This document shows positions 1-64,000 of a stretch of DNA of 64,000 bases, one piece after another. The stretch covers positions 61,161-125,160 of the forward strand of contig CAIRQX010000103.1 in assembly GCA_903880855.1 (NCBI GenBank), written 5' to 3'. Each line of letters opens with the position of its first letter. The first letter of the stretch is position 1. Under the pieces are notes generated by a model. The model was not told where the DNA came from and made no database searches. It was given only the letters and a program-made list of their open reading frames with translations. Both the position numbers and the translations under genes were made by a program. Source of the stretch: an uncultured Burkholderiales bacterium. Lineage in GTDB: Bacteria > Pseudomonadota > Gammaproteobacteria > Burkholderiales > Burkholderiaceae_C.

Positions 1-779
1 CAGATCAAATTGTCAATGCAGCGCAAGCGGGCAAGCATGTTTTCTGCGAAAAACCACTGTGTTTAACCTTTAGCGATGCCCAGCGTGCCATCCAAAGTTG
101 TGTGCAACACAAGCGCGTTTTAGGGATTGGCCATGAGCGCAGATTTGAGCCTTCGGTCATTGCTTTGCGCAAAGAGATCGAAGCAGGAGTCTTTGGCACT
201 ATTTTGCAAATTGAGGCTAACTTCAGCCAAGACAAGTTCTTTGCTCTGCCCAAAGACAATTGGCGCCTTTCAAACAAACATGCGCCTGTCGGTCCATTAA
301 CGGCAACCGGTATCCATTTGGTCGATTTGGCGATTGCTGTGTTGGGGCCTGCAGAGTCAGTTTGGGCGCGCTTGGCCACACGTGGTTCTTATTTTGAAAA
401 CGGGGACACGCTTGGCATCATGTTGGCTTTCCCTGACGGTGCCAATGCGCTTATCACCGCTATCTTGGCGACACCTTTTGAAGGCCGTTTTGCGGTTTAT
501 GGGTCTAAGGGTTGGTTTGAAATTCGCGACCGCAAGCACCCTGAAAATCCTGCTGGATGGGACATCAAGCGTGTCATGCAAGGTCAAGAGCCTGTGGCAA
601 GTTTCGCAGACCAGTCTCCTACTGTATTGGCTAATCTCGAAGCTTTTGCAATGGCTATTCGAGGCGAGAAGGCCTACCCAGTTACCCACAAAGAAATGCT
701 GGCCAATGTCGCAGCACTTGAGGCCATCATGAAATCTGTGGTCTCCAAACAAATAGAGCCTATTGCTGTTCCCGTTTGA
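1..779 (+). CDS. Gfo/Idh/MocA family NAD(P)-dependent oxidoreductase, 5'-truncated by the window edge
   Basis: The frame is open from nt 3 to the TGA at 777-779. nt 3-101 translate to DQIVNAAQAGKHVFCEKPLCLTFSDAQRAIQSC, which carries the AGKHVxCEKP motif of this family. Track ORF 102-779 is only the Met-delimited tail. Confidence 0.8.
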   Translation, partial: DQIVNAAQAGKHVFCEKPLCLTFSDAQRAIQSCVQHKRVLGIGHERRFEPSVIALRKEIEAGVFGTILQIEANFSQDKFFALPKDNWRLSNKHAPVGPLTATGIHLVDLAIAVLGPAESVWARLATRGSYFENGDTLGIMLAFPDGANALITAILATPFEGRFAVYGSKGWFEIRDRKHPENPAGWDIKRVMQGQEPVASFADQSPTVLANLEAFAMAIRGEKAYPVTHKEMLANVAALEAIMKSVVSKQIEPIAVPV

Positions 780-1453
780 GTTTTTCTCAATACACCATGA
801 TTTTGAGAAAACCGCCCCTAGAAAAAAAACGACTCACTAGCCAAGAACGGGAAAAGCAAATCGTCTTGGCGGCGGTTGAATTCTTCGCTGAGGTGGGCTT
901 TAGCGGAGACACGCGGCAATTGGCGCGGCGTTTGGGGGTTACGCAGTCTTTGATCTACAAGTACTTTCCCACCAAAGATGCGCTCATCGATAAGGTTTAC
1001 GAGGAAGTCTATGTAGGACGTTGGAATCCATTTTGGGAAGCGGTTATCCAAGACCGCTCGATTCCTCTCGAAGAGCGATTAGTGAGTCTCTACATCGAGT
1101 ATTCAAAAGCCGCATTGACGCGCGACTGGGTGCGTATTTTTATGTTCTCAGGGTTGCGTGGAGAAAGCATCAACAAGAAATATTTGGAAATGCTCCGCAG
1201 CCGTATTCTTGAGCCCGTAGCGATTGAGTTGCGTCAAGAGATGGGATTGCCAGATATCAAATCTATGCCATTGAAGACGTCAGAAATTGAGTTGGTCTGG
1301 AGTATCAATGCACGTATTTTTTACTTCGGACAACGACGTTGGATCTTCGATGTACCCATCGAAGACGATGTCGACGAGATGATCCGATTGACAATTGCGC
1401 ACTTTATGGCGGGTGCAAGAGTCTTGTTGCCAAAAATCCTCAAAACGCAATAA
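776..1453 (+). CDS. TetR/AcrR family transcriptional regulator
   Basis: 225-aa ORF with the N-terminal HTH TRQLARRLGVTQSLIYKYFPTKDAL. The TTG at 776 overlaps the upstream stop (TTGA); an alternative ATG lies at 797. Confidence 0.85.
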   Translation: MSFSQYTMILRKPPLEKKRLTSQEREKQIVLAAVEFFAEVGFSGDTRQLARRLGVTQSLIYKYFPTKDALIDKVYEEVYVGRWNPFWEAVIQDRSIPLEERLVSLYIEYSKAALTRDWVRIFMFSGLRGESINKKYLEMLRSRILEPVAIELRQEMGLPDIKSMPLKTSEIELVWSINARIFYFGQRRWIFDVPIEDDVDEMIRLTIAHFMAGARVLLPKILKTQ

Positions 1454-1501
1454 CAAAAAAGTCGAATTAGGGCGCAACTTTAGGGGAAACCCCAGTCCTA
1501 A

Positions 1502-1530
1502 TGATCACTTGATCACCTTATAGTGATCAC
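1502..1530. promoter_or_regulatory. Putative operator: three TGATCAC heptamers directly upstream of the flavin reductase ATG
   Basis: TGATCAC occurs at 1502-1508, 1510-1516 and 1524-1530. The last copy is part of the palindrome GTGATCAC (1523-1530) and abuts the ATG at 1531. The site lies downstream of the TetR gene. Confidence 0.4.
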
Positions 1531-2037
1531 ATGAACACCAAGTCATCCCCTTCTTTCGATAAACGCGATTTACGCAACGCTTTGGGCAGCTTTGGAACCG
1601 GTGTGACGGTGGTCACTTCCGGAACCAAGCAAACACGGCTCGTTGGCGTAACGGCCAACTCGTTTAGTTCTGTTTCGCTAGACCCGCCCATTGTTTTATG
1701 GAGCTTGGGCAGTACGTCACCTAGCTTGGACATCTTTGATGCATCAGGCCGTTTTGTGATCAATATTTTGGCTCTACATCAAGTGGATTTGTCTAAGCGG
1801 TTCTCTAGCAATCTGTCAGATAAGTTTGAAGGCGTTGACTTCAGTGAAGGATTGGGCGGATTGCCTGTCTTAAACGATTGTGTTGCTACGATCGAATGCA
1901 AAACGATACAACGTACGGTGGTTGGCGATCATGTGCTTTTCTTAGGACAGGTTGAAAAATATTTGTACGAGCGCAAACCTACATTGCTGTTTTGTCAAGG
2001 AAATTACCTGCAAGGCGTCGAGTATGAAACGTCTTAA
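1531..2037 (+). CDS. Flavin reductase family protein (NAD(P)H:flavin oxidoreductase component of two-component monooxygenases)
   Basis: 168 aa. FGTGVTVVTS...VGVTANSFSSVSLDPPIVLWSL is the typical HpaC/flavin-reductase-like domain pattern. Confidence 0.85.
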   Translation: MNTKSSPSFDKRDLRNALGSFGTGVTVVTSGTKQTRLVGVTANSFSSVSLDPPIVLWSLGSTSPSLDIFDASGRFVINILALHQVDLSKRFSSNLSDKFEGVDFSEGLGGLPVLNDCVATIECKTIQRTVVGDHVLFLGQVEKYLYERKPTLLFCQGNYLQGVEYETS

Positions 2038-2069
2038 CGCATATTCTTTTAAATATTGAGGAGAACGAT

Positions 2070-3158
2070 TTGAAGTACAGCACGTTCATGATGCCCTTGC
2101 ATCCGCCAGGTCGCAACATTACGCAAACCCTACAAGAAGACCGTGAAGCTGTGATCTTGGCAGATCAACTTGGTTTTAGTGAGGCCTATGTCGGCGAGCA
2201 CGTCACCGATGCAGCGGAAACCGTAACGTCTTCGATGATTTTCTTAGCTAGCTTGATTAGTGATACCAAAAACATCATGCTGGGAACGGGCACGATCAAT
2301 GTTCCCAATTCACACCCAGCCGCTATCGCTGCCCAAGCTGCGATGATGGACCATATGCTCAAAGGCCGATTCATCATGGGCATTAGCCCCGGAGGTTTGA
2401 TGTCGGACGCAGAAGTCTTTGGTAACTTTGGCAAAGACCGCAATGCGATGTTTGTAGAAGGCATCAACATGGTGCTGAAGATTTGGGAGTCTGACCCACC
2501 TTACAACTTAGAGGGCGAGTTCTTTAATGTCACTGTGGGTAAAACCATGATCCCAGAGATTGGGCAAGGCTTCATCATGAAGCCTTACCAACGCCCGCAT
2601 CCGTTAATTGTCGGTACTGCTGTAGCGCCTTTCTCTAAAGGCGTGACAGAAATGGCCAAGCGTGGCTGGCAACCTATTTCCGCCAATTTCTTGATGCCAG
2701 AGTGGGTCAAGTCTCACTGGCCTAAGTATGTAGAAGGTCGCGAAGAGGTAGGTGCTGTGGCACATCCGAACGAGTGGCGAATTGCAAAAAGTATTTTTGT
2801 GGCGGACGATGAAGCGACTGCCAAGCGCTATGGCCTAGAGGAGGGCGGACCGCACCACTTCTATTTCAAGCAATTGGTTCGTAAGTTGGTCAACGGGGGG
2901 CGCAGTAATTTGTTCAAAACAGATCCGAACATGGATGATGCATTGGTCACACCTGAATATGTAGCCAACAAATTGGTATTCGCCGGCACGGTGAATTCAG
3001 TGGTAGATCAAATCCTTGCTTTCCGAGAATATGTTGGCGACTTTGGTAATCTTTTGTATGCTGGCCATGATTGGATGGACCCCAAGCTTGCTAAACGTTC
3101 CATGGAGCTATTTGCAACAGAAGTGATGCCCCGCGTCAATGCAGCCATAGGCCATTAA
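2070..3158 (+). CDS. LLM-class (luciferase-like) flavin-dependent monooxygenase
   Basis: 362 aa. The MKYSTFMMP start is typical of luciferase-like monooxygenases. TTG start with a GAGGAG Shine-Dalgarno 8 nt upstream, next to the flavin reductase gene. Confidence 0.8.
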   Translation: MKYSTFMMPLHPPGRNITQTLQEDREAVILADQLGFSEAYVGEHVTDAAETVTSSMIFLASLISDTKNIMLGTGTINVPNSHPAAIAAQAAMMDHMLKGRFIMGISPGGLMSDAEVFGNFGKDRNAMFVEGINMVLKIWESDPPYNLEGEFFNVTVGKTMIPEIGQGFIMKPYQRPHPLIVGTAVAPFSKGVTEMAKRGWQPISANFLMPEWVKSHWPKYVEGREEVGAVAHPNEWRIAKSIFVADDEATAKRYGLEEGGPHHFYFKQLVRKLVNGGRSNLFKTDPNMDDALVTPEYVANKLVFAGTVNSVVDQILAFREYVGDFGNLLYAGHDWMDPKLAKRSMELFATEVMPRVNAAIGH

Positions 3159-3189
3159 AAAGTAACCGGGCCTAAATCAGGAGATATCA

Positions 3190-4953
3190 GTGAAACAAGA
3201 CCAAGGCTCAGCTTTTACTGAAACCCGCGCAGGCATGACCATCGATTGGGATGTGCCCATCCTGATGGAAGACGGCTTAACGTTGCGTGCAGATGTGTTT
3301 CGCCCAATTGCAAGCGGGCGTTATCCCGTCTTGTTGAGCTATGGACCTTATGCAAAGGGCTTGTCCTTCCAAGAGGGGTATCCCAGTGCATGGCAAAAAA
3401 TGGTGAGCGAACATCCTGATGTGCCTTATGGCTCTAGCAATTTATTTCAAAACTGGGAAGTTGTAGATCCAGAAAAATGGGTGCCGGATGGATATGTTTG
3501 TGTACGCGTAGATTCGCGTGGATGTGGTCGCTCGCCTGGGTATGTAGACCACTTCTCGCCGCGTGAAACCCAAGACTTTGTGAACTGCATTGAATGGGCA
3601 GGTGAACAAGCATGGTCGTGCGGTAAGGTCGGACTCTCCGGGGTGTCTTACTTCGGTATCAACCAATGGCAAGTTGCTAGCCGTAACCCCAAGTATTTGG
3701 CTGCTATGTGTATTTGGGAAGGTGCCGCAGATTGGTACCGCGATATGACCCACCATGGTGGAATTGTGTCGACCTTTTGGGATAACTGGTACGACATGCA
3801 AGTGAAAACGGTGCAATACGGACTGGGAGAGCGTGGGCCTAAAAGTAAGGCAACTGGCGCTTTAGTGTGTGGCGATGTCACCTTGTCTGACCAAGAGTTG
3901 GCCGCGAACCGCTGCCAATTTGGCCAAGACATTCTTGCGCATCCAACTGATGACGCCTACCACCAAGAACGATCTGCCCAATGGGACAAGATCACTGTGC
4001 CATTTTTATCGGCAGGCAACTGGGGTGGTCAAGGTTTGCACTTACGTGGCAACTCTGAAAGCTTCATGCGTGCTGCCTCCAAACAAAAATGGCTTGAGAT
4101 GCACGGACTCGAGCATTGGACTCACTTCTACACAGATTACGGCGTTCAAATTCAAAAGAGATTTTTTGCGCATTTTCTAAAAGGTGAAGACAACGGCTGG
4201 GATAAAGAACCACCTGTACGTTTACAAGTGCGCCACGTCAAGCACTTTGAGGAGCGCACCGAGAGCAATTGGCCCTTGCCGCAAACGCAGTGGACCAAGA
4301 TGTTTTTGGGTGCAAAAGACCAAGCCTTGTCATCACACCCCTCAGGCGACACTGGATCTTTGAGTTTTCAAGCCATCGGTGATGGACTAACTTTCGTATC
4401 TGCTCCTATGTCGCAAGAGATGGAGTTGACTGGGCCAGTTGCTGCGAAGTTAAAAATTTCCTCATCCACCGCAGATGCAGACTTGTTTTTAGTCTTGCGT
4501 GTTTTGACGCCAGATATGCGTGAAGTTACATTCGCTGGTGCAATTGATCCCCATACGCCAGTGGCGCAAGGGTGGTTGCGTGCCTCACACAGAGCGCTCG
4601 ACACCCAACTGACCAAGCCCTATCGTCCGTACCACACCCATACGGATCCACAGCCCTTAGTTCCTGGTAAGCCGGTTGAATTAGACGTGGAACTGTGGCC
4701 TACCTCCATCGTTATTCCAGCGGGGCATCGGCTCGCGCTGTCAGTGCGTGGTCGGGATTACACCTATGCTGAGAAGACGGGGTTGAAACTGTCTAACTTC
4801 AAGAATGAACTACTGGGATGCGGACCGTTTCTGCACAATGACCCACGTGACCGTCCTAGGGCTATTTTTAATGGCGAAACCACCTTACATTTCGATTCTG
4901 ACGCGCAGCCTTTCTTGCTGCTGCCCGTTATCCCGCGAGGGAGTCAACAATAA
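3190..4953 (+). CDS. CocE/NonD family hydrolase (S15 X-Pro dipeptidyl-peptidase-like alpha/beta hydrolase)
   Basis: 587 aa. Nucleophile motif GVSYFG (GxSYxG) and a long C-terminal beta-sandwich-type region. GTG start preceded by AGGAGA. Confidence 0.8.
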   Translation: MKQDQGSAFTETRAGMTIDWDVPILMEDGLTLRADVFRPIASGRYPVLLSYGPYAKGLSFQEGYPSAWQKMVSEHPDVPYGSSNLFQNWEVVDPEKWVPDGYVCVRVDSRGCGRSPGYVDHFSPRETQDFVNCIEWAGEQAWSCGKVGLSGVSYFGINQWQVASRNPKYLAAMCIWEGAADWYRDMTHHGGIVSTFWDNWYDMQVKTVQYGLGERGPKSKATGALVCGDVTLSDQELAANRCQFGQDILAHPTDDAYHQERSAQWDKITVPFLSAGNWGGQGLHLRGNSESFMRAASKQKWLEMHGLEHWTHFYTDYGVQIQKRFFAHFLKGEDNGWDKEPPVRLQVRHVKHFEERTESNWPLPQTQWTKMFLGAKDQALSSHPSGDTGSLSFQAIGDGLTFVSAPMSQEMELTGPVAAKLKISSSTADADLFLVLRVLTPDMREVTFAGAIDPHTPVAQGWLRASHRALDTQLTKPYRPYHTHTDPQPLVPGKPVELDVELWPTSIVIPAGHRLALSVRGRDYTYAEKTGLKLSNFKNELLGCGPFLHNDPRDRPRAIFNGETTLHFDSDAQPFLLLPVIPRGSQQ

Positions 4954-5018
4954 CCTCCCACAGAAGGAGGTATGACAGCAAGTTTGAATTTCAACCGAGC
5001 AACTATTTAGGAGACACC

Positions 5019-6263
5019 ATGACAACAAGACGCGACTTTCTACAAACCACTGCAGCCACTGGTATGACCATGGTTTTGCCCACAGCATTGCATGCGCAAT
5101 CGGGCGACGCTATTCGTATTGGACTATTGACGGTTAAAACAGGTCCATTGGCATCTGGCGGCATTGACATGGAGCGCGCCTTGCTCATGTATTTGAACGA
5201 GCGCAACAATATGATTGCTGGGCAAAAAGTGCAACTCATCGTTGCGGATACTGGCGGTGTTCCTGCGAATGCCAAGTCCAAAGTGCAAGAGTTGGTGGAG
5301 CTCAATAAAGTACACGTCTTGATGGGCCCCTTGGCCGCATTCGAGGCCCTCGCGATTGACGACTACATCAAGGCGCAAAAAATTCCCACCTTGTCAGTTG
5401 CAGCAGCCGAGGATATGACCCAACGTAAACCTAATCCTTGGTTTGTGCGAGCTACCTCAACATCGGCGCAGTGCGCACACGTCATGGCAGACCATTGCGC
5501 AAAAACTTTGAAGTTCAAACGTATGGTCTTGATTGCTGATGACATCGCATATGGACACGAAATGAATGCTGGCTTTCAACGCGTGTTCGAAGAAAACGGC
5601 GGCAAGATCGTTCAAAAAATGTTCCCGCCGTTGACTGCACCCGATTACGGTAGTTTTCTGGCCCAGCTAAAAACCAATGTGGACGGTATCTTTTTAGGAT
5701 TCGCTGGCTCCAACGGCTTTAGATTTTTGCGTCAATTTAATGAATACGGCCTGAGTAGCAAGATGACCGTGGTTGGCGGTATGACTGCACTGGATGAATC
5801 TGTGCTTCGTAACATGGGCGATGAAGCCTTGGGTATTCAAACTGTTTGCTGGTATTCGCCTGAATTGAGTAACCCTATCAATGCCAAGTTTGCACCTGCT
5901 TTCCGCAAGTTATACAACTATGACCCAGGCTTTTATGCAGCTGCCACTTATGTGAGCGGTGCTGTGTTGGAAGCTGCAGTCAGTGCTGTTGGCGGCAAAG
6001 TGAACAATAAAGATGCGTTCATGGCAGCCCTCAAGAAAACCAGTGTGCCTACCGCACGCGGTTATGTGAAATTCGATGACCTCGGCAATGTGGTCGGCGA
6101 TGTCTACATCCGACAAGTCGCCCGTAAAGAAGGTCGCCTGGTCAATTCCGTGATCAAGACTTATTCCAACATTAGCCAGTATTGGACTTATGACCCTAAG
6201 CAATTCTTAGCAAACCCTGTGTATTCGCGTGATTGGCCGCCAGCCAAGAACATAGAGTCTTAA
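5019..6263 (+). CDS. ABC transporter substrate-binding protein, Leu/Ile/Val-binding (LivK-like, type 1 PBP) family, with a twin-arginine signal
   Basis: 414 aa. N-terminus MTTRRDFLQTTAATGMTMVLPTALHA (TRRDFL Tat motif, AxA cleavage site). Followed by livHMGF-like genes; AGGAGA Shine-Dalgarno. Confidence 0.85.
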   Translation: MTTRRDFLQTTAATGMTMVLPTALHAQSGDAIRIGLLTVKTGPLASGGIDMERALLMYLNERNNMIAGQKVQLIVADTGGVPANAKSKVQELVELNKVHVLMGPLAAFEALAIDDYIKAQKIPTLSVAAAEDMTQRKPNPWFVRATSTSAQCAHVMADHCAKTLKFKRMVLIADDIAYGHEMNAGFQRVFEENGGKIVQKMFPPLTAPDYGSFLAQLKTNVDGIFLGFAGSNGFRFLRQFNEYGLSSKMTVVGGMTALDESVLRNMGDEALGIQTVCWYSPELSNPINAKFAPAFRKLYNYDPGFYAAATYVSGAVLEAAVSAVGGKVNNKDAFMAALKKTSVPTARGYVKFDDLGNVVGDVYIRQVARKEGRLVNSVIKTYSNISQYWTYDPKQFLANPVYSRDWPPAKNIES

Positions 6264-6270
6264 GCCGCTT

Positions 6271-7131
6271 ATGCAAATCTGGGTGATCCAAACTCTCAAC
6301 AGTTTGGCTTTTGGAGGACTGCTATTTATGCTGTCCTCCGGTTTTGCGCTCATCTTTGGATTGATGCGCATTGCCAATTTGACGCATGGGTCCTTGTTTA
6401 TGCTGGGCGCTTACGTGGCTGCTTCGATGATTCGAGGTGGCCATGGATTAATTTTGGCAGCTTGTGCCTCCATGATCACCATGGCTGTAGTGGGTGGTTT
6501 GATTGAGCGATTTATTTTGCGTCGCTTAACCAACAATGCCCAAGGTCAAGTTTTGGCTACTTTGGGACTATCCTTTGTGGTGGCTGATTTGTGTTTGATG
6601 ATCTGGGGCGGTGATCCACTACCCATTCAAACGCCCGCCATGTTTATTGCGCCGATGGAATTTTACGGATTGCGTTTTCCCACTTACCGTTTGGTTGTTT
6701 TAGGTTTTTCCATTGTGGTGGGCATATTGCTGTACTTGTTGATGGAGAGAACCCGATTAGGCGCCATGATTCGCGCGGGTGTGGACGACATGCCGATGGC
6801 GCGCGCGGTCGGTATTCCAGCATCTCTTTTATTCACGACCGTATTTTGTTTGGGTGCTGCATTGGCTGGATTGGGTGGCGCTTTAGGTGGCCCTATCTTC
6901 AATGCCTATCCGGGGCTAGATGCTGATATGTTGCCGCTCGCACTCATTGTGGTGATATTGGGTGGGGTAGGTAGCTTGGTTGGTACTTTTGTCGCTAGCT
7001 TTATTGTTGGATTTATTTATACCTTTGGCATTGCACTTGTGCCAGATTTGGCCTATGTGATTTTGTTTTTACCGATGGTTTTGGTGATCGCCTTTAAGCC
7101 ACAAGGTTTATTTGGAAGAGTCACAACATGA
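6271..7131 (+). CDS. Branched-chain amino acid-type ABC transporter permease (LivH-like)
   Basis: 286-aa polytopic membrane protein in the operon position between the binding protein and the LivM-like gene. Confidence 0.85.
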   Translation: MQIWVIQTLNSLAFGGLLFMLSSGFALIFGLMRIANLTHGSLFMLGAYVAASMIRGGHGLILAACASMITMAVVGGLIERFILRRLTNNAQGQVLATLGLSFVVADLCLMIWGGDPLPIQTPAMFIAPMEFYGLRFPTYRLVVLGFSIVVGILLYLLMERTRLGAMIRAGVDDMPMARAVGIPASLLFTTVFCLGAALAGLGGALGGPIFNAYPGLDADMLPLALIVVILGGVGSLVGTFVASFIVGFIYTFGIALVPDLAYVILFLPMVLVIAFKPQGLFGRVTT

Positions 7132-8066
7132 ACCGAATCGGTATATTGCTGGGTTTGGTGTTTTTGGCGCTCCTGCCATTGGTCTCTGGTGAATACTTTG
7201 TCAACTTGGGCAGTCAAATTTTGATTGCTGTGATTTTTGCGTCTAGCTTGAATCTGTTGGTGGGATACGCTGGGTTGACATCTTTGGGTCATGCCTCCTA
7301 CCTAGGTTTATCTGCTTACATTTCAGCATGGTTATCTATCAAGATGGGATTGGACCACTCGGTCACAGCACCTGCTGCCTTGCTGCTGACAACATTGATT
7401 GGAATGGTGTTTGGCTGGATCGCCTTACGCGCAACAGGCTTGGGTTTTTTGATGCTGACCTTAGCCTTGTCGCAAATCGTGTGGGGCTTGGGTTATCGCT
7501 GGGTATCTGTGACGAATGGTGACAACGGTTTGTCAGGTCTTACGCGTCCTCACCCATTTGGTATTGATTTAGACATCAGCAATAATTTTTATTGGTTTGT
7601 CTTGATCATTACCTGCGCATGCATTTATATGATTCATGTGATGATTCGTTCGCCTTTTGGTGCCTCGATTCGTGGAACGCGAGACCAAGCTCGGCGTATG
7701 AGTGCACTTGGCTTCAACGTCTGGGCGATTCGCTGGACTACGTTTGTCATCGCGAGTTTCATAGGTGCTGTTGCAGGGCTGATGTACGTGTACTTCCATA
7801 AATACATTCACCCTAGCGTGATGGCGATTACTGTTTCTGCAGAGGCCTTGTTATGCGTGATTGCTGGGGGCTCAGGCACTTTGGTAGGACCACTGCTTGG
7901 AGCGTTTGTTGTAGTGGTGCTTAAGAACTATGCGTCCGCGTATGTTGAGCGCTGGAACATGTTGCTCGGATTGGTATTTTTATTTATTGTGATCTTCATG
8001 CCTGCAGGATTGGTGTCTGCTGTTGCCGTATGGAAAGATCGTTTCAAAAGCGGAAGTAAGACATGA
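7128..8066 (+). CDS. Branched-chain amino acid-type ABC transporter permease (LivM-like)
   Basis: 312-aa polytopic membrane protein. 4-nt ATGA overlaps with both neighbouring genes. Confidence 0.85.
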   Translation: MNRIGILLGLVFLALLPLVSGEYFVNLGSQILIAVIFASSLNLLVGYAGLTSLGHASYLGLSAYISAWLSIKMGLDHSVTAPAALLLTTLIGMVFGWIALRATGLGFLMLTLALSQIVWGLGYRWVSVTNGDNGLSGLTRPHPFGIDLDISNNFYWFVLIITCACIYMIHVMIRSPFGASIRGTRDQARRMSALGFNVWAIRWTTFVIASFIGAVAGLMYVYFHKYIHPSVMAITVSAEALLCVIAGGSGTLVGPLLGAFVVVVLKNYASAYVERWNMLLGLVFLFIVIFMPAGLVSAVAVWKDRFKSGSKT

Positions 8067-8803
8067 CCTTCGCGCTTGAAATAAAAAACCTGTGTAAAAG
8101 TTTTGGTGGCATCAAGGTCACGCAAGACGTTTCTTTTTCAGTCAAGCCTGGCGAGCGACGTTTGATCATCGGACCCAATGGCGCTGGTAAAACAACCCTT
8201 TTTAACCAAATCTCTGGTGAGCTAAAACCTGACTCAGGCAGCATCAAAGTATTTGGTGAAGATTTAACTTTCCAGCCTGTTCACAGACGTGCCCATGCTG
8301 GTGTAAGTCGTACCTATCAAATCATCACGTTGTTTCCCAAAGACACGTTGTTACACAACGTTGTGTTGTCTTTGTTGGGCGTTAGCAATCGTCGTTTTCA
8401 AGCTTTCAGTCCGTTGACTGTGAATGACGAGTTGTTCGAAAAGGCCGAATCAATATTGGATTCTGTGGGATTGACGGGTTCCGGCCATTTGGCCGCTGGA
8501 GAAATATCGTATGGAGAGCAGCGTCGGGTAGAGATTGCAGTTGCTATGGCCCAATCGCCTCGACTGCTCTTATTGGATGAGCCCTTGGCGGGTTTGTCGC
8601 AAGATGAGCGCATCATCGTGCGTGATTTGGTAGCGGCCTTACCTAAAACAACCACGATTGTCATGATTGAACACGACATGGACGTCGCCTTAGCATTTGC
8701 TGAACAAATTGCTGTGCTTCACTATGGCAGTTTGATTGTTGAAGGGGACCGCGAAACAGTTGTCAATCACCCCCGTACTCGGGAGGTCTATCTTGGCCAC
8801 TGA
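8063..8803 (+). CDS. ABC transporter ATP-binding protein (LivG-like)
   Basis: Walker A GPNGAGKTT, signature YGEQRR, Walker B LLLLDEP. Confidence 0.9.
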   Translation: MTFALEIKNLCKSFGGIKVTQDVSFSVKPGERRLIIGPNGAGKTTLFNQISGELKPDSGSIKVFGEDLTFQPVHRRAHAGVSRTYQIITLFPKDTLLHNVVLSLLGVSNRRFQAFSPLTVNDELFEKAESILDSVGLTGSGHLAAGEISYGEQRRVEIAVAMAQSPRLLLLDEPLAGLSQDERIIVRDLVAALPKTTTIVMIEHDMDVALAFAEQIAVLHYGSLIVEGDRETVVNHPRTREVYLGH

Positions 8804-9506
8804 TCTATTACACCTCGATGCCATACACGCACACTATGGCGAAAGCCATGTGCTGCACGGAATTTCATTTGGGCTCCAAAAAGGCCATGTGCTTGCCTTG
8901 CTGGGACGCAACGGAGCGGGAAAAACGACGACCTTGCTAACGCTGTCTGGCTTGCTTGCATGCACTGGCGGACAAATTTATCTGGACGGACAAGCCATTG
9001 GAAGCATGGTGCCTGAGGCCATCGCTAAGCGCGGCATTCGATTGGTGCCGCAAGGGCGGCGTGTTTTTGCGAGTTTGAGCGTGGAAGAAAACCTCATCGT
9101 TGCGCAGCAAAAACGTGAAACTTCTCACCCTTGGAATATTGAACGCGTGTATGACCTGTTCCCCCAACTGGAACCCCGTCACAAGCAACGTGCTGGCACC
9201 TTGTCTGGTGGCGAGCAGCAGATGCTCGTCATTGGGCGTGCACTGATGGGAAATCCAGATGTGCTGCTACTCGATGAGCCCTCTGAAGGATTAGCGCCTT
9301 TGATCGTCGCTGAAGTCTCACGTGGAATTGCCAAACTCAAGTCCGAAGGACTGTCGATTATTTTGGTTGAACAAAATTTTGATTTGGCGATGCGTCTTGC
9401 AGACGATGTGGTGGTGCTCAACACGGGGCAAGTGGCTTTCAGTGGAACGCATGAAGCTGTTCAAGCCAATCCTGATCTGGCAACCCGGCATCTGGGAGTT
9501 TTTTGA
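8793..9506 (+). CDS. ABC transporter ATP-binding protein (LivF-like)
   Basis: Walker A GRNGAGKTT, signature LSGGEQQM, Walker B LLLLDEP. Track ORF starts at 8736, but the TTG at 8793 gives the usual short N-terminus (MATDLLHLDAIHAHYG) and an 11-nt overlap with the LivG stop. The start is not certain. Confidence 0.8.
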   Translation: MATDLLHLDAIHAHYGESHVLHGISFGLQKGHVLALLGRNGAGKTTTLLTLSGLLACTGGQIYLDGQAIGSMVPEAIAKRGIRLVPQGRRVFASLSVEENLIVAQQKRETSHPWNIERVYDLFPQLEPRHKQRAGTLSGGEQQMLVIGRALMGNPDVLLLDEPSEGLAPLIVAEVSRGIAKLKSEGLSIILVEQNFDLAMRLADDVVVLNTGQVAFSGTHEAVQANPDLATRHLGVF

Positions 9507-9547
9507 CAAAATATTTTGTCGATCAATTAAAAATATAAAGATCAATC

Positions 9548-10207
9548 ATGTCTATCAAGTTTTACGGATTCTGGCGTTCGCTGGCCGCATACCGCGTTCG
9601 AGTTTCGCTCAAGCTCAAAGGGTTAGCCTATGAAGAAATTCCAGTTAATTTATTAGCAGGTGAGCAGCACGATTCCGCCTACTTGGCAATTAACCCTCAA
9701 GGCGCAGTGCCAGCACTCGTTATTGAGGGGCTTTCAAAACCCTTATTTCAATCCCTTGCAATTTTGGATTATTTGGAATATGCCCACCCAATCCCGTCAC
9801 TAATGCCTTCCCTGCCGGCGGATAGAGCAAGGGTGCTTGCGCTTGCGCACCTTTGTGCAAGTGATGGACATCCCCTAGTGGTTCCTCGTGTTAGAAACTA
9901 TCTACAAAATACTTTGAAATTAGAAGAAACGGCTCGAAACCAATGGCTACAGCATTGGACATTCGAAGCATTGAATGCCTATGAACGTGTTTTGACTCAA
10001 GACCCGCGTGGCGGAAGATTCAGTCATGGGGATCAAGTGTCAGTTGCTGATTTATGTCTTGCTTCCCAAGTTGTTGGAGCAGAATTATTTGGATGCGAAT
10101 TAGTCCGTATCCCACGCGTAATGGATATTTTCAAAGAACTCATGACTTTGCCTGCCTTCTCTGCTTCTATGCCGAAGCGACAGTCCGATGCGCCACAGCA
10201 AAATTAG
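9548..10207 (+). CDS. maiA: Zeta-class glutathione S-transferase / maleylacetoacetate (or maleylpyruvate) isomerase
   Basis: 219 aa. The N-terminus KFYGFWRSLAAYRVRVSLKLKGLAYEEIPVNLLAGEQ...INPQGAVPALV matches the GST-zeta/MaiA pattern. Confidence 0.7.
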   Translation: MSIKFYGFWRSLAAYRVRVSLKLKGLAYEEIPVNLLAGEQHDSAYLAINPQGAVPALVIEGLSKPLFQSLAILDYLEYAHPIPSLMPSLPADRARVLALAHLCASDGHPLVVPRVRNYLQNTLKLEETARNQWLQHWTFEALNAYERVLTQDPRGGRFSHGDQVSVADLCLASQVVGAELFGCELVRIPRVMDIFKELMTLPAFSASMPKRQSDAPQQN

Positions 10208-10280
10208 TTCAACTAGTTTGCGTACTTAACCAAAACACAGAATTAATCTTTATTTTCAACAAACCTTAGGAGATATTTCA

Positions 10281-11405
10281 ATGATTTTTACTTGTGCCCC
10301 TACCTGCAAACACCCATACCACCAACACGGAAAAACGACCAAAGGTGCCGCTGGTATGTTCACGTCGCTAGCCACTAAAAAATTAGCCAAGCGTAAAGAC
10401 GGCCATTTGAATATCGACGTCCATTGCCATTACTTCAATCCGGCTGTTGGGCAAAAAGCATCAGTTCTCAAACCTATTGAGCAAGAGGTTGGCCATATTT
10501 TTGCCAACCAGTTAACGCGCGATACCAATGCCAAACAAATGCGTGACAGAGCGCCCATGTTGTCAGACGTTGCTGTTCGCCTGAAAGATATGGACCGTAT
10601 GGGCGTGGATATTCAAGCTGTCTCACCCGCGCCATTCCAGTATTACTACTTCGCTGAGCCTGCTTTTGGCGCCGAGTTAGCGCGTGATGTGAATGAGGGC
10701 ATGGCCAAACTGGTGGCCCAACATCCTGACCGTTTGATTGGCTTAGGCACTGTGCCTTTGCAGGACGCTGGTTTAGCCGTCAAAGAACTCAAGCACGCAG
10801 TCAAGAATTTAGGTTTGAAAGGTATTGAGATCAATACACACGTCAACGGCAAAAACCTGACCGATCCATCGCTCAAATTAGAAAAATTCTTTGCTGCCGT
10901 GAGTGAGTTGGGCGTTCCTTTGTTCATTCATCCCAATGGATTCACCGAAGCCAGTCGTCTCGAAAACCATTATTTCAATAACGTGATTGGTAATCCCTTG
11001 GACACCACCATCGCTGTGAGCCATTTGATTTTTGATGGTGTCATGGAGCGCAACCCTAAACTGAAAGTGTTGTTGGCACATGCTGGTGGCTATCTGGCAC
11101 ATTATTGGGCGCGTATGGACCATGTGTATGGCGCGCGTCCTGATGGTCGTTCCGTCATCAAGCGTAAGCCTTCTACCTACCTTGAGCGCTTTTATTTCGA
11201 CACCATCACATTCGACCCAGGCATGCTTCGCAACATGATTGAGCGTTTTGGTGCTGGCCATGTGATGTTGGGAACTGACTATCCCTACGATATGGCAGAG
11301 GTGGATCCATTAGGTCTTGTATCTGCTGTCAAGCGTTTGAACAAAGACGACAGAGACTTGATCACTGGTGGAAACGCTAAAAAACTGTTCAAGATCAAAT
11401 CTTAA
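10281..11405 (+). CDS. Amidohydrolase-2 (ACMSD-type metal-dependent decarboxylase/hydrolase) family protein
   Basis: 374 aa. HxH metal motif IDVHCHYF and C-terminal LGTDYPYD. AGGAGA Shine-Dalgarno before the ATG at 10281; alternative ATG at 10356. Confidence 0.75.
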   Translation: MIFTCAPTCKHPYHQHGKTTKGAAGMFTSLATKKLAKRKDGHLNIDVHCHYFNPAVGQKASVLKPIEQEVGHIFANQLTRDTNAKQMRDRAPMLSDVAVRLKDMDRMGVDIQAVSPAPFQYYYFAEPAFGAELARDVNEGMAKLVAQHPDRLIGLGTVPLQDAGLAVKELKHAVKNLGLKGIEINTHVNGKNLTDPSLKLEKFFAAVSELGVPLFIHPNGFTEASRLENHYFNNVIGNPLDTTIAVSHLIFDGVMERNPKLKVLLAHAGGYLAHYWARMDHVYGARPDGRSVIKRKPSTYLERFYFDTITFDPGMLRNMIERFGAGHVMLGTDYPYDMAEVDPLGLVSAVKRLNKDDRDLITGGNAKKLFKIKS

Positions 11406-11421
11406 AAAGTAAAAGCTACAT

Positions 11422-12312
11422 ATGAAAGTCGCCATACTGGGCCTAGGCCGAATGGGCAGTGCGATAGCCGAGCGGTTGTTAGACACGGGCCATTCGCTCG
11501 TGGTTTGGAACCGATCTGCTGGTAAAGCCAAATCGCTACTTGATCGTGGCGCCGTTTGGGCTGCAACTCCGCAAGAGGCAGTTTCTAAAGTTGATTTAAC
11601 TTTGTCTATGTTGACAGACGCGGCTGCTATTGAAAATACCTATTCTGGAGTGAACGGCGCGCTGACTGGGGATGTGAAGGGTAAGTTGTTTGTGGACATG
11701 AGCACTGTTCGTCCAGAAACATCTATCCATCTCAATTCCAAAGTGGCGGCTGTTGGAGCTGCACTTTTAGAGTGCCCAGTAGGCGGTACGGTCGGTCCTG
11801 CCAAGCAAGGTCAGTTATTTGGTTTTGTGGGAGGGGAGGCTACTGATTTTCTTCGTGCCAAGCCTTTGTTGGAACAACTCTGTCGCCGCGTGGAGCATGT
11901 GGGTGCCATTGGTGCAGGGGCCAGCATGAAGTTAGCCGTGAATCTCCCGTTATTGGTCTACTGGCAGGCATTGGGCGAAGCCATTTTGATGGCCAAACCG
12001 GCAGGACTTTCAGCTGAGAGATTGATGGATATTTTGGCTGACACGCCTGGTGCACCTGGCGTTATCAAGTTTCGCGGTTCCGCTGTGGTTGCGTCTTTAA
12101 ATGGCATTGACCAAGGGCCTGCGCATTTCAATATTGACTCCATACGCAAAGACCTTCGCGCCATGATGGCCGAGGCTAAGGCCATGGGCTACGAGTTGCC
12201 TACGGCAAGTGCCACCATGCGGGTATTTGACCAAGCTGCCGCCGCAGGCCTTGGTGATGGTGACGGAACGCAGCTCGCCGCATGGTGGATCGCTAATTCG
12301 GGAAAGAAGTGA
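11422..12312 (+). CDS. NAD(P)-dependent beta-hydroxyacid dehydrogenase (3-hydroxyisobutyrate / 6-phosphogluconate dehydrogenase-like)
   Basis: 296 aa. The N-terminus MKVAILGLGRMGSAIAERLL carries the GxGxxG dinucleotide fold. Confidence 0.8.
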   Translation: MKVAILGLGRMGSAIAERLLDTGHSLVVWNRSAGKAKSLLDRGAVWAATPQEAVSKVDLTLSMLTDAAAIENTYSGVNGALTGDVKGKLFVDMSTVRPETSIHLNSKVAAVGAALLECPVGGTVGPAKQGQLFGFVGGEATDFLRAKPLLEQLCRRVEHVGAIGAGASMKLAVNLPLLVYWQALGEAILMAKPAGLSAERLMDILADTPGAPGVIKFRGSAVVASLNGIDQGPAHFNIDSIRKDLRAMMAEAKAMGYELPTASATMRVFDQAAAAGLGDGDGTQLAAWWIANSGKK

Positions 12313-12776
12313 CAGTATTTCAATTGAACGGTGCAACAACCTCGACTGCGGTCGATGGTAAGTTGCCCTTGGTCCATGTCTTGCGAAACCCATGCGATGC
12401 CAAAGATGTGCGCTTTGGTTGTGGTGCAGGTAACTGTGGCGCATGCACCGTCATAGTCGACGGCGTTGCACAGCAGTCTTGCGGCTTATCTACCGAGTCG
12501 ATAGAGGGGTGTGACGTGTTCACACCTGCCGCCTTGCAAAGTGATCCCGTTGGATCAGTTGTTTTGCAAGCTTTTTTAGATGAGCAAGCTGCGCAATGCG
12601 GTTACTGCATCAATGGCATCTTGATGTCTTTGACTGCATTGTTAAAACGCGAGCTAAATCCTTCCAAAGAAAAAATCATAGAGACCTTGAATCGCCATCT
12701 ATGTCGCTGTGGTGCACATGCCCGTATTTTGCGAGCCACAGAACTTGCGATGCATCGCCTGCAAGCCAAAGGTTGA
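12309..12776 (+). CDS. (2Fe-2S)-binding small subunit of a molybdenum hydroxylase (IorA-like)
   Basis: 155 aa. Two cysteine clusters: CGAGNCGACTV and CGYCINGILM...CRCGAH. GTGA overlap with the upstream gene. Confidence 0.85.
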   Translation: MTVFQLNGATTSTAVDGKLPLVHVLRNPCDAKDVRFGCGAGNCGACTVIVDGVAQQSCGLSTESIEGCDVFTPAALQSDPVGSVVLQAFLDEQAAQCGYCINGILMSLTALLKRELNPSKEKIIETLNRHLCRCGAHARILRATELAMHRLQAKG

Positions 12777-12778
12777 AT

Positions 12779-14911
12779 ATGGCAACAGGTATACCAACCA
12801 GCATACAGACAGCACCTTTGTTGAAACAATGGGTTCAATTATTAGCGGATGGCCGCTTTCAAATTTATAGCGGTAAAGTTGAACTTGGACAGGGTATTTC
12901 AGCGGCCTTGGTCAAAGTGGCTTGTGAAGAGCTCTGCATTCATCCTGGGCAGGTTGATTTAGTAGCAGGGCATACCGCATTGAGCCCAGATGAAGGCTAC
13001 ACCGCTGGTAGTCTTTCTATTGAAGCAGGTGCGACTGCACTCAGGCACGCCTGTATCTATATGCGTCTGTTGTTTGCCATACAAGCAGCAGAGCACCTTG
13101 CTGTTAACTTGGAAGACTTAACGCTCGACCAAGGTATGTTTGGTGCGTTGCAGTCAAAAGAAAAAATTGGGTTTCATGCGCTAGCTAAAGACACCAATTA
13201 CGCGCTTATTCGCGTTGACACACCATTAGACCAAAGCCGTGATGTCAAAAATCTAGTGCAACTTCCGGATGAGGAATTCATACGTTTTGATCTCAAAGGT
13301 AAATTCACTGGAGCAGGCTTTGTACACGACATGGTTCGCAGCAATATGTTGCACGCCCGCATTTTGCGAGGCCCCCATGCTGAAGCCCGAGCACGTCTTG
13401 TCGATGCTGCGCACTTACGATCATTTGAGGGAGTTACCAAATTAGTCATTCAAGGTGATTTCATTGCGCTGTTGGGGCCAGATGAAGGAATGCTTTTGCG
13501 CGCATATGAAAAAGCCTATGCAACGATTGAATGGCAATTACCAAACTTACCTGCATTCCAAGAGATTGAAACCCTACTCACCAGTTTGCCTTCTGTAGAT
13601 GAAAAGGTAGTCGCCCAAGGGAAGGCATTACCTTCTTCACAGCGTCTCACGCGACGGTATTCCAAACCTTATATTGCACATGCATCGATAGGTTTGGCAT
13701 GTGCCTTAGCGGAACCAATGCGTCACTCTGCTAACAAAGCAGGACTGACGGTGTACACCCATTCGCAAGGCGTTTTCAAGCTTAGGCAGGAGATTGCCGC
13801 TGCCCTTGGCATATCTGTAGATATGTTGGATGTTGTGCATAGCCCAGGTGCGGGTTGCTATGGACACAACGGAGCAGACGATGTGGCGTTAGACGCTGCG
13901 TTTCTAGCCCACCACTTGCAAGTGCCAGTGCGTGTGCAATGGACACGTCAAGATGAAATGAGTGTGTCTCCGTTAGGTTCTGCTAGTTTGATAGAGTTGA
14001 GCGCAGGAGTAAACGACCAAGGGCGCATCGCAGATTGGCAAGCGCAGGTTTGGAGCCATAGCCATTTAAATCGGCCTGGTTGGTTACCTGGTAGCAATCT
14101 ACTCGGTGCATGGGCCTTAGACCCCAAAGCTCCAAGACCTGTTCAGAAAGACCAAGTGCTACCAACGGGCGGTGGATTGCGCAACATCATTCCTTATTAC
14201 GATTTGCCGGCACTCGACGTCATGCACCACTTTGTTCCTGAGGGACCTTTGCGTGTGTCAGCCCTGCGATCCTTAGGAGGGTTTGCCAATACGTTTGCTA
14301 TTGAATCTTTCATGGATGAACTGGCCGAAACCGCAACAGTAGACCCTCTTGAGTTTAGGCTTCGCCATCTAACCGATACAAGGGCCAAGCATGTTTTACA
14401 AGCCACAGCTGATGCAGCGAACTGGGATTCACGTGGTGAGGGTCTAAACGGCCACGGATACGGAATAGCCTTCGGCCGTTACAAAAACCATGCAGGGTAT
14501 TGCGCGGTGGTAGTGCAAATAGAGGTGGGTGAGAGCATCCGTGTGCAACAGGTATGGTGCACGGTAGACGCCGGTCGCATCGTGCATCGCGATGGATTGC
14601 TCAACCAAATTGAAGGTGGTTTGTTGCAAGCCATCAGTTGGACATTGAAAGAATCCGTGACATGGGGGCCTGCAGGCATCACAAGCAATTGCTGGGACAC
14701 CTATTCGATATTAGGGTTTGACGAAATTCCGCAACTCCATATTGATTTGGTGGATGCTATGGACCAGCCCAGTATTGGTGCAGGTGAAGTGGCAGCAGGG
14801 CCTCTTGCTGCAGCGATTGCAAATGCTGCCCACCACGCCTTAGGTGTTCGGCCGCGTCATTTGCCTTTGACGCCAGACCGCCTTTTGCAGTTAATACATT
14901 CGCAAGACTAG
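12779..14911 (+). CDS. Molybdopterin-dependent oxidoreductase large subunit (isoquinoline 1-oxidoreductase beta / IorB-like)
   Basis: About 710 aa from the ATG at 12779, 2 nt after the small-subunit stop. Xanthine dehydrogenase-family large-subunit-like sequence. The track ORF start at 12596 lies inside the upstream CDS. Confidence 0.8.
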   Translation: MATGIPTSIQTAPLLKQWVQLLADGRFQIYSGKVELGQGISAALVKVACEELCIHPGQVDLVAGHTALSPDEGYTAGSLSIEAGATALRHACIYMRLLFAIQAAEHLAVNLEDLTLDQGMFGALQSKEKIGFHALAKDTNYALIRVDTPLDQSRDVKNLVQLPDEEFIRFDLKGKFTGAGFVHDMVRSNMLHARILRGPHAEARARLVDAAHLRSFEGVTKLVIQGDFIALLGPDEGMLLRAYEKAYATIEWQLPNLPAFQEIETLLTSLPSVDEKVVAQGKALPSSQRLTRRYSKPYIAHASIGLACALAEPMRHSANKAGLTVYTHSQGVFKLRQEIAAALGISVDMLDVVHSPGAGCYGHNGADDVALDAAFLAHHLQVPVRVQWTRQDEMSVSPLGSASLIELSAGVNDQGRIADWQAQVWSHSHLNRPGWLPGSNLLGAWALDPKAPRPVQKDQVLPTGGGLRNIIPYYDLPALDVMHHFVPEGPLRVSALRSLGGFANTFAIESFMDELAETATVDPLEFRLRHLTDTRAKHVLQATADAANWDSRGEGLNGHGYGIAFGRYKNHAGYCAVVVQIEVGESIRVQQVWCTVDAGRIVHRDGLLNQIEGGLLQAISWTLKESVTWGPAGITSNCWDTYSILGFDEIPQLHIDLVDAMDQPSIGAGEVAAGPLAAAIANAAHHALGVRPRHLPLTPDRLLQLIHSQD

Positions 14912-14919
14912 AGGCCTGA

Positions 14920-16146
14920 TTAAAGCAACAAGCCACCTTGTGGCTGTAAGCCCAAGGCACTTTGTCCGTAGGCCGCACCATGGACATCCCAAGTGAGGCC
15001 GATGTGAGATGAAGCGGCATGGATATCTCTGAATTGCCTTTGAAGCGGTAGCTGCAAAGAAAGACCTGCAGCACCAGCCGCTGGCATCAGCGTGTCAATA
15101 CTGCGAACAGCCAAACTAGTTGCAAACGCAGCATTGCGTTTCCAGCGCAGCTTGGTCTCCATAGTTGGAAACTCATTACGTTCTACAGATTCTTCTAAAT
15201 CAGTCCAGTCGCGTCGAATCACTGTCTCTGCAAACTCGACACAGGCAGCGGCTTCTGCGATACGCGCTTGTACGGGGCCGAGTTCAGCAATGCGTGAGCC
15301 GGTATAAGTACCAGCGCGGTTACGCATACTGGTGGTGAACTGTTCAACTGCCGCCTTTGCTGTACCCAATGGAACGACAGCAAGCACATAAGCAAAAGCT
15401 GCAAATGTTGGCATTTGGAATAGCTTGTTGCTATACAACTTCGCGCCTGGCAAGTTTTGACCAGCAGCGAAAATTTCGGCTGAGACACTGCGGTGTTCAG
15501 GCACAAAGGCATCCGTCATATGGACATCATGGCTACCCGTACCACCTAAGCCATACGCTTGCCAGTTGTCTTGGCTCTTAAAGTCAGCTTGTGGAATTAA
15601 AAAGAGGCGACGTTGTGGGGCGCCTCCAGTTTGTTCTGTCATGGCACCTACCAACATCCAAGTTGAGGCATCTACACCGCTAGCAAAGGGATACTTTCCG
15701 CTGACCTTGTACCCGCCTTCTACAGGGATGGCTTTGCCGCAAGGAAATGCAAAACCAGTGGCTGCAAGGGCGAACGGATCATCACCCCATACATCTTCTT
15801 GCGCTTGCAACTCGAACTGTCCGATATTCCAGGCGTGAGAGGCTAAATTAGAGTAAGCCCACGCGGTAGAGGAGCATCCTTTACAAATCTCGAGAACGGC
15901 ATCCATCAACACGCCAAGACCTAACTCGGAACCACCAAAGCGCTTAGGCTGCATCAAACGCAACAACCCACTGGCGTTGAGTTCTTCAATAGATTCTTCA
16001 GGAACACGACGAATTTTTTCAGCATGGGCTGCACGTTCAGCAAACTTCGGCGCAAGACTTCTTGCAACTGCGACGGCCTCTTCTGCTGTCAACACGGGTG
16101 AAGAGAGAACTGATTTGGCTGGAGTAGAAATAACGCGTAAATTCAT
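14920..16146 (-). CDS. Acyl-CoA dehydrogenase-fold flavin-dependent monooxygenase (oxygenase component, HsaA/C2-like group)
   Basis: 408 aa with an acyl-CoA dehydrogenase-type N/M/C domain pattern (e.g. GGYKVSGKYPFASG), as seen in two-component aromatic hydroxylases. Confidence 0.65.
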   Translation of the reverse strand: MNLRVISTPAKSVLSSPVLTAEEAVAVARSLAPKFAERAAHAEKIRRVPEESIEELNASGLLRLMQPKRFGGSELGLGVLMDAVLEICKGCSSTAWAYSNLASHAWNIGQFELQAQEDVWGDDPFALAATGFAFPCGKAIPVEGGYKVSGKYPFASGVDASTWMLVGAMTEQTGGAPQRRLFLIPQADFKSQDNWQAYGLGGTGSHDVHMTDAFVPEHRSVSAEIFAAGQNLPGAKLYSNKLFQMPTFAAFAYVLAVVPLGTAKAAVEQFTTSMRNRAGTYTGSRIAELGPVQARIAEAAACVEFAETVIRRDWTDLEESVERNEFPTMETKLRWKRNAAFATSLAVRSIDTLMPAAGAAGLSLQLPLQRQFRDIHAASSHIGLTWDVHGAAYGQSALGLQPQGGLLL

Positions 16147-16155
16147 GGTGTGTCC

Positions 16156-17076
16156 CTATCCATTGACCTTAAGGTAGACCGCATAAAGAGATGTTGTTCC
16201 GCAAATAAAAAGTCGGTTACGTTGCACGCCACCAAACGTCAAATTCGCCACCATCTCAGGAATTTTTATTCTACCGATGAGTTGCCCATCTTGTCTGTAA
16301 CAGATGACACCTTCGGCACAGCTAGTCCACAACCTATCTTCGTTGTCAATTCGAAAACCATCGAAGAATCCAGCGGGACATTCAGCAAAAACGGTCGAGT
16401 GACCTAGGGTTTTTCCGGATGCATCGACATCTAATCGACGAATGTGTTTGGGTCGGGTAGGGCCCTCGGTGCCACCACTATCTGCAATGAATAAGTATTT
16501 TTCATCTGTTGAGAAAGCCAAGCCATTGGGGTGATCGAAATCATCAGCAACACGCTTGACTTCTAAGGTTTGGGGATCGATTCGGTAAACGTGGCAGCCG
16601 TCCTGTTCCATGGTGTCGACTTTGCCTTCATAGTCGGCAATGATTCCGTAATCGGGGTCTGTAAACCAAATGGAGTAATCCGACTTCACAACCGCGTCAT
16701 TCGGAGAATTCAAGCGTTTACCCTTGTACTTATCCGCCAGCACTGTGATGGATCCGTCATGCTCAGTTCTGGTGAGTCGGCGGTTGTAGTGTTCACAAGT
16801 AATTAAACGGCCTTGTCTGTCTGTGGTGTTGCCATTGGCAAAGCCAGAAGGAGATCTAAAAACTGAGACAGAGCCATCTGTATCGTCATAACGCATGATT
16901 TTGTTGTTGGGAATATCGGACCACAACAGGTATCTGCCACCGCCAAACCATGCAGGACCTTCAGACCATCTGCCGCCTGTCCATAAGCGCTCAACCCGCG
17001 CGTGACCGACAAAACAGTTTGCAAATTCAGGTTCGATGACTTCGAATCCGCTGCCTTCAATTTCTCCATAAAACAT
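16156..17076 (-). CDS. SMP-30/gluconolactonase/LRE family lactonase
   Basis: 306 aa. Beta-propeller repeats with NSPNDAVV, WFTDP and HPNGLAFS. Confidence 0.85.
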   Translation of the reverse strand: MFYGEIEGSGFEVIEPEFANCFVGHARVERLWTGGRWSEGPAWFGGGRYLLWSDIPNNKIMRYDDTDGSVSVFRSPSGFANGNTTDRQGRLITCEHYNRRLTRTEHDGSITVLADKYKGKRLNSPNDAVVKSDYSIWFTDPDYGIIADYEGKVDTMEQDGCHVYRIDPQTLEVKRVADDFDHPNGLAFSTDEKYLFIADSGGTEGPTRPKHIRRLDVDASGKTLGHSTVFAECPAGFFDGFRIDNEDRLWTSCAEGVICYRQDGQLIGRIKIPEMVANLTFGGVQRNRLFICGTTSLYAVYLKVNG

Positions 17077-17176
17077 GGCTTGTTCCTAAATATGTAATGT
17101 GTACAAAAATTTAACAGAATTTGCTTGACTTGCGTGCAAAATCCAATCACCTCTCTCCAATCTTAGGGAAACAATT

Positions 17177-18079
17177 ATGGAAACAAAAAAATCATTGCTT
17201 AGTGACAGAGCACCATTTCGGGCCATTGTCGATAGACCCCGTTTACAAATGCCAGATGACAGCAGGATGCTGGTGTGGATCATTGTGAACGTCGAGCACT
17301 GGACGATTGAGAGAACCATGCCTCGAACGGTATTGCCGCCGCCTATGGGGCAACCTCTGATGCCCGATCTACCAAACTGGTCTTGGCATGAGTACGGAAT
17401 GCGGTCTGGATTTTGGCGAATTTTTGATGCATTACAGCAACGCGGAATAACTCCCACCTTGGCCATCAACGGCATTGTGTGCGAGTCTTATCCTTCCATT
17501 GCCCAAGCTGCGCACAAAGCCGATTGGGAGTTCATGGGGCATGGGTATATACAAGGTCCGATGCACAAAGTAGATGACCAAGTGCAAGCAATTGACCAAA
17601 CTATTCAGTCGATCAAAAAACTCACTGGAAAAGCACCTGTCGGTTGGGAGAGCCCCGGCCTTTCAGAAACAGACGACACCCTAGATTACTTGTCTGCAGC
17701 AGGTATTACCTATGTGGCCAATTGGGTGATGGATGATTTGCCAGACTGGTTACATGCCAAGCCAAAACCTGTTTTGGCTGTGCCTTACACCTTGGAACTC
17801 AATGACATTCCGATGATGGCAGTGCAATACCACCGCAGTGATGAGATGTACCACCGTGGCGTTTTGCAGTTAGACCGTTTGTGGCGCGATGCCGCCAAAA
17901 TCCCGCGTGTCATGGCCATTAGTGTTCATCCCTACATCACAGGCGTGCCACATCGCATTGATGCATTCGAAAAACTTTTAGATGCCGTTTTGGCAAAACC
18001 AGAAGTCAAAGTGATGACGGGTGAAAAAATCGCCGACTGGTACACGGCGCAAGTCCCAGCCAGCACTGCATTTAAATAA
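17177..18079 (+). CDS. Polysaccharide deacetylase (carbohydrate esterase 4-like) family protein
   Basis: 300 aa. VWIIVNVEHW...WEFMGHGY pattern recalled from divergent NodB-fold proteins. No search was run. Confidence 0.55.
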   Translation: METKKSLLSDRAPFRAIVDRPRLQMPDDSRMLVWIIVNVEHWTIERTMPRTVLPPPMGQPLMPDLPNWSWHEYGMRSGFWRIFDALQQRGITPTLAINGIVCESYPSIAQAAHKADWEFMGHGYIQGPMHKVDDQVQAIDQTIQSIKKLTGKAPVGWESPGLSETDDTLDYLSAAGITYVANWVMDDLPDWLHAKPKPVLAVPYTLELNDIPMMAVQYHRSDEMYHRGVLQLDRLWRDAAKIPRVMAISVHPYITGVPHRIDAFEKLLDAVLAKPEVKVMTGEKIADWYTAQVPASTAFK

Positions 18080-18087
18080 GACTTCAG

Positions 18088-18894
18088 TCAATGCATGCGT
18101 GCAAAGCCTTGAACTAATTTCACAAATTCATCTGGGCGTTGCATAGCAGATATATGCCCACAAGGGTCGAGCACAGCAACTTGGCTTCCCTTGATTTTGT
18201 TGGCCATCAATTGCAACTCAGCGGGAGGTGCGCCCATATCTTGGGCGCCTGCCACGAACATGACTGGGATTTGTATCTTATGCAAATCGTCCATCATGCG
18301 GACGTTTTGAATGGCGCGAATACATGTCTCAAAGCCGTCAACTGAGTTTTTAGAAACAATCGCCGCCATGGTTTTCATTTGGTCTGGGTTGGCAGCGATG
18401 TAATCTTGGGCAAACCAGCGAGCAATGGAAGACTCTGCTAAAGCCTGCATTCCGCCACCCGTGCGAGCTACTTCTATGCGCTGGTTCCAACCCTCTATAC
18501 CTGCTGCGTCAATTCGTCCGCGGCAATTGCATGCCATCAAACCTAGCAAGCGGTCTGGGTGATGAAGGGCCATGGTGAGCCCAGTCATACCGCCTAATGA
18601 AATACCTGCGAAGAATGCTTTTTGAATCTTTGCCGCATCCAAAACAGCGACCACATCATCGGCCAAGTCACTCAACTGTATGTTGTTGGGTGCGCATTTG
18701 CTCAATCCATGCCCGCGTGTGTCATAGGTGACAACCAAATACTCTTTTGTTAGTTGCGGCAAAACCAGCTGCCACATATCGCGGTCAGTGGCTAAGGAGT
18801 TAGATAAGACTAGGGCGGGGTTCTTGGCGTCACCGTGAACGGAAAATGAAATGACGGATCCGTCAGGACGTTGGATGGATTGTGAAGTACTCAT
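18088..18894 (-). CDS. Alpha/beta hydrolase, 3-oxoadipate enol-lactonase (PcaD)-like
   Basis: 268 aa. Nucleophile elbow GISLGG and an N-terminal HG...ALVLSNSLATD...YDTRGHGLS pattern. Confidence 0.7.
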   Translation of the reverse strand: MSTSQSIQRPDGSVISFSVHGDAKNPALVLSNSLATDRDMWQLVLPQLTKEYLVVTYDTRGHGLSKCAPNNIQLSDLADDVVAVLDAAKIQKAFFAGISLGGMTGLTMALHHPDRLLGLMACNCRGRIDAAGIEGWNQRIEVARTGGGMQALAESSIARWFAQDYIAANPDQMKTMAAIVSKNSVDGFETCIRAIQNVRMMDDLHKIQIPVMFVAGAQDMGAPPAELQLMANKIKGSQVAVLDPCGHISAMQRPDEFVKLVQGFARMH

Positions 18895-18934
18895 TTTTTT
18901 CTCTTTGGTTTTGGAGATGTTTAGGTGACAAAAG

Positions 18935-18964
18935 TTGACAACTGAGACGGTACTTATCTATTAA
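18935..18964 (+). promoter_or_regulatory. Candidate sigma70-type promoter for the 19020 gene
   Basis: Perfect -35 TTGACA (18935-18940), an 18-nt spacer, then TATTAA (18959-18964). Pattern match only. Confidence 0.3.
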
Positions 18965-19019
18965 GATGAATCAGCAGAAGTCTCTTCGAATATTTCATTT
19001 TTCACAATTGGGGTTAACT

Positions 19020-19925
19020 ATGGCAACTGATAAAAAACATACCAAGGTCGGTGTGATTGGTCTTGGCATCATGGGCTCGTCTATCTCATCAAATCTACAA
19101 AAATCTGGTTTTGATGTCTACGGAGTAGATCTCAATGCCGCCACCCGTAAAAAAATGAAGCCCCTCTTGTCGCAGGTGCATGCAGACACGGCTGGCATTT
19201 TGACACATTCTCAGAAAATCATTTCTTCATTGCCGTCTACTAAAGCCTTGATGCAAACCTGCCATGCTTTGTGCGAATCTAAGTCGACGCACAAAATAAA
19301 GGGCACGCCTATCTTGGTCGAGACCAGCACCTTGCCATTGAAAGACAAACTGGCAGCGCGAGACATTTTGTTAGCAGGCGGTATCCATATGATTGATGCG
19401 CCGCTTTCGGGAACCGGTGCACAAGCCAAAACAAAAGACCTCAGCATTTATGCCAGCGGGGATGCGAAAGATGTGCGTGCTTTCAGTGCCATATTCGAGG
19501 GGTTTGCACGCACACATTATTTTGTGGGTGAGTTCGGCAATGGAATGAAAATGAAACTAGTCGCAAACCTTCTAGTCGCTATTCATAACGTATCGACTGC
19601 CGAGGCCATTTTGTTTGGCAAAAAGTTAGGACTCAACACCAAGAGCTTAGTAAGCCTGATTGGAGACGGTGCAGGTAGCTCGCGCATGTTCCAAGTACGT
19701 GGTCCGATGATGGTTGCTAAAACATGGAACCAAGCCACCATGAAAAACGAAGTCTGGCAAAAAGACATGTCCATCATTTACCAAGCCTTAGACGACCTTG
19801 ATGTGCCAGCACCGTTGTTCACGGCTTGCATACCTATCTACAAGGCGGCCATGTCACAAGGACATGCTTTGCATGACACAGCAGCTGTGTATGCAGTGCT
19901 CGAGCAAATGGCAGGCGAGAGCTGA
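19020..19925 (+). CDS. NAD(P)-dependent beta-hydroxyacid dehydrogenase family oxidoreductase
   Basis: Starting at MATDKKHTKVGVIGLGIMGSS places the GxGxxG motif at the usual distance from the N-terminus. The track ORF begins at 18966. Confidence 0.75.
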   Translation: MATDKKHTKVGVIGLGIMGSSISSNLQKSGFDVYGVDLNAATRKKMKPLLSQVHADTAGILTHSQKIISSLPSTKALMQTCHALCESKSTHKIKGTPILVETSTLPLKDKLAARDILLAGGIHMIDAPLSGTGAQAKTKDLSIYASGDAKDVRAFSAIFEGFARTHYFVGEFGNGMKMKLVANLLVAIHNVSTAEAILFGKKLGLNTKSLVSLIGDGAGSSRMFQVRGPMMVAKTWNQATMKNEVWQKDMSIIYQALDDLDVPAPLFTACIPIYKAAMSQGHALHDTAAVYAVLEQMAGES

Positions 19926-19931
19926 ACCAGC

Positions 19932-22322
19932 TTAAATTTTCCCCAAGGCTGACAACACGCGCTGCGGTGTGAAGGGTTGCACACTCACATTGGCATTGAG
20001 CGGAGCTAGTGCATCGTTGATGGCATTCATCACTGCGCCAGGGGCTCCAGCTGTGCCAGCTTCTCCAGCACCCTTAGCACCTAGCTCTGACGTTTTAGTG
20101 GGCGTTTGCACGTGGGCAATGATCATGTCGGGCATCTCGCCCGCCATCGGAACCAGATAATCTGCCATTGAACCGTTCAACAGCTGTCCTTCCTCGCTGT
20201 AGAGACATTCTTCAAACATGGCGCCACCAATACCTTGGACAATGCCACCGCGAATTTGCTCATCGACCAACATGGGGTTGATCACTGTGCCGCAGTCTTC
20301 TACGCACCAATGCTTAAGAAGTTTGACAAAACCCGTCTCGGTATCTACTTCTACATACGACGCTTGAATGCCGTTGGTGAATGTAAAGCCGTATTCGCGG
20401 GGTGTGTAGTGACGAGTCACCGTGAGCTCAGATTGGAAATCCATGGGCAAGGTGTCGGGTCTAAAGTACGCCACGCGTCCGACTTCACTAATGGGCATAT
20501 GTTCTGTGCCAGTGAGCTTATCGATCACTATGCCATTGACTAAGTCGAGAGTCGCTACGTCAATTTTCAAAATGGCAGCGGCAACATCCAAGATGTGCGA
20601 GCGCAACACCTTTCCCGCTTGTAAGACAGCTTCTCCTCCAATGCCTGCACCGCGCGATGCCCACGTGCCACCACCATAAGGCGTGACAGCTGTGTCTCCA
20701 GTGATCACACGGACATTTTCAACCTTCACGCCAACAGCAGTTGCTGCGATTTGCGTGAAGATGGCTTCAGTGCCTTGGCCTTGCTCTGTGACGCTGACCA
20801 ATACATTGACCATTCCCGCAGGATCTAGTCGAATCGTTGCGCCATCTTGTGCAGATATACGTGCACCGCCTACGCCATAAAAAGCAGGGGAGGGGTTGGT
20901 CACTTCAATCATGGCGGCAAGTCCAATGCCGCGGTAAATGCCTTTGGCGCGCAGCGCTTGCTGCTCTTTGCGCAATTCTGGGTAATCCATCAAGGCCAGT
21001 AATTTATCTAGGCACTGGTGGTGCGAAAGTTTTTCAAACTTCACGCCAGAGGGGAATGTGTAGGGATAGGCATCGTCAGAGATTAAATTTCTGCGTCTGA
21101 AATCGGCTGGATCCATGCCAATTTTTCTAGCAGCTTCATCCACTATGCCTTCGGTCACTGCCATGGCAATCGGGTGTCCCACTGCGCGGTATTGGCAAGT
21201 CACATTTTTATTGGTGAAGACAACATCTAACTTGGCTTTGTAATGCTTGTGCTTATAAGGCCCACCGGTCAAATTAACGACTTGATTGCCCTCAATGCCA
21301 CTTGTGCGCGGATAGACCGAATAAGGGCCAATACCTGTTAAGTCCACCATATCAAAGGCAATGATGTCGCCTTGTTGGGTGCAAGCCAGTTTGATTTTGA
21401 CTTTATGTTCACGTGCATGGATATCGGTCAAAAACGACTCGATGCGATCCGCTGCAAATTTCACAGGGCGTTTGAGCATGACTGCGATAGCCACGGTCGC
21501 CATTTCATCCGCATATACGTGAACTTTGATGCCAAATGATCCACCAACATCTTTACAGATGACGCGCACATTCGATTCAGGGATATTCAAGTGGCGTGAA
21601 AAGATATCTTGCATCATATTGGGCGCTTGCGTGCCCTGATACACAGTCAGCATGTTGTCGGCGGGGTTGTAGTCCGCCAAAACGCCACGCGGCTCGTTGG
21701 TTACGCCAGTGTGTCGACTGAACTCATACACTTTTTCCACGACGACGTCGGCTTTTGAAAAGGCATCTTCAAATCCATCGGTCACCAATTCACGGTTAAA
21801 GCACTTGTTGTCACCCAAATCGGGGTGGATGACGACTTTGCCGTCTAATGAAGCTTGCATATCTGTCACGGCAGGCAACACATCCCAATCCGCCACCACG
21901 TGGTCTAAAGCGTCTTCCGCCTGCCTGCGGGTTTGTGCAACGATGGCCGCAACGGCTTCGCCTTGCCAACACGCTCTCTCAGGCGCTATGGCGTATTGCG
22001 GGGCAGAACGGATGCCCTTGAGGTGTCCTAAAACGCCGACCCATGGCGTACAAAACTGGGCTACATCATGGCCATCAAAGACCGCGACTACGCCGGGTTG
22101 TTTGCGCGCCTGAGACAAATCTAAATGTTTGATGCGGGCGTGGGCGTGGGGACTTCTAAAGTACACCACATGCACCAATCGCGGTAAGCGTATGTCGTCT
22201 AAATACGTACCACGGCCTTCAAGCAGTTTTTTTGCGCCCGAGCGTGGAACACTTTGCCCGACATAGTTGTTCTGAACGGTGACCGTTTCAGGCTGAATAG
22301 GAAGTTCATTACGCGCATTCAT
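19932..22322 (-). CDS. Xanthine dehydrogenase family molybdopterin-binding large subunit (CoxL-like, not a true CO dehydrogenase)
   Basis: 796 aa and third gene of an M-S-L operon. The loop reads VTCQYRAVGHP rather than the AYRCSFR signature of form I CODH. Confidence 0.85.
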   Translation of the reverse strand: MNARNELPIQPETVTVQNNYVGQSVPRSGAKKLLEGRGTYLDDIRLPRLVHVVYFRSPHAHARIKHLDLSQARKQPGVVAVFDGHDVAQFCTPWVGVLGHLKGIRSAPQYAIAPERACWQGEAVAAIVAQTRRQAEDALDHVVADWDVLPAVTDMQASLDGKVVIHPDLGDNKCFNRELVTDGFEDAFSKADVVVEKVYEFSRHTGVTNEPRGVLADYNPADNMLTVYQGTQAPNMMQDIFSRHLNIPESNVRVICKDVGGSFGIKVHVYADEMATVAIAVMLKRPVKFAADRIESFLTDIHAREHKVKIKLACTQQGDIIAFDMVDLTGIGPYSVYPRTSGIEGNQVVNLTGGPYKHKHYKAKLDVVFTNKNVTCQYRAVGHPIAMAVTEGIVDEAARKIGMDPADFRRRNLISDDAYPYTFPSGVKFEKLSHHQCLDKLLALMDYPELRKEQQALRAKGIYRGIGLAAMIEVTNPSPAFYGVGGARISAQDGATIRLDPAGMVNVLVSVTEQGQGTEAIFTQIAATAVGVKVENVRVITGDTAVTPYGGGTWASRGAGIGGEAVLQAGKVLRSHILDVAAAILKIDVATLDLVNGIVIDKLTGTEHMPISEVGRVAYFRPDTLPMDFQSELTVTRHYTPREYGFTFTNGIQASYVEVDTETGFVKLLKHWCVEDCGTVINPMLVDEQIRGGIVQGIGGAMFEECLYSEEGQLLNGSMADYLVPMAGEMPDMIIAHVQTPTKTSELGAKGAGEAGTAGAPGAVMNAINDALAPLNANVSVQPFTPQRVLSALGKI

Positions 22323-22828
22323 GCTTTTACTCCTGACTGAGTAGAAGAGGACGATTTATTGGCATGCAAGACTGTTTCGATCGCATCGACAATGGCCTGG
22401 TAGCCAGTGCATCTGCAATAGTTACCCGAAATTAATTCCTTGATCTCATCGCGTGATGCATTTTTGTGATGCTTGGTGATGTCTAGAGCCGTCAAAAGCA
22501 TTCCCGCAGAGCAAAAGCCGCATTGGAAGGCGTTGTGCTTCAAAAATGCCGCTTGCAATTGTTGTAGTTCGCGACTCTCTGACAGTCCTTCAATTGTTTG
22601 GACATTTTTTCCGTCCACTTGAACTGCCAAGGTCAAGCAACCGCGAACGACTTGGCCATCGACCATGACTTGGCAAGCACCACAAACCCCATGTTCGCAC
22701 CCCAGATGTGATCCAGTGAGGCCCATTTCTTCGCGCAAATAATCGACCAGATGCATTCGCACAGGCACCTGTGCATCGACCGATTCGCCATTCACAGTAA
22801 ATTGGGCATGCATACAACGATCAGACAT
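22319..22828 (-). CDS. (2Fe-2S)-binding small subunit (CoxS-like)
   Basis: 169 aa. Cysteine clusters CEHGVCGACQV and CGFCSAGM...CRCTGY. 4-nt overlap with the large-subunit gene. Confidence 0.9.
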   Translation of the reverse strand: MSDRCMHAQFTVNGESVDAQVPVRMHLVDYLREEMGLTGSHLGCEHGVCGACQVMVDGQVVRGCLTLAVQVDGKNVQTIEGLSESRELQQLQAAFLKHNAFQCGFCSAGMLLTALDITKHHKNASRDEIKELISGNYCRCTGYQAIVDAIETVLHANKSSSSTQSGVKA

Positions 22829-23684
22829 GGGACTCTCCTGCTTGTGTCAAGGCCCTGGATAAAAGGACCCGCGCTAGATGTTTTTTGGTCGATGCGTTGG
22901 CTTGCAAATCGCCTGGCGGATCTAGGTCTGTGTCTAAGGCATTTTGAGCTAACAAAATACTTTCAGGATGGATGTGTTGACCCGTTAACGCTTTCATCGC
23001 ATTGGGCGCCAGGACAGGTTTGTCGTCCATCGCCATGAAAGACAAAGCACATTCACGGATGGTTTTGCCATCCATCGTGAGAGCAACTGCAAGCCCCACC
23101 ATGGCGTAATCACCTTTCCGTCTGGCTAACTCTAGAAATACAAATCTATGGTTGCTTGTGGCTAGAGGAAATTCGACTGCTACGAGAACCTCTTCAGATT
23201 GAACGGCAGTTCGGTACAGACTGAGAAAAAAGTCATGCGCCTTGACGCGCCTTTCGCCTTTAGAACTTTGAATAATCAAGGTGGCATTCAATGCCAAGGC
23301 AACAGCAGGGTATTCGGCAGCTGGATCGCCCAAGGCAAGGCTGCCACCGATAGTGCCTTTATTGCGTATCGCCAAATGCGCAACATAAGGGACAGCTTGT
23401 GCCAGAAGTGGCACATGCAGTTTCACCAGATCTGAATTGAGAATCTCGTTGTGCGTAGTCAATGCACCAATACGCAGAGCACTGCTTAATTTTTCGATCC
23501 CTTTCATAGAGTCGATGCCACTGATATCGATCAATATCTGTGGGTTAGCCATACGCAGATTCAACATGGCCAGCAAACTTTGGCCACCAGCCAAAATCTG
23601 CGCGGAGTCTTTGTAAGTATGTAAGGACGCAAAAACGTCCTCTATATTTTTAGCCTTTACGTAATCAAAGTCAGGGGACTTCAT
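22821..23684 (-). CDS. FAD-binding medium subunit (CoxM-like)
   Basis: 287 aa. ILAGGQSLLAML FAD-binding motif. 8-nt overlap with the small-subunit gene. Confidence 0.85.
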   Translation of the reverse strand: MKSPDFDYVKAKNIEDVFASLHTYKDSAQILAGGQSLLAMLNLRMANPQILIDISGIDSMKGIEKLSSALRIGALTTHNEILNSDLVKLHVPLLAQAVPYVAHLAIRNKGTIGGSLALGDPAAEYPAVALALNATLIIQSSKGERRVKAHDFFLSLYRTAVQSEEVLVAVEFPLATSNHRFVFLELARRKGDYAMVGLAVALTMDGKTIRECALSFMAMDDKPVLAPNAMKALTGQHIHPESILLAQNALDTDLDPPGDLQANASTKKHLARVLLSRALTQAGESHV

Positions 23685-23739
23685 CTCAAACTCCTCTATA
23701 CAAAAACGTTAGCGAAGCTAAAAGGCTCAATAGCTGGGC

Positions 23740-24468
23740 TCAGATGCCTAGGTAGTAGCTCTTCACCAGATCATTGTTCATCAGCGTATCTACATCGCCT
23801 TTGAAAACAATTTCGCCATGGACGATGATGTGACCAAAGTCAGCAATACGCATGGCTTGTTTAAAGTTTTGCTCCGCCATCAAAACAGTGAGGTTGTAGC
23901 GGTCTTTGAGTTCTTTTAACTTGGTAATGGTTTGCGATACCAATAAGGGTGAAAGACCTACAGAGGGCTCATCAACTAAAAGCAAACGCGGGGATGACAT
24001 CAAAGCGCGGGCAATTGCCAACATTTGTTGTTGTCCACCTGACATCGATCCAGCCAATTGGCTACGTCGTTCTTTAAGCAAAGGGAAAGCCTCAAAGCAG
24101 AAAGCCAAATTTTCAGGAATTTTGGGTCTAGAAGATTCTCTGAATGCACCTAGCAATAAGTTTTCTTCTACCGTTAACTTAGGAAACAACCTGCGTCCCT
24201 CGGGAATCAAAGCGACACCAAGATTGACGATTTCTTCAGTAGACAGTTGGGTTAAGTCGTGTGTGTCACCGTCAATTTCCAAGCGGATGGAACCTTTGTC
24301 AGGCTTGACCATGCCCATCACGCATTTCATCAATGTGCTTTTGCCATTTCCGTTGGTTCCCAGAAGGGCGACTGTTTGTCCGTTGTCTATGCTGAGTGAT
24401 ACGCCATGCAAAGCGCGCACAGCGCCATAGCCAGCATCGATATCTTCAATGATGAGCTTAATCGCCAA
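23740..24468 (-). CDS. ABC transporter ATP-binding protein (LivF-like)
   Basis: Walker A GTNGNGKST, signature MSGGQQQM, Walker B LLLVDEP. The TTG at 24468 gives MAIKLIIEDIDAGYG and an 11-nt overlap with the upstream stop. The track ORF extends to 24540. Confidence 0.8.
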   Translation of the reverse strand: MAIKLIIEDIDAGYGAVRALHGVSLSIDNGQTVALLGTNGNGKSTLMKCVMGMVKPDKGSIRLEIDGDTHDLTQLSTEEIVNLGVALIPEGRRLFPKLTVEENLLLGAFRESSRPKIPENLAFCFEAFPLLKERRSQLAGSMSGGQQQMLAIARALMSSPRLLLVDEPSVGLSPLLVSQTITKLKELKDRYNLTVLMAEQNFKQAMRIADFGHIIVHGEIVFKGDVDTLMNNDLVKSYYLGI

Positions 24469-25174
24469 GGTAGGCCCTCTGTACTTCTGGATTTTTAACA
24501 ATGGTTTCTGGAGTGCCTTCGCAAATAATCTTGCCAGCATCCAAACACACGACGCGTTGTGAAAACTTCATGACGGCTTGCATGATGTGCTCGATCATGA
24601 TGATGGTGATACCAAGTTTATTTAAGTCGAACAAGATTTCTAGAACTTCGTCTACCTCGGTGCCAGCTAAACCAGCCATTGCCTCGTCAGAAATTAGTAA
24701 TTTTGGTTTCGCAGCCATGGCACGAGCCAATTCCATTTTCCGTAATTCGACTTGAGAAAGCTGGTTGGACTGAACAAAAGCTTTATCTGCTAAGCCCATA
24801 CCTTGCAAAATATCCATGGCTTCTTTTTGTTGCACGGGCCCATCCTTGCCACCTACAAATGCAAAAGGAACTAGCAAGTTCTCCATCACAGTCATACTGC
24901 TGAAGGGACGTGGAATTTGGAAGCTACGCGCAATTCCGCGCTTTGTTCTCTCGTGTGCCTTAAGCGTTGTGATGTCCCCTCCATCAAAACGAATTGATCC
25001 TTGGTAATCGGTGAAGGCGCCTGATATGCAATTGATTAATGTAGTTTTTCCAGAGCCATTAGGGCCAATCAAGCCTAATCGTTCGCCTTTAAGGACCCGC
25101 AAATTCACATCTGAGAGAGCAGTAAACCCTCCAAATTGCTTGATGACGTTGTTTACTTCGAGGATTGTTTCCAT
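24458..25174 (-). CDS. ABC transporter ATP-binding protein (LivG-like)
   Basis: 238 aa. Walker A GPNGSGKTT, Walker B LLISDEA. Confidence 0.9.
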   Translation of the reverse strand: METILEVNNVIKQFGGFTALSDVNLRVLKGERLGLIGPNGSGKTTLINCISGAFTDYQGSIRFDGGDITTLKAHERTKRGIARSFQIPRPFSSMTVMENLLVPFAFVGGKDGPVQQKEAMDILQGMGLADKAFVQSNQLSQVELRKMELARAMAAKPKLLISDEAMAGLAGTEVDEVLEILFDLNKLGITIIMIEHIMQAVMKFSQRVVCLDAGKIICEGTPETIVKNPEVQRAYLGD

Positions 25175-26088
25175 CTTTTAATCAATCCTAATATGCCTTC
25201 TGGGGCAATGACTACAAATAAAACCAGCAAAACACCAACAATCAAAACATTTAATTCATTAGAAACTGTAACAGTTACGATTTGCTGAAGCGTTGCTAAA
25301 AGTAATGCGCCTATGACAGGACCAATCCAGTGAGAAGTGCCACCAATGATAGGCATACCTAAGGCGTAAATGGAATAACTCAGGTTAAAAGTTGATGAAG
25401 GCTCGATATAGCTCAAGTACATGGGCATCGGCGCACCTGCAATACCCATTAGCGCGCCAGAAATAGTGCAAGCAATTAATTTAATCTTTAAGGTAGGAAC
25501 GCCTGAACACTCTGCGGCCTCCTCTGAGTCACGAACTGCACGCAATCCGCGTCCTAAAAAAGAGTCTTGTACATAGCGGGCAATAGCTACTGAAATAACA
25601 GCTAAGACTGCCATAACAAAAAACAACATACGCACGTAGCTATCAAAAAACCACAGGTCTGGCGGGCGCGTAAGTTGCAAGCCAGTTGCCCCACCTACAT
25701 AACGCCAATTATTTACAACTGTTTCTAAAATAAATACAACCGCGACAGTGGCAATGGAGAAAAATATACCGCGCAATTTAAGTGTCAGTAGACCAACGCC
25801 CAACCCGAGCGCACCCGCCAATATTCCTCCGCCAAGGATTTGAACTAGTAAAGGGGCAGAAATTGATTTAAACAAAACAACGGCTGTGTAAGCACCAACT
25901 GCAATAAAAGCTGGCACGCCAAAGTTCACATAGCCAGCGTATCCACCCAAAATGTTCCATGCAGTCGCAAGGACTACAAATTGTAGAACCACAAAACCAG
26001 CAAAGAAAACGTATTCATTGACTCCACCCATAACGGACAAACCCAATAAACCCAAAAGTAATAAAGAGCTATAAACAGCAAATTTCAT
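25153..26088 (-). CDS. Branched-chain amino acid-type ABC permease (LivM-like)
   Basis: Polytopic membrane protein. The start at MKFAVYSSLLLLG (26088) lies 5 nt after the upstream stop. The track ORF start at 26169 overlaps the LivH-like gene. Confidence 0.8.
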   Translation of the reverse strand: MKFAVYSSLLLLGLLGLSVMGGVNEYVFFAGFVVLQFVVLATAWNILGGYAGYVNFGVPAFIAVGAYTAVVLFKSISAPLLVQILGGGILAGALGLGVGLLTLKLRGIFFSIATVAVVFILETVVNNWRYVGGATGLQLTRPPDLWFFDSYVRMLFFVMAVLAVISVAIARYVQDSFLGRGLRAVRDSEEAAECSGVPTLKIKLIACTISGALMGIAGAPMPMYLSYIEPSSTFNLSYSIYALGMPIIGGTSHWIGPVIGALLLATLQQIVTVTVSNELNVLIVGVLLVLFVVIAPEGILGLIKRWKQSSK

Positions 26089-26093
26089 TTTGG

Positions 26094-26966
26094 TTATCTT
26101 CCAAAAAGACCCTGGGGCCGAATACCCAGCATCAAAAGTAGTAACCCAAATGAAACCGCAGGAGCCCAAGAAGCGCCAAAGGTCATCATCACAATAGATT
26201 CAGTGATTCCAAGCACGAGACCTGCTACCAATGTGCCGCTCATGCTACCTAATCCTGCTAAAACAACAACGCAAAAGGTTCGGCCGATATAAATACGGTC
26301 CATGGCAGGCTCAACAGGACCAACAATGATCAGCATTGCTCCCGCAATTGCATTGACTGATGTGGCTATACCAAAAGCTATTTGTTTAATTTTGACTGGA
26401 TTGGCACCCATTAATCGCAAAGCGCCCTCATCTTGCCCAACAGCTTTGATTGCACGTCCGGTGAATGTTTTGGAGAAATAGATTGTCAACACAAAGGTCA
26501 AAGTAAGCGCGATACCAAAGGCTACTAGCATGCGATACGGGAAACGATAATCACCGATTTCTAAGCTACTTCCTATATAGCTAGCTGCAACTGTACGTTG
26601 ATCAACACCGAAAACCAAAATCAAACAGACTTCAATGATGAAGGCCATTCCAAAGAAGAAGGCTAGGCCACGCACGCCAGTATCAGTGCTTCTTTTTTCA
26701 AATGTTTCATAGTAGAAACGGTAAAAACCAATGCCGATGAGATAGAAGACTGGCATCAAAAGCACACCACACATAATTGGGTCCATACCTGTTTTGCAAA
26801 GCAAAAAAGTGAAATAAGAACCTAATATTAATAGTGCAGGATGCGCAACATAGGGAACATCCAGCAACCCAAATGCCACGGATAGTCCGAGACTTACCGC
26901 AGCATAAAAGCAGCCAAGTAATATCCCGAAAAGCGTAGCTTCAAAAATTAAATCAACAGAAAACAT
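26094..26966 (-). CDS. Branched-chain amino acid-type ABC permease (LivH-like)
   Basis: 290-aa polytopic membrane protein ending in the LivH-like tail RPQGLFGR. The plus-strand paralog ends KPQGLFGR. Confidence 0.85.
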   Translation of the reverse strand: MFSVDLIFEATLFGILLGCFYAAVSLGLSVAFGLLDVPYVAHPALLILGSYFTFLLCKTGMDPIMCGVLLMPVFYLIGIGFYRFYYETFEKRSTDTGVRGLAFFFGMAFIIEVCLILVFGVDQRTVAASYIGSSLEIGDYRFPYRMLVAFGIALTLTFVLTIYFSKTFTGRAIKAVGQDEGALRLMGANPVKIKQIAFGIATSVNAIAGAMLIIVGPVEPAMDRIYIGRTFCVVVLAGLGSMSGTLVAGLVLGITESIVMMTFGASWAPAVSFGLLLLMLGIRPQGLFGR

Positions 26967-26986
26967 TGGAAATTATTTTGATAAAA

Positions 26987-27013
26987 GATGGGGCTCTGAA
27001 AAAGAGCCCCATC
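26987..27013 (-). terminator. Intra-operon hairpin / partial intrinsic terminator between the binding-protein and permease genes
   Basis: Perfect 11-bp stem GATGGGGCTCT / AGAGCCCCATC with a 5-nt loop. On the minus strand it is followed by TTTTAT. Confidence 0.55.
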
Positions 27014-27039
27014 AAAGGGAAGAGTTCTGAAAAAGTAGA

Positions 27040-28296
27040 TTAAGTGGCTTTTCTGGCTTTATCAAAAGGTGTAATTATGTCGCCTTGTTTTTCGGCTGCT
27101 GGCCATATGACTACTTGCTTGCCAGGTGATCTAAATTGATCCCAGTCGTTATCTTTAATATTTCTAAATTGGGCTTGCACTAAAGCAGGTTTGGCACGTT
27201 CTCCGTTTTTATCAAAACTAATGGGCCCCACAATGGTTTTCATTTCGTTTTTGCGCAGATAGTCAGCTAACTTCTTGTGATCAAGAGATTTGGTTGCATT
27301 TACCGCTTGCTCGATCATTTGCCCAGTCGCGTAGTTATAAGGGGCCAAGTAGTAGCCTAACTGATCAACTTTGGCAACAAGCGCGCGCTCTGTGTAACGT
27401 TTGAGAAAATCTTCAATTCCGGCGTATTTCATACCCGGTACGTAAGAGTTGTAGTTCACCACCCCATTCAGAAGGCTTCCAAGACCTTGCATAACAGGCC
27501 CGAATTGCAATCCGACCATGCCGCCACCAAATATTTGGACTTGTGGGCCAAGACCAATTTCATTGACTGAGCGCATGATAGCTACAGATTCATTGGGGTA
27601 GCAAGCGACAAAAACTGCTTCTGCTTTGGAGGCTCTTACAGACCGAATAATAGAAGAGAAGTCAGTGTTATTGCCTGGATAGTTTTGGTCATAGACAACA
27701 TTCCAACCAGTGGTTTTGATTAAATCACGGGCACCGTTAGCAAGGTTTTGTTGAAACTCACCTTCGGCGGCAAAAATGGCTATGGTTTTTGCACCAGCGT
27801 TTTTGCCAGCTTCTAGGAATCCAGTAGACCAGCTCTTTGCATCGCCCCATGGTGCATTGTTAAACCACATATCGTGTTGAACTTTTGCATTGACTTGGAA
27901 TGAGAAATTTCCCATCAGCAAAAGACCACGTTCTTTAACCATAGGCATGATGGGCGCCGTAACGTTAGTGGCATACGGGGCTATCAATAAATCAACTTTG
28001 TCTACATCAATTAGTTTTGTATAGATTCCAGGAGTGTTAGCGCCATTGCTTTGGTCGTCATAGACGATAAGTTCAACTTTTCGGCCCAATAATCCGCCTT
28101 TAGCGTTGATGTCTTCTATCCATAAGCGCAATCCGATGAGTGCGGCTTGTCCGCCAGCACCCAAGCCGCCTGTTTGTGGCATGCTCATTCCGATTTTGAC
28201 GGGAGCACCTTGCGCAAAAGCCATACCGGAAGGCAAGCTTGAAGCCAATAAACCAGCACCACCCGCACCGATAACCTTACGACGCATCTTGTCCAT
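27040..28296 (-). CDS. ABC transporter substrate-binding protein (Leu/Ile/Val-binding family)
   Basis: 418 aa. Signal peptide MDKMRRKVIGAGGAGLLASSLPSGMAFA. First gene of the minus-strand livKHMGF-like operon. Confidence 0.85.
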   Translation of the reverse strand: MDKMRRKVIGAGGAGLLASSLPSGMAFAQGAPVKIGMSMPQTGGLGAGGQAALIGLRLWIEDINAKGGLLGRKVELIVYDDQSNGANTPGIYTKLIDVDKVDLLIAPYATNVTAPIMPMVKERGLLLMGNFSFQVNAKVQHDMWFNNAPWGDAKSWSTGFLEAGKNAGAKTIAIFAAEGEFQQNLANGARDLIKTTGWNVVYDQNYPGNNTDFSSIIRSVRASKAEAVFVACYPNESVAIMRSVNEIGLGPQVQIFGGGMVGLQFGPVMQGLGSLLNGVVNYNSYVPGMKYAGIEDFLKRYTERALVAKVDQLGYYLAPYNYATGQMIEQAVNATKSLDHKKLADYLRKNEMKTIVGPISFDKNGERAKPALVQAQFRNIKDNDWDQFRSPGKQVVIWPAAEKQGDIITPFDKARKAT

Positions 28297-28400
28297 GAAA
28301 GTCTCCTATATCAATAATTAACTACAGGAGGAATCCTAAGAGCAAGATTGAACTCGGCTATCAGCTATTACCCTAGTGTTGTCGACTAAGCGATAGGGTG

Positions 28401-28880
28401 TTAACTTGAGATGACACTCACGCGTTCCATCTTGGAATAGTCTTCACCTTCCCACTTTGGGGCATTTTCAGCAGTAATATTGAAAAAATTAAGTTCAATC
28501 ATGACCCCATTGGGATCAGTGATAAACAATTGGTAAAGATTGGACTCTGGAAAGTAACGGGGTCTGAATTTAATTTTGTTTTTAACAAATTTTTCAATAA
28601 AGCCTGTGGGTTCTTCCGCTAGGAAAGCCACATGGTCAATCACCCCTGTTTGGCCGTTTACCGCATCTTCCGGTGTGCCGATGTAATACTTTTCTCTATT
28701 TGGAATGTTGGACGGCCCCATATGCACTTGGATGGAGCCGTTGATGCCCATCCAATAGCCTGGAAAGGGGAAATCAGGCCGAGGCATCACTTCAAAACCT
28801 AGCATTTCTTGGAAGAAGGTTTTGGTTAATTCGAGGTCATGGGCTCGAATGAAAAAATGGTTGAGCGAGTGAATAGGCAT
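28401..28880 (-). CDS. VOC (glyoxalase/bleomycin resistance/extradiol dioxygenase) family protein
   Basis: 159 aa. The N-terminus LNHFFIRAHDLELTKTFFQEMLGFEV and an internal IDHVAF are typical of paired beta-alpha-beta-beta-beta modules. Confidence 0.65.
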   Translation of the reverse strand: MPIHSLNHFFIRAHDLELTKTFFQEMLGFEVMPRPDFPFPGYWMGINGSIQVHMGPSNIPNREKYYIGTPEDAVNGQTGVIDHVAFLAEEPTGFIEKFVKNKIKFRPRYFPESNLYQLFITDPNGVMIELNFFNITAENAPKWEGEDYSKMERVSVISS

Positions 28881-28898
28881 GGTTGAAATCCTTAAGAT

Positions 28899-29354
28899 TT
28901 ATAAAACTTCGTAAACATCGTATGTGGGACCCGTGCTATCGCGACGGCCGGTTGCGACCGCAATGATGCGATTGAGCCACGCATATTTTTCACTGGATGT
29001 TTCAAAAATAGGCGTCATTCGGAAGTAATACAAAGAGGGGTCTACTTTCTCACCTTTGTTCAATTTGTCAATCACATCTTTGGGACCATGGCGCAGGCCC
29101 CTGTAAGACATATAAATATGATGACCATCATCGGTTTCTAACGTCAAGCGCACGTCCAACATCAACACACCATCAGGACGCATTAGTAGCCAGTCGCCTC
29201 CAGGTGCAGACGTTACTTTGCCGCGTAAACGATCTCCCGAGAATTCACCAGCACTGACCTGCGCAATCTTGCGACCACCCATAGGCGTTTGCCCAAGATC
29301 AGTGATAGATGGAACGGTAAGTGTGATTTGAAAGATAGGCCGTGTTTGAATCAT
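28899..29354 (-). CDS. DUF3237 family protein
   Basis: 151 aa. GQTPMGGRKIAQVSAGEFSGDRLRGKV..PGGDW...DGVLMLDVRLTLETDDG matches my recollection of the DUF3237 pattern. No search was run. Confidence 0.55.
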   Translation of the reverse strand: MIQTRPIFQITLTVPSITDLGQTPMGGRKIAQVSAGEFSGDRLRGKVTSAPGGDWLLMRPDGVLMLDVRLTLETDDGHHIYMSYRGLRHGPKDVIDKLNKGEKVDPSLYYFRMTPIFETSSEKYAWLNRIIAVATGRRDSTGPTYDVYEVL

Positions 29355-29375
29355 CGTGACATCCTTTGTAACTAA

Positions 29376-30311
29376 CTAAGATTTAAGTGACTTGCGCGAA
29401 ATGAGATCTTTCAACTTGGAGTCTGGAAATAAAACAACCAACATTGACAACAAAATTAAAACCAAGGCGATGATATCTGGCAAGGTCACAGCTTCGCCCA
29501 AAATCAAAGCGCCACCTGTCACGCCAAATACAGGCACGAGCGTGATAGAGAGGCCGCTAGAAACTGCAGAGAGCTTGCGCGCCACATGAAACCAAGCCAC
29601 GTAACTCACTGCAAAGGTAATCACTCCCCCGTACAAAATGGCCAACCATTGCATCAGGGTAGGCCACTCCCAAAGGTCTCTTTCAAAAATAATGGTAATT
29701 GCCAAAAAGAAAAAGAAGGCTATGAAGAGCGCCCAAAATGTGAGGGTGATGCCGCTGACACTTAACTTGGAGTTTTTCATCATCGCGTTTCCAGTGCCCC
29801 AAGTGATGGCTGCCACCAACATAACCGCAATACCTAGAGGATGGTTTCCCCACTGACTCGCACTGCCCCACGCCAACAAGAGGGCGGCGCTCATGGCTAA
29901 GGCAATTCCTATCAATGCTGTCATTGTTATTTTTTCGCGGTACAAAAGCGCGCTTGCGAGGAGAGCCCACACTGGCATGGTGTAGCCAATGATGGCGGCG
30001 CGTCCTGAGTTGAGCATGCTGACCCCATAGATCATGGGCAAGTGCCAGCCCACCATATTAAAGAGACTCAGCTTGAAAAGCGGCCTTATCTCGTGTTTGG
30101 GAACAGCAATAGAAATACCTTTGAAGCGAACATAGGCTCCCAAGGCCATGCATCCAATTAAAAAAGTAAACGTTCGAAATGCCGAGGGAGGGTAGCTATT
30201 GACCACAAATTTCATCACGGGATAGTTCAGCCCCCATGAAACCGTCACGATCAACACCATGAATAAATCTTTGGCATTGATCTGTTGGGAGCTTATCTCG
30301 GGAGTTGACAT
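29376..30311 (-). CDS. DMT superfamily (EamA-like) transporter
   Basis: 311 aa with about 10 predicted hydrophobic helices in a duplicated EamA-type layout. Confidence 0.8.
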   Translation of the reverse strand: MSTPEISSQQINAKDLFMVLIVTVSWGLNYPVMKFVVNSYPPSAFRTFTFLIGCMALGAYVRFKGISIAVPKHEIRPLFKLSLFNMVGWHLPMIYGVSMLNSGRAAIIGYTMPVWALLASALLYREKITMTALIGIALAMSAALLLAWGSASQWGNHPLGIAVMLVAAITWGTGNAMMKNSKLSVSGITLTFWALFIAFFFFLAITIIFERDLWEWPTLMQWLAILYGGVITFAVSYVAWFHVARKLSAVSSGLSITLVPVFGVTGGALILGEAVTLPDIIALVLILLSMLVVLFPDSKLKDLISRKSLKS

Positions 30312-30377
30312 GAATGGCTTTGAAAAAGGAGCGATCTACATTTTGATTCAAAATGGCGTTTTATTTAGGGAGCGGTT

Positions 30378-31358
30378 ATGCATTTGAAGCGTTTATTAGA
30401 TAAGTCAGTGGCTGTTCTAGTTTTGGTTGTCTCAGGTCTTTGGTGTCAAGTGACTTTGGCTGACCCGTCAACCACTAAACTTTTGGTGGGTTTCCCGCCT
30501 GGCGGAGGAACAGACGCCATCGCCCGTGTCTTGGCCGAAAAAATGAAAGACGCATTAGGCACAAACGTGGTGGTGGAAAACAGAGCAGGGGCGGGCGGTC
30601 AAATTGCTGCGCAAGCTCTTAAAGCTGCGCCTGCAGACGGCAGTGTGTTGTTCTTCTCACACGATCACACTATTTCTATTCTGCCTTTGGTGGTTAAAAA
30701 CCCTGGTTTCGCGCCTGCCACTGATTTTGTTCCGGTAGTTGGTATTGCAACATTTGCCAATGGTTTGGCGTTGTCTAGTGGTACACCTGCTAAATCATTC
30801 AATGAATACATCCAATGGGTACGCACCCAAGGCAATGGAAAAGGAACTGTTGGTGTTCCTGCGCCTGCATCTATCCCTGAGTTTTTAGTCAAAGTAATAG
30901 GTGATAAATACAAACTTGACTTGCAATCCGTGCCCTATCGCGGTGGGGCGCCCTTGATGGCCGATATGTTGGGCAACCAAGTCCCAGCAGGTTTGGCGGG
31001 CGTCAATGATTTTTTAGAAAACCATAAAGCTGGCAAATTCCGCATGGTTGCGGTGATTGGTGACAAGCGTCAAGCTGCTATGCCAGAGGTTCCCACCTTT
31101 GCAGAACTTGGCCTATCGGGTTTTGAAGAGTTGGCTTACTACGGATTGTTTGCGCCTGCGGGAACCCCGCAAGCAGTGATTGACCGCTACTCTGACGCAT
31201 TGGCAAAAATCATCGCGCAACCAGAGGTCAAAGATCGCTTGACTTCCATGGGTATCAACGTAGTGCACATGCCGCCAAGACAATTTGCCAACCATGTTCG
31301 TTCGTACACGCAGACATGGGAAAAAATTGTCAAGAACAGTGGATTTCAAGCGCAATAA
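30378..31358 (+). CDS. Bug family tripartite tricarboxylate transporter substrate-binding protein (TctC-like)
   Basis: 326 aa. Signal peptide, then GFPPGGGTDAIARVLAEKM...VENRAGAGG...VPYRGGAP. Confidence 0.85.
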   Translation: MHLKRLLDKSVAVLVLVVSGLWCQVTLADPSTTKLLVGFPPGGGTDAIARVLAEKMKDALGTNVVVENRAGAGGQIAAQALKAAPADGSVLFFSHDHTISILPLVVKNPGFAPATDFVPVVGIATFANGLALSSGTPAKSFNEYIQWVRTQGNGKGTVGVPAPASIPEFLVKVIGDKYKLDLQSVPYRGGAPLMADMLGNQVPAGLAGVNDFLENHKAGKFRMVAVIGDKRQAAMPEVPTFAELGLSGFEELAYYGLFAPAGTPQAVIDRYSDALAKIIAQPEVKDRLTSMGINVVHMPPRQFANHVRSYTQTWEKIVKNSGFQAQ

Positions 31359-31371
31359 AAGCGCTGTAGAG

Positions 31372-32298
31372 ATGGCGCCTCAACTCATCGCCCTCGATTG
31401 GGGAACCTCTAATTTGAGGGCAAGCCTTTTAGACCCATCTGGGCATTCCCTAGAGCAACGGCAATCTGCCATGGGTGTGATGAAAGTGCCCGATGGTGGA
31501 TTTGGCTCTGCTCTTGTGGAATTGTGTGGCGACTGGATGCAAGCGCATCGAATCCCCTTGATTGCCAGTGGCATGGTGGGAAGCCGTCAAGGTTGGAAAG
31601 AGGCGCCGTATTTGAGTTGCCCTGCTACCTTAAAGCAAGCCGCGCTCCAATTAACAGAGGTTCAATTCGATGACCCAGTGGCTGGTAAGCACTGCGTCTA
31701 TATCGCCCCAGGCCTGAAGTGCATCGATGAACACGCGCAAACCGACGTCATGCGCGGCGAGGAGACCCAAATTTGGGGTGCGCAGTTACCGCCCTTGAGT
31801 ATTTGTGTACTGCCAGGAACACACAGCAAATGGATTTGGTTAGATGCCTCAGGAGATTTTCAAAACTTCAAAACCTTTATGACGGGTGAGATGTATTCCT
31901 TACTCACCCAATACAGCATATTGGGTAGGTTGATGGATGTCCCAGAAACTGGTGCGCCATTAAAGCAAGATGTATTTCTTCGCGGCGTTTCACTGGGTGT
32001 TAGCGGACATGCAGAGGTCTTGCACACTTTATTTGCTGCGCGTACAACGGGTTTGATGGGGCATTTGAATGCGACCGAATTACCAGACTTTTTATCTGGC
32101 ATTTTGATCGGTGCAGAGATCGGGAGTGCTAGCCTTCATGCTGTTACACAGGTGCATCTTATAGGCGAGGGCAGTTTGTGCGAGCGGTATGCGCGGGCAT
32201 TTCAACATCAAGGTATTGCAGTTGTGCACGTGGGTGAAGAGGCTACGACAAAAGGACAGTGGCTGCTTGCCCGAGCAGCGGGCTTGGTGAAGTTTTAA
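31372..32298 (+). CDS. dgoK: 2-dehydro-3-deoxygalactonokinase
   Basis: The N-terminus MAPQLIALDWGTSNLRASLLD is DgoK-like. ATG at 31372; the track ORF start at 31285 overlaps the Bug gene. Confidence 0.7.
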   Translation: MAPQLIALDWGTSNLRASLLDPSGHSLEQRQSAMGVMKVPDGGFGSALVELCGDWMQAHRIPLIASGMVGSRQGWKEAPYLSCPATLKQAALQLTEVQFDDPVAGKHCVYIAPGLKCIDEHAQTDVMRGEETQIWGAQLPPLSICVLPGTHSKWIWLDASGDFQNFKTFMTGEMYSLLTQYSILGRLMDVPETGAPLKQDVFLRGVSLGVSGHAEVLHTLFAARTTGLMGHLNATELPDFLSGILIGAEIGSASLHAVTQVHLIGEGSLCERYARAFQHQGIAVVHVGEEATTKGQWLLARAAGLVKF

Positions 32299-32314
32299 GC
32301 CTATTTACAAAAGA

Positions 32315-33283
32315 TCAATGTAGAAATTTGGACATCGCTGTTTCTGTGACAGGGATCAATTCCACGCCGTCTTTGGCGTTGTATTTACTGTCTTGGATAT
32401 TTCGCAAATAAAGTTGAATAAATTCAGTCACGCAGGGCATCAAATCTTGCTCAACATAGCGGGTCATTTGGATGATGCGGTGAAAGTCACCAAAGCCAAG
32501 TGATCTGTGCGTCGTTTCAGAATTGGCCCATGATTGGCAACTAAGACTTGGCAAGAAAGAAATGCCGAGTCCTGCGGCCACCATTCCAATGAGAGTGGAT
32601 TGCTGGTCCACTTCAATCATAGGCAGAGGACTTTTTATTTTTAGCAACAAGGGATCTACCATTTCACGAATGGCTCCTTGTCGCAACACGATCAATTGCC
32701 GGTCTTGCAGATCCTTCAACTCAATTTCTTTCTTCGTTGCCAGTGGATCTGACTTGAGTCCAATCCAGCGCAGCGGATCTTTCAAAATAGGCAGATATTT
32801 CAGATCAGTGTCTTTGCTGGTTTTTGAAATGAATGCAAAGTCACCTTCGCCTGCATCGAGCATATGACGTAACTGAAGATCCGTGTTGTCATGAACTTCA
32901 ATCGCGACATCAGGATAAATGGCTCGGTATTTCTTGACGATTTCAGGCAATTGGAAATGCGCAATAGAGGGAATGGCCAAGATAGAAATCCTGCCTTGCG
33001 CGGAGTTCGACCACAGCGCAATATTCTTCATCAACCTTTTGTTGGTGTCTAAAACACGCTGTGCGTCTTTGTAAAAGACTTCCCCTGCAGGCGTTAGTTT
33101 GAGTGAGCGGGTGGTTCTGGTGATGAGTTTGACGCCGGCAATACCTTCGAGATTAGCAATGGCTTGGCTCAGTGCCGGCTGCCCCATATGCAGTTGAATG
33201 GCCGCTTTGGCCATAGATCCGTTATCGATAGCCGATATAAAGGCGTCCAGATGCCTAGGATTAAAGTAATTCACTTTTACCAA
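32315..33283 (-). CDS. LysR family transcriptional regulator
   Basis: 322 aa. N-terminal wHTH LDAFISAIDNGSMAKAAIQLHMGQPALSQAIANLE. Divergent from the sulfatase gene. Confidence 0.9.
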   Translation of the reverse strand: MVKVNYFNPRHLDAFISAIDNGSMAKAAIQLHMGQPALSQAIANLEGIAGVKLITRTTRSLKLTPAGEVFYKDAQRVLDTNKRLMKNIALWSNSAQGRISILAIPSIAHFQLPEIVKKYRAIYPDVAIEVHDNTDLQLRHMLDAGEGDFAFISKTSKDTDLKYLPILKDPLRWIGLKSDPLATKKEIELKDLQDRQLIVLRQGAIREMVDPLLLKIKSPLPMIEVDQQSTLIGMVAAGLGISFLPSLSCQSWANSETTHRSLGFGDFHRIIQMTRYVEQDLMPCVTEFIQLYLRNIQDSKYNAKDGVELIPVTETAMSKFLH

Positions 33284-33368
33284 TTAATCAGATTGCTTAA
33301 ATTGATTTGAAGCATATATCAAATCCACCTAGTATGCAAGTTCAATCTGGCAAATATGGCAATCTTGT

Positions 33369-34889
33369 ATGAAAACAGTCTTCGTATTATTTGATTCGCT
33401 CAATCGAAAATCTTTGAGTTGCTATGGCGGTAAAGATATCGATACACCCAACTTCCAACGCTTGGCTAATCGTTCGGTGGTATTTGATAACCATTACGTT
33501 GGTAGCCTGCCTTGCATGCCAGCAAGACGAGATTTGCACACGGGGCGCCTTAATTTTTTACACCGAGGGTGGGGGCCGTTAGAACCCTTTGACCATTCAT
33601 TTGCGGCCTTACTGCACAAGGATAAAAAAGTCTATAGCCACTTGATTTCTGACCATTTCCATTATTGGGGGGATGGTGGCGCTACGTATCACAACCGTTA
33701 TGACACTTACGATTTCATTCGAGGACAAGAAGGAGATCCTTGGAAGGCGATGGTAGAGCCTCCATGGAAACGATTCAAAGAGATGTATCACTCGGTGCAA
33801 TATTCTGAACAACGACGCAACAAGCTGTCGCGCAACATCATCAACCGTGAGCATATCAAGCAGTATGAAGACTTTCCATCGGTACGGTGCTTTGATGCTG
33901 GATTGGAATTTTTGAATACCAACCAAAAGGCAGACAACTGGTTGTTGCATTTAGAGACTTTTGATCCGCATGAGCCTTTTCACGCACCAGAGGAATTTCG
34001 TAAAAAATTCACCACAAACTACAAAGGCCCGACATTAGATTGGCCGCCTTATGCCAGAGTGACGGAAACCTTTGATGAATGCGAAGAGTTACGAGCAAAC
34101 TATGCCGCCATCATTGCTTTGTGTGACCATGAATTAGGCAGATTGCTAGACCACTTTGATACGCATGATCTATGGAAAGATACGGCTTTGGTGGTGACTA
34201 CTGACCATGGATTTTTGTTAGGTGAGCATGATTGGTGGGCCAAAAATATCATGCCTTGCTACAACGAAGTTGCGCATATTCCTTTGTTTATTCACCATCC
34301 AGATTTCGCAAGCCAAGCTGGAACCCGACGTGAACTATTGACGCAAACCATGGACATCATGCCGACTTTGATGGATATATTTGGTGCAACGCCACCTGCT
34401 GAGGTGACTGCTAGTTCCCTTCTTCCTGCCTTAGGAGATAAAACGCTTAAAAATCGTGATGCATGTATCTACGGAGTCTTTGGCAGTGCAGTCAATGTGA
34501 CCGATGGGCAATACACCTGTTTTATTTATCCTCCCGATGTTCATGGGGGAGACCTCAACCAATACACCCTGATGCCCCTGCATATGAAAGAATTTTTCAG
34601 CATTGAAGAGTTGCAAGAGGCTAAGTTGATTGCATCTATGCCGTTTTCTAGGAGCGCCCCGGTCCTTCAAATTCCCGCAACACCAAAATCGCCTTTTTAT
34701 AGCCATCAAGGACCTGGCACATTAAAGGATACAGATTCTGCATTATTTAATTTACATGCAGATCCTCTGCAAAACCATCCATTGCATGATGCGTCCGTGC
34801 AGCAGCGGATGCACCGTATGGCCATTGAGCAAATGAAAATCCAGCACGCACCTCTTGAGTACTTCAAGCGGCTAGATTTATCTAACTAA
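33369..34889 (+). CDS. Sulfatase (Cys-type arylsulfatase family), no signal peptide
   Basis: 506 aa. Sulfatase signature SLPCMPARRDLHTGR (C-x-P-x-R). The N-terminus MKTVFVLFDS lacks a signal sequence. Confidence 0.85.
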   Translation: MKTVFVLFDSLNRKSLSCYGGKDIDTPNFQRLANRSVVFDNHYVGSLPCMPARRDLHTGRLNFLHRGWGPLEPFDHSFAALLHKDKKVYSHLISDHFHYWGDGGATYHNRYDTYDFIRGQEGDPWKAMVEPPWKRFKEMYHSVQYSEQRRNKLSRNIINREHIKQYEDFPSVRCFDAGLEFLNTNQKADNWLLHLETFDPHEPFHAPEEFRKKFTTNYKGPTLDWPPYARVTETFDECEELRANYAAIIALCDHELGRLLDHFDTHDLWKDTALVVTTDHGFLLGEHDWWAKNIMPCYNEVAHIPLFIHHPDFASQAGTRRELLTQTMDIMPTLMDIFGATPPAEVTASSLLPALGDKTLKNRDACIYGVFGSAVNVTDGQYTCFIYPPDVHGGDLNQYTLMPLHMKEFFSIEELQEAKLIASMPFSRSAPVLQIPATPKSPFYSHQGPGTLKDTDSALFNLHADPLQNHPLHDASVQQRMHRMAIEQMKIQHAPLEYFKRLDLSN

Positions 34890-34915
34890 ATACATCTATT
34901 TTTATTGGAACAATC

Positions 34916-35875
34916 ATGAAAAACTTTTTTCTTTTACTTGTTATTTTCTTTCAATCTAGTTTGATTTGGGCGCAATCAGACTTCCCCAATAAACCTATCA
35001 CCATCGTGGTGGCCACTCCAGCCGGAGGTGCAACGGATAAAACGGTTAGGTTGCTGGTCAAGCAATTGCAAACCAAATGGAAAAATGGGGTAATCGTTGA
35101 AAATCGTATTGGTGCGTCTGGCAATATCGCGTCATCGTATGTGGCTAAAGCCAATCCAGATGGCTACACATTGCTAGTGTCTGCTGGTCCGTTTTCTATC
35201 AACCCTAGCCTTTTTAAAACTTTACCGTTTGATACAAAAAAAGACTTTGTACCCATCAGCCAAATATCTAGTTTTGCTAGCGTATTGCTAGTGCATGAAT
35301 CTTTCCCAGCAAAAACTTTGAATGATTTTGTGGCAATAGCAAAGAATCCCAAAGAACCACTTGCCTATGCCTCACCGGGCAGTGGTACTGCGCAACACTT
35401 AGGGATGGAGTTGTTAAGAAGCAAACTCAAACTCAATTTGAACCACATCCCCTACAAAGGGGGTGCGCCTGCTATGAACGATTTATTGGCAGGGCACGTC
35501 AAAGTCATGCTTGCGGGTATGGGAGATGCAAGTCCGCATTTCAATACTGGGCGTGTTTTTCCTCTAGCAACTACAGGCAAAGCCCGCTCACCTTTGCTCC
35601 CGAATATTCCCACCTTTCAAGAACTTGGCATTTTGGATTTTGACGCATCAGGCTGGTGTGGATTGCATGCGCCAGCTGGAACGCCTGCCGACATCATCAA
35701 CAAAATTAACCAAGACGTGGTGGCTGCTTTAGCCGATCCAGCGATTCGCCAAGGAATGGCTGCAATGGATGTGGAGCCACGCCCGACTTCCGTTGCTGAG
35801 TTCCGTGCGTTTATGGATAGCCAGTATGCCAAGTGGAAAGAAGCGGTGGAACTGTCTGGGGCCAAGGCTGATTAA
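34916..35875 (+). CDS. Bug family tripartite tricarboxylate transporter substrate-binding protein (TctC-like)
   Basis: 319 aa. Signal peptide, then VVATPAGGATDKTVRLL...VENRIGASG...IPYKGGAPA. Confidence 0.85.
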   Translation: MKNFFLLLVIFFQSSLIWAQSDFPNKPITIVVATPAGGATDKTVRLLVKQLQTKWKNGVIVENRIGASGNIASSYVAKANPDGYTLLVSAGPFSINPSLFKTLPFDTKKDFVPISQISSFASVLLVHESFPAKTLNDFVAIAKNPKEPLAYASPGSGTAQHLGMELLRSKLKLNLNHIPYKGGAPAMNDLLAGHVKVMLAGMGDASPHFNTGRVFPLATTGKARSPLLPNIPTFQELGILDFDASGWCGLHAPAGTPADIINKINQDVVAALADPAIRQGMAAMDVEPRPTSVAEFRAFMDSQYAKWKEAVELSGAKAD

Positions 35876-35884
35876 GGCGTCGCG

Positions 35885-36811
35885 GTGATGCCTTGGCTGC
35901 AAGTCGAGCCTACAGTCAGCATTCAAGCAGGGGGGTACGAGGCAATTATTTCTCCTAGTGCAGGGGCTCGCCTATTCCAACTGACTTACAACCATAACAA
36001 CCGACAGATTGACTGTGTAGTTCCTTTTAACCTAATTGCATCCATAGACGCGCACCAATGGCCCAAGGCTGGGGCTTTTGTGATGCTACCTTTTACTAAC
36101 CGTTTAGATCCAGCTGAGTTTGAATGGCAAGGGCGGCAGATCGCTCTACATAATGGATCAAACAGTCGACAAGGTTTGCATGGGTTTGGCCATAGAAGTG
36201 ATTGGACGGTGGTTGCTAAGTCCGAAGACAATGTCGTGTTGGCGTGGAACCATCCCATTAGCAGTCCTGAATGGCCATGGACTTTTCAGGCAAAACTGGT
36301 TTACAGCGTTAGTGCACTTGGCTTATCCGTTGCACTGTCTGTTCGCAACACAGATATTTCTTCTATGCCGGTTAGTTTGGGATGGCATCCTTTTGTTCCA
36401 TTACAAACTTCAGATGCTCCTGGAAATAGTATGTTGAGCTTTTCTGCGTCCCGAATGCACGATATTGGCTTAGATGGATTAGGGATTGCACACTTATCAG
36501 AAACTACCCTTACTCAACGTGTATTCACTATGGATGTAAAAGCAGCAAGTACGACGGCATTTGAAAACTTTAGTGGGAATGTTGAAATATTTTTAGAAAA
36601 AAATCTTCGCCTAAAGTTAATGAGTCAGCATGCGCCTCACTTATTGGTGCATCGACCAAAAGAATTGCCCTTTATTTGCGTAGAGCCCGTGGGTTCTCTA
36701 CCAGGTGCTTTAAAGCATTACACCAAAGCGCAAAAAGATCGTGAATTAAGTCTCTACCCAGGAGAGTGGCGACATTTGGGTTGCAGTTTGGGCGTAGAAG
36801 CGATCGTGTAA
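35885..36811 (+). CDS. Aldose 1-epimerase family protein
   Basis: 308 aa. LHGFGH and GWHPF motifs. GTG at 35885, or ATG at 35888. Confidence 0.65.
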   Translation: MMPWLQVEPTVSIQAGGYEAIISPSAGARLFQLTYNHNNRQIDCVVPFNLIASIDAHQWPKAGAFVMLPFTNRLDPAEFEWQGRQIALHNGSNSRQGLHGFGHRSDWTVVAKSEDNVVLAWNHPISSPEWPWTFQAKLVYSVSALGLSVALSVRNTDISSMPVSLGWHPFVPLQTSDAPGNSMLSFSASRMHDIGLDGLGIAHLSETTLTQRVFTMDVKAASTTAFENFSGNVEIFLEKNLRLKLMSQHAPHLLVHRPKELPFICVEPVGSLPGALKHYTKAQKDRELSLYPGEWRHLGCSLGVEAIV

Positions 36812-36827
36812 GACGCCTTAAAAAGAT

Positions 36828-36894
36828 GACCGCTCTCGGCGATAGATGGAGTCCATGCGCGCCCAAAATATGCGGGCTGGTGTCGAGAGCGGTC
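36828..36894. repeat. Long-range inverted repeat (structured element) in a convergent intergenic region
   Basis: GACCGCTCTCG (36828-36838) and CGAGAGCGGTC (36884-36894) are perfect 11-bp complements. They enclose 45 nt containing smaller stems (ATGG..CCAT, GCCC..GGGC). Confidence 0.5.
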
Positions 36895-36982
36895 GAAACC
36901 CTACAACCTTGTACCCTTATATTCGGTTTGTAGTCTCGACTCTTTAGTTTTATGTGCGCAAGGAATACAGCGAGTGACCCGC

Positions 36983-37588
36983 TTACCCGATCAAGTCAAC
37001 GCGGCCGTCTAATCCCATGACGCCAGTAATAACGCTAAGTTTGGGGTGACGTTTGTTGACTTGCTTTCGGAATTCAGCCAATGCCTCTGCATGTGCATCT
37101 GATTCTGCTTCGCGCGTTGCTACTTTGGCTTCGCCAAAAGCTAGTTTTGCTGCACCACAGTCGCGGTGGGTGATGCCCACTACACGCTTGATTTTGTGCA
37201 AAGACACAGTGATATCTAAATTGTCCCAATAGGTTTTGTGCCATGCAGTGAAATTAGGATGGACTGCCCCGATAGGACCGCCCGCCATGACGAATTGGCT
37301 GTAGTTGTCTGTTAATTTTTCGCGGGTCACACCTTGCAACATACCCATGTATTGATAACTCAAGGTGGTAAATCGGGGGTCGATACAGTTGACCAACATG
37401 GATTCGTAATTTCCACTGGCTGCAATGCTGGAACCGGAAAATCCAACTAATCCAGCAGCAACGGTTGCCGCTCCAGCACCTAAAAAGCCACGACGTGTGG
37501 ACGCACCTGCTAAGCGTAAAGGGCTGCAGCATGCACAACTTGTTAAGGGATGGGATACATTTTGCATGGCTAAAGTTTTTTCTGGCAT
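36983..37588 (-). CDS. Tat-signal protein with beta-carbonic-anhydrase-like zinc motifs (function unknown)
   Basis: 201 aa. Tat motif STRRGFLGAGAATVAAG. CIDPRF and THRDCGA resemble the CxDxR / HxxC zinc ligand motifs of beta-class carbonic anhydrases. AAGGAA Shine-Dalgarno before the ATG at 37588. Confidence 0.4.
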   Translation of the reverse strand: MPEKTLAMQNVSHPLTSCACCSPLRLAGASTRRGFLGAGAATVAAGLVGFSGSSIAASGNYESMLVNCIDPRFTTLSYQYMGMLQGVTREKLTDNYSQFVMAGGPIGAVHPNFTAWHKTYWDNLDITVSLHKIKRVVGITHRDCGAAKLAFGEAKVATREAESDAHAEALAEFRKQVNKRHPKLSVITGVMGLDGRVDLIG

Positions 37589-37731
37589 AACAATTTCCTT
37601 TTGATTGAAGGCGTTAAAGAATTCTGATTAGAAAGATACGTTTACAAATTTGGATTTGTTTCCAGATTTCGAACGTATGCTTATTAAAAAAATTATAAAT
37701 ACTAAAAAGACTGTTTATCGCTCTTATTTTG

Positions 37732-39663
37732 ATGCCAACGCACACTTTGTCCGCTCAAACACCCCTGCGTGTCCTCGGCCTCATCCCGCCGATGACGCAA
37801 CTCAACACGCCGTACCCCTCAACAGCCTATTTGACGGGTTTTTTGCGCGAGCAGGGGATTGATGCCGTTCAGCATGATTTAGCCCTTGAGTTGGTATTGA
37901 CGCTTTTTTCTTCCAAGGGTTTGTCCGACGTCCAGGTTCATGCACTTAGCTTGGCTGAAGAAGATCGCAGTGCCAGTGTGAATCAGTTTTTGGACCATTT
38001 CGACGCCTACCAAAGCACCATCGCCCCGACGATTGCTTTCCTGCAAGGTAAAGATCCCACCTTGAGCCACCGCATTGCAGGCCGAGGTTTTTTGCCTGAG
38101 GGACCACGGTTTGCTTCTTTGGATGCATTTGACGATGAAGGTGGTGGCGATCCACTGGCATGGGCCTTTGGCGCACTCGGACAGCAAGACCGCGCTCGGC
38201 ATCTGGCGACTTTGTATTTGAATGATTTGGCAGATGTGGTGCGCGATGGTGTCGATAGCCGATTTGAATTTGTGCGCTACGCCGAGTCTTTGGCTGGAAG
38301 CCAGGCTACTTTTGATCTTCTTGCACAGGCACTAGCTGCACCGCTTACCTTGGTGGACAAAACCCTGCATGCGTTGACGATGTCCGTGATTGATAAGCAT
38401 CAGCCGACGGTAGTTTTGCTTTCTGTGCCTTTTCCAGGTGCCATGTATGGCGCCTTGCGTATCGCGCAAACAATAAAAAGCCATGCGCCACATATTCGTA
38501 TTGGTATGGGAGGAGGCTTTGTCAATACTGAACTTCGTGAACTGACAGATCCTCGCATTTTTGATTTTGTCGACTACATCACCCTTGATGCTGGCGAGCG
38601 GCCTTTATTGGCATTGTTTGAACATCTACAAGGCAAAAGAAGTGCGCAACGTTTGGTACGTACCTTTTTGCGCAATGCAGAGAACAAGGTGCAATTTATC
38701 AATTGGGCAGAACCAGATATTGCATTTGAAGATGTAGGCACACCTACATGGGACGGCTTGCCACTTCAAAGTTATCTATCGCTGTTAGATATGCTCAATC
38801 CCATGCACCGTTTGTGGAGTGATGGTCGCTGGAACAAACTCACTGTGGCGCATGGGTGTTACTGGAAGAAATGTAGTTTTTGTGATGTAAGTCTTGACTA
38901 CATCTCGCGGTATGAGACTGCTTCAGCATCCACGCTGGTCGATCGCATGGAGCGCATCGTGGCGGAGACAGGCCAAACTGGATTTCATTTTGTTGATGAA
39001 GCAGCGCCACCTAAAGCATTAAAAGCCCTGGCGCAAGAAATCATTCGCCGCAAATTGCAAGTGACGTGGTGGGGAAATATTCGTTTTGAGAAAACCTTCA
39101 CGCCAGAGTTGGCTGAGCTCTTGGCTGACAGCGGTTGCATCGCTATGTCCGGTGGCCTAGAGGTGGCCTCTGACCGTTTGTTAGAACTGATGCAAAAGGG
39201 CGTGACAGTTGAGCAAGTTGCGCGGGTGACCAAAGGTTTTGCAGACGCTGGCATCTTGGTGCATGCCTATTTGATGTATGGCTTTCCCACCCAAACCGTG
39301 CAAGACACGGTGGATGCTTTGGAGTATGTGCGGCAGTTATTTGAGAACGGCTGTATTCAAAGTGGATTTTTCCATCGATTTACTTGCACGGTGCATTCGC
39401 CAGTAGGAAAGAACCCAGCAGCCTATGGCGTGCAATTGGTGCCATTGCCGGAGGTAAGTTTTGCCAAAAATGATGTGGCTTTTATCGATCCCACTGGAAC
39501 CGACCACGACAGTCTTGGATTGGGCCTTAAGAAGGCGCTCTACAACTACATGCACGGAGTAGGTTTGGAAGAAGATGCACGCAGTTGGTTTGAGTTGCCC
39601 AATGGAAAGTGCCCCAAAACGCGTGTTGCAAAACACTTCATACAAAAAGCGCTGAATGTTTAA
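37732..39663 (+). CDS. B12-binding-domain-type radical SAM protein (function unknown)
   Basis: About 643 aa. N-terminal Rossmann-like RVLGLIPPMTQLNTPYPSTAYLTGFLREQG, and the cysteine triad GCYWKKCSFCD. The ATG at 37732 lies directly after the TTG at 37729. Confidence 0.8.
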   Translation: MPTHTLSAQTPLRVLGLIPPMTQLNTPYPSTAYLTGFLREQGIDAVQHDLALELVLTLFSSKGLSDVQVHALSLAEEDRSASVNQFLDHFDAYQSTIAPTIAFLQGKDPTLSHRIAGRGFLPEGPRFASLDAFDDEGGGDPLAWAFGALGQQDRARHLATLYLNDLADVVRDGVDSRFEFVRYAESLAGSQATFDLLAQALAAPLTLVDKTLHALTMSVIDKHQPTVVLLSVPFPGAMYGALRIAQTIKSHAPHIRIGMGGGFVNTELRELTDPRIFDFVDYITLDAGERPLLALFEHLQGKRSAQRLVRTFLRNAENKVQFINWAEPDIAFEDVGTPTWDGLPLQSYLSLLDMLNPMHRLWSDGRWNKLTVAHGCYWKKCSFCDVSLDYISRYETASASTLVDRMERIVAETGQTGFHFVDEAAPPKALKALAQEIIRRKLQVTWWGNIRFEKTFTPELAELLADSGCIAMSGGLEVASDRLLELMQKGVTVEQVARVTKGFADAGILVHAYLMYGFPTQTVQDTVDALEYVRQLFENGCIQSGFFHRFTCTVHSPVGKNPAAYGVQLVPLPEVSFAKNDVAFIDPTGTDHDSLGLGLKKALYNYMHGVGLEEDARSWFELPNGKCPKTRVAKHFIQKALNV

Positions 39664-39674
39664 GCACTATTTGC

Positions 39675-39706
39675 AACTTGTCAGCTTTTTAACTTGTCGG
39701 CTTTTT
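39675..39706 (+). repeat. Tandem 16-nt direct repeat
   Basis: AACTTGTCAGCTTTTT (39675-39690) is followed immediately by AACTTGTCGGCTTTTT (39691-39706), 15/16 identical. The hairpin ATTAGT-AGCGC-ACTAAT follows at 39707-39723. Confidence 0.6.
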
Positions 39707-39782
39707 ATTAGTAGCGCACTAATATTTATCTAAATAAAGTGAGACAAAAGGGTGGCGTAAAATCCTTGAACGCAAAGACACC

Positions 39783-39873
39783 GCCCGGGTGGTGAAATAG
39801 GTAGACACAAGAGACTTAAAATCTCTCGCTTTCCGCAAGGGGCGTACCGGTTCGATTCCGGTCCCGGGCACCA
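39783..39873 (+). tRNA. tRNA-Leu (anticodon UAA), class II with a long variable arm and encoded CCA
   Basis: Hand fold: acceptor GCCCGGG/CCCGGGC; D stem GUG/CAC; anticodon stem AGAGA/UCUCU with loop CUUAAAA; T arm ACCGG-UUCGAUU-CCGGU; discriminator A plus CCA. Confidence 0.95.
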
Positions 39874-39892
39874 ATTTAGAAGGAGTTTCGTC

Positions 39893-40528
39893 ATGGCACG
39901 TTACAACGCCGCGTATGAAATTCACGTTCACGGAGATGTCCCCCTCCGAGACGACGTGGGACTTGAACAACTACAAGACGCTTTGCGCCCCCTATGGAAA
40001 TACGCTGGAGCCCTCTCACTAGAGGACGGCGCTGTCAGCTCCTACCCTGAAGAACCCGGCATACGTTTCGACGCACAAGAACACGCACTACAAATGTGTT
40101 GGACGGTTCCCGGCGACGATGACTTTCGCCAAAGCTTGGACGAAATGTGTATGAACCTCAACGAACTCACCGCTGCGGGTGCTGCTATTGAAGTCACTTT
40201 TTATGACAACGACTTTGACGACGAAGACGAAGCCAGTGCAGACGAGTCACGCGATGATTTCGTCATGTTGTTTGTAGGTCCTACGCCCGCCGACATCATG
40301 CAAGCCCAACGTGATCTACTAATCAACGATGTGATTCACCTGATGGAGCGCCATTTTGATGGGGCCGAACTCGGTGGTGTTGTCAACGAGATCGACAAGC
40401 TGTTTGCCGAGCGATTTGACGATTTGGTGAAATCGTTAGATCTGGGTCGCCCCCCGCGTGGCTCAGGTGGTAATGGCAATGGCGGTCATGGCGGTCACGG
40501 CGGACGTAAACCGCGTCATTTGCACTAG
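39893..40528 (+). CDS. Hypothetical acidic protein with a Gly/His-rich C-terminal tail
   Basis: 211-aa ORF with a GAAGGAG Shine-Dalgarno 7 nt upstream. Contains the acidic stretch DNDFDDEDEASADESRDD and the tail GSGGNGNGGHGGHGGRKPRHLH. I recognise no family. Confidence 0.6.
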   Translation: MARYNAAYEIHVHGDVPLRDDVGLEQLQDALRPLWKYAGALSLEDGAVSSYPEEPGIRFDAQEHALQMCWTVPGDDDFRQSLDEMCMNLNELTAAGAAIEVTFYDNDFDDEDEASADESRDDFVMLFVGPTPADIMQAQRDLLINDVIHLMERHFDGAELGGVVNEIDKLFAERFDDLVKSLDLGRPPRGSGGNGNGGHGGHGGRKPRHLH

Positions 40529-42075
40529 CCAGCAGTGACACCAATCCCTTTGAACTCACCAGTAGCTATTCGCTTTTGCCATTCAGCGGGCCCTGTGATA
40601 TGCGCACTAGTGCCGCCTGAATCCACAGCAACCGTCACTGGCATATCGACCACGTCGAACTCGTAAATGGCTTCCATGCCGAGATCAGCAAAGCCAACCA
40701 CCTTGGCGTGTTTAATCGCCTTGGACACCAAATAGGCGGCGCCGCCAACCGCCATTAAATAGGCCGATTGGTGCTTCTTGATGGCTTCAATCGCGGTTGG
40801 CCCGCGCTCTGCTTTACCAACCATCGAAATCAAGCCAGTTTGCGCCAGCATCATTTCGGTGAACTTGTCCATGCGCGTGGAAGTTGTGGGGCCAGCTGGG
40901 CCGACGGCTTCGTTGCCGACAGGGTCGACGGGGCCCACGTAGTAAATCACGCGGTTGGTGAAGTCGACGGGCAACTTCTCGCCTTTGGCCAACATGTCTT
41001 GAATGCGCTTGTGTGCAGCGTCACGGCCTGTGAGCATTTTGCCGTTGAGCAAAAGCGTTTGGCCGGGCTTCCAGCTCGCTACTTCTGCTTTGGTCAAAGT
41101 GTTGAGATCCACCCGTTTGCTCTTTTGTGTGTCTGCCGTCCAATTGACGTTGGGCCAGATGTCTAGCGAAGGCGGATCTAAATAAACAGGGCCAGAGCCA
41201 TCCATCACAAAGTGGGCGTGGCGAGTAGCGGCGCAATTGGGAATCATCGCGACGGGCTTGCTGGCGGCGTGTGTGGGGTACATCTTGATCTTGACATCGA
41301 GCACGGTGGTTAAACCGCCCAAGCCTTGCGCGCCAATGCCCAAAGCGTTGACCTTGTGATAGAGCTCCAAGCGCAAGTCTTCGACCTGTGTGATCGCACC
41401 ACCTTTGCTGGATTTCTCGAGCAATTGGTACATATCGAGATCGTCCATCAAACTTTCTTTGGCAAGCAAGACCGCTTTTTCTGCGGTGCCGCCAATGCCA
41501 ATGCCCAACATACCTGGAGGGCACCAGCCGGCGCCCATGGTGGGGACGGTTTTGAGAACCCAATCGACCACGCTGTCGCTGGGGTTCAACATGATCAACT
41601 TGGATTTGTTTTCACTACCGCCACCTTTGGCAGCGACGATGATGTCCAAGGTATTGCCAGGCACGATCTGCGTGATGATCACGGCGGGTGTGTTGTCTTT
41701 GGTGTTTTTGCGGGCGAACTGGGGGTCGTCTACCACCGACGCGCGCAAGGTGTTATCAGGATGGTTGTAACCACGGCGCACACCTTCGTTGATGGCGTCT
41801 TCTAAGCCTGCAGAAAAACCCTCGAAGCGCACGTCCATGCCTACTTTTAAAAACACATTGACGATTCCGGTGTCTTGGCACATGGGGCGATGCCCTGTCG
41901 CGCTCATCTTGCTGTTGGTCAAGATTTGCGCAATCGCATCCTTCGCCGCAGGGCTTTGCTCGCGGGCATAAGCGCTGGCTAAATGCGAGATGTAGTCGGC
42001 TGGGTGGTAATAGCTGATGTACTGCAAGGCAGCGGCGACGGATTCAATCAGATCGTTTTGGCGGATAGTGGTCAT
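40525..42075 (-). CDS. fumA: Class I (Fe-S dependent) fumarate hydratase
   Basis: 516 aa. Fused N-terminal and C-terminal Fe-S hydro-lyase halves; the N-terminus ...ISYYHPADYI...MCQDTGIVNVFLKVG is typical of class I fumarases. Confidence 0.9.
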   Translation of the reverse strand: MTTIRQNDLIESVAAALQYISYYHPADYISHLASAYAREQSPAAKDAIAQILTNSKMSATGHRPMCQDTGIVNVFLKVGMDVRFEGFSAGLEDAINEGVRRGYNHPDNTLRASVVDDPQFARKNTKDNTPAVIITQIVPGNTLDIIVAAKGGGSENKSKLIMLNPSDSVVDWVLKTVPTMGAGWCPPGMLGIGIGGTAEKAVLLAKESLMDDLDMYQLLEKSSKGGAITQVEDLRLELYHKVNALGIGAQGLGGLTTVLDVKIKMYPTHAASKPVAMIPNCAATRHAHFVMDGSGPVYLDPPSLDIWPNVNWTADTQKSKRVDLNTLTKAEVASWKPGQTLLLNGKMLTGRDAAHKRIQDMLAKGEKLPVDFTNRVIYYVGPVDPVGNEAVGPAGPTTSTRMDKFTEMMLAQTGLISMVGKAERGPTAIEAIKKHQSAYLMAVGGAAYLVSKAIKHAKVVGFADLGMEAIYEFDVVDMPVTVAVDSGGTSAHITGPAEWQKRIATGEFKGIGVTAG

Positions 42076-42163
42076 GGTGTTGAAAGTGGGCGGGAAGAAA
42101 GTGAGGGAAAAGTGGTGGGGGAGTCTTGATGGCTTGGCTTTATAAAAACCTAAATCAATACGT

Positions 42164-42484
42164 TCAACGCAAGCTCAACACCCAGGCCGCTAACTTTTGG
42201 GCTTCGGCTTCGCTGACTTGGGGGTTGGCAGGCATAGGAACAACGCCCCAAACACCAGCGCCGCCTTTTTGAATTTTGGTGGTGAGGGTTGCCATGGCAA
42301 GCGGCTCATTGGCGTAGCGCTTGGCTATCTCTTTCAAAGCGGGGCCAACCACTTTTCTATCGGAGTGGTGGCAAGACATGCAGTTCTTGGAGGTGGCCAA
42401 TGCCATATCGGCCCAGCTTGAAGAAGCAAGGAAGGCGCTGGCTAGCAAGAACAAAAATGCAATTTTTCGCACGCGCAAATGCAT
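42164..42484 (-). CDS. Cytochrome c551/c552-type (class I) c-type cytochrome
   Basis: 106 aa. Signal peptide, heme motif CMSCH, then VVGPALKEIAKRY...GGAGVWGVVPMPAN...AQKLAAWVLSL. This closely parallels Pseudomonas cytochrome c551. Confidence 0.85.
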   Translation of the reverse strand: MHLRVRKIAFLFLLASAFLASSSWADMALATSKNCMSCHHSDRKVVGPALKEIAKRYANEPLAMATLTTKIQKGGAGVWGVVPMPANPQVSEAEAQKLAAWVLSLR

Positions 42485-42494
42485 AGCTATCCAA

Positions 42495-44189
42495 TCAATA
42501 GTCGTCTAAAACAGCGCCTTTGCTGGCGCTAGAAGCGTTGAAGGCAAATTTGGCTTGCACACCACGGTTGTAGCGGGGAGCAGGCGCCTTCCAGCCCACT
42601 TTGCGCTTGGCCAATTCAGCATCCGTCACATTGAGTTGCAACAGCAACTCGCGTGCGTCAATGGTGATGGAGTCACCCTCATGGATAAAGGCGATATTGC
42701 CACCAGCTGCCGCTTCAGGAGCAACGTGGCCCACTACCATGCCCCAAGTGCCACCCGAGAAACGTCCGTCGGTGATCAAGCCCACGCTTTCGCCCAAGCC
42801 AGCTCCGATCAAGGCGCCAGTAGGGGCCAGCATTTCAGGCATACCGGGGCCGCCTTTGGGGCCGAGGTAACGCAAGACCATGACATCGCCTGCTTTGATT
42901 TTGCCGTCCAGAATAGCTTTGAGTGCGGATTGTTCGTCGTCAAACACGCGGGCTGGGCCGGTGATGACGGGGTTTTTCAAACCGGTGATTTTGGCGACCG
43001 AGCCTTCGGGTGAAAGGTTGCCTTTGAGAATCGCCAAATGCCCTTGTGCGTACATAGGCTTGTCGATGGGGCGGATGACGTCTTGGTCAGCGCGCGGGGT
43101 GTCTGGAATATCGGCCAAGTTCTCGGCCACGGTTTTACCGGTGATGGTCATGCAGTCGCCATGCAACAAGCCGGCTTTGAGCAAAATTTTCATGACTTGT
43201 GGAATGCCACCGGCGCGATGTAAGTCGACCGCCAAATATTTACCGCTAGGTTTGAGGTCGCAAATGACCGGCACTTTTTTGCGCATACGCTCAAAGTCGT
43301 CAATCGTCCAATCGACTTGGGCGGCATGTGAAATTGCCAAGAAGTGAAGCACGGCGTTGGTCGAACCGCCGGTAGCCATGATCACGGCCACTGCGTTTTC
43401 CAAAGATTTTTTGGTGACGATGTCGCGTGGCTTGATGTCTTTCTTGATGGCCTCGATCAATACCTTGGCCGATGCCTTGGCCGAGTTTTGAGTCTCGTCG
43501 TGAGGATTGGCCATGGTGGACGAGTAGGGCAAGGACATACCCAAAGCCTCAAACGAGGAGGACATGGTATTTGCGGTGTACATGCCGCCGCAAGAACCCG
43601 TGCCTGGTATCGCGCGCATTTCAATCTCGCGTAAATCTGCGTCGCTCAATTTGCCAGCTGAGTTTTCACCCACTGCCTCAAACACGCTGACGATGTTGAG
43701 GTCTTTGCCTTTGTAGGAGCCCGGAAGAATGGTGCCGCCGTAGACATAAATCGCGGGAACATTCGCGCGCAAGATGCCCATCATGCCGCCTGGCATGTTT
43801 TTGTCACATCCTCCGACGACCAACACACCGTCCATCCATTGGCCTTGCACGCAGGTCTCGATACAGTCAGAAATCACTTCACGGCTGATCAAGGAGTACT
43901 TCATGCCCTCGGTGCCCATGGCCATGCCATCAGAAATAGTGGGAGTGCCGAAAATTTGGGCATTTCCACCAGCCTCCTCAATTCCCTCCACCGCAGCATC
44001 GGCTAGTTTTTGTAAGCCACTGTTACATGGGGTGATGGTGCTGTGCCCGTTGGCCACGCCCACCATAGGTTTGACGAAATCGCCCTCTTGATAGCCCATG
44101 GCGTAATACATCGAACGGTTGGGCGCCCGAGATTTGCCCTCAGTAATGTTGGCGGAACGACGGTTGATTTTGAGAGGAGAAGTGGCCAT
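42495..44189 (-). CDS. ilvD: Dihydroxy-acid dehydratase
   Basis: 564 aa. [10 protein letters not shown]..., CDKNMPG and other IlvD/Edd family signatures. Confidence 0.95.
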
Positions 44190-44289
44190 GGTGGTGTGCT
44201 CAGTCGAACAAAAACGCTTAGTTTATCCCCCTGAGCACAGCCTGAGATGCGCTGAGTCACCTAGGCAAACCTCGCGCACAATGGCGGGC

Positions 44290-45120
44290 ATGCTGATGCA
44301 CCCTCAATTTGACCCTGTCGCCCTCCAACTAGGGCCTGTTTCTATCCATTGGTATGGCATCACTTATTTAGTAGCTTTTGGCCTGTTTCTGTTACTGGCT
44401 AAGCGAAGGTTGCAAGATGCGCCTTACGCTGACTGGGTGGCTCAAGGGAAGTGGGCCGTTCAAGATGTTGACGACTTGCTGACTTATGGCGTAATGGGTG
44501 TGGTGCTGGGTGGGCGCGTTGGTTATTGCCTGTTCTACAAACTGGGTTACTACGCCGAACATCCGCTCGAAGTGTTTTATGTCTGGCAAGGCGGAATGAG
44601 CTTTCATGGTGGCATGCTGGGAGTGATTGCGGCGATGGCCTTGTTTGCTTGGCAGCGCAAACGCGCTTGGTTGGCGGTAACCGATTTCATTGCGCCCTGT
44701 GTACCTACCGGGTTGGCTGCTGGTCGGGTTGGAAATTTCATTAATGGCGAGTTATGGGGCAGGGCGGCAGACCCTGATTTACCTTGGGCGATGGTGTTTC
44801 CACAAAGTGGTTCACTCTTGGCGCGACATCCTTCTCAGGTCTACCAATTTTTGGGCGAAGGCTTGTTGTTGTTTTTCGTGATGTGGTTGTATGCCAGAAA
44901 GCAAAGGCCAGTGGGAGCCGTTTCAGGGGTGTTTTTGATGGGCTATGGCACGATGCGTTTTGTAGCTGAATACTTTCGTGAGCCTGATGCACATTTGGGT
45001 TTTTTGGCTTTGGGCTTGAGCATGGGGCAGTGGTTGTGCGTTCCCATGGTGGCGTTAGGTGCTTGGATGTGGTTAAAGTTTGTGTTACAAAATGGTGAAA
45101 CACCCAGTACACACGAATGA
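44290..45120 (+). CDS. lgt: Prolipoprotein diacylglyceryl transferase
   Basis: The [30 protein letters not shown] start is typical of Lgt. Alternative ATGs lie at 44281 and 44296. The track ORF start at 44119 overlaps the ilvD start region. Confidence 0.9.
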
Positions 45121-46553
45121 ACGCAACCAATTGGCTAAGTAGTAAATTAAATTTGTTGCGTAACTCTGCGCCGGCAAGCGTTCCTCCAGAAGAAGTAACC
45201 CGCTCTACGCGTGAACGTTTGGGCGCAACACTGCGAGTTCATAAAGAGGCTCTGTCCCCCCGTTCATTGCGCCGTACGCTTTTGCTGTTGCAGTCTGTGG
45301 TTGATCCCAAAGTCAGCGAAGTCGAAGGCGGGCGCCGTGCCAAAGCCTTGGCTGATTGGTACGCCAAGGCTGAGACCAGTGAACGGCAAGATTTGTGGTT
45401 GTTGATCAGCGAACAATTTGGTCCCGACCCCCTGAAAGTGCGTGCGGCCAGGGTCGAATATGACGCCTCCTTAGGTAGCGTAGACGAGGGCGCTGCAGAA
45501 ATTCGCTTAAGGCGTGCATTGGTCTCTCCCCGCACCCGTTTGCTGCAACGTTTTGCCGCCTATCCTGGCGGCATGCGGTTTTTGGTGGACTTGCGCGCCG
45601 AGATGCTGCAGCAAATCAAGGGCAATAAGCGTTTGCTGGCGCTAGATGCTGAGTTAGAGAACTTGTTCTCCACTTGGTTTGACGTGGCCTTTTTGGAGTT
45701 ACGCACTATCAGTTGGGACTCTCCCGCTTCCTTGATCGAAAAGCTCATCAAATATGAAGCTGTGCACGATATTCGCAGTTGGGCAGATCTCAAGAACCGA
45801 CTTGACAGCGACCGCCGCTGCTACGGGTTTTTCCACCCCAATTTACCCAATGAGCCATTGATATTTGTGGAAGTTGCGTTGCTCGACGAAATGGCCGACA
45901 ACATCATGCCCTTGTTAGACGAGACCGCTGCCAATTCGGATTTGCACAAAGCCTCGGTTGCTATTTTTTATTCCATCAGCACGACACAAACTGGCTTGCG
46001 GGGCGTCAGCTTTGGTGACTCACTGATTAAGCGGGTGGTTGAAACGCTACGCTCTGAATTCCCTAAGCTCAAAACTTTCGCTACTCTCTCGCCTATTCCT
46101 GGATTTAGAACCTGGTTGGCTAAAAACTTAGAGCTAATGCTCGAGAAGCTATCAGATAAGGAGCTCTCTCAATTAGGACGCGCCTTGAGTTTTGAGCCAC
46201 CGTCGTCCATTCATGTACTTGCAGCCTTGGAGCAACCTGAGACCTTGGCGGGTCTTTCTGTCAAATCGCCACTGCGTGAATTTTTAACCCGGTGCGCAGC
46301 CGAATATTTGGGGCGTGCCAAAGAGGGCGATATGGTCTTAGACCCCGTAGCCCGTTTCCATTTAGGCAACGGCGCGCGGATTGAGCGTATTAATTTCTTC
46401 GCAGACCCATCACCCAAAGGTATCAGACAATCACACGGCTTGATGGTCAATTATTTGTATGACCTTAAGCGCATTGATAAACATCGAAAGCAGTTAGAGT
46501 CAGGCGAGGCGCCTGCTTCTAGCCAAGTGGAAGATTTGTATTTCAGTAACTGA
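45117..46553 (+). CDS. matA: Malonyl-CoA decarboxylase
   Basis: 478 aa. MCD-family pattern ([18 protein letters not shown]..., [10 protein letters not shown]). ATGA overlap with the lgt stop. Confidence 0.8.
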
Positions 46554-46590
46554 TTTACATGACCATAAATTCAAAAAAGGAGACACAACT

Positions 46591-47583
46591 ATGAATAAGA
46601 CTTTTACAAATACCCGCCGCCAATGGCTTGGGCTTTCCGCTGCAGCGCTTGCCACTTTTGCGCTGGAAGTTTATGCAGAACCAGGCTGGCCCAACAAACC
46701 CGTCAACTTGATCGTGCCTTTTCCAGCCGGTGGAGGCACGGATACCTTTGGCAGACCCTTCTCCGCGCAGTTTTCAAAACTTACTGGTAAATCACTGGTG
46801 ATCGATAACCGTGGCGGCGCTGGAGGCAACTTAGGCGCTGGCGTTGCTGCTAAAGCCGCGCCCGACGGTTATACCTTGTTTATGGGCGCGGTGCACCACT
46901 CCATTGCGCCGTCCATGTACCCCAAACTTGACTACGACTTAGAGCGTGACTTCATACCTTTAGCGATCGTTGCCAGCGTGCCGCACGTTTTAGTCGTCAA
47001 CCCTAAAAATATGCCTGTTGCTGACTTCAAGGCATTTCTGGAGGAAGTGAAATCCAAGCCTGGTCGTTTTAACTACGGATCTGCAGGCGGCGGCACATCG
47101 CACCATTTAGCGGGTGAGCTTTTCAAAATGCAAACCAAAACATTTATTACCCATATTCCCTATCGTGGAGCTGGTCCGGCATTGCAAGACTTGATTGCTG
47201 GAAATGTAGACATGATGTTCGATGGACTCGGTTCATCTGCCCAACATATCAAAGGCGGACGCATCAAAGCATTGATGGTGTCTGGTAATAAGCGAAATCC
47301 AGCTTTTCCAGATATTCCTTGCGCTGCAGAATTTGGTTTGCCTGATTACAACGTTACAACTTGGTATGGCCTATGGGCTCCTAAAGGAACCCCCGCAGAT
47401 GTACAAGCCCGCGTTATTGAAGAAGTGCGTAAAGCCGCTGCCACCGATGACATAAAAACCAGTTGGTCTAATAGTGGCGCTGAGTTTCCCAACTTAACCG
47501 GCCCGCAGTTTGGTTCTTTTGTAAATAGTGAAATCAAAAAATGGGCAGGTGTTGTCAAAGCCTCAGGTGCCAAGTTAGATTAA
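46591..47583 (+). CDS. Bug family tripartite tricarboxylate transporter substrate-binding protein (TctC-like)
   Basis: 330 aa. Signal peptide, then VPFPAGGGTDTFGRPF...IDNRGGAGG...IPYRGAGPA. Confidence 0.85.
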   Translation: MNKTFTNTRRQWLGLSAAALATFALEVYAEPGWPNKPVNLIVPFPAGGGTDTFGRPFSAQFSKLTGKSLVIDNRGGAGGNLGAGVAAKAAPDGYTLFMGAVHHSIAPSMYPKLDYDLERDFIPLAIVASVPHVLVVNPKNMPVADFKAFLEEVKSKPGRFNYGSAGGGTSHHLAGELFKMQTKTFITHIPYRGAGPALQDLIAGNVDMMFDGLGSSAQHIKGGRIKALMVSGNKRNPAFPDIPCAAEFGLPDYNVTTWYGLWAPKGTPADVQARVIEEVRKAAATDDIKTSWSNSGAEFPNLTGPQFGSFVNSEIKKWAGVVKASGAKLD

Positions 47584-47607
47584 AAGTTAGATTTTTAGCG
47601 TGAGACG

Positions 47608-49143
47608 ATGAACCACAACCTGTATGCAGCGCTACGCGCCCAATTCCCCAGCAATTTAGACACCACCGCCGTTGAAACCGATGATGGCTTGCATTACAGC
47701 TGGCGCGACTTAGAGCGCGCCAGTGCGATGTTGGCTAATTTGCTGGAAGGATTGAATATTCCTCAGGGTGCACGCGTTGCAGTTCAGGTGGAGAAGTCGG
47801 TCGAAGCCATGATGCTTTACCTCGCCACATTGCGGGCAGGTTATGTTTTCTTGCCACTCAATACAGCCTATCAAAGTGCAGAAATTCAATACTTTATAGA
47901 AAACGCGGAGCCTGCAGTCGTGGTGTGTAGCGGCCCCAACTTTGGCTGGGTCAGCAAAATCGCCTTTAAGGCAGGGACGCAATACGTTTTCACCTTGAAC
48001 GACAACAGAACCGGTAGCTTGTTAGACCGTGCTGTGCATTGTTCAGACAAACACTCAGTAATTGAAAACGCTGCAGACGACATGGCCGCCATTTTGTACA
48101 CCAGCGGTACAACCGGACGCAGCAAAGGCGCTATGTTGTCACATGGCAATTTGCTTAGCAACGCCCAAACCCTAAAAACCTACTGGGGCTGGCGCGTTGG
48201 CGATGTGTTGATCCACGCTTTGCCAATCTTCCATGTGCATGGATTATTCGTGGCTATACACGGTGCTTTACTCAACGGCAGCAAGATGATTTGGATGACA
48301 AAGTTTGACCCCAAGTTCGTTATCCAAAAAATGCCAGAAGCCACGGTGTTTATGGGCGTACCCACTTTGTATGTGCGCATGTTGGCTGAAACAACGCTAA
48401 CAAAACAACAAGCTTCGCACATGCGTTTGTTTGTTGCGGGCTCTGCACCATTGCTCATAGAAACATTCAAAGAATGGCAAGACCGAACAGGCCACACCAT
48501 CTTGGAGCGCTACGGCATGAGCGAAACCGTCATGCTCACATCCAACCCGTATGCGGCAGATGCGCGTTACTCAGGTCAAAGCGAAAGACGAGGCGGAACT
48601 GTTGGATTTCCTTTGCCTAGCGTGCAGTTGCGCGTGCACAGCGATGACGGAGTGGAATTACCCCTTGGTGAAATTGGGGGCATCCAAGTTAAAGGCCCGA
48701 ATGTTTTTTCCGGTTACTGGCGTATGCCTGAGAAAACAAAAGAAGAATTCACGGCAGATGGTTTCTTCAAAACCGGTGATGTCGGCAAGATCGATGAGCG
48801 CGGTTATGTTGTGATTGTTGGTCGTAGCAAAGACTTGATCATCAGCGGTGGGTACAACGTGTATCCAGCTGAAATTGAGGGCTATATAAATGACATTCCT
48901 GGCGTTGCAGAAAGCGCGTTGGTGGGTGTTCCGCATCCGGATTTTGGGGAAGTGGGTGTGGCAGTGGTAATTACTAAGCCTGGGGCCGCGGTTTCTGGAG
49001 ACGCTGTTATTGCTGCTTTGAAGTCGCAGTTGGCTAACTTTAAGATTCCTAAGAAGTGTTTTGTTGTGGACGCTTTACCTCGGAACACTATGGGCAAGGT
49101 TCAGAAGAACTTATTGCGTGATCAATATAAGTTGCTTTTCTGA
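47608..49143 (+). CDS. matB: Malonyl-CoA synthetase (malonate--CoA ligase), AMP-binding family
   Basis: 511 aa. AMP-binding motifs YTSGTTGRSKG, ...GYWRMPEKT... and GDVGKIDERGY. Sits in a locus with malonyl-CoA decarboxylase. Confidence 0.8.
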   Translation: MNHNLYAALRAQFPSNLDTTAVETDDGLHYSWRDLERASAMLANLLEGLNIPQGARVAVQVEKSVEAMMLYLATLRAGYVFLPLNTAYQSAEIQYFIENAEPAVVVCSGPNFGWVSKIAFKAGTQYVFTLNDNRTGSLLDRAVHCSDKHSVIENAADDMAAILYTSGTTGRSKGAMLSHGNLLSNAQTLKTYWGWRVGDVLIHALPIFHVHGLFVAIHGALLNGSKMIWMTKFDPKFVIQKMPEATVFMGVPTLYVRMLAETTLTKQQASHMRLFVAGSAPLLIETFKEWQDRTGHTILERYGMSETVMLTSNPYAADARYSGQSERRGGTVGFPLPSVQLRVHSDDGVELPLGEIGGIQVKGPNVFSGYWRMPEKTKEEFTADGFFKTGDVGKIDERGYVVIVGRSKDLIISGGYNVYPAEIEGYINDIPGVAESALVGVPHPDFGEVGVAVVITKPGAAVSGDAVIAALKSQLANFKIPKKCFVVDALPRNTMGKVQKNLLRDQYKLLF

Positions 49144-49175
49144 TTACTCGGGTTCGCAGAATTTTCTCTCGCTCC

Positions 49176-49259
49176 GCCAAGCCGATCAGCCAGTACTTGC
49201 TGTGGCTCCGAGCTTCGCTCTTTATGGAGCCACATCAAGCACTGACTACTCGTCTTGGC
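49176..49259. repeat. Imperfect 34-nt-arm palindromic element with a 16-nt centre
   Basis: The arms 49176-49209 and 49226-49259 are complementary at 28 of 34 positions (hand alignment). The 23-nt core 49204-49226 recurs inverted at 49378-49400. Confidence 0.7.
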
Positions 49260-49274
49260 TACGAGTAATTTTTT
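49247..49274 (+). terminator. Rho-independent terminator of the malonyl-CoA synthetase gene
   Basis: Stem TACTCGT/ACGAGTA (7 bp), loop CTTGGCT, then ATTTTTT. Confidence 0.6.
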
Positions 49275-49346
49275 AGGCTACAGTGAATTCGGATGCCTTG
49301 TGAATGCAGGTGGTCTTAGAAAAAACAAGCTTTTCAAACTCAAAAA

Positions 49347-49426
49347 GAGAGCGAGCTAAGGGGGACTAATGCGGGGACATAAAGAGCGAAGCTCGGAGCC
49401 GCATTAGTCCCCCTTAGCTCGCTCTC
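49347..49426 (-). terminator. Perfect 28-bp-stem hairpin, probable terminator of cphA
   Basis: GAGAGCGAGCTAAGGGGGACTAATGCGG (49347-49374) and its exact reverse complement (49399-49426) flank a 24-nt loop. On the minus strand a T-rich tract follows (TTTTTGAGTTTGAAAAGCTTGTTTTTTC). Confidence 0.55.
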
Positions 49427-49488
49427 GCGCAACGAGAAAAGAACAACTCAAGCGCAACGAGAAAGCAACACAGAGGGAGCAAAAAAAA

Positions 49489-52062
49489 CTAACTAGCCGC
49501 CTCAACCCGCTGCGTAATATGCGCCAAAGCCTCTTCCACCTGGTCAATCAAAATCAAGCAAAGATCCCCTTGATTCAGGCGCTCCATAGCCTTGTCAATC
49601 GCCAAAAACTCGCCATAAATCTCATCCACTTGACGCGTACGCTTGGCACCCTCTAAACCTTGACGCAGAAGTTTGAGCACTTCGCCATCCACTCGCCCCC
49701 GTTGGCAGGCATCTTGGTAGAGCACAACTTCGTCGAATGCGTCACCAATGATGCGGGTTTGCTCACGAATATCGTCATCGCGTCTATCGCCAGCACCGCT
49801 GATCACCACGCTACGTCGTTGTGCAGGAAGATTGGTGACAGCTTGCACCAATGCTTTGATGGCATCAGGGTTGTGCCCGTAGTCGGCAATGACTGTGGCG
49901 CCTTTGTAGTCAAACACATTGAAACGACCCGGAACACCTTGGATGTCACTGACAAATGTTGCGAGTCCTTTGCAGATGGTTTCCCATGGGATATTGATAG
50001 CCCAAGCGGCACCGATAGAAGCCATCGCGTTCTCTATTTGAAAGGCAATGGCACCGCTCCGTGTGACTGGAACCTCAGTCAGAGGAATACGAACCGAGTG
50101 TTGCCCTTGCATGGCAACAATATGGTCGTCTTCGACAAACAGCACGCGTTTACCTTGTGCGCGATGTGTTGCGATGATGGGATGGTGGGTATCTAGACCA
50201 AAGAAAATGACTTCGCCTGGGCAATTGACCGCCATGCGCGCAACTAAGGGGTCGGTGGCATTGAGAACTGCAGTTCCGGAAGTAGCAACATTTTGTACGA
50301 TGACGCGTTTGAGGACTGCTAAATCCTCTACGGTCGATATGTAGTTCAAACCTAGGTGGTCACCCATGCCGATATTGGTAACCACTGCAACATGGCAACG
50401 GTCAAATGCCAAGCCTTCTCGTAACATTCCGCCACGTGCGGTCTCTAGCACTGCTGCGTCGACGTCTGGGTGCATCAATACGTTACGCGCGCTTCGGGGG
50501 CCACTGCAGTCGCCGCTGTCAGTTTGTCGACCGTTCACGTACACACCATCTGTGTTGGTCATGCCTACGCGCAGCCCATGTGTGCGTAATAAGTGGGAGG
50601 TGAGACGAACGGTGGTTGTCTTTCCATTGGTGCCAGTTACCGCAATGACTGGCACGCGACCATCTTCGCCGTTGGGGAACATCGTGGCAATAACGGCTTC
50701 GCCAACATCACGACCTTTTCCAAATGAGGGGCTCAGATGCATACGCAAGCCTGGGGCAGCGTTGACTTCCACCACGCCACCGCTTTGTTCTTCAAGGGGA
50801 TGCAATACCGATTCGCAAACTACGTCGACGCCACAAATATCAAGTCCCACCATTTGGGCTGCGGCAATGGCGCGCGCAGCGACTTCTAGATGCACATCGT
50901 CAGTCACATCGGTCGCGGTACCGCCTGTGGACAGGTTAGCGTTATTGCGCAAAATGACACGCGTGCCTTTGACGGGAACTGAGTTTTCATCTAAACCTTG
51001 TTCTTTGAGTCGGTTTTTAGCGATGTCATCCAATTGAATTTTGGTGAGTGATGTGGCATGTCCTTCGCCACGGCGTGGGTCTGCGTTGACTTGTTCCACC
51101 AATTCACGCACGGTATTTTTTCCGTTACCAATGACCAACGGAGGATCACGTCTTGCTGCGGCTACCAATTTATTACCTACTACTAACAAGCGGAAATCGC
51201 TGCCAGGTAGATAGCGCTCAACCAATACGTCGTCTCTAAATGAGATGGCAGTGTTGTAAGCACCCATCACGCCTTCTTTGGTCGCGATGTTGACGCTAAT
51301 GCCTTTTCCTTGATTGCCATCACGTGGTTTGATCACGACAGGTAAGCCTATTTCCTGCGCCGCCGCCCATGCATCTTCTGCGCTAGTGACAGGGCGGCCT
51401 AGTGGTACGGGAACGCCAGCTGCATGCAAGAGTTTTTTGGTGAGTTCTTTGTCTTGGGCGATCGATTCAGCGATGGCGCTGGTGGCATCAATTTCAGCAG
51501 CTTGGATGCGGCGTTGTTTGCTACCCCAACCCAATTGCACCAATGAGCCCTCCGTCAATCGGCGGAAGGGAATGCCACGGGCAATGGCAGCGTTGACGAT
51601 GGACCCAGTGGATGGACCAAGGCGTAAGTCTTCGTCTAAGCCACGCAGTTGATCGATAGCAGATTCGACATCAAATTCGCTATGTTGGGCTGCGGCAGAG
51701 CACAAGTCTCTGGCTAGCTTGATAGCGAGGCAGCCGACTTCTTCCTCGGTGTATTCCACAGCGACTTGGTACAAACCCTTTTCATCGGTGGCGGTGGTGC
51801 GACTGAACGTTACGGGACATCCTGCTTGAATTTGCAAATGCAAGGTAGTAGCTTCAATCGCATGTGCCATGCTCAAGGGTGCTTTGCGGTCGGTTGGACT
51901 AAGTTGTCCTAAGCCGGGGAACAAGTGACGCAAGTATGTTTCAAAATCAGCATGGGTACTAAGATCTAGTTCATCGCCGTCGCAACGCACCAATGCCTCT
52001 ATGGCAGTGTGGCGTGTCCAGAGATTAGGGCCGCGCAATGCGCGAATACGTGAGACTTCCAT
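49489..52062 (-). CDS. cphA: Cyanophycin synthetase
   Basis: 857 aa. N-terminal RALRGPNLW, an ATP-grasp region (VVIKPRDGNQGKGISVNI, NLSTGGTATDVTDD) and a Mur-ligase-type domain with the intact P-loop VTGTNGKTTT. Confidence 0.9.
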   Translation of the reverse strand: MEVSRIRALRGPNLWTRHTAIEALVRCDGDELDLSTHADFETYLRHLFPGLGQLSPTDRKAPLSMAHAIEATTLHLQIQAGCPVTFSRTTATDEKGLYQVAVEYTEEEVGCLAIKLARDLCSAAAQHSEFDVESAIDQLRGLDEDLRLGPSTGSIVNAAIARGIPFRRLTEGSLVQLGWGSKQRRIQAAEIDATSAIAESIAQDKELTKKLLHAAGVPVPLGRPVTSAEDAWAAAQEIGLPVVIKPRDGNQGKGISVNIATKEGVMGAYNTAISFRDDVLVERYLPGSDFRLLVVGNKLVAAARRDPPLVIGNGKNTVRELVEQVNADPRRGEGHATSLTKIQLDDIAKNRLKEQGLDENSVPVKGTRVILRNNANLSTGGTATDVTDDVHLEVAARAIAAAQMVGLDICGVDVVCESVLHPLEEQSGGVVEVNAAPGLRMHLSPSFGKGRDVGEAVIATMFPNGEDGRVPVIAVTGTNGKTTTVRLTSHLLRTHGLRVGMTNTDGVYVNGRQTDSGDCSGPRSARNVLMHPDVDAAVLETARGGMLREGLAFDRCHVAVVTNIGMGDHLGLNYISTVEDLAVLKRVIVQNVATSGTAVLNATDPLVARMAVNCPGEVIFFGLDTHHPIIATHRAQGKRVLFVEDDHIVAMQGQHSVRIPLTEVPVTRSGAIAFQIENAMASIGAAWAINIPWETICKGLATFVSDIQGVPGRFNVFDYKGATVIADYGHNPDAIKALVQAVTNLPAQRRSVVISGAGDRRDDDIREQTRIIGDAFDEVVLYQDACQRGRVDGEVLKLLRQGLEGAKRTRQVDEIYGEFLAIDKAMERLNQGDLCLILIDQVEEALAHITQRVEAAS

Positions 52063-54305
52063 TACCCATTCATCCTTGCCAAGTCTTTACTGACTTGTTC
52101 GTTTTTTTGTCCAAAATTCTTTAATCCAGCGCGAATCAGCAAGGGGGTGATACCAAGAGACCAGCCAGTTGCGACTGCCGCTAATAAAGTATTGATGTGC
52201 AAGCCTTGTTTAAGCAGTCGCGCAATGAGATCCATATCTAGATGGAATAGAGGGGTTTCTTGATCGCCGCGCGCTAAGGTCACAAAACCTTCTTGGCAAA
52301 ACACCGCACGGCCGCCTTGTTGCCGGTGCACAGTCAGGTGGGCATTGCTTGCATCTTGTGCATAAAACAATACTTCGCCATCACTGAGTTCTGCTAACCC
52401 CACGACTGCGTCATCTTGCGCGTTCAATACTGCAGCACCTTCAGGCAATACCAAATCAATTTGGGTACGAATCACAGTGCGCATTTGGTCAGGCGTTTGG
52501 ATATCGTGGTCATCTATCAATATTTGAGTGGTCTCAGGCATATTGGTCACCACTCCCACTTGGCATCTGTCATAGGCCAAGCCTTCATTCAAGATGTGCA
52601 GCGGCGTAGTTTCAAACACGGCGGCGTCAAGTGCGCGGTTGATCAACAGTCGTTCACCATCTTCAAAACCCCGTGCATCGTTTTTCCCCAAATGGTGTTG
52701 GTTCATATACAAACCATCTTTGCAGGCTAGACCTGTACGGTGTCCTGAGAGATGCAGCAACCACGCAACGAGTTGTGCGAGCTCGGTGGTTTGTTCAGTG
52801 CCCACAATACCAACAACAGGGATACGGCCCGAATCATTCGATCCAAACAAATGGTCGACGATCGCTTTACCAACAGGACGCGGTTGACCCACTGCAGGTT
52901 TGACATGCATGAGCAGACCAGGACCGGCATTGACTTCGATCACAGCACCACGTGTTTCATCCAATGGACGGCTGATATCTTCTGTCACGATGTCAATGCC
53001 TGCGATGTCTAAACCAATCACGCGAGCTGCTAGGGTGGCTGCTGCCGCTACTTCAGGATGAACTTTGTCGGTCACATCGACATTGAGGTTGCCATTGCGT
53101 TGCACGATCACTGAGCGGTCTTTATCTACAACGCTATGGGGTTCCAGTCCTTGGCGTTGAATTTCTAAAAGAGTCATCTCCCCACGTGATGAGTTGGAGA
53201 ATTTAATGACGTCCAATGGAAAGGTTTCAGATTCGCCGCGACGAGGGTCAGTGTTGATTTGAGATTCAATCAATTGCTCTACTGTTGACACACCGTCGCC
53301 AACTACAAAAGCGGTCTCACCTTGGGTGGCAGCGACAACCCGGTCTCCGACCACCAATACGCGGTGCTCTTCTCCCTTGACATAACGCTCGATCAACACA
53401 GGTACGTTCTCGTCAGATCCAGACCAGCCAGCGCCTACAGTGTTGGCGGCTAACCAAGCAGCACGCACGGCCGATTCAGTTTCGACATTTAAAGATACGC
53501 CGCGGCCACGGTTACCGTCTGCAGGTTTGATCGCCACTGGCAAACCAATATCTTGAGATGCTTCCCAAGCTTGGTCAGCGCTCGTCACAATCTGCCCCTC
53601 TGGCACTGGAATGCCGCATTGGGTGAGCAAGCGTTTGGTGAGGTCTTTGTCGCTAGAAATGCTCTCAGCAATCGCACTGGTGCGATCGGTTTCCGCTGTC
53701 CAAATACGGCGTTGGCGTGAACCATAGCCAAGTTGCACCAAATTACCCTCTGTCAAACGAATAAAAGGTGTTTTGCGCTCCATCGCAGCGTCAACAATAC
53801 ACGCAGTACTCGGGCCTAAGCACAAAACATCGACGATGGCTTTGAGTTCCTCGACTGTGGTTGCAATATCAAAAGACAGATTATTTGCAGCCGACATCAC
53901 CAAACGGTGGGCTGCTTTGAAACTAGCGCGTCCTAGGGTTTCGTGTTCGGTACGAAATACCACTTTGTAGACACCGCGCTTGCTGATCTCGCGGGCTTTG
54001 CCAAACTCGGCGCGCGCGCCTGCAAGTAATTGCAACTCAATAGAGACATGTTCAATGATGTGTCCCATCCAAGTGCCACCCACCAAGCGGGTCAGAAACC
54101 CGCCACGATGACCCACACCGCAGTGGTGTTCGACCAAGCCAGGCAACCAAGCATTGACGCGATCGTTAAAGCCTTCAATTGAATTGGATGGGTGATCTTC
54201 CATCTCACCTAAATCAATCAAGGCCTCGATGATGGGGCGATAAGTCCAAATATTGGGGCCGCGCAAATAATTGACGCGCAGGATCTGAATGTCTTGAAAG
54301 GCCAT
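52062..54305 (-). CDS. Cyanophycin synthetase paralog (CphA'), with degenerate catalytic signatures
   Basis: About 747 aa from MAFQDIQILRVNYLRGPNIW (ATG at 54305; track ORF start 54368). Collinear with CphA, but the P-loop reads VGTEQTTE and the STGGTA segment is absent. Its stop overlaps the cphA start (TAATG). Confidence 0.8.
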   Translation of the reverse strand: MAFQDIQILRVNYLRGPNIWTYRPIIEALIDLGEMEDHPSNSIEGFNDRVNAWLPGLVEHHCGVGHRGGFLTRLVGGTWMGHIIEHVSIELQLLAGARAEFGKAREISKRGVYKVVFRTEHETLGRASFKAAHRLVMSAANNLSFDIATTVEELKAIVDVLCLGPSTACIVDAAMERKTPFIRLTEGNLVQLGYGSRQRRIWTAETDRTSAIAESISSDKDLTKRLLTQCGIPVPEGQIVTSADQAWEASQDIGLPVAIKPADGNRGRGVSLNVETESAVRAAWLAANTVGAGWSGSDENVPVLIERYVKGEEHRVLVVGDRVVAATQGETAFVVGDGVSTVEQLIESQINTDPRRGESETFPLDVIKFSNSSRGEMTLLEIQRQGLEPHSVVDKDRSVIVQRNGNLNVDVTDKVHPEVAAAATLAARVIGLDIAGIDIVTEDISRPLDETRGAVIEVNAGPGLLMHVKPAVGQPRPVGKAIVDHLFGSNDSGRIPVVGIVGTEQTTELAQLVAWLLHLSGHRTGLACKDGLYMNQHHLGKNDARGFEDGERLLINRALDAAVFETTPLHILNEGLAYDRCQVGVVTNMPETTQILIDDHDIQTPDQMRTVIRTQIDLVLPEGAAVLNAQDDAVVGLAELSDGEVLFYAQDASNAHLTVHRQQGGRAVFCQEGFVTLARGDQETPLFHLDMDLIARLLKQGLHINTLLAAVATGWSLGITPLLIRAGLKNFGQKNEQVSKDLARMNG

Positions 54306-54486
54306 AGATAAGGGGTTAGGGATGCTGAATGCTTCAGCAAATGCGTTGCAAACGGGGTATAGCCGCACAATAGCGGGCGATACAATTAAAAAAATACGAT
54401 GTTGCGTGCAACAAGTTCAGGCTCCTGCTTCTTGTTCACCGACCTTAGTTTGGTATCAAACGATTTAGGCCGGAAAATTTATAAGA

Positions 54487-56781
54487 ATGAATGCATCTCT
54501 TTCGGCTTATGCCAACTTTATGTTGCCTTCTGAGTGGAAGGCTTCAGCGTCGGCGCAACTCTCACCCCAAGAGAACGTCTTAGCTTGGTTGGAAGTTGAC
54601 TTAGACGCGCAATTGCAGTTCGCCAAAGGACTGCTAATTGTGACAGACCAACGCATTCTTTCGGCAAATCCTGCCGCTGCTGGGCTTGTATGGCAGAGTT
54701 GGACGCTACAGTCTGGTTGGGTCATGGACCATTTTGATTACGCTGGCGTAGGCACACTGTCTTTGCGCAGCAGTGATCAGCAACTCGCTACTTGGCGCTT
54801 TACCCTGAACCACAATGTCTTTGCAATGCGCTTGCAAGAGGCCTTTGCTGCACGGGTGGAGTTCATTACTCACGGACGCGCGCTCCAAACCAATCTGACA
54901 GCACGATGCCCGCAATGCAAATTGCCTTTGGAAGTGGAGGGTGATGAATGCCCTGTTTGTAATCGTGAGCAGCATGCACCGCTGTCAACTTGGGGCTTAT
55001 TTCGCTTGTGGCGCTTTGCGCATCCCTATCGTTGGCGATTATTGGCTGGGTTTTTATTGACGCTGGCCTCGACTGCAGCCACCTTGGTGCCTCCTTACTT
55101 GACCATGCCGCTGATGGACGATGTGCTGATTCCATTCCAAAACGGCCAAGATATTGACCACGACCTTGTTGCTTTGTACTTAGGCGGCTTACTCGCGGCA
55201 GCAGCATTGGCTTGGAGCTTGGGTTGGGCTAAAACCTATATCTTGGCCTTGGTCTCTGAGCGCATTGGCGCTGATTTACGCACCACAGCCTATGAGCACT
55301 TGATGCGTTTGTCGTTGGAATATTTTGGTGGCCGTCGTACGGGCGACTTGATGAATCGCATTGGCGCTGAGACAGACCGTATCAATGTCTTTTTGTCATT
55401 GCACCTGCTTGATTTCGCGACAGACATCTTGATGATTTTGATGACAGCGGCTATTTTGTTGAGCATCGATGTTCGTTTGGCCGCTGCCACTTTGTTGCCT
55501 CTTCCGTTCATTATTTGGCTTATTCATGTAGTGCGCGACAAACTAAGAACAGGCTTTGAGAAGATTGACCGAGTATGGTCCGAGTTAACCAATGTGTTGG
55601 CAGACACCATTCCAGGCATTCGCGTTGTCAAGGCCTTCGCGCAAGAACGTCGTGAGGCCAACCGGTTTCGCGATGCCAATAAACATAACTTGGCGGTGAA
55701 CGACCGCATCAATTTTGTTTGGTCTTTGTTTTCGCCCACCGTCACCTTGATGACGGAAGTGGGTTTGTTGGTGGTGTGGGGTTTTGGCATTTGGTTGGTG
55801 TCTCACCATCAAATTACTGTGGGTGTGCTGACGGCATTCTTGGCGTACATCGGACGGTTTTACACGCGTCTAGATTCCATGAGTCGCATCGTGTCGCATA
55901 CCCAAAAGGCGGCTGCGGGCGCCAAACGTATTTTTGAAATCTTGGACCATGTCTCTAGCGTGCCAGAGGCTACACACCCACAAAAACTTCCGAGTCCCTT
56001 AGAAGGTCGCATCGATATCCAAGATGTCGGCTTTAGGTATGGAAACCGCGCTGTTATTCGCGGTTTGAATTTAGCCATTCAACCCGGCGAGATGATTGGC
56101 TTGGTCGGACAAAGTGGTTCAGGCAAAAGCACCTTGGTGAATTTGATTTGTCGTTTCTACGACATCAGCGAAGGTGCTATCAAAGTTGATGGCATCGATA
56201 TCCGCAATATTGCTCTGTCAGATTTCCGTAGCCATATCGGCTTGGTACTGCAAGAGCCTTTCCTGTTCTTTGGCACCATTGCCGACAACATTGCGTACGG
56301 TAAACCCAACGCTAGCCGACAAGACATAGTTGCTTCAGCACGTGCAGCGCACGCGCATGAATTTATTTTGCGACTTCCCCAAGGCTATGACTCTTTGGTA
56401 GGGGAGCGCGGACAGGGCCTCTCCGGTGGCGAGCGCCAACGCATTTCTATTGCGCGCGCCTTGCTCATCAATCCGCGTATTTTGATTTTGGATGAGGCCA
56501 CTGCCTCGGTAGATACCGAGACCGAGCAAGAAATTCAAAAAGCACTGGATAACTTGGTGCAAGGTAGAACCACCATTGCAATTGCACATCGTTTGTCAAC
56601 ACTGCACAAAGCAGACCGCTTGGTCGTCTTGGAGCAGGGTGAGTTAGTCGAAGAGGGCAACCACGACACCCTGATGGCAAAGCAGGGCGCGTATTGGCGT
56701 TTGTATGAGGCGCAAGCTAAAAATGCAGAAGCCGACCGCGTGAAGTTGGGTGAAGTCTCTCGCAAAGAGGACATCGTATGA
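54487..56781 (+). CDS. ABC exporter (fused TMD-NBD) with an N-terminal cytoplasmic domain ending in a zinc ribbon; cyanophycin-locus associated
   Basis: 764 aa. About 165 aa of N-terminal extension with CPQCKLPLEVEGDECPVC, then six hydrophobic helices. Walker A GQSGSGKST, signature LSGGERQR, Walker B ILILDEATS. Confidence 0.85.
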   Translation: MNASLSAYANFMLPSEWKASASAQLSPQENVLAWLEVDLDAQLQFAKGLLIVTDQRILSANPAAAGLVWQSWTLQSGWVMDHFDYAGVGTLSLRSSDQQLATWRFTLNHNVFAMRLQEAFAARVEFITHGRALQTNLTARCPQCKLPLEVEGDECPVCNREQHAPLSTWGLFRLWRFAHPYRWRLLAGFLLTLASTAATLVPPYLTMPLMDDVLIPFQNGQDIDHDLVALYLGGLLAAAALAWSLGWAKTYILALVSERIGADLRTTAYEHLMRLSLEYFGGRRTGDLMNRIGAETDRINVFLSLHLLDFATDILMILMTAAILLSIDVRLAAATLLPLPFIIWLIHVVRDKLRTGFEKIDRVWSELTNVLADTIPGIRVVKAFAQERREANRFRDANKHNLAVNDRINFVWSLFSPTVTLMTEVGLLVVWGFGIWLVSHHQITVGVLTAFLAYIGRFYTRLDSMSRIVSHTQKAAAGAKRIFEILDHVSSVPEATHPQKLPSPLEGRIDIQDVGFRYGNRAVIRGLNLAIQPGEMIGLVGQSGSGKSTLVNLICRFYDISEGAIKVDGIDIRNIALSDFRSHIGLVLQEPFLFFGTIADNIAYGKPNASRQDIVASARAAHAHEFILRLPQGYDSLVGERGQGLSGGERQRISIARALLINPRILILDEATASVDTETEQEIQKALDNLVQGRTTIAIAHRLSTLHKADRLVVLEQGELVEEGNHDTLMAKQGAYWRLYEAQAKNAEADRVKLGEVSRKEDIV

Positions 56782-57245
56782 GCGATGCATTTTCTTTAAG
56801 CTTTAATGCATTGGGGCAACTTGCAGTACGTTTAGCGGACGGCACGTTACATGAAGGTGCAGTTGCTGTGCGAGCTTTCCCTATTGCTGACCCAGATCAC
56901 AGTATTTCTATTTTGAGTGCAGAAGGTAAAGAGTTGGTATGGATAGATGACCTTGCAACTGTTAGCGACGTTGATAGACAAGTCATTGAACGCGCCTTAC
57001 AAATGCGCGAATTCATGCCGGAGATTTTGCGACTAGATGGCGTGAATAGTTTTTCTACGCCAAGCACCTGGCGCGTTCAAACTAATCGCGGGCCGACTGA
57101 GTTTGTTCTCAAGGGCGAAGAAGACATCAAACGACTTAGCACCAATACCTTGATCGTGGCGGATGCGCATGGCGTACAGTTTTTGATCCGCGATTTGCCT
57201 TCGCTTGATAGGCACACAAGAAAGTTATTAGATCGATTTTTGTAA
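56778..57245 (+). CDS. DUF1854 family protein (cyanophycin-locus associated)
   Basis: 155 aa. ATGA overlap with the ABC gene. The family assignment comes from my memory of the DUF1854/ABC pairing next to cphA genes and has not been searched. Confidence 0.55.
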   Translation: MSDAFSLSFNALGQLAVRLADGTLHEGAVAVRAFPIADPDHSISILSAEGKELVWIDDLATVSDVDRQVIERALQMREFMPEILRLDGVNSFSTPSTWRVQTNRGPTEFVLKGEEDIKRLSTNTLIVADAHGVQFLIRDLPSLDRHTRKLLDRFL

Positions 57246-57252
57246 TCTTGCG

Positions 57253-58617
57253 CTAAGTCGGCCAAGTGCTTCCGTGCTCTGGCACCAAGGCCCGCCAACC
57301 TAATTTGTGTTCGATCTTCTGACGTAGTGCATCCGAAGCCTCTGGCTCACCATGCACCACATACACCTGTGAAGGCAGCTCTTTCATGCTTTGCAACCAA
57401 TCGATCAATTGCGATGCGTCCGCATGCGCAGAGGACGATTGCAGTTGCACCACTTCGGCCTCGATTTGAATATCTTTGCTGTGGATGCGTACTACGCCTG
57501 AACCGCTTGCTAAGGTGGCACCACGCGTTCCAGGTGCTTGGTAGCCGGTCAATACCACCATATTGCGGTGGTCTGGCAGGTAATGTGCCAAATGGTGCAA
57601 TACCCGTCCGCCAGTGGCCATGCCGCTCGCTGCCAATATCACCATAGGGCCATGCCGGCTTGCGAGTTTTTTAGATTGGTCGGTGTTCTCTACCATCGTG
57701 GCAACATTTCCTAAATCGCGAATGCCTTGCGCATCCAAGCGATGCGCGTGGGGATGTTTTTTATACAACTCGGTGGTGTGCACAGCCATGGGACTGTCTA
57801 GAAAAACGGGTAGCCCATGCGGTATATCTCCGCGCTCTTTCAAGATTGAAATGGCGTAAAGAATAGCCTGTGCACGCCCGACTGCAAAGACAGGAATCAC
57901 TGCAACGCCGCCTCGTGCAGATACTTTTTTCAATGCGAGGCCTAGTTCTGCAATCACGTTTTCTTCAGGGTGTTCACGATTGCCGTAAGTGGATTCAATC
58001 AACACAGTATCGGCTTGTGGTGGTTTATCAGGGGGCAACATCAGCAAATCGTCAGGGCGGCCTAAATCGCCGCTAAACAAGATTCGCTTGCCTGCCACTT
58101 CCACCAAAACGCTAGATGCTCCCAGGATGTGTCCGGCAGATGAGAAGGTGACTTTCCAACCTGGAATAGGGCTAAAAGTATTCCCAAGGGCTTGGGGTTG
58201 CAACAAGTTAAGCGATTGGATTGCTTGGTGTTTGTCATAGAGGGGAAGTGCAGGTGCATGCTTGGTGTAACCATGGCGATTCACAAAGCCTGCGTCCTCT
58301 TCTTGAATATGCCCACTGTCTGGCAAAAGAATGGCGCACAAATCACACGTCGCTGGCGTAGCGTAGACCTTGCCGCGATACCCTTGCGCATAAAAAAGTG
58401 GTAAGTAGCCACTGTGGTCTAAATGTGCGTGGGTTAAGACAACGGCATTGATCTCTTTAGGCTCGAACGTGGGTGGATTCCAGTTACGCAGTCGCAGCTG
58501 TTTATAGCCCTGGAATAAGCCGCAATCGACCAATAATCTTTGGCCTTCGTGTTGCACCAAATATTTGGAGCCTGTGACGGTGCCAGTACCACCAAGAAAA
58601 GTAATTGTGACGCTCAT
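57253..58617 (-). CDS. MBL-fold metallo-hydrolase of the beta-CASP (RNA-metabolising) type
   Basis: 454 aa. THAHLDHSGYLP (HxHxDH) motif and a beta-CASP-like C-terminal half ending in ...VHGEPEA. Confidence 0.8.
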   Translation of the reverse strand: MSVTITFLGGTGTVTGSKYLVQHEGQRLLVDCGLFQGYKQLRLRNWNPPTFEPKEINAVVLTHAHLDHSGYLPLFYAQGYRGKVYATPATCDLCAILLPDSGHIQEEDAGFVNRHGYTKHAPALPLYDKHQAIQSLNLLQPQALGNTFSPIPGWKVTFSSAGHILGASSVLVEVAGKRILFSGDLGRPDDLLMLPPDKPPQADTVLIESTYGNREHPEENVIAELGLALKKVSARGGVAVIPVFAVGRAQAILYAISILKERGDIPHGLPVFLDSPMAVHTTELYKKHPHAHRLDAQGIRDLGNVATMVENTDQSKKLASRHGPMVILAASGMATGGRVLHHLAHYLPDHRNMVVLTGYQAPGTRGATLASGSGVVRIHSKDIQIEAEVVQLQSSSAHADASQLIDWLQSMKELPSQVYVVHGEPEASDALRQKIEHKLGWRALVPEHGSTWPT

Positions 58618-58757
58618 AGCAGCGTTGCCCCCGTGTATTGACAGATTACATCTGTGGAAGGAGCAAGCTTAGTTATGTTGTGCGTAGTTGGGTTGACGCA
58701 TGTCAAGGAACTTTTGAATAGACGAAATTCAAAAGTAATATTCCAACAGTCAGCCCA

Positions 58758-59474
58758 CTAAGTTTTCAAAGTGGATTTCTTGCGCAGGCGGATGTTGAGC
58801 ATTTCAACGCAGACAGAGAACGCCATTGCAAAGTAAACATAGCCTTTAGGTATGTGGTGCTCAAAGCCCTCGGCTATAAGAACAACCCCCACAACGACCA
58901 AAAAACTCAGTGCAAGCATTTTGATGGTTGGGTGGTTGGACACAAATTCACCAATTCCCCGCGCAAATACCATCATGAGGCCAACGGATGTCATAACGGC
59001 AGCAATCATGATTTCAACCTGGTCGACCATACCAACAGCCGTGATGATGGAATCTAATGAAAAAACCAAGTCAATCAACATGATTTGAAAAATGACAGAA
59101 AAAAGAGTGTGCCGAGATTGAGAGGCCTGTTGGTCTTCCGCGCCCTCAAGTGTTTGATGAATCTCCGTTGTACTTTTCCAAATAAGGAATAAGCCACCCA
59201 GAAGCAAGATGGCGTCTCTGCCAGAGACTTCGTGCCCAAGAACCGTGAACATAGGTTCTACTAGGCCAACGATCCACGATAAAACCAGAAGCAAGCCAAT
59301 ACGCATAAACATGGCCATGAATAAGCCAATGCGTCTTGCTATTTCACGCTTGTCTAGTGGAAGTTTGTCGACAAGAATAGAAATGAAAATGATGTTGTCT
59401 ATACCAAGCACCAACTCCAGCGCAGTGAGGGTGGCAAAAGCTATCCAAGCTTCGGGGGAGCTGATGAGGTCCAT
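58758..59474 (-). CDS. TerC family integral membrane protein
   Basis: 238 aa. LELVLGIDNIIFISIL and LDSIITAVGM repeat motifs are typical of TerC. Lies 21 nt downstream of htpX. Confidence 0.8.
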   Translation of the reverse strand: MDLISSPEAWIAFATLTALELVLGIDNIIFISILVDKLPLDKREIARRIGLFMAMFMRIGLLLVLSWIVGLVEPMFTVLGHEVSGRDAILLLGGLFLIWKSTTEIHQTLEGAEDQQASQSRHTLFSVIFQIMLIDLVFSLDSIITAVGMVDQVEIMIAAVMTSVGLMMVFARGIGEFVSNHPTIKMLALSFLVVVGVVLIAEGFEHHIPKGYVYFAMAFSVCVEMLNIRLRKKSTLKT

Positions 59475-59495
59475 ACTTTGATTGAATGAATGGCA

Positions 59496-60368
59496 TTATG
59501 TGTTGGCTTGTAACGCAGCAATGCGCTCTTCAAGAGGAGGGTGACTGGCAAATAGCTTGCTTAGGTCGCCAGTAATGCCCATGGCCGACACACTTGCAGG
59601 TAGGACGCCAGCTTGCATTTGGCCCAAGCGGGAGAGTGCATTGATCATCGGTTGTTTTTGTCCCAGCAATTGGGCAGAGCCTTCATCGGCACGGAACTCA
59701 CGCTGACGGCTGAACCATGCAACGATCATGCTAGCCACAAATCCCAAAACAATGTCGAGCACGATGCTCGTGACGTAATAGCCCCAACCCGGACCGCTGG
59801 ATTCATCGTCTTTGCTACGAGTGAGGTTGTCGACAAAGTAGCCAATCACGCGACTCAAGAAAACTACAAAGGTATTGAGAACACCTTGTATCAAAGTCAA
59901 GGTGACCATATCACCGTTTGCGATGTGGGCAATTTCATGTCCTAGGACAGCTTCCACCTCATCGCGGGTCATGCCTTGTAATAAACCGGTTGACACTGCA
60001 ACCAAAGCGGAGTTCTTGAAGGCGCCTGTTGCGAATGCGTTAGGTTCTCCATCGAAAATGGCAACCTCAGGCATTTCGATACCTGCGCGCTGAGATAAGC
60101 GTTGTACGGTTTCTAAGATCCACGCTTCATCTGCATTGCGGGGCTGAGAAATAACCTCCGCACCGGTAGACATTTTGGCCATCCACTTACTCATGAGCAA
60201 AGAAATGAAAGCGCCGCCAAAGCCCATGATGAGAGAAAACCCTAGGAGCGCAGAGAGGTTGAGGCCATTCGCAGTCAAGTAGCGATTAACACCTAGCAGG
60301 CTTGCAACAATGCTAAGAACCAACATCACTGCAAGGTTAGTAAGGATGAAGAGGAATATGCGTTTCAT
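59496..60368 (-). CDS. htpX: Zinc metalloprotease HtpX
   Basis: 290 aa. [10 protein letters not shown] (HExxH) and an M48 membrane protease layout. Confidence 0.9.
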
Positions 60369-60559
60369 AGATTGAACCTTTTCGAAATATTCAAAGGGAT
60401 GACACTCTCATCATATGGAGTCGTTGTTGTGAAAATCAATATTCGAAAGGATACCCTCGTCATATTTGAGTATATTTTGAAGTAAACGTAATTAAATAAC
60501 TCTTTACGTAAACGTGATGTGACAAATAACCATAAGTTTCTTGTGACTAATTATTTTCT

Positions 60560-60589
60560 TTGACAGATTAAATCTTGTTAAGGTTTAAT
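60560..60589 (+). promoter_or_regulatory. Candidate sigma70 promoter driving the Mn riboswitch leader
   Basis: Perfect -35 TTGACA (60560-65), an 18-nt spacer, then TTTAAT (60584-89; 5/6 to TATAAT). The predicted start is about 60596, where riboswitch P1 begins. Confidence 0.5.
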
Positions 60590-60595
60590 ACATCC

Positions 60596-60740
60596 ATCGT
60601 TGGGGAGTAGCTTAATTTCTTTGTGTTCAGTTTAGCCATCAGGCGCACAAAGAAATCATCACATCGTCATTACGGAGTCTTGTACTCCCGGTGTGTTGGG
60701 CATATAACTGGTTCATAACAAGCAAAGCAAGACCTTCGAT
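60596..60740 (+). promoter_or_regulatory. yybP-ykoY (Mn2+) riboswitch
   Basis: Conserved blocks GGGGAGUAGC (60602-60611), GUUGGGCAUA and AGCAAGACCUU match the two conserved arms of the yybP-ykoY motif as I recall them. Sits upstream of a TerC-family gene, a classic target. Confidence 0.8.
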
Positions 60741-60795
60741 CTCTCGCGCCATGGGTAAATCCCGTGGAAGTGTTCGGATCGTATTAAGGTCTTCC

Positions 60796-61506
60796 ATGGA
60801 ATTATTTTCATTCCCGTGGTGGTCAGCTTTGCTGACTATCGTTTTAATTGATTTAGTTTTAGCTGGCGATAACGCAATCGTTATCGCACTTGCCGCACGC
60901 AATCTTCCACCTGAGCATCAAAACAAAGCCATTGTTTGGGGAACTGTCGCGGCCATTGTTGTTCGCTCCACTATGACGGTCTGCGTTGTTTGGTTGCTGC
61001 AAATACCTGGACTTATGTTTATCGGTGGTTTGGGTTTGCTGTGGATTGCTTACAAGCTCATCTCAGATACCTCTGAAGATACCAACCATAGTGTGTCAGC
61101 CACAACTTTTTGGAGCGCCATGAAAACTATCGTGGTGGCCGACGCATTGATGGGAATAGATAACGTATTGGGCGTTGCTGGTGCTGCAAATGGTTCATTT
61201 GACTTGGTTGTCATGGGACTGCTTATCAGCATTCCAATCGTTGTGATGGGAAGCAAGCTAGTCCTTCGCTTAGTTGAGAAGTGGCCCGTCATTATTCATT
61301 TGGGGGCTACTGTTTTGGCAATTACTGCTGCGCAAATGCTAATCAATGAACAACTGCTAGACCATTTGTTTGACGGCGAAGAATGGATCCATCAGCTTGC
61401 ACGTGGAGCGACCTATGTTTTCGCAATTACTGGGGTGTTGGGTTTAGGTTGGTTCGCACAGAAACGGCAGGAGAACAACCATAAATCAGAGTCTTACTTG
61501 GCATAA
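60796..61506 (+). CDS. TerC/YjbE family putative metal (Mn) transport membrane protein
   Basis: The start at MELFSFPWWSALLTIVLIDLVLAGDNAIVIALAA is the typical YjbE/TerC N-terminus. The track ORF start at 60691 lies inside the riboswitch. Confidence 0.8.
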   Translation: MELFSFPWWSALLTIVLIDLVLAGDNAIVIALAARNLPPEHQNKAIVWGTVAAIVVRSTMTVCVVWLLQIPGLMFIGGLGLLWIAYKLISDTSEDTNHSVSATTFWSAMKTIVVADALMGIDNVLGVAGAANGSFDLVVMGLLISIPIVVMGSKLVLRLVEKWPVIIHLGATVLAITAAQMLINEQLLDHLFDGEEWIHQLARGATYVFAITGVLGLGWFAQKRQENNHKSESYLA

Positions 61507-61532
61507 CTTACTTCAACTAAAAGGAGAGAAAA

Positions 61533-61985
61533 ATGGAAACTTTTATCGTTTATATCGATGACAAGCAATATGCACTCCAGCAGATCATTCCCATGCTGTC
61601 CCCGCAGGAAACTGGCAAACAAGTGAGCTGGGTACTGGTTGGTTGCGCACCCAAGCTGACGCGCCATAGCGGGCGTTGGTTGTCAAAACCTGCGCAAAAA
61701 AGATGGCGTCAAGATTGGACCCAAGAAGCAACACAAGACATTGCAACTTTACTCAGGCAGCATAACAACCAAGTATTTATCAAGACTGCCCATGGGACTT
61801 TGTCGGAATTTACAAAAAATTTGAGTCGAGAATTTATTTCGGCAAGAGTGATAGATGCACGGCGCCCAAAACTTACGACTAATTTAAATCCAGTGACGGA
61901 AGACCAACCTCAAACTAAATCTGATCTGGTTTTACCTGCTGGGCTGCTTGCAATAGGTGCGGGTATTGCCATGGCCGCTGACTAG
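61533..61985 (+). CDS. Hypothetical protein with a C-terminal hydrophobic anchor
   Basis: 150-aa ORF with an AAAGGAGAG Shine-Dalgarno, 26 nt after the TerC/YjbE gene. C-terminus LVLPAGLLAIGAGIAMAAD. I recognise no family. Confidence 0.55.
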   Translation: METFIVYIDDKQYALQQIIPMLSPQETGKQVSWVLVGCAPKLTRHSGRWLSKPAQKRWRQDWTQEATQDIATLLRQHNNQVFIKTAHGTLSEFTKNLSREFISARVIDARRPKLTTNLNPVTEDQPQTKSDLVLPAGLLAIGAGIAMAAD

Positions 61986-62025
61986 CACTTTAAAAAATTA
62001 TTGGTATTTGATATACGCTATCTAG

Positions 62026-62754
62026 ATGGATAGAAAAACATTCTGGATAGCTTTATCAATTTTAATTTGCATGCTTATGGGGTGCAGTTCATTGAAAACC
62101 GAACTGCCAGTAAGCGCGCAAACAAAAAATCTTATTTGGCAACCACAGGAGCAACTGGCCTGGGATCGAGTAAAACTCCCTGGTAAAAGGGAAACTCAAT
62201 ATTCTCTAGCTAAGCTAAATGGCCAAAATGCATTGAATGCCAATGCGCAGTCTTCCGCCAGTATGCTGAGGAAAAATATTCGCATCGAACCACAATCGCT
62301 AGATCGCTTATCTTTTTCTTGGCAGGTATCTGAACTAATTAAAGCCGCAGATATGGCAAAACGTGATCAAGATGACTCTCCAGTTAGATTAATACTAGCG
62401 TTTGATGGTGATCGTAAGCAGTTTTCGATGAAGAACGCTATGCTGAGTGAGTTATCCCATGTCATCACCGGTGAGCCCATGCCATATGCAACACTTATGT
62501 ATGTGTGGTGCAACCAAAGAGCAGTTAATTCAGTGATTGAAAATCCGCGTACTGATCGCATCCGCAAAATTGTGGTTGAGTCTGGATCAGATCGCTTAAA
62601 CCAATGGTTGATGTATGAACGTAATATCAAGATAGATTTTGAAAATGCATTTGGCGAAACGCCCGGCCCGCTAGTAGGTATTGGCCTTATGACGGACAGT
62701 GACAATACGCAGAGCCATGTGCAAGCTTGGTATGGGACAATTCAATTGAAATAA
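62026..62754 (+). CDS. DUF3047 family lipoprotein
   Basis: 242 aa. Lipobox LMGC in the signal peptide. The SSASMLRKNIRIEP...LSFSWQV...DDSPVRLILAFDGD pattern fits my recollection of DUF3047. No search was run. Confidence 0.55.
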   Translation: MDRKTFWIALSILICMLMGCSSLKTELPVSAQTKNLIWQPQEQLAWDRVKLPGKRETQYSLAKLNGQNALNANAQSSASMLRKNIRIEPQSLDRLSFSWQVSELIKAADMAKRDQDDSPVRLILAFDGDRKQFSMKNAMLSELSHVITGEPMPYATLMYVWCNQRAVNSVIENPRTDRIRKIVVESGSDRLNQWLMYERNIKIDFENAFGETPGPLVGIGLMTDSDNTQSHVQAWYGTIQLK

Positions 62755-62773
62755 TTTATTCCATCAATTCAAA

Positions 62774-63859
62774 ATGCGGCTCTCAAAATTACTCAAATAT
62801 TGGCCTGAATTAATTCCTCTTTTGAGTGCTGGGCTGCTTTTTGTATTGTTTGAGATTTCCATAACTGGATCAATAGCCGTCTTGGCTTTTGCCACCATGA
62901 TGCTTGCAGTCATTGCATCTGTTCACCATGCAGAAGTTATTGCGCATCGGCTAGGCGAGCCGTATGGCACGTTGGTACTGGCATTGGCGGTAACCGTGAT
63001 CGAAACAGCCATGATCTTGTCGATCATGTTTACGGAAGGCGGCAAGAATGCCGCTTTGCCTAGAGATACGATTTACGCAGCCGTGATGATTATCTGTAAC
63101 GGTGTTGTGGGGCTATCTTTGTTAATTGGAGGTTTGCACCATAAAGAGCAACTCTTTCGAATCGAAGGCACTGGTTCTGGATTTGCTGCACTAGTCACGT
63201 TATCAACCCTCGTCTTGGTGCTGCCCCTCTACACCACTAGTTCTTCAGAGGGAACTTATACCAACTCGCAACTTTTATTCGTTGCACTTTCTTCGCTAGC
63301 TTTATGGCTAGTGTTTGTTTTCATTCAAACCATTCGACATAGAGACTATTTTTTACCCTCGACCAACGTGGAGGATGAGTCCGTACATGCTGCACCGCCA
63401 ACTGTTACGCAAGCTTGGATGAGTTTTTTCTTGATGGCGATATCTTTATTGTGCGTGGTCGGTTTCGCTAAGTTGCTTTCGCCCACTATCAAGTCCTTGG
63501 TTACAACTTACAACGCACCAGACGCCACAGTGGGTATTGTGATTGCCCTTATTGTTTTACTGCCTGAAACATGGGCGGCACTCAGGGCTGCAAGTGCAGA
63601 TCGGTTACAAACTAGTATGAATCTGGCAATTGGTTCTGCACTAGCAAGTATTGGTCTAACTATTCCCTTAGTTGTTCTTTTTTCAGTTCTGTTTGATTTT
63701 GATTTAATGTTGGGGATAGAGGCAAAAGATGTGGTTTTGCTAGGACTCACCTTTTTAGTCGGGTCTATTACTTTGGGATCCGGAAGAACTAATGTGATGC
63801 AAGGCGCTATTCATTTGGTTCTATTTGCTGCCTTTTTATTCTTAACGCTGGTTCCGTAG
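62774..63859 (+). CDS. Calcium:proton antiporter (CaCA/ChaA-like ionic transporter)
   Basis: 361 aa with about 10-11 hydrophobic helices. Two alpha-repeat-like segments: TVIETAMI... and LLPETWAAL. Confidence 0.7.
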   Translation: MRLSKLLKYWPELIPLLSAGLLFVLFEISITGSIAVLAFATMMLAVIASVHHAEVIAHRLGEPYGTLVLALAVTVIETAMILSIMFTEGGKNAALPRDTIYAAVMIICNGVVGLSLLIGGLHHKEQLFRIEGTGSGFAALVTLSTLVLVLPLYTTSSSEGTYTNSQLLFVALSSLALWLVFVFIQTIRHRDYFLPSTNVEDESVHAAPPTVTQAWMSFFLMAISLLCVVGFAKLLSPTIKSLVTTYNAPDATVGIVIALIVLLPETWAALRAASADRLQTSMNLAIGSALASIGLTIPLVVLFSVLFDFDLMLGIEAKDVVLLGLTFLVGSITLGSGRTNVMQGAIHLVLFAAFLFLTLVP

Positions 63860-63870
63860 AAAATCTTTAG

Positions 63871-64000
63871 TTAAAAAACCGCTTCAACTTATCAGCCCAC
63901 CCGCCTTCAGCAGGCGAGTGCTTAGCCCCACCTTTCTTGAGAGACTCGTCTAGCTCTTTGAGCAATTTTCGTTGTTGCTCATTCAGTTTGACTGGCGTTT
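63871..64000 (-). CDS. dnaJ: Molecular chaperone DnaJ, 3' end only (truncated by the window edge)
   Basis: The reverse strand translates to TPVKLNEQQRKLLKELDESLKKGGAKHSPAEGGWADKLKRFFN*. This parallels the DnaJ C-terminus (...LNERQKQLLQELQESF...HSP...FFDGVKKFF). Too short to appear in the ORF track. Confidence 0.65.

Follow-up and report, generated by a model that had tools for sequence, protein, structure and literature searches.

Gene organization at the locus

The analysed window is a 64,000-nt stretch of a contig from an uncultured Burkholderiales bacterium. It contains two cyanophycin synthetase-type genes in tandem on the minus strand and two export-type genes on the plus strand. In the site states given below, N, G and M denote the sites of the N, ATP-grasp and Mur-ligase domains, with plus for kept and minus for lost, and G* denotes the altered ATP-grasp site of CphA'.

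49489..52062, minus strand: cphA, 857 aa, complete cyanophycin synthetase 1, state N- G+ M+
52060..52064, minus strand: TAATG, in which the cphA' stop TAA shares one base with the cphA start ATG
52062..54305, minus strand: cphA', 747 aa, CphA1 paralogue, state N+ G* M-
54487..56781, plus strand: 'cyanophycin metabolism-associated ABC transporter', 764 aa, fused permease/ATPase exporter type (NF052233, 1370 bits against a cut-off of 880)
56778..57245, plus strand: 'cyanophycin metabolism-associated DUF1854 family protein', 155 aa (PF08909; NF052234, 209 bits against 150)

The open reading frame of cphA' in the program-made list extends to a GTG at 54368 (52062..54368), but the orthologues agree with the ATG at 54305 given in the initial annotation. 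At 52060-52064 the plus-strand letters are cattA, so the coding strand carries TAATG, and the proposed one-base overlap of the two genes is confirmed. The gene order and strand of cphA'-cphA are identical in 77 of 77 related loci, always with cphA' immediately upstream of cphA. The 1-nt overlap itself is found in 9 of these loci and the remaining ones have gaps of 3-278 nt, indicating a lineage-specific arrangement and ruling out strict translational coupling as a defining trait. A promoter and terminator scan of positions 49100-54600 gave nothing exceeding shuffled expectation, including no terminator at the cphA'/cphA junction. The window pair is co-transcribed.

The ABC transporter gene is transcribed divergently from cphA', and the start of the DUF1854 gene overlaps its end. 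We found the window layout, with cphA'-cphA divergent from the ABC and DUF1854 genes, to be identical in the loci of 80 reference genomes (related, mostly Burkholderiales, species-representative) and in most metagenome loci. The ABC gene adjoins cphA' in essentially all loci extending that far. Published transposon fitness data on Acidovorax 3H11 and Cupriavidus basilensis 4G11 show cofitness of cphA, cphA', the ABC transporter and the DUF1854 gene. Both copies are evenly expressed in Accumulibacter. The constant position immediately upstream on the same strand, a dN/dS of 0.02 and the published cofitness support the earlier suggestion that CphA' is a co-expressed functional partner of CphA.

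The two proteins share 39% identity over 735 residues (BLASTP, E = 7e-156), and the C-terminus of CphA' falls at about CphA residue 730. CphA passes the TIGR02068 equivalog model with 982 bits (cut-off 850), whereas CphA' fails it with 702.3 bits and passes the NF010623 subfamily model with 958 bits (cut-off 877). The AlphaFold model of CphA' has a pLDDT of 88 and matches Su/TeCphA1 with a TMq of 0.83-0.85. The fold is preserved, at a TMq of 0.84 to SuCphA1, a primer-independent enzyme.

The N-domain site is complete in CphA' and lost in CphA

53826..54305, minus strand: N domain of CphA' (about residues 1-160), full-length Pfam PF18921 match
54048..54122, minus strand: Cx19HxxEH motif, C62-x19-H82-I-I-E85-H86, aligned to SuCphA1 C59/H79/E82/H83

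The Cx19HxxEH motif is the metallopeptidase-like site of the CphA1 N domain, a third, primer-making catalytic site shown in 2022 (PMC9262961). Alignment to SuCphA1 (7LG5) and its E82Q mutant (7TXV) shows a complete motif in CphA', with C62, H82, E85 and H86 at the spacing of 19. The equivalents of H57 and R70 can be read directly as H60 and R73. PF18921 matches CphA' with 125.7 bits over model positions 4-113 and CphA with 43.5 bits over positions 52-113. The metal site of CphA is gone: Cys59 is missing, nine residues are deleted, and MAHAIEA replaces GHIxEH. Its N domain aligns in the manner of the primer-dependent TmCphA1 (7LGN).

The CHEH motif is complete in CphA' from all 80 reference genomes. 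The N domain as a whole has only about 64% pairwise identity among these orthologues with an invariant tetrad, and the CphA'-specific invariant residues group around the metal site. In the partner CphA of the same genomes, the second His (His83) is kept in 1 of 77 loci and Cys59 in 0 of 77, a count that reflects long maintenance rather than many independent trials because CphA lost the N site once, in an ancestor of the whole clade. In 59 further metagenomic pairs the N site is present in CphA' and absent from the partner without exception. A metagenome scan aimed at the N- G* M- clade returned mostly the same betaproteobacterial pairs, which we used as replication.

The two paralogues show opposite patterns of constraint on their N domains. 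Against the approximately 95%-identical L149, N-domain dN/dS is 0.016 for CphA' and 0.084 for CphA. Against five relatives of about 71-82% identity, N-domain dN is 0.11-0.15 in CphA', the lowest of its domains, and 0.21-0.29 in CphA, the highest of its domains. By correspondence to SuCphA1, the CphA' motif would be an N-domain endo-cyanophycinase (primer-generating) site. For SuCphA1, and for it only, the site has been shown to cleave cyanophycin into primers in a metal-dependent manner and to rescue a primer-dependent synthetase (PMC9262961).

The ATP-grasp domain of CphA' is altered

52824..53825, minus strand: G* domain (about residues 161-494), with ATP, Mg and acyl-phosphate residues kept and Asp recognition changed

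The roles of the G-site residues are known for CphA1, in which aspartate is recognized by R323 and R458, two arginines gripping the carboxylates of the incoming Asp, and by the large loop 389-399 with N394/S396 (PMC9427784). In CphA', R323 is replaced by Gly (G329) and R458 by Leu (L465), and five residues (S396-I400) are deleted after N407, with N394 retained. H267 is also changed (R266), in the window's lineage only. The deletion of an STGGTA segment in the initial annotation corresponds to these five residues (STGGT, in G-omega of the large loop), evident against both CphA and PDB 7LG5, and the other ATP-grasp block that it quoted, VAIKPADGNRGRG, is retained as described. The annotation also held that the signatures of both catalytic domains were lost. 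This is correct for the M site and for Asp recognition (R323, R458 and half of the large loop), but the ATP/Mg/acyl-phosphate residues K261, R309, D431, E450, N452 and G456 are all kept and are invariant across the 80 orthologues.

The G* state, in which E215, K261, H267, R309, D431, E450 and N452 are kept and R323G, R458L and the 5-residue deletion are fixed, is essentially invariant in 80 of 80 orthologues. Gcore and the mobile Glid are conserved equally in CphA' and CphA (identity ratios 0.86-1.02), with lower ratios for the relaxed G-omega (0.74) and Mcore (0.68) of CphA'. Judged by these residue states, the domain is altered, not decayed, with changes confined to the three aspartate-binding elements. 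CphA' is almost certainly unable to add Asp.

The Mur-ligase domain of CphA' is vestigial

52065..52823, minus strand: vestigial Mcore (about residues 495-730) and short tail, with D585/H586 lost and Mlid absent
52785-52802, minus strand: P-loop remnant GTEQTT (residues 502-507), within the vestigial Mcore

The P-loop consensus GxxGK[T/S] is not present in CphA'. GTNGKT has become GTEQTT and Lys499 (Su/TeCphA1 numbering) is Thr, in agreement with the missing lysine noted initially. The loop was also described as one residue shorter, which is incorrect; both quoted strings are 23 residues long, and no gap is needed to align them. The two downstream changes hold in the alignment, ETARGG to ETTPLH and GMGDHLG to MPETTQ, and D585/H586 align to TQ. 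A Pfam search of CphA' matched neither Mur_ligase_M nor Mur_ligase_C, and the Mlid domain is wholly absent. The missing Mlid/Mur_ligase_C domain, like the N-domain motif, was not mentioned in the initial annotation. W672, a tetramerization residue of SuCphA1, is conserved in neither CphA' nor CphA in our alignments and bears neither way on assembly.

Among the 80 orthologues the P-loop position shows 60 distinct hexamers and keeps the lysine in 14, and the mean pairwise identity of Mcore is 0.49 in CphA' versus 0.71 in CphA. From these sequence patterns, the CphA' P-loop drifts freely, the M site is dead and the protein is unable to add Arg. With the aspartate pocket dismantled as well, CphA' cannot be a second ordinary synthetase, in agreement with the initial annotation. 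The CphA' proteins of Cupriavidus, Ralstonia, Achromobacter and Bordetella run to full length and combine the same G* with a complete M site. The G* state is therefore older than the M loss and has never reverted.

Conservation and variants of the pair

The cphA' gene occupies the same position in 80 of 80 reference-genome loci and 68 of 80 metagenomic loci, with identities down to 52%. Its dN/dS over all domains is 0.023, indicating strong purifying selection. The residue pattern of CphA' is not due to chance, as the same states occur in all 80 orthologues examined.

Single-copy relatives beside the same ABC/DUF1854 genes (L095, L107, L108, L115, L117, L126) are N+G+M+, which fits a duplication followed by partition. 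In L104 the first copy is N+ and M+ with the G site deleted and is followed by an N- G+ M+ copy. In L165/P0131 G-omega is deleted and the ATP residues are lost, the CHEH motif is complete and the partner is N-. Thus, as far as these sequences indicate, G-defective copies in independent or more extreme cases retain the N site. The P0131/L165 gene, on a singleton contig, is one uninterrupted reading frame with a genuine internal deletion, and its 'N+ G? M-' class is given little weight. A frameshift artefact had been suspected for the 50%-identity representatives of this class and does not apply to P0131/L165, the sole one checked.

Proteins of the N- G* M- state form a large group apart from the window's clade in a rough NJ tree of representatives, which we used for that separation only. 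One of them, P0139, stands on its own next to ABC/DUF1854 and has no complete CphA as a neighbour; therefore, G* may have a function of its own. Lone N- synthetases also exist (L110 and L120 beside DUF1854; TmCphA1 and AbCphA1), so an N+ partner is not obligatory.

Comparison with known systems

SuCphA1 of Synechocystis sp. UTEX2470 (PDB 7LG5, 7LGJ, 7TXV; PMC9262961) shares the N-G-M fold with CphA' at 37% identity and a TMq of 0.83-0.84. Identical in both are the Cx19HxxEH motif, the H57 and R70 equivalents and the ATP/Mg residues of the ATP-grasp domain. SuCphA1 has all three sites on one polypeptide, whereas in the window the polymerizing sites are on a second protein, CphA. CphA' is without Lys499, D585/H586, the Mlid domain, R323, R458 and half of the large loop of SuCphA1.

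A close parallel to the window pair is an engineered one. SuCphA1 with inactivating mutations in the G and/or M site (N+G-M-), or its isolated N domain, makes the N-less TmCphA1 primer-independent in trans, and the E82Q mutation abolishes this rescue (Sharon et al. 2022, PMC9262961). The division of labour in that experiment (PMC9262961, Fig. 2) is the same as in the window, an N-site-only protein with an N-less G+M+ synthetase. However, the engineered pair is a laboratory construct from two species, whereas the window pair is natural and conserved across the Burkholderiales-type betaproteobacteria sampled. The G site was knocked out in the construct; in CphA' it is specifically remodelled instead. 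The primer-dependent CphA1s of Tatumella morbirosei (7LGN) and Acinetobacter baylyi (7LGM) resemble the window CphA, not CphA', in the absent N motif. As studied, these are solitary and need pre-existing primers, whereas the window CphA has a dedicated N+ partner gene.

CphA2 (PDB 7TA5, 8FXH; PMC10273328) is, like CphA', derived from CphA1 with a shortened inactive M domain, which CphA2 keeps for oligomerization. It lacks the N-domain motif that CphA' has. The large loop of CphA2 is full-length with R389/N393/S395 and the enzyme polymerizes beta-Asp-Arg, whereas the loop is shortened and R323/R458 are replaced in CphA'. CphA2 is cyanobacterial, about 630-640 aa long and the more distant match (E = 1e-63 versus 6e-135; TMq 0.60-0.66) to the betaproteobacterial, 747-aa CphA'. 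A CphA2-like dipeptide polymerase is ruled out for CphA' by the N motif, the shortened loop and the much weaker sequence and fold matches.

Since the early 2000s, papers on the non-cyanobacterial tandem, as far as secondary citations of the older ones convey, have reportedly left the role of CphA' open or proposed an exported polymer. To our knowledge, and within the same partial view of that literature, no cyanophycinase has been reported from the beta-proteobacterial tandem genomes. Tandems with cphA' upstream of cphA are said to be described by Krehenbrink et al. 2002, Fueser & Steinbuechel 2007 and Adames et al. 2013 (Ralstonia eutropha H16), again seen through secondary citations, consistent with the initial remark that the tandem is known outside cyanobacteria. 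The H16-type CphA' is full-length N+G*M+, whereas that of the window is shortened N+G*M-. The beta-proteobacterial tandem of Price et al. 2016 (bioRxiv 10.1101/072470) is the same gene pair, clustered with the ABC and DUF1854 genes. The organism from which the window comes is a freshwater Comamonadaceae relative. The cphA'/cphA tandem is thus already known; we found no earlier statement of the complementarity of the N, G and M sites in the accessible literature, in which the older tandem papers were covered via secondary citations. A broad literature search for hetero-oligomeric or pseudoenzyme CphA work returned nothing relevant.

A probable split CphA1 and its alternatives

We consider it somewhat more likely than not that cphA' and cphA make up a CphA1 divided in nature between two genes, which arose by duplication and subfunctionalization, and that the N site of CphA' makes primers or processes chains for CphA. 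This reading builds on the observed site complementarity, selection, co-location and published cofitness, and takes the priming or processing role of the N site by analogy from the SuCphA1 experiments. A three-site N+G+M+ enzyme would have been duplicated in tandem. The downstream CphA would then have retained the G site (adding Asp) and the M site (adding Arg) and lost the N site, and the upstream CphA' would have retained the N site while its M site disappeared completely and its G site lost the aspartate pocket. CphA would start chains very slowly, as does the primer-dependent TmCphA1. The N domain of CphA' may cut nascent (beta-Asp-Arg)n internally, and every cut would give a new C-terminus for CphA to extend. 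Synthesis would thereby become self-priming, with the CphA':CphA ratio setting the chain length. The retained Gcore and Mcore of CphA' are probably for assembly, and G* has probably kept the ability to bind ATP and the end of the polymer. The primer binder proposed initially comes near to this model, but the evidence indicates a subunit that makes primers or cuts chains.

The strong constraint on the ATP/Mg/acyl-phosphate residues and the lid of G*, equal to that in the active paralogue, is not accounted for by the primer model. A tentative extension, which we regard as possible but doubtful, is that CphA' is a two-activity subunit of an export pathway, not of storage. The N site would cut the polymer made by CphA, the remodelled yet ATP-competent G* would activate the new C-terminus and join it to a non-aspartate acceptor (a cap, an anchor or another chain), and the product would be passed to the ABC/DUF1854 exporter.

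Slightly less likely in our estimate is that G* is central and the N site secondary. CphA' would then be an active ATP-grasp ligase with its nucleophile pocket rebuilt for a substrate other than free aspartate, such as a dipeptide or oligomer, a basic or neutral amine, or an acceptor capping or anchoring the polymer before ABC/DUF1854 export. The essentially invariant G* state, the constraint on Gcore and Glid as in CphA with G-omega and Mcore relaxed, and the replacement of both Asp-carboxylate arginines by Gly and Leu are consistent with such an enzyme. So are the separate large group of N- G* M- proteins, one of them alone with ABC/DUF1854, and the age of G*, which predates the M loss and has not reverted in Cupriavidus, Ralstonia, Achromobacter and Bordetella. 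The Cupriavidus necator genes, for which secondary citations reportedly give no detectable classical cyanophycin, also point this way, and the true product of the pair may differ from classical cyanophycin. However, the substrate is not nameable from sequence, and CphA2, a dipeptide polymerase, keeps a full-length loop, so G* is not simply CphA2-like. L165 lost G-omega and the ATP ligands and kept CHEH. Nucleotide-dependent folding or assembly could account equally well for the conserved ATP residues, and the invariant N site in CphA' and its loss in CphA are left unexplained.

We find it improbable that CphA' is an inert pseudoenzyme acting solely within a CphA/CphA' hetero-oligomer, in a structural, regulatory or polymer-tethering capacity. 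Its dead M site and missing Asp pocket agree with this, as do the retained Gcore and Mcore, which are oligomer interfaces in CphA1/CphA2, the deletion of the mobile Mlid and the adjacency of the genes, which overlap in the window's lineage. But a scaffold needs neither an invariant Cys-His-Glu-His tetrad with its surroundings in 80 of 80 orthologues nor a conserved mobile ATP lid, and the engineered N+G-M- protein is catalytically effective in trans (PMC9262961). The invariant N site and the constrained ATP-grasp core and lid therefore do not fit an inert scaffold, and the initial designation of CphA' as non-catalytic, which overlooked a Cx19HxxEH site invariant in CphA' and lost in CphA, is not supported. 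A functionless decaying duplicate, as the loss of canonical motifs in two domains and the truncated C-terminus might suggest, is effectively refuted by the intact open frame, the dN/dS, the conserved position in reference and metagenomic loci and the published knock-out phenotype cofit with cphA.

Implications

Only one attempt to obtain polymer from a pair of this kind has been published, and it reportedly failed, as conveyed by secondary citations. The complementarity of the sites makes the role of CphA' directly testable with existing assays. If the split-CphA1 reading is true, this would be the first natural polymerase with primer-making on a separate dedicated subunit and a clear example of subfunctionalization of a three-site enzyme. 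Separate genes would make cutting versus polymerizing tunable through the expression ratio, which is impossible in a fused enzyme. Heterologous cyanophycin yield is limited about two-fold by primer supply (PMC9262961). If the export reading is true, the cphA'-cphA-ABC-DUF1854 cluster, present in 80 of 80 retrieved genomes, would make a secreted or envelope-associated cyanophycin-like polymer. The split-CphA1 reading, if true, would also bear on the nitrogen polymer made and exported by freshwater and wastewater Burkholderiales (Limnohabitans, Accumulibacter, Rhodoferax).

Domain content of the tandem pair

The tandem pair and the two genes divergent from cphA' are placed in the window as follows.

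52062-54305, reverse strand: cphA'; the ATG at 54305 is backed by orthologues of 733-747 aa
49489-52062, reverse strand: cphA, encoding the complete cyanophycin synthetase CphA
54487-57245, forward strand: fused ABC exporter (NF052233, "cyanophycin metabolism-associated ABC transporter") and DUF1854 protein (NF052234), the DUF1854 start overlapping the ABC stop

The GTG at 54368 is the far end of the mechanical open reading frame for cphA'. The cphA' stop and the cphA start share one base (TAATG on the coding strand, cattA on the forward strand, 52060-52064), and the two products are 39% identical across 735 residues in pairwise alignment. Pfam detects all four domains in CphA; in CphA' it detects the N-terminal cyanophycin-synthase and ATP-grasp domains and no Mur-ligase domain. 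Against the NCBIfam cyanophycin synthetase equivalog model (cut-off 850 bits), CphA passes with 982 bits and CphA' fails with 702.

Active sites of CphA' and CphA

We aligned CphA' to CphA and to the three-site SuCphA1 of Synechocystis sp. UTEX2470 (PDB 7LG5), and placed its changes on published TeCphA1/SuCphA1 structure-function work (PMC9427784, PMC9262961), whose numbering is used for both catalytic domains. According to the initial annotation, CphA' had lost the signatures of both. This held for the Mur-ligase (M) site, where the P-loop lysine is gone (GTNGKT to GTEQTT), ETARGG reads ETTPLH and the D585/H586 pair has disappeared from GMGDHLG, as described; the P-loop, said to be shorter, is not shortened. 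The entire C-terminal Mlid/Mur_ligase_C domain, unmentioned before, is also absent. In Su/TeCphA1, K499A impairs the enzyme and the D585/H586 double mutant is the M- construct (PMC9427784, PMC9262961). Judged by sequence, the CphA' M site is unambiguously dead, because Lys499 and D585/H586 are lost and the Mlid domain is absent.

For the ATP-grasp (G) site the claim was only half true. Five residues at STGGT are indeed deleted and the block VAIKPADGNRGRG is kept, as first noted, but all ATP, Mg and acyl-phosphate residues are retained (K261, R309, D431, E450, N452, and G456). The elements holding the aspartate are all missing: R323 is Gly, R458 is Leu, and the G-omega large loop S396-I400 is deleted. 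We call this remodelled site G*. His267 of the ATP-grasp P-loop, for which a critical role has been reported in TeCphA1 and SuCphA1, is replaced by Arg at CphA' residue 266 (about 53508-53510), a change confined to the window lineage (L001-L004, L006, L010, and L026); CphA' orthologues have His in 73/80 and Arg in 7/80, and all partner CphAs and many canonical CphA1s have Gln. Its diagnostic value is thus lower than published accounts suggest.

The third CphA1 active site, overlooked earlier, is a metallopeptidase-like Cx19HxxEH in the N domain, which cuts cyanophycin to primers and makes CphA1 primer-independent (PMC9262961). The motif is exact in CphA' (C62, a 19-residue spacer, H82-I-I-E85-H86). 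C62/H82/E85/H86 align to SuCphA1 C59/H79/E82/H83 and to the E82Q mutant 7TXV, and equivalents of H57 and R70 are also found. CphA is without it: the cysteine is missing, nine residues are deleted, MAHAIEA stands where GHIxEH is expected, and the Pfam N-domain model is matched over its second half alone. In lacking the motif, CphA resembles the primer-dependent TmCphA1 of Tatumella morbirosei. Both the isolated SuCphA1 N domain and N+G-M- SuCphA1 (+, intact; -, lost; inactivating G and/or M mutations) make N-less TmCphA1 primer-independent in trans (PMC9262961). The arrangement that Sharon et al. engineered from N+G-M- SuCphA1 and TmCphA1 is encoded naturally in the window.

Distribution and constraint

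Scanning a single genome for each species gave 80 loci, nearly all in Burkholderiales-type betaproteobacteria, including Limnohabitans, Rhodoferax, Acidovorax, Variovorax, Massilia, Cupriavidus, Ralstonia, Bordetella, Achromobacter, Methylotenera, and Sideroxydans. Every locus on a long enough contig has the gene order DUF1854, ABC, cphA', cphA, with the first two genes transcribed divergently from the last two. A metagenome scan added 59 N+/N- pairs with zero exceptions.

Table. Site states at the 80 loci
N-site tetrad: CphA' intact in 80/80; partner CphA, Cys59 in 0/77 and His83 in 1/77
G site: CphA' G* in 80/80 (K261, R309, D431, E450, N452 kept; R323G; loop deletion); partner CphA canonical in 76/76 scorable, one contig-truncated
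R458: CphA' Leu, save His in one of 80 orthologues
M P-loop: CphA' 60 different hexamers, Lys in 14; partner CphA GTNGKT in 74/77

Compared with L149, a relative at 95% identity, cphA' has a dN/dS of 0.023 and cphA one of 0.028. In CphA' constraint is strongest on the N domain (0.016), which in CphA is the part under the weakest constraint (0.084). When five relatives of about 71-82% identity are used instead, dN of the N domain ranges over 0.11-0.15 for CphA' and 0.21-0.29 for CphA. The N-site surroundings are rich in CphA'-only invariants (E59, C62, G65, G68, G69, F70, R73, G77, T78, H86, E90, and R105). When superposed, the AlphaFold model of CphA' (pLDDT 88, pTM 0.84) gives TMq 0.83-0.85 with Su/TeCphA1 and 0.60-0.66 with CphA2.

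Table. Mean pairwise module identity (79 CphA', 73 CphA orthologues)
N: CphA' 0.64, CphA 0.61
Gcore (three segments): CphA' 0.70-0.78, CphA 0.75-0.82
Glid: CphA' 0.635, CphA 0.624
G-omega: CphA' 0.54, CphA 0.73
Mcore: CphA' 0.49, CphA 0.71

The four-gene ABC/DUF1854/cphA'/cphA layout is kept at essentially all related loci, which suggests that polymer or fragments are exported rather than stored; Price et al. proposed export of an amino-acid polymer. Beyond the exporter lies a 454-aa metallo-beta-lactamase/beta-CASP/RMMBL ribonuclease-like protein (57253-58617, reverse strand). Its top NCBIfam match, type VII CRISPR Cas14, reaches only 371 versus 800 bits, so it is a generic beta-CASP nuclease. 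Malonyl-CoA decarboxylase, a TctC-family solute receptor and an AMP-binding, acyl-CoA synthetase-like enzyme are encoded consecutively downstream of cphA, on the other strand (45117-49143, forward); they probably form a cluster for the use of malonate or dicarboxylates that has no connection with the pair.

Other site combinations

Six full-length CphA' from Achromobacter, Cupriavidus, Ralstonia and Bordetella are N+G*M+ (L013, L015, L017, L029, L030, and L041), with about 870-900 aa, GTNGKT and DH in the M site and an intact N site. Since these have an intact M site but G*, aspartate-pocket remodelling preceded M loss. This much-studied Cupriavidus/Ralstonia type differs from the truncated CphA' of the window. 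The N+G*M+ form also occurs at L081, L087, L091, L092, L094, L096, L097, and L136. In the metagenome scan, single N+G+M+ cphA genes beside ABC/DUF1854 (L095, L107, L108, L115, L117, and L126) presumably represent the ancestral state. At L110 and L120 a lone N-G+M+ cphA adjoins ABC/DUF1854 with no CphA' partner; an N+ partner is therefore not obligatory. The simplest history would be tandem duplication of a three-site enzyme and partitioning of sites between the copies, with G* arising first and M being lost later.

Role of CphA'

By homology, CphA' on balance probably gives a primer-dependent CphA an endo-cyanophycinase site, primer-generating or chain-processing, and its Gcore and Mcore would be kept for assembly. 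The main point left unaccounted for is that constraint on the ATP machinery and mobile lid of G* matches that in the active paralogue, which the primer model does not call for. There is a separate N-G*M- clade, one member of which hints at an activity of G* itself: P0139 (L161-L164, 711 aa), without metal motif or M site and with ATP-grasp remodelled likewise, adjoins ABC and DUF1854 genes, followed by a right-handed beta-helix protein gene, and no complete CphA lies on its contigs. One of these carries a hydrazine-synthase-alpha-like gene, which suggests an anammox-type planctomycete host. Pointing the other way, L104 encodes an 830-aa CphA-like protein (5418-7910) with N motif and M site intact and ATP-grasp largely deleted or degenerate, directly followed by a complete N-G+M+ CphA (7911-10586). 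It looks like an independent tandem and may be a second origin of the pattern in which the G-defective copy retains the N site. At L165, a CphA'-like ORF (P0131, 4794-6761) keeps CHEH though G-omega is deleted and the ATP/Mg ligands are lost, precedes an N-less CphA (6765-7634) and does not adjoin an ABC gene; this evidence is weak because the contig is a singleton. Weighing the G* constraint and N-G*M- clade against L104 and L165, we regard the reading of G* as an altered-specificity ligase as unlikely yet worth retaining. That CphA' is an inert scaffold seems more doubtful still, and a pseudogene is scarcely credible.

The cphA/cphA' tandem and the oddity of CphA' are long known, and within the known cluster the window is an unremarkable representative, of the truncated form. 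Price et al. and two reviews cite Adames et al. (2013) for no cyanophycin from C. necator genes, and even expression of both cphA copies is reported in Accumulibacter. We found no statement of N-site complementarity in literature on the motif, DUF1854, the cyanophycin gene survey, or the ABC and Cupriavidus contexts. The interpretation that appears to be new, a three-site enzyme divided between two proteins by reciprocal site loss, offers a testable answer to the purpose of CphA'.

Follow-up and report, generated by a model that had tools for sequence, protein, structure and literature searches.

Within the 64,000-nucleotide stretch of DNA analysed here (the window), from a Limnohabitans-like betaproteobacterium, two overlapping forward-strand genes lie back to back with a pair of cyanophycin synthetase genes. 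The first (54487..56781, + strand) encodes a 764-residue ABC half-transporter comprising an N-terminal domain, a transmembrane domain (TMD) and a nucleotide-binding domain (NBD), and the second (56778..57245, + strand) encodes a 155-residue DUF1854 protein, a putative cytoplasmic accessory subunit. The ATG of the DUF1854 gene overlaps the TGA of the ABC gene at 56778..56781 (+ strand; junction gtATGAgc), an arrangement expected to couple their translation; in related loci, the two genes are separated by 0 to ~110 nt. A spacer of 181 nt (54306..54486, no strand) divides the pair from cphA' (52062..54305, − strand), a 747-residue cyanophycin-synthetase paralogue that starts with an ATG at 54305, and from cphA (49489..52062, − strand), a full-length cyanophycin synthetase of 857 residues joined to its paralogue by a TAATG overlap. 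Both synthetase genes were identified by Pfam and NCBIfam profile matches. All four reading frames are long and have very strong profile matches, and they are real rather than chance open frames. The original prediction, made from the letters and a list of reading frames, had described this layout, including the ATGA overlap and the divergence across 181 nt, and each feature was recovered at the position it gave.

The spacer carries a conserved GCGATACAAT block at 54377-54386, evident in an alignment of spacers from 14 related loci, which is likely to be the −10 element of the ABC operon. A simple sigma-70 promoter scan of the 181 nt returned no site, an Rfam search found no match to an RNA leader or riboswitch, no inverted repeats were present, and the predicted folding was not unusually stable (z-score −0.34). 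On the far side of the spacer, cphA' has the N domain and the ATP-grasp domain, with no detectable Pfam Mur-ligase M or C domains, and its match to NF010623 stops short, covering profile positions 1-723 of 871.

The Pfam and NCBIfam searches suggested alongside the original prediction placed both proteins of the pair in named families. The ABC protein scored 1370 bits against NF052233, the cyanophycin metabolism-associated ABC transporter (cut-off 880), over residues 9-753 and profile positions 11-753 of 766. Its partner scored 209 bits against NF052234 (cut-off 150) and 157 bits against Pfam PF08909 (cut-off 26.8), with all 130 profile positions of the latter matched, so that both pass the NCBIfam equivalog cut-offs. 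The models for the MsbA lipid A flippase gave 454 bits against a cut-off of 602 (TIGR02203) and 367 against 867 (NF008381); the HlyB model TIGR01846, at 403 bits, and the NCBIfam bacteriocin models likewise fell below their cut-offs. The runner-up NCBIfam matches are to MsbA-related and other generic exporters, all sub-threshold, and they are what could be said for regarding the protein as a generic exporter of drugs or lipids whose place beside cphA is due to chance. The window pair shares the architecture of the NF052233/NF052234 family (Price et al. 2016/2018) and its divergent placement beside cphA'-cphA, a typical member with no difference, and one related locus is 95-97% identical to it. 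The original prediction held that the association with cyanophycin metabolism was annotated purely from genome context; the name is indeed NCBIfam's, but published mutant fitness data also make the link (10.1101/072470). The pair is of a kind already known and named by NCBI, and the idea of an export role is not new, having been proposed by Price et al. from those fitness data.

The TMD of the ABC protein has the type IV exporter fold and spans residues 185-458 (55039..55860, + strand; Pfam PF00664, 151 bits). The NBD follows at 56059..56721 (+ strand), with the Pfam ABC_tran match (PF00005) at residues 525-673. All of its motifs are intact in the translation: the Walker A sequence GQSGSGKST, the Q-loop, the signature LSGGERQR, the Walker B motif and catalytic glutamate in ILILDEAT, and the H-loop in AHRLST. 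These motifs are invariant across the homologue alignment. The nearest solved relatives are ABCB1/ABCB4, Sav1866, TM287/288, TmrAB and MsbA. Pfam, NCBIfam and these relatives all agree with the predicted fused TMD-NBD exporter, and by sequence the protein is an ABCB-type half-transporter. Its locus contains no gene for a heterodimer partner, and the protein presumably works as a homodimer.

Ahead of the TMD lies a cytoplasmic extension, predicted at about 165 residues and measured by us at about 170. A length of ~170-180 residues follows from the Pfam ABC_membrane match, which begins only at residue 185, and from a Pfam scan of residues 1-184 that matched no domain. In the AlphaFold2 (AF2) model of this N-domain (pLDDT 88.9, rising above 95 over seven strands and the C-terminal helix), a helix at residues 15-24 precedes strands at 31-39, 45-53, 56-63, 66-73, 79-85, 88-94 and 99-106 and a long helix at 107-129. 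The model thereby displays the seven-stranded antiparallel β-sandwich with a C-terminal helix cap that defines the PH superfold. By Foldseek against the PDB, almost all of the top 50 matches were PH, PTB or GRAM-like domains, with a probability of ~1.0; across these and GLUE domains, E values ran from 1e-3 to 8e-2 and target-normalised TM scores reached at most 0.6. The model and its matches support a PH-like domain at about residues 13-129 (54523..54873, + strand). The segment GLLIVTDQRIL, which had been singled out as reminiscent of PH/GRAM folds, occupies residues 48-58 within it. Among the Pfam bacterial PH families (bPH_2, bPH_3 and others), only bPH_3 matched, below threshold (E 0.37, 11.7 bits against a cut-off of 23), so the resemblance is one of fold, without membership in the bacterial PH sequence families. 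A PDB sequence search with the N-domain returned nothing meaningful, and its sequence identity ranges from 24 to 72% across 116 homologues.

Between this domain and the membrane, directly ahead of the elbow helix and TM1, is a predicted Cys4 zinc ribbon at residues 141-158 (54907..54960, + strand). Its sequence, CPQC-KLPLEVEGDE-CPVC, has its two CxxC pairs exactly 10 residues apart, as had been described. Both pairs are kept in 235 of 243 homologues, conservation reaches at least 90% at each of C141, C144, C155 and C158, and Pfam Zn_ribbon_3 is precomputed on many homologues.

An extra N-terminal cytoplasmic domain ahead of TM1 of a TMD-NBD half-transporter recalls the HlyB/PCAT exporters. There the domain is C39 papain-like, whereas here it is PH-like with a zinc ribbon, and no Pfam Peptidase_C39 match was found in the ABC protein. 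A further likeness lies in the proposed cargo, an unfolded polyamide chain in both cases; the cargo proposed here is non-ribosomal, however, and no membrane-fusion or TolC-type genes are linked to the pair. IrtAB offers a second parallel, since it too has the type IV fold and carries an additional cytoplasmic domain at its N-terminus, where the cargo is received or acted on. It is a heterodimeric siderophore importer, and its added domain is a flavin reductase without homology to the PH-like/zinc-ribbon domain.

The DUF1854 protein has neither a signal peptide nor a TM segment, and in eight natural ABC-DUF1854 fusions the DUF1854 domain is C-terminal to the NBD, which places it in the cytoplasm. 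Its AF2 model (pLDDT 94.5) shows two small β subdomains. A PDB sequence search with the protein gave nothing meaningful. Foldseek returned weak, low-TM matches only, including the Plk4 cryptic polo box, ribosomal eS4 and HIN-200 (best E 1.7e-3, TM ~0.2), with no convincing PDB neighbour and no fold family to assign. Homology between DUF1854 and the N-domain was rejected, with a profile-profile probability of 2.3%, and PilZ-like binding of c-di-GMP was rejected on inspection, DUF1854 having neither the RxxxR nor the DxSxxG motif. By net charge and pI, the accessory domains are mildly acidic, which is uninformative.

In other transporters, modules appended to the core recognise the polymer that is carried, as do the C39-like domain of the HlyB/PCAT exporters and the C-terminal carbohydrate-binding domain (CBD) of Wzt. 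The WzmWzt O-antigen transporter carries a β-rich polymer-recognition module C-terminal to the NBD, the position of DUF1854 in the natural fusions, and through this module export by the ABC transporter is coupled to synthesis of the polymer in the cytoplasm (PMC9445017). The parallel is one of functional analogy: no sequence or fold similarity was found between DUF1854 and the Wzt CBD, and WzmWzt has a type V fold and a lipid-linked glycan cargo, in contrast to the type IV fold of the window protein. By such analogies, we infer that the PH-like domain and DUF1854 may serve in recognition or docking.

The association of the pair with cphA was examined in the best 80 loci from a genome scan with an alignment of close DUF1854 sequences, all from Betaproteobacteria, and separately in six loci from distant lineages (Planctomycetes-like, Bryobacterales and fusion forms). 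The ABC gene lies directly upstream of the DUF1854 gene in all of the best 80 loci where DNA is available. Among the betaproteobacterial loci, all 68 whose upstream DNA extends for 2.6 kb or more have a divergent cphA', and all 59 with 5.4 kb or more have cphA' together with cphA; in the distant lineages, a divergent cphA-type gene is directly upstream at 6/6 loci. Co-occurrence with cphA had been named beforehand as the point on which the original prediction could fail, and a cphA-type neighbour was found at every scorable locus. Within the sampled loci, the cphA, cphA', ABC and DUF1854 genes are inseparable across several phyla. A generic exporter placed there by chance is hardly credible in the face of this adjacency in Betaproteobacteria, Planctomycetes-like and Acidobacteria-like genomes, the family-specific N-domain and partner protein, and the published cofitness (10.1101/072470); the conservation data effectively refute it.

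Pfam annotation of the six distant loci shows no Peptidase_S51 (cyanophycinase) gene, and the loci compared contain no conserved substrate-binding protein, cyanophycinase or dipeptidase and no conserved outer-membrane or periplasmic partner adjoining the genes. The lack of a conserved substrate-binding protein, cyanophycinase or dipeptidase in the loci compared bears on whether the ABC protein could be an exporter-fold importer that brings substrate, primer or environmental cyanophycin fragments to the synthetases, its N-domain processing or receiving the cargo. Importers built on the exporter fold do exist, namely IrtAB, YbtPQ and Rv1819c, and in IrtA an N-terminal cytoplasmic domain, the SID domain, handles the cargo; cofitness with the synthetases would be expected of an importer too. 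Such proteins are rare exceptions, however, the cell makes its own Asp and Arg, and the loci lack the conserved binding and degrading proteins just listed, so that we regard import as very improbable.

The same conservation could be taken to mean that the ABC protein and DUF1854 do not transport the product and instead assist CphA/CphA' from the membrane, as an anchored mechanochemical or regulatory partner, acting as a synthetase or granule tether, in chain-length control or in ATP-gated synthesis. The pair's strict association with the synthetase genes and its divergent co-regulation with them would fit such a partner, as would the lack of conserved envelope-spanning partners nearby, and PH-like domains typically mediate protein, peptide or membrane interactions. 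Known non-transport ABC proteins (ABC-F, LolCDE, FtsEX), by contrast, usually lack an exporter-type TMD or have one that is diverged, whereas the exporter TMD here is complete and highly conserved and all ATPase motifs are intact. We consider a purely non-transporting role distinctly unlikely.

In its classical form, cyanophycin is a large polymer, branched and insoluble, and it is treated as a purely intracellular store of nitrogen and carbon. Its canonical cycle comprises the synthetase CphA1, a cyanophycinase (CphB/E) and an isoaspartyl dipeptidase. Loci of the window type share the CphA-type ATP-grasp/Mur-ligase synthetases with this cycle, whereas no linked cyanophycinase was found in the loci compared; the cycle includes no known export step, and specialists know of no export process for cyanophycin (PMC9974463). 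Among 903 cphA1-positive betaproteobacterial genomes, just 2.8% have a recognisable cyanophycinase, and its lack in ~97% of cphA-positive betaproteobacteria was called 'unanticipated' (PMC10206079). In Acidovorax 3H11 and Cupriavidus basilensis 4G11, the genes for DUF1854 and the ABC protein show cofitness with cphA and cphA', the mutants having motility and stress phenotypes, and from these data Price et al. proposed export (10.1101/072470). They also cite work suggesting that the betaproteobacterial CphA/CphA' product is not classical cyanophycin (10.1101/072470). Cofitness is compatible with non-transport roles too. Our literature search found no later biochemical characterisation of the pair.

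These data bear on what an exporter would carry. The cargo could be a small molecule of the pathway, such as the β-Asp-Arg dipeptide, short primers or oligomers, or a by-product, with the PH-like domain and DUF1854 in a regulatory role. The solved structures closest to the ABC protein belong to multidrug, lipid and peptide exporters, small amphipathic or peptide substrates are the usual cargo of type IV ABCB exporters, and the cphA linkage and cofitness data fit this reading too. Two added, conserved cytoplasmic modules are nevertheless unusual for a simple pump, and most of these genomes have no cyanophycinase with which to generate dipeptides (PMC10206079). The shared fitness pattern with the synthetase genes and the envelope-type character of the phenotypes (motility, pleiotropic stress) suggest a structural extracytoplasmic product instead, and we judge a small-molecule cargo unlikely.

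On balance, we lean towards the pair being a dedicated module that exports the product of CphA/CphA' to the periplasm or envelope. In such a module, the cytoplasmic product of CphA and CphA' would be a cyanophycin-like poly- or oligo-amino acid of Asp and Arg. DUF1854 would sit beneath the ATPase as a cytoplasmic subunit, 1:1 with the ABC protein, and together with the PH-like/zinc-ribbon domain would recognise the chain or dock the synthetase. ATP hydrolysis would then drive the product across the inner membrane into the periplasm or envelope. Export rather than intracellular storage would explain the near-absence of cyanophycinase in cphA-bearing betaproteobacteria.

Several observations speak against export. 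A polymer as large, insoluble and branched as classical cyanophycin is ill suited to a type IV exporter. No conserved envelope-spanning partner, whether outer-membrane or periplasmic, lies near the genes, and the betaproteobacterial CphA/CphA' product may itself not be classical cyanophycin.

A broader form of the export reading is put forward tentatively, as plausible without being probable: CphA/CphA', the PH-like/zinc-ribbon ABC exporter and DUF1854 may together secrete a non-ribosomal poly-amino acid by a pathway so far uncharacterised, in which a cytoplasmic ATP-grasp polymerase hands its chain to a dedicated ABC pump through the PH-like and DUF1854 modules. The cyanophycin-like polymer of Betaproteobacteria, Planctomycetes and Acidobacteria would then reside in the periplasm or envelope and would not be a nitrogen store. 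The strict linkage of a dedicated exporter to cphA in several phyla suggests a direct answer to the lack of cyanophycinase, namely that the polymer or a derivative acts outside the cytoplasm; 'cyanophycin' as an envelope or extracellular material in these lineages would explain the missing enzyme. If this is true, it would be relevant to the biotechnological production of cyanophycin, a secreted product being easier to recover. It would also mean that secreted poly-amino acids include a new class and that ABC exporters have, in the PH-like domain, zinc ribbon and DUF1854, a new mode of substrate recognition.

The ABC gene (764 codons, 54487..56781, + strand) and the DUF1854 gene (155 codons, 56778..57245, + strand) are open reading frames of the window, and the ATG of the latter overlaps the TGA of the former at 56778-56781 (junction gtATGAgc). 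On the opposite strand lie cphA' (747 aa, 52062-54305, − strand, with its ATG at 54305) and cphA (857 aa, 49489..52062, − strand), leaving a divergent spacer of 181 nt between cphA' and the ABC gene. The original prediction's account of this arrangement proved accurate in all checkable details, namely reading frames, motifs, overlap and spacer, and its observation of an ABC/DUF1854 pair beside cphA'-cphA is real and correctly described.

Profile searches with both proteins, as that prediction had proposed, matched the ABC protein to NCBIfam NF052233, "cyanophycin metabolism-associated ABC transporter" (1370 bits, cut-off 880), and the DUF1854 protein to NF052234, "cyanophycin metabolism-associated DUF1854 family protein" (209 bits, cut-off 150), and to Pfam PF08909 (157 bits). 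These scores place both proteins at equivalog level in curated NCBIfam families, and the window pair is typical of a family that already has a name. Other ABC identities, including MsbA, HlyB, NdvA/ChvA, HepA and CydDC, scored far under their NCBIfam cut-offs. The closest relatives of the pair occur in Limnohabitans and other Comamonadaceae, with 95-97% protein identity to the window in a Limnohabitans MAG (locus L001).

Pfam places ABC_membrane at residues 185-458 and ABC_tran at residues 525-673 of the ABC protein, with no family match for residues 1-184. Generic type IV exporters (ABCB1/ABCB4, Sav1866, TM287/288, TmrAB, BmrCD and MsbA) are its nearest relatives of known structure; an importer built on this exporter fold is very improbable. 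The NBD is intact, with Walker A, Q-loop, signature motif, Walker B with its catalytic glutamate, and H-loop all invariant in 17 homologues. We regard a non-transport role for such a protein, as a scaffold or regulator, as quite unlikely.

The cytoplasmic N-domain contains GLLIVTDQRIL at residues 48-58 and CPQC-KLPLEVEGDE-CPVC at residues 141-158. Residues 1-178 were aligned with 116 homologues (24-72% identity) and modelled with AlphaFold2 (mean pLDDT 88.9). The model runs from a short helix (15-24) through seven β-strands in a row (31-106) to a long helix (107-129), then on through a less regular cysteine-rich segment to the elbow helix. A Foldseek search of the PDB with this model returned almost purely PH-superfold domains, comprising the PH domains of IQSEC/BRAG, OCRL, TBC1D23 and FARP, the GRAM-like domain of Lam6, the GLUE domain of Vps36 and PTB domains, with probability ~1.0, modest E-values (1e-3 to 8e-2) and TM-scores of at most 0.6 on the target. 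The earlier guess of a PH/GRAM-like fold is thus supported by the predicted structure at fold level. Membership of a Pfam PH family is not: the best sequence match, bPH_3, is a sub-threshold hint (E 0.37). Each of the four cysteines is at least 90% conserved in the alignment, 235 of the 243 family members examined carry two CxxC pairs, and many homologues were already annotated with Pfam Zn_ribbon_3. A few members are without the ribbon. Among the representative proteins, P0368 retains the PH-like region and lacks the cysteines, and P0351 has a short N-terminus (~95 aa) unrelated to the N-domain, so some lineages can do without the ribbon and even without the PH-like domain.

The DUF1854 protein, aligned with 61 diverse representatives, yielded a very confident model (pLDDT 94.5) of two small β-subdomains, with strands at 5-58 and 82-137 and, after them, helices at 64-77 and 145-154 respectively. 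Foldseek found no convincing PDB neighbour (best E 1.7e-3, TM ~0.2), a PDB sequence search gave no match, and profile-profile comparison showed no homology to the N-domain. Relatives recovered from 1.84 billion representative proteins formed 1376 clusters. They include the natural fusions P0351, P0362 and P0368, in which DUF1854 comes after the NBD within the ABC polypeptide, and P0391, P0392, P0396, P0423 and P0475 are further fusions. These fusions, together with the lack of a signal peptide or hydrophobic segment in the protein, lead us to infer a cytoplasmic DUF1854 subunit located near the NBD in a 1:1 ratio to the ABC protein.

When genomes were scanned at one per species, DUF1854 relatives turned up in at least 571 of them, and the best 80 loci were all betaproteobacterial. 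Among these 80, a divergent cphA' was present in all 68 loci where the DNA upstream of the ABC gene spans 2.6 kb or more, and cphA' and cphA, in the same order, in all 59 where it spans 5.4 kb or more. To this taxonomically narrow sample we added six distant members, Planctomycetes-like and Bryobacterales, two of them fusion proteins, whose ABC proteins are 54-56% identical to that of the window. In all six, a cphA-type gene (41-52% identical to the window CphA) lies directly upstream and divergent; Peptidase_S51 cyanophycinase is absent from these six loci. The original prediction would have failed if the pair were as common in genomes lacking cphA as in those with it; a linked cphA-type gene in every locus scored (68/68, 59/59 and 6/6) speaks against that and makes adjacency by chance scarcely credible. 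Since the link is kept in both Betaproteobacteria and the distant loci, it is ancient, with no exception within this sample. The loci compared share no other conserved neighbour around the pair, notably no outer-membrane or periplasmic component.

In the window, cphA' retains the Cyanophycin_syn N domain and ATP-grasp domain, Mur_ligase_M and Mur_ligase_C were not detected by Pfam, and its match covers only positions 1-723 of the 871 of the cyanophycin synthetase profile; cphA is complete. Because cphA' and cphA overlap as TAATG, they are translationally coupled, like the ABC/DUF1854 pair. In L083, a Bryobacterales MAG locus with a synthetase complement more elaborate than that of Betaproteobacteria, the pair lies between two full-length cphA-type genes, with a 485-aa ATP-grasp-only gene alongside (5555-15447). 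In the metagenomic locus L086, the sole synthetase adjoining fusion P0475 is a 730-aa ATP-grasp protein (7256-9448, − strand), 41% identical to CphA. Since it has no Cyanophycin_syn or Mur-ligase Pfam matches, it is by sequence a CphA'-like protein standing alone, which hints that the exporter's conserved partner may be the ATP-grasp (backbone-forming) activity.

Within the cphA'-ABC spacer, the GCGATACAAT block (54377-54386) is nearly invariant in 13 of 15 aligned Limnohabitans-like sequences and is followed by conserved GGTGCAAC and GGCTCCTGCTT segments; we read it as a probable -10 element with a conserved leader. The spacer has no Rfam match and no unusually stable RNA fold. Downstream, a convergent β-CASP metallo-β-lactamase gene (454 aa, 57253-58617, − strand) terminates 8 nt away from the stop codon of DUF1854. 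Only in Limnohabitans-like loci is it kept beside the pair, to which it is probably unrelated; its top NCBIfam match, type VII CRISPR Cas14, fell short at 371 bits (cut-off 800), which excludes it from that family. Just past cphA (46591-49143, + strand) lie genes for a TctC-family tripartite tricarboxylate receptor and a malonyl-CoA synthase-like acyl-CoA ligase (858 bits on NF005702), the latter kept beside cphA only in the closest Limnohabitans relatives.

An intact exporter-type half-transporter, two family-specific cytoplasmic modules, ABC-DUF1854 translational coupling and strict linkage to divergently transcribed synthetase genes form the basis of our proposed mechanism. The ABC protein would form a homodimer with two DUF1854 subunits beneath the NBDs, and the PH-like/zinc-ribbon domain would lie beside the elbow helix at the cytoplasmic face of the membrane. 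That domain, DUF1854 or both would bind the growing Asp/Arg chain or else the synthetase, and the energy of ATP hydrolysis would carry the product into the periplasm. As working analogies, HlyB/PCAT exporters with their C39-like domain and Wzt with its NBD-appended carbohydrate-binding domain (PMC9445017) come closest; neither domain is homologous to the modules of the pair. The same linkage would suit export of a small pathway-related molecule instead, which we consider unlikely; on balance, we lean towards the pair exporting the CphA/CphA' product.

The literature already contains this export hypothesis, backed by genetics. Price et al. (10.1101/072470) found DUF1854 cofit with cphA, cphA' and the ABC gene in Acidovorax 3H11 and Cupriavidus basilensis 4G11, with motility and pleiotropic stress phenotypes in the mutants; they noted the fusions and proposed polymer export to the envelope. 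In separate work, Sharon et al. (PMC10206079) report a recognisable cyanophycinase in only 2.8% of 903 cphA1-positive betaproteobacterial genomes, which they termed unanticipated. Our literature search found no later biochemical study of the pair. To this picture, the present analysis adds fold-level support for a PH-like N-domain, conservation statistics for its zinc ribbon, a confident DUF1854 model without a PDB neighbour, and a linkage to cphA that reaches distant phyla.
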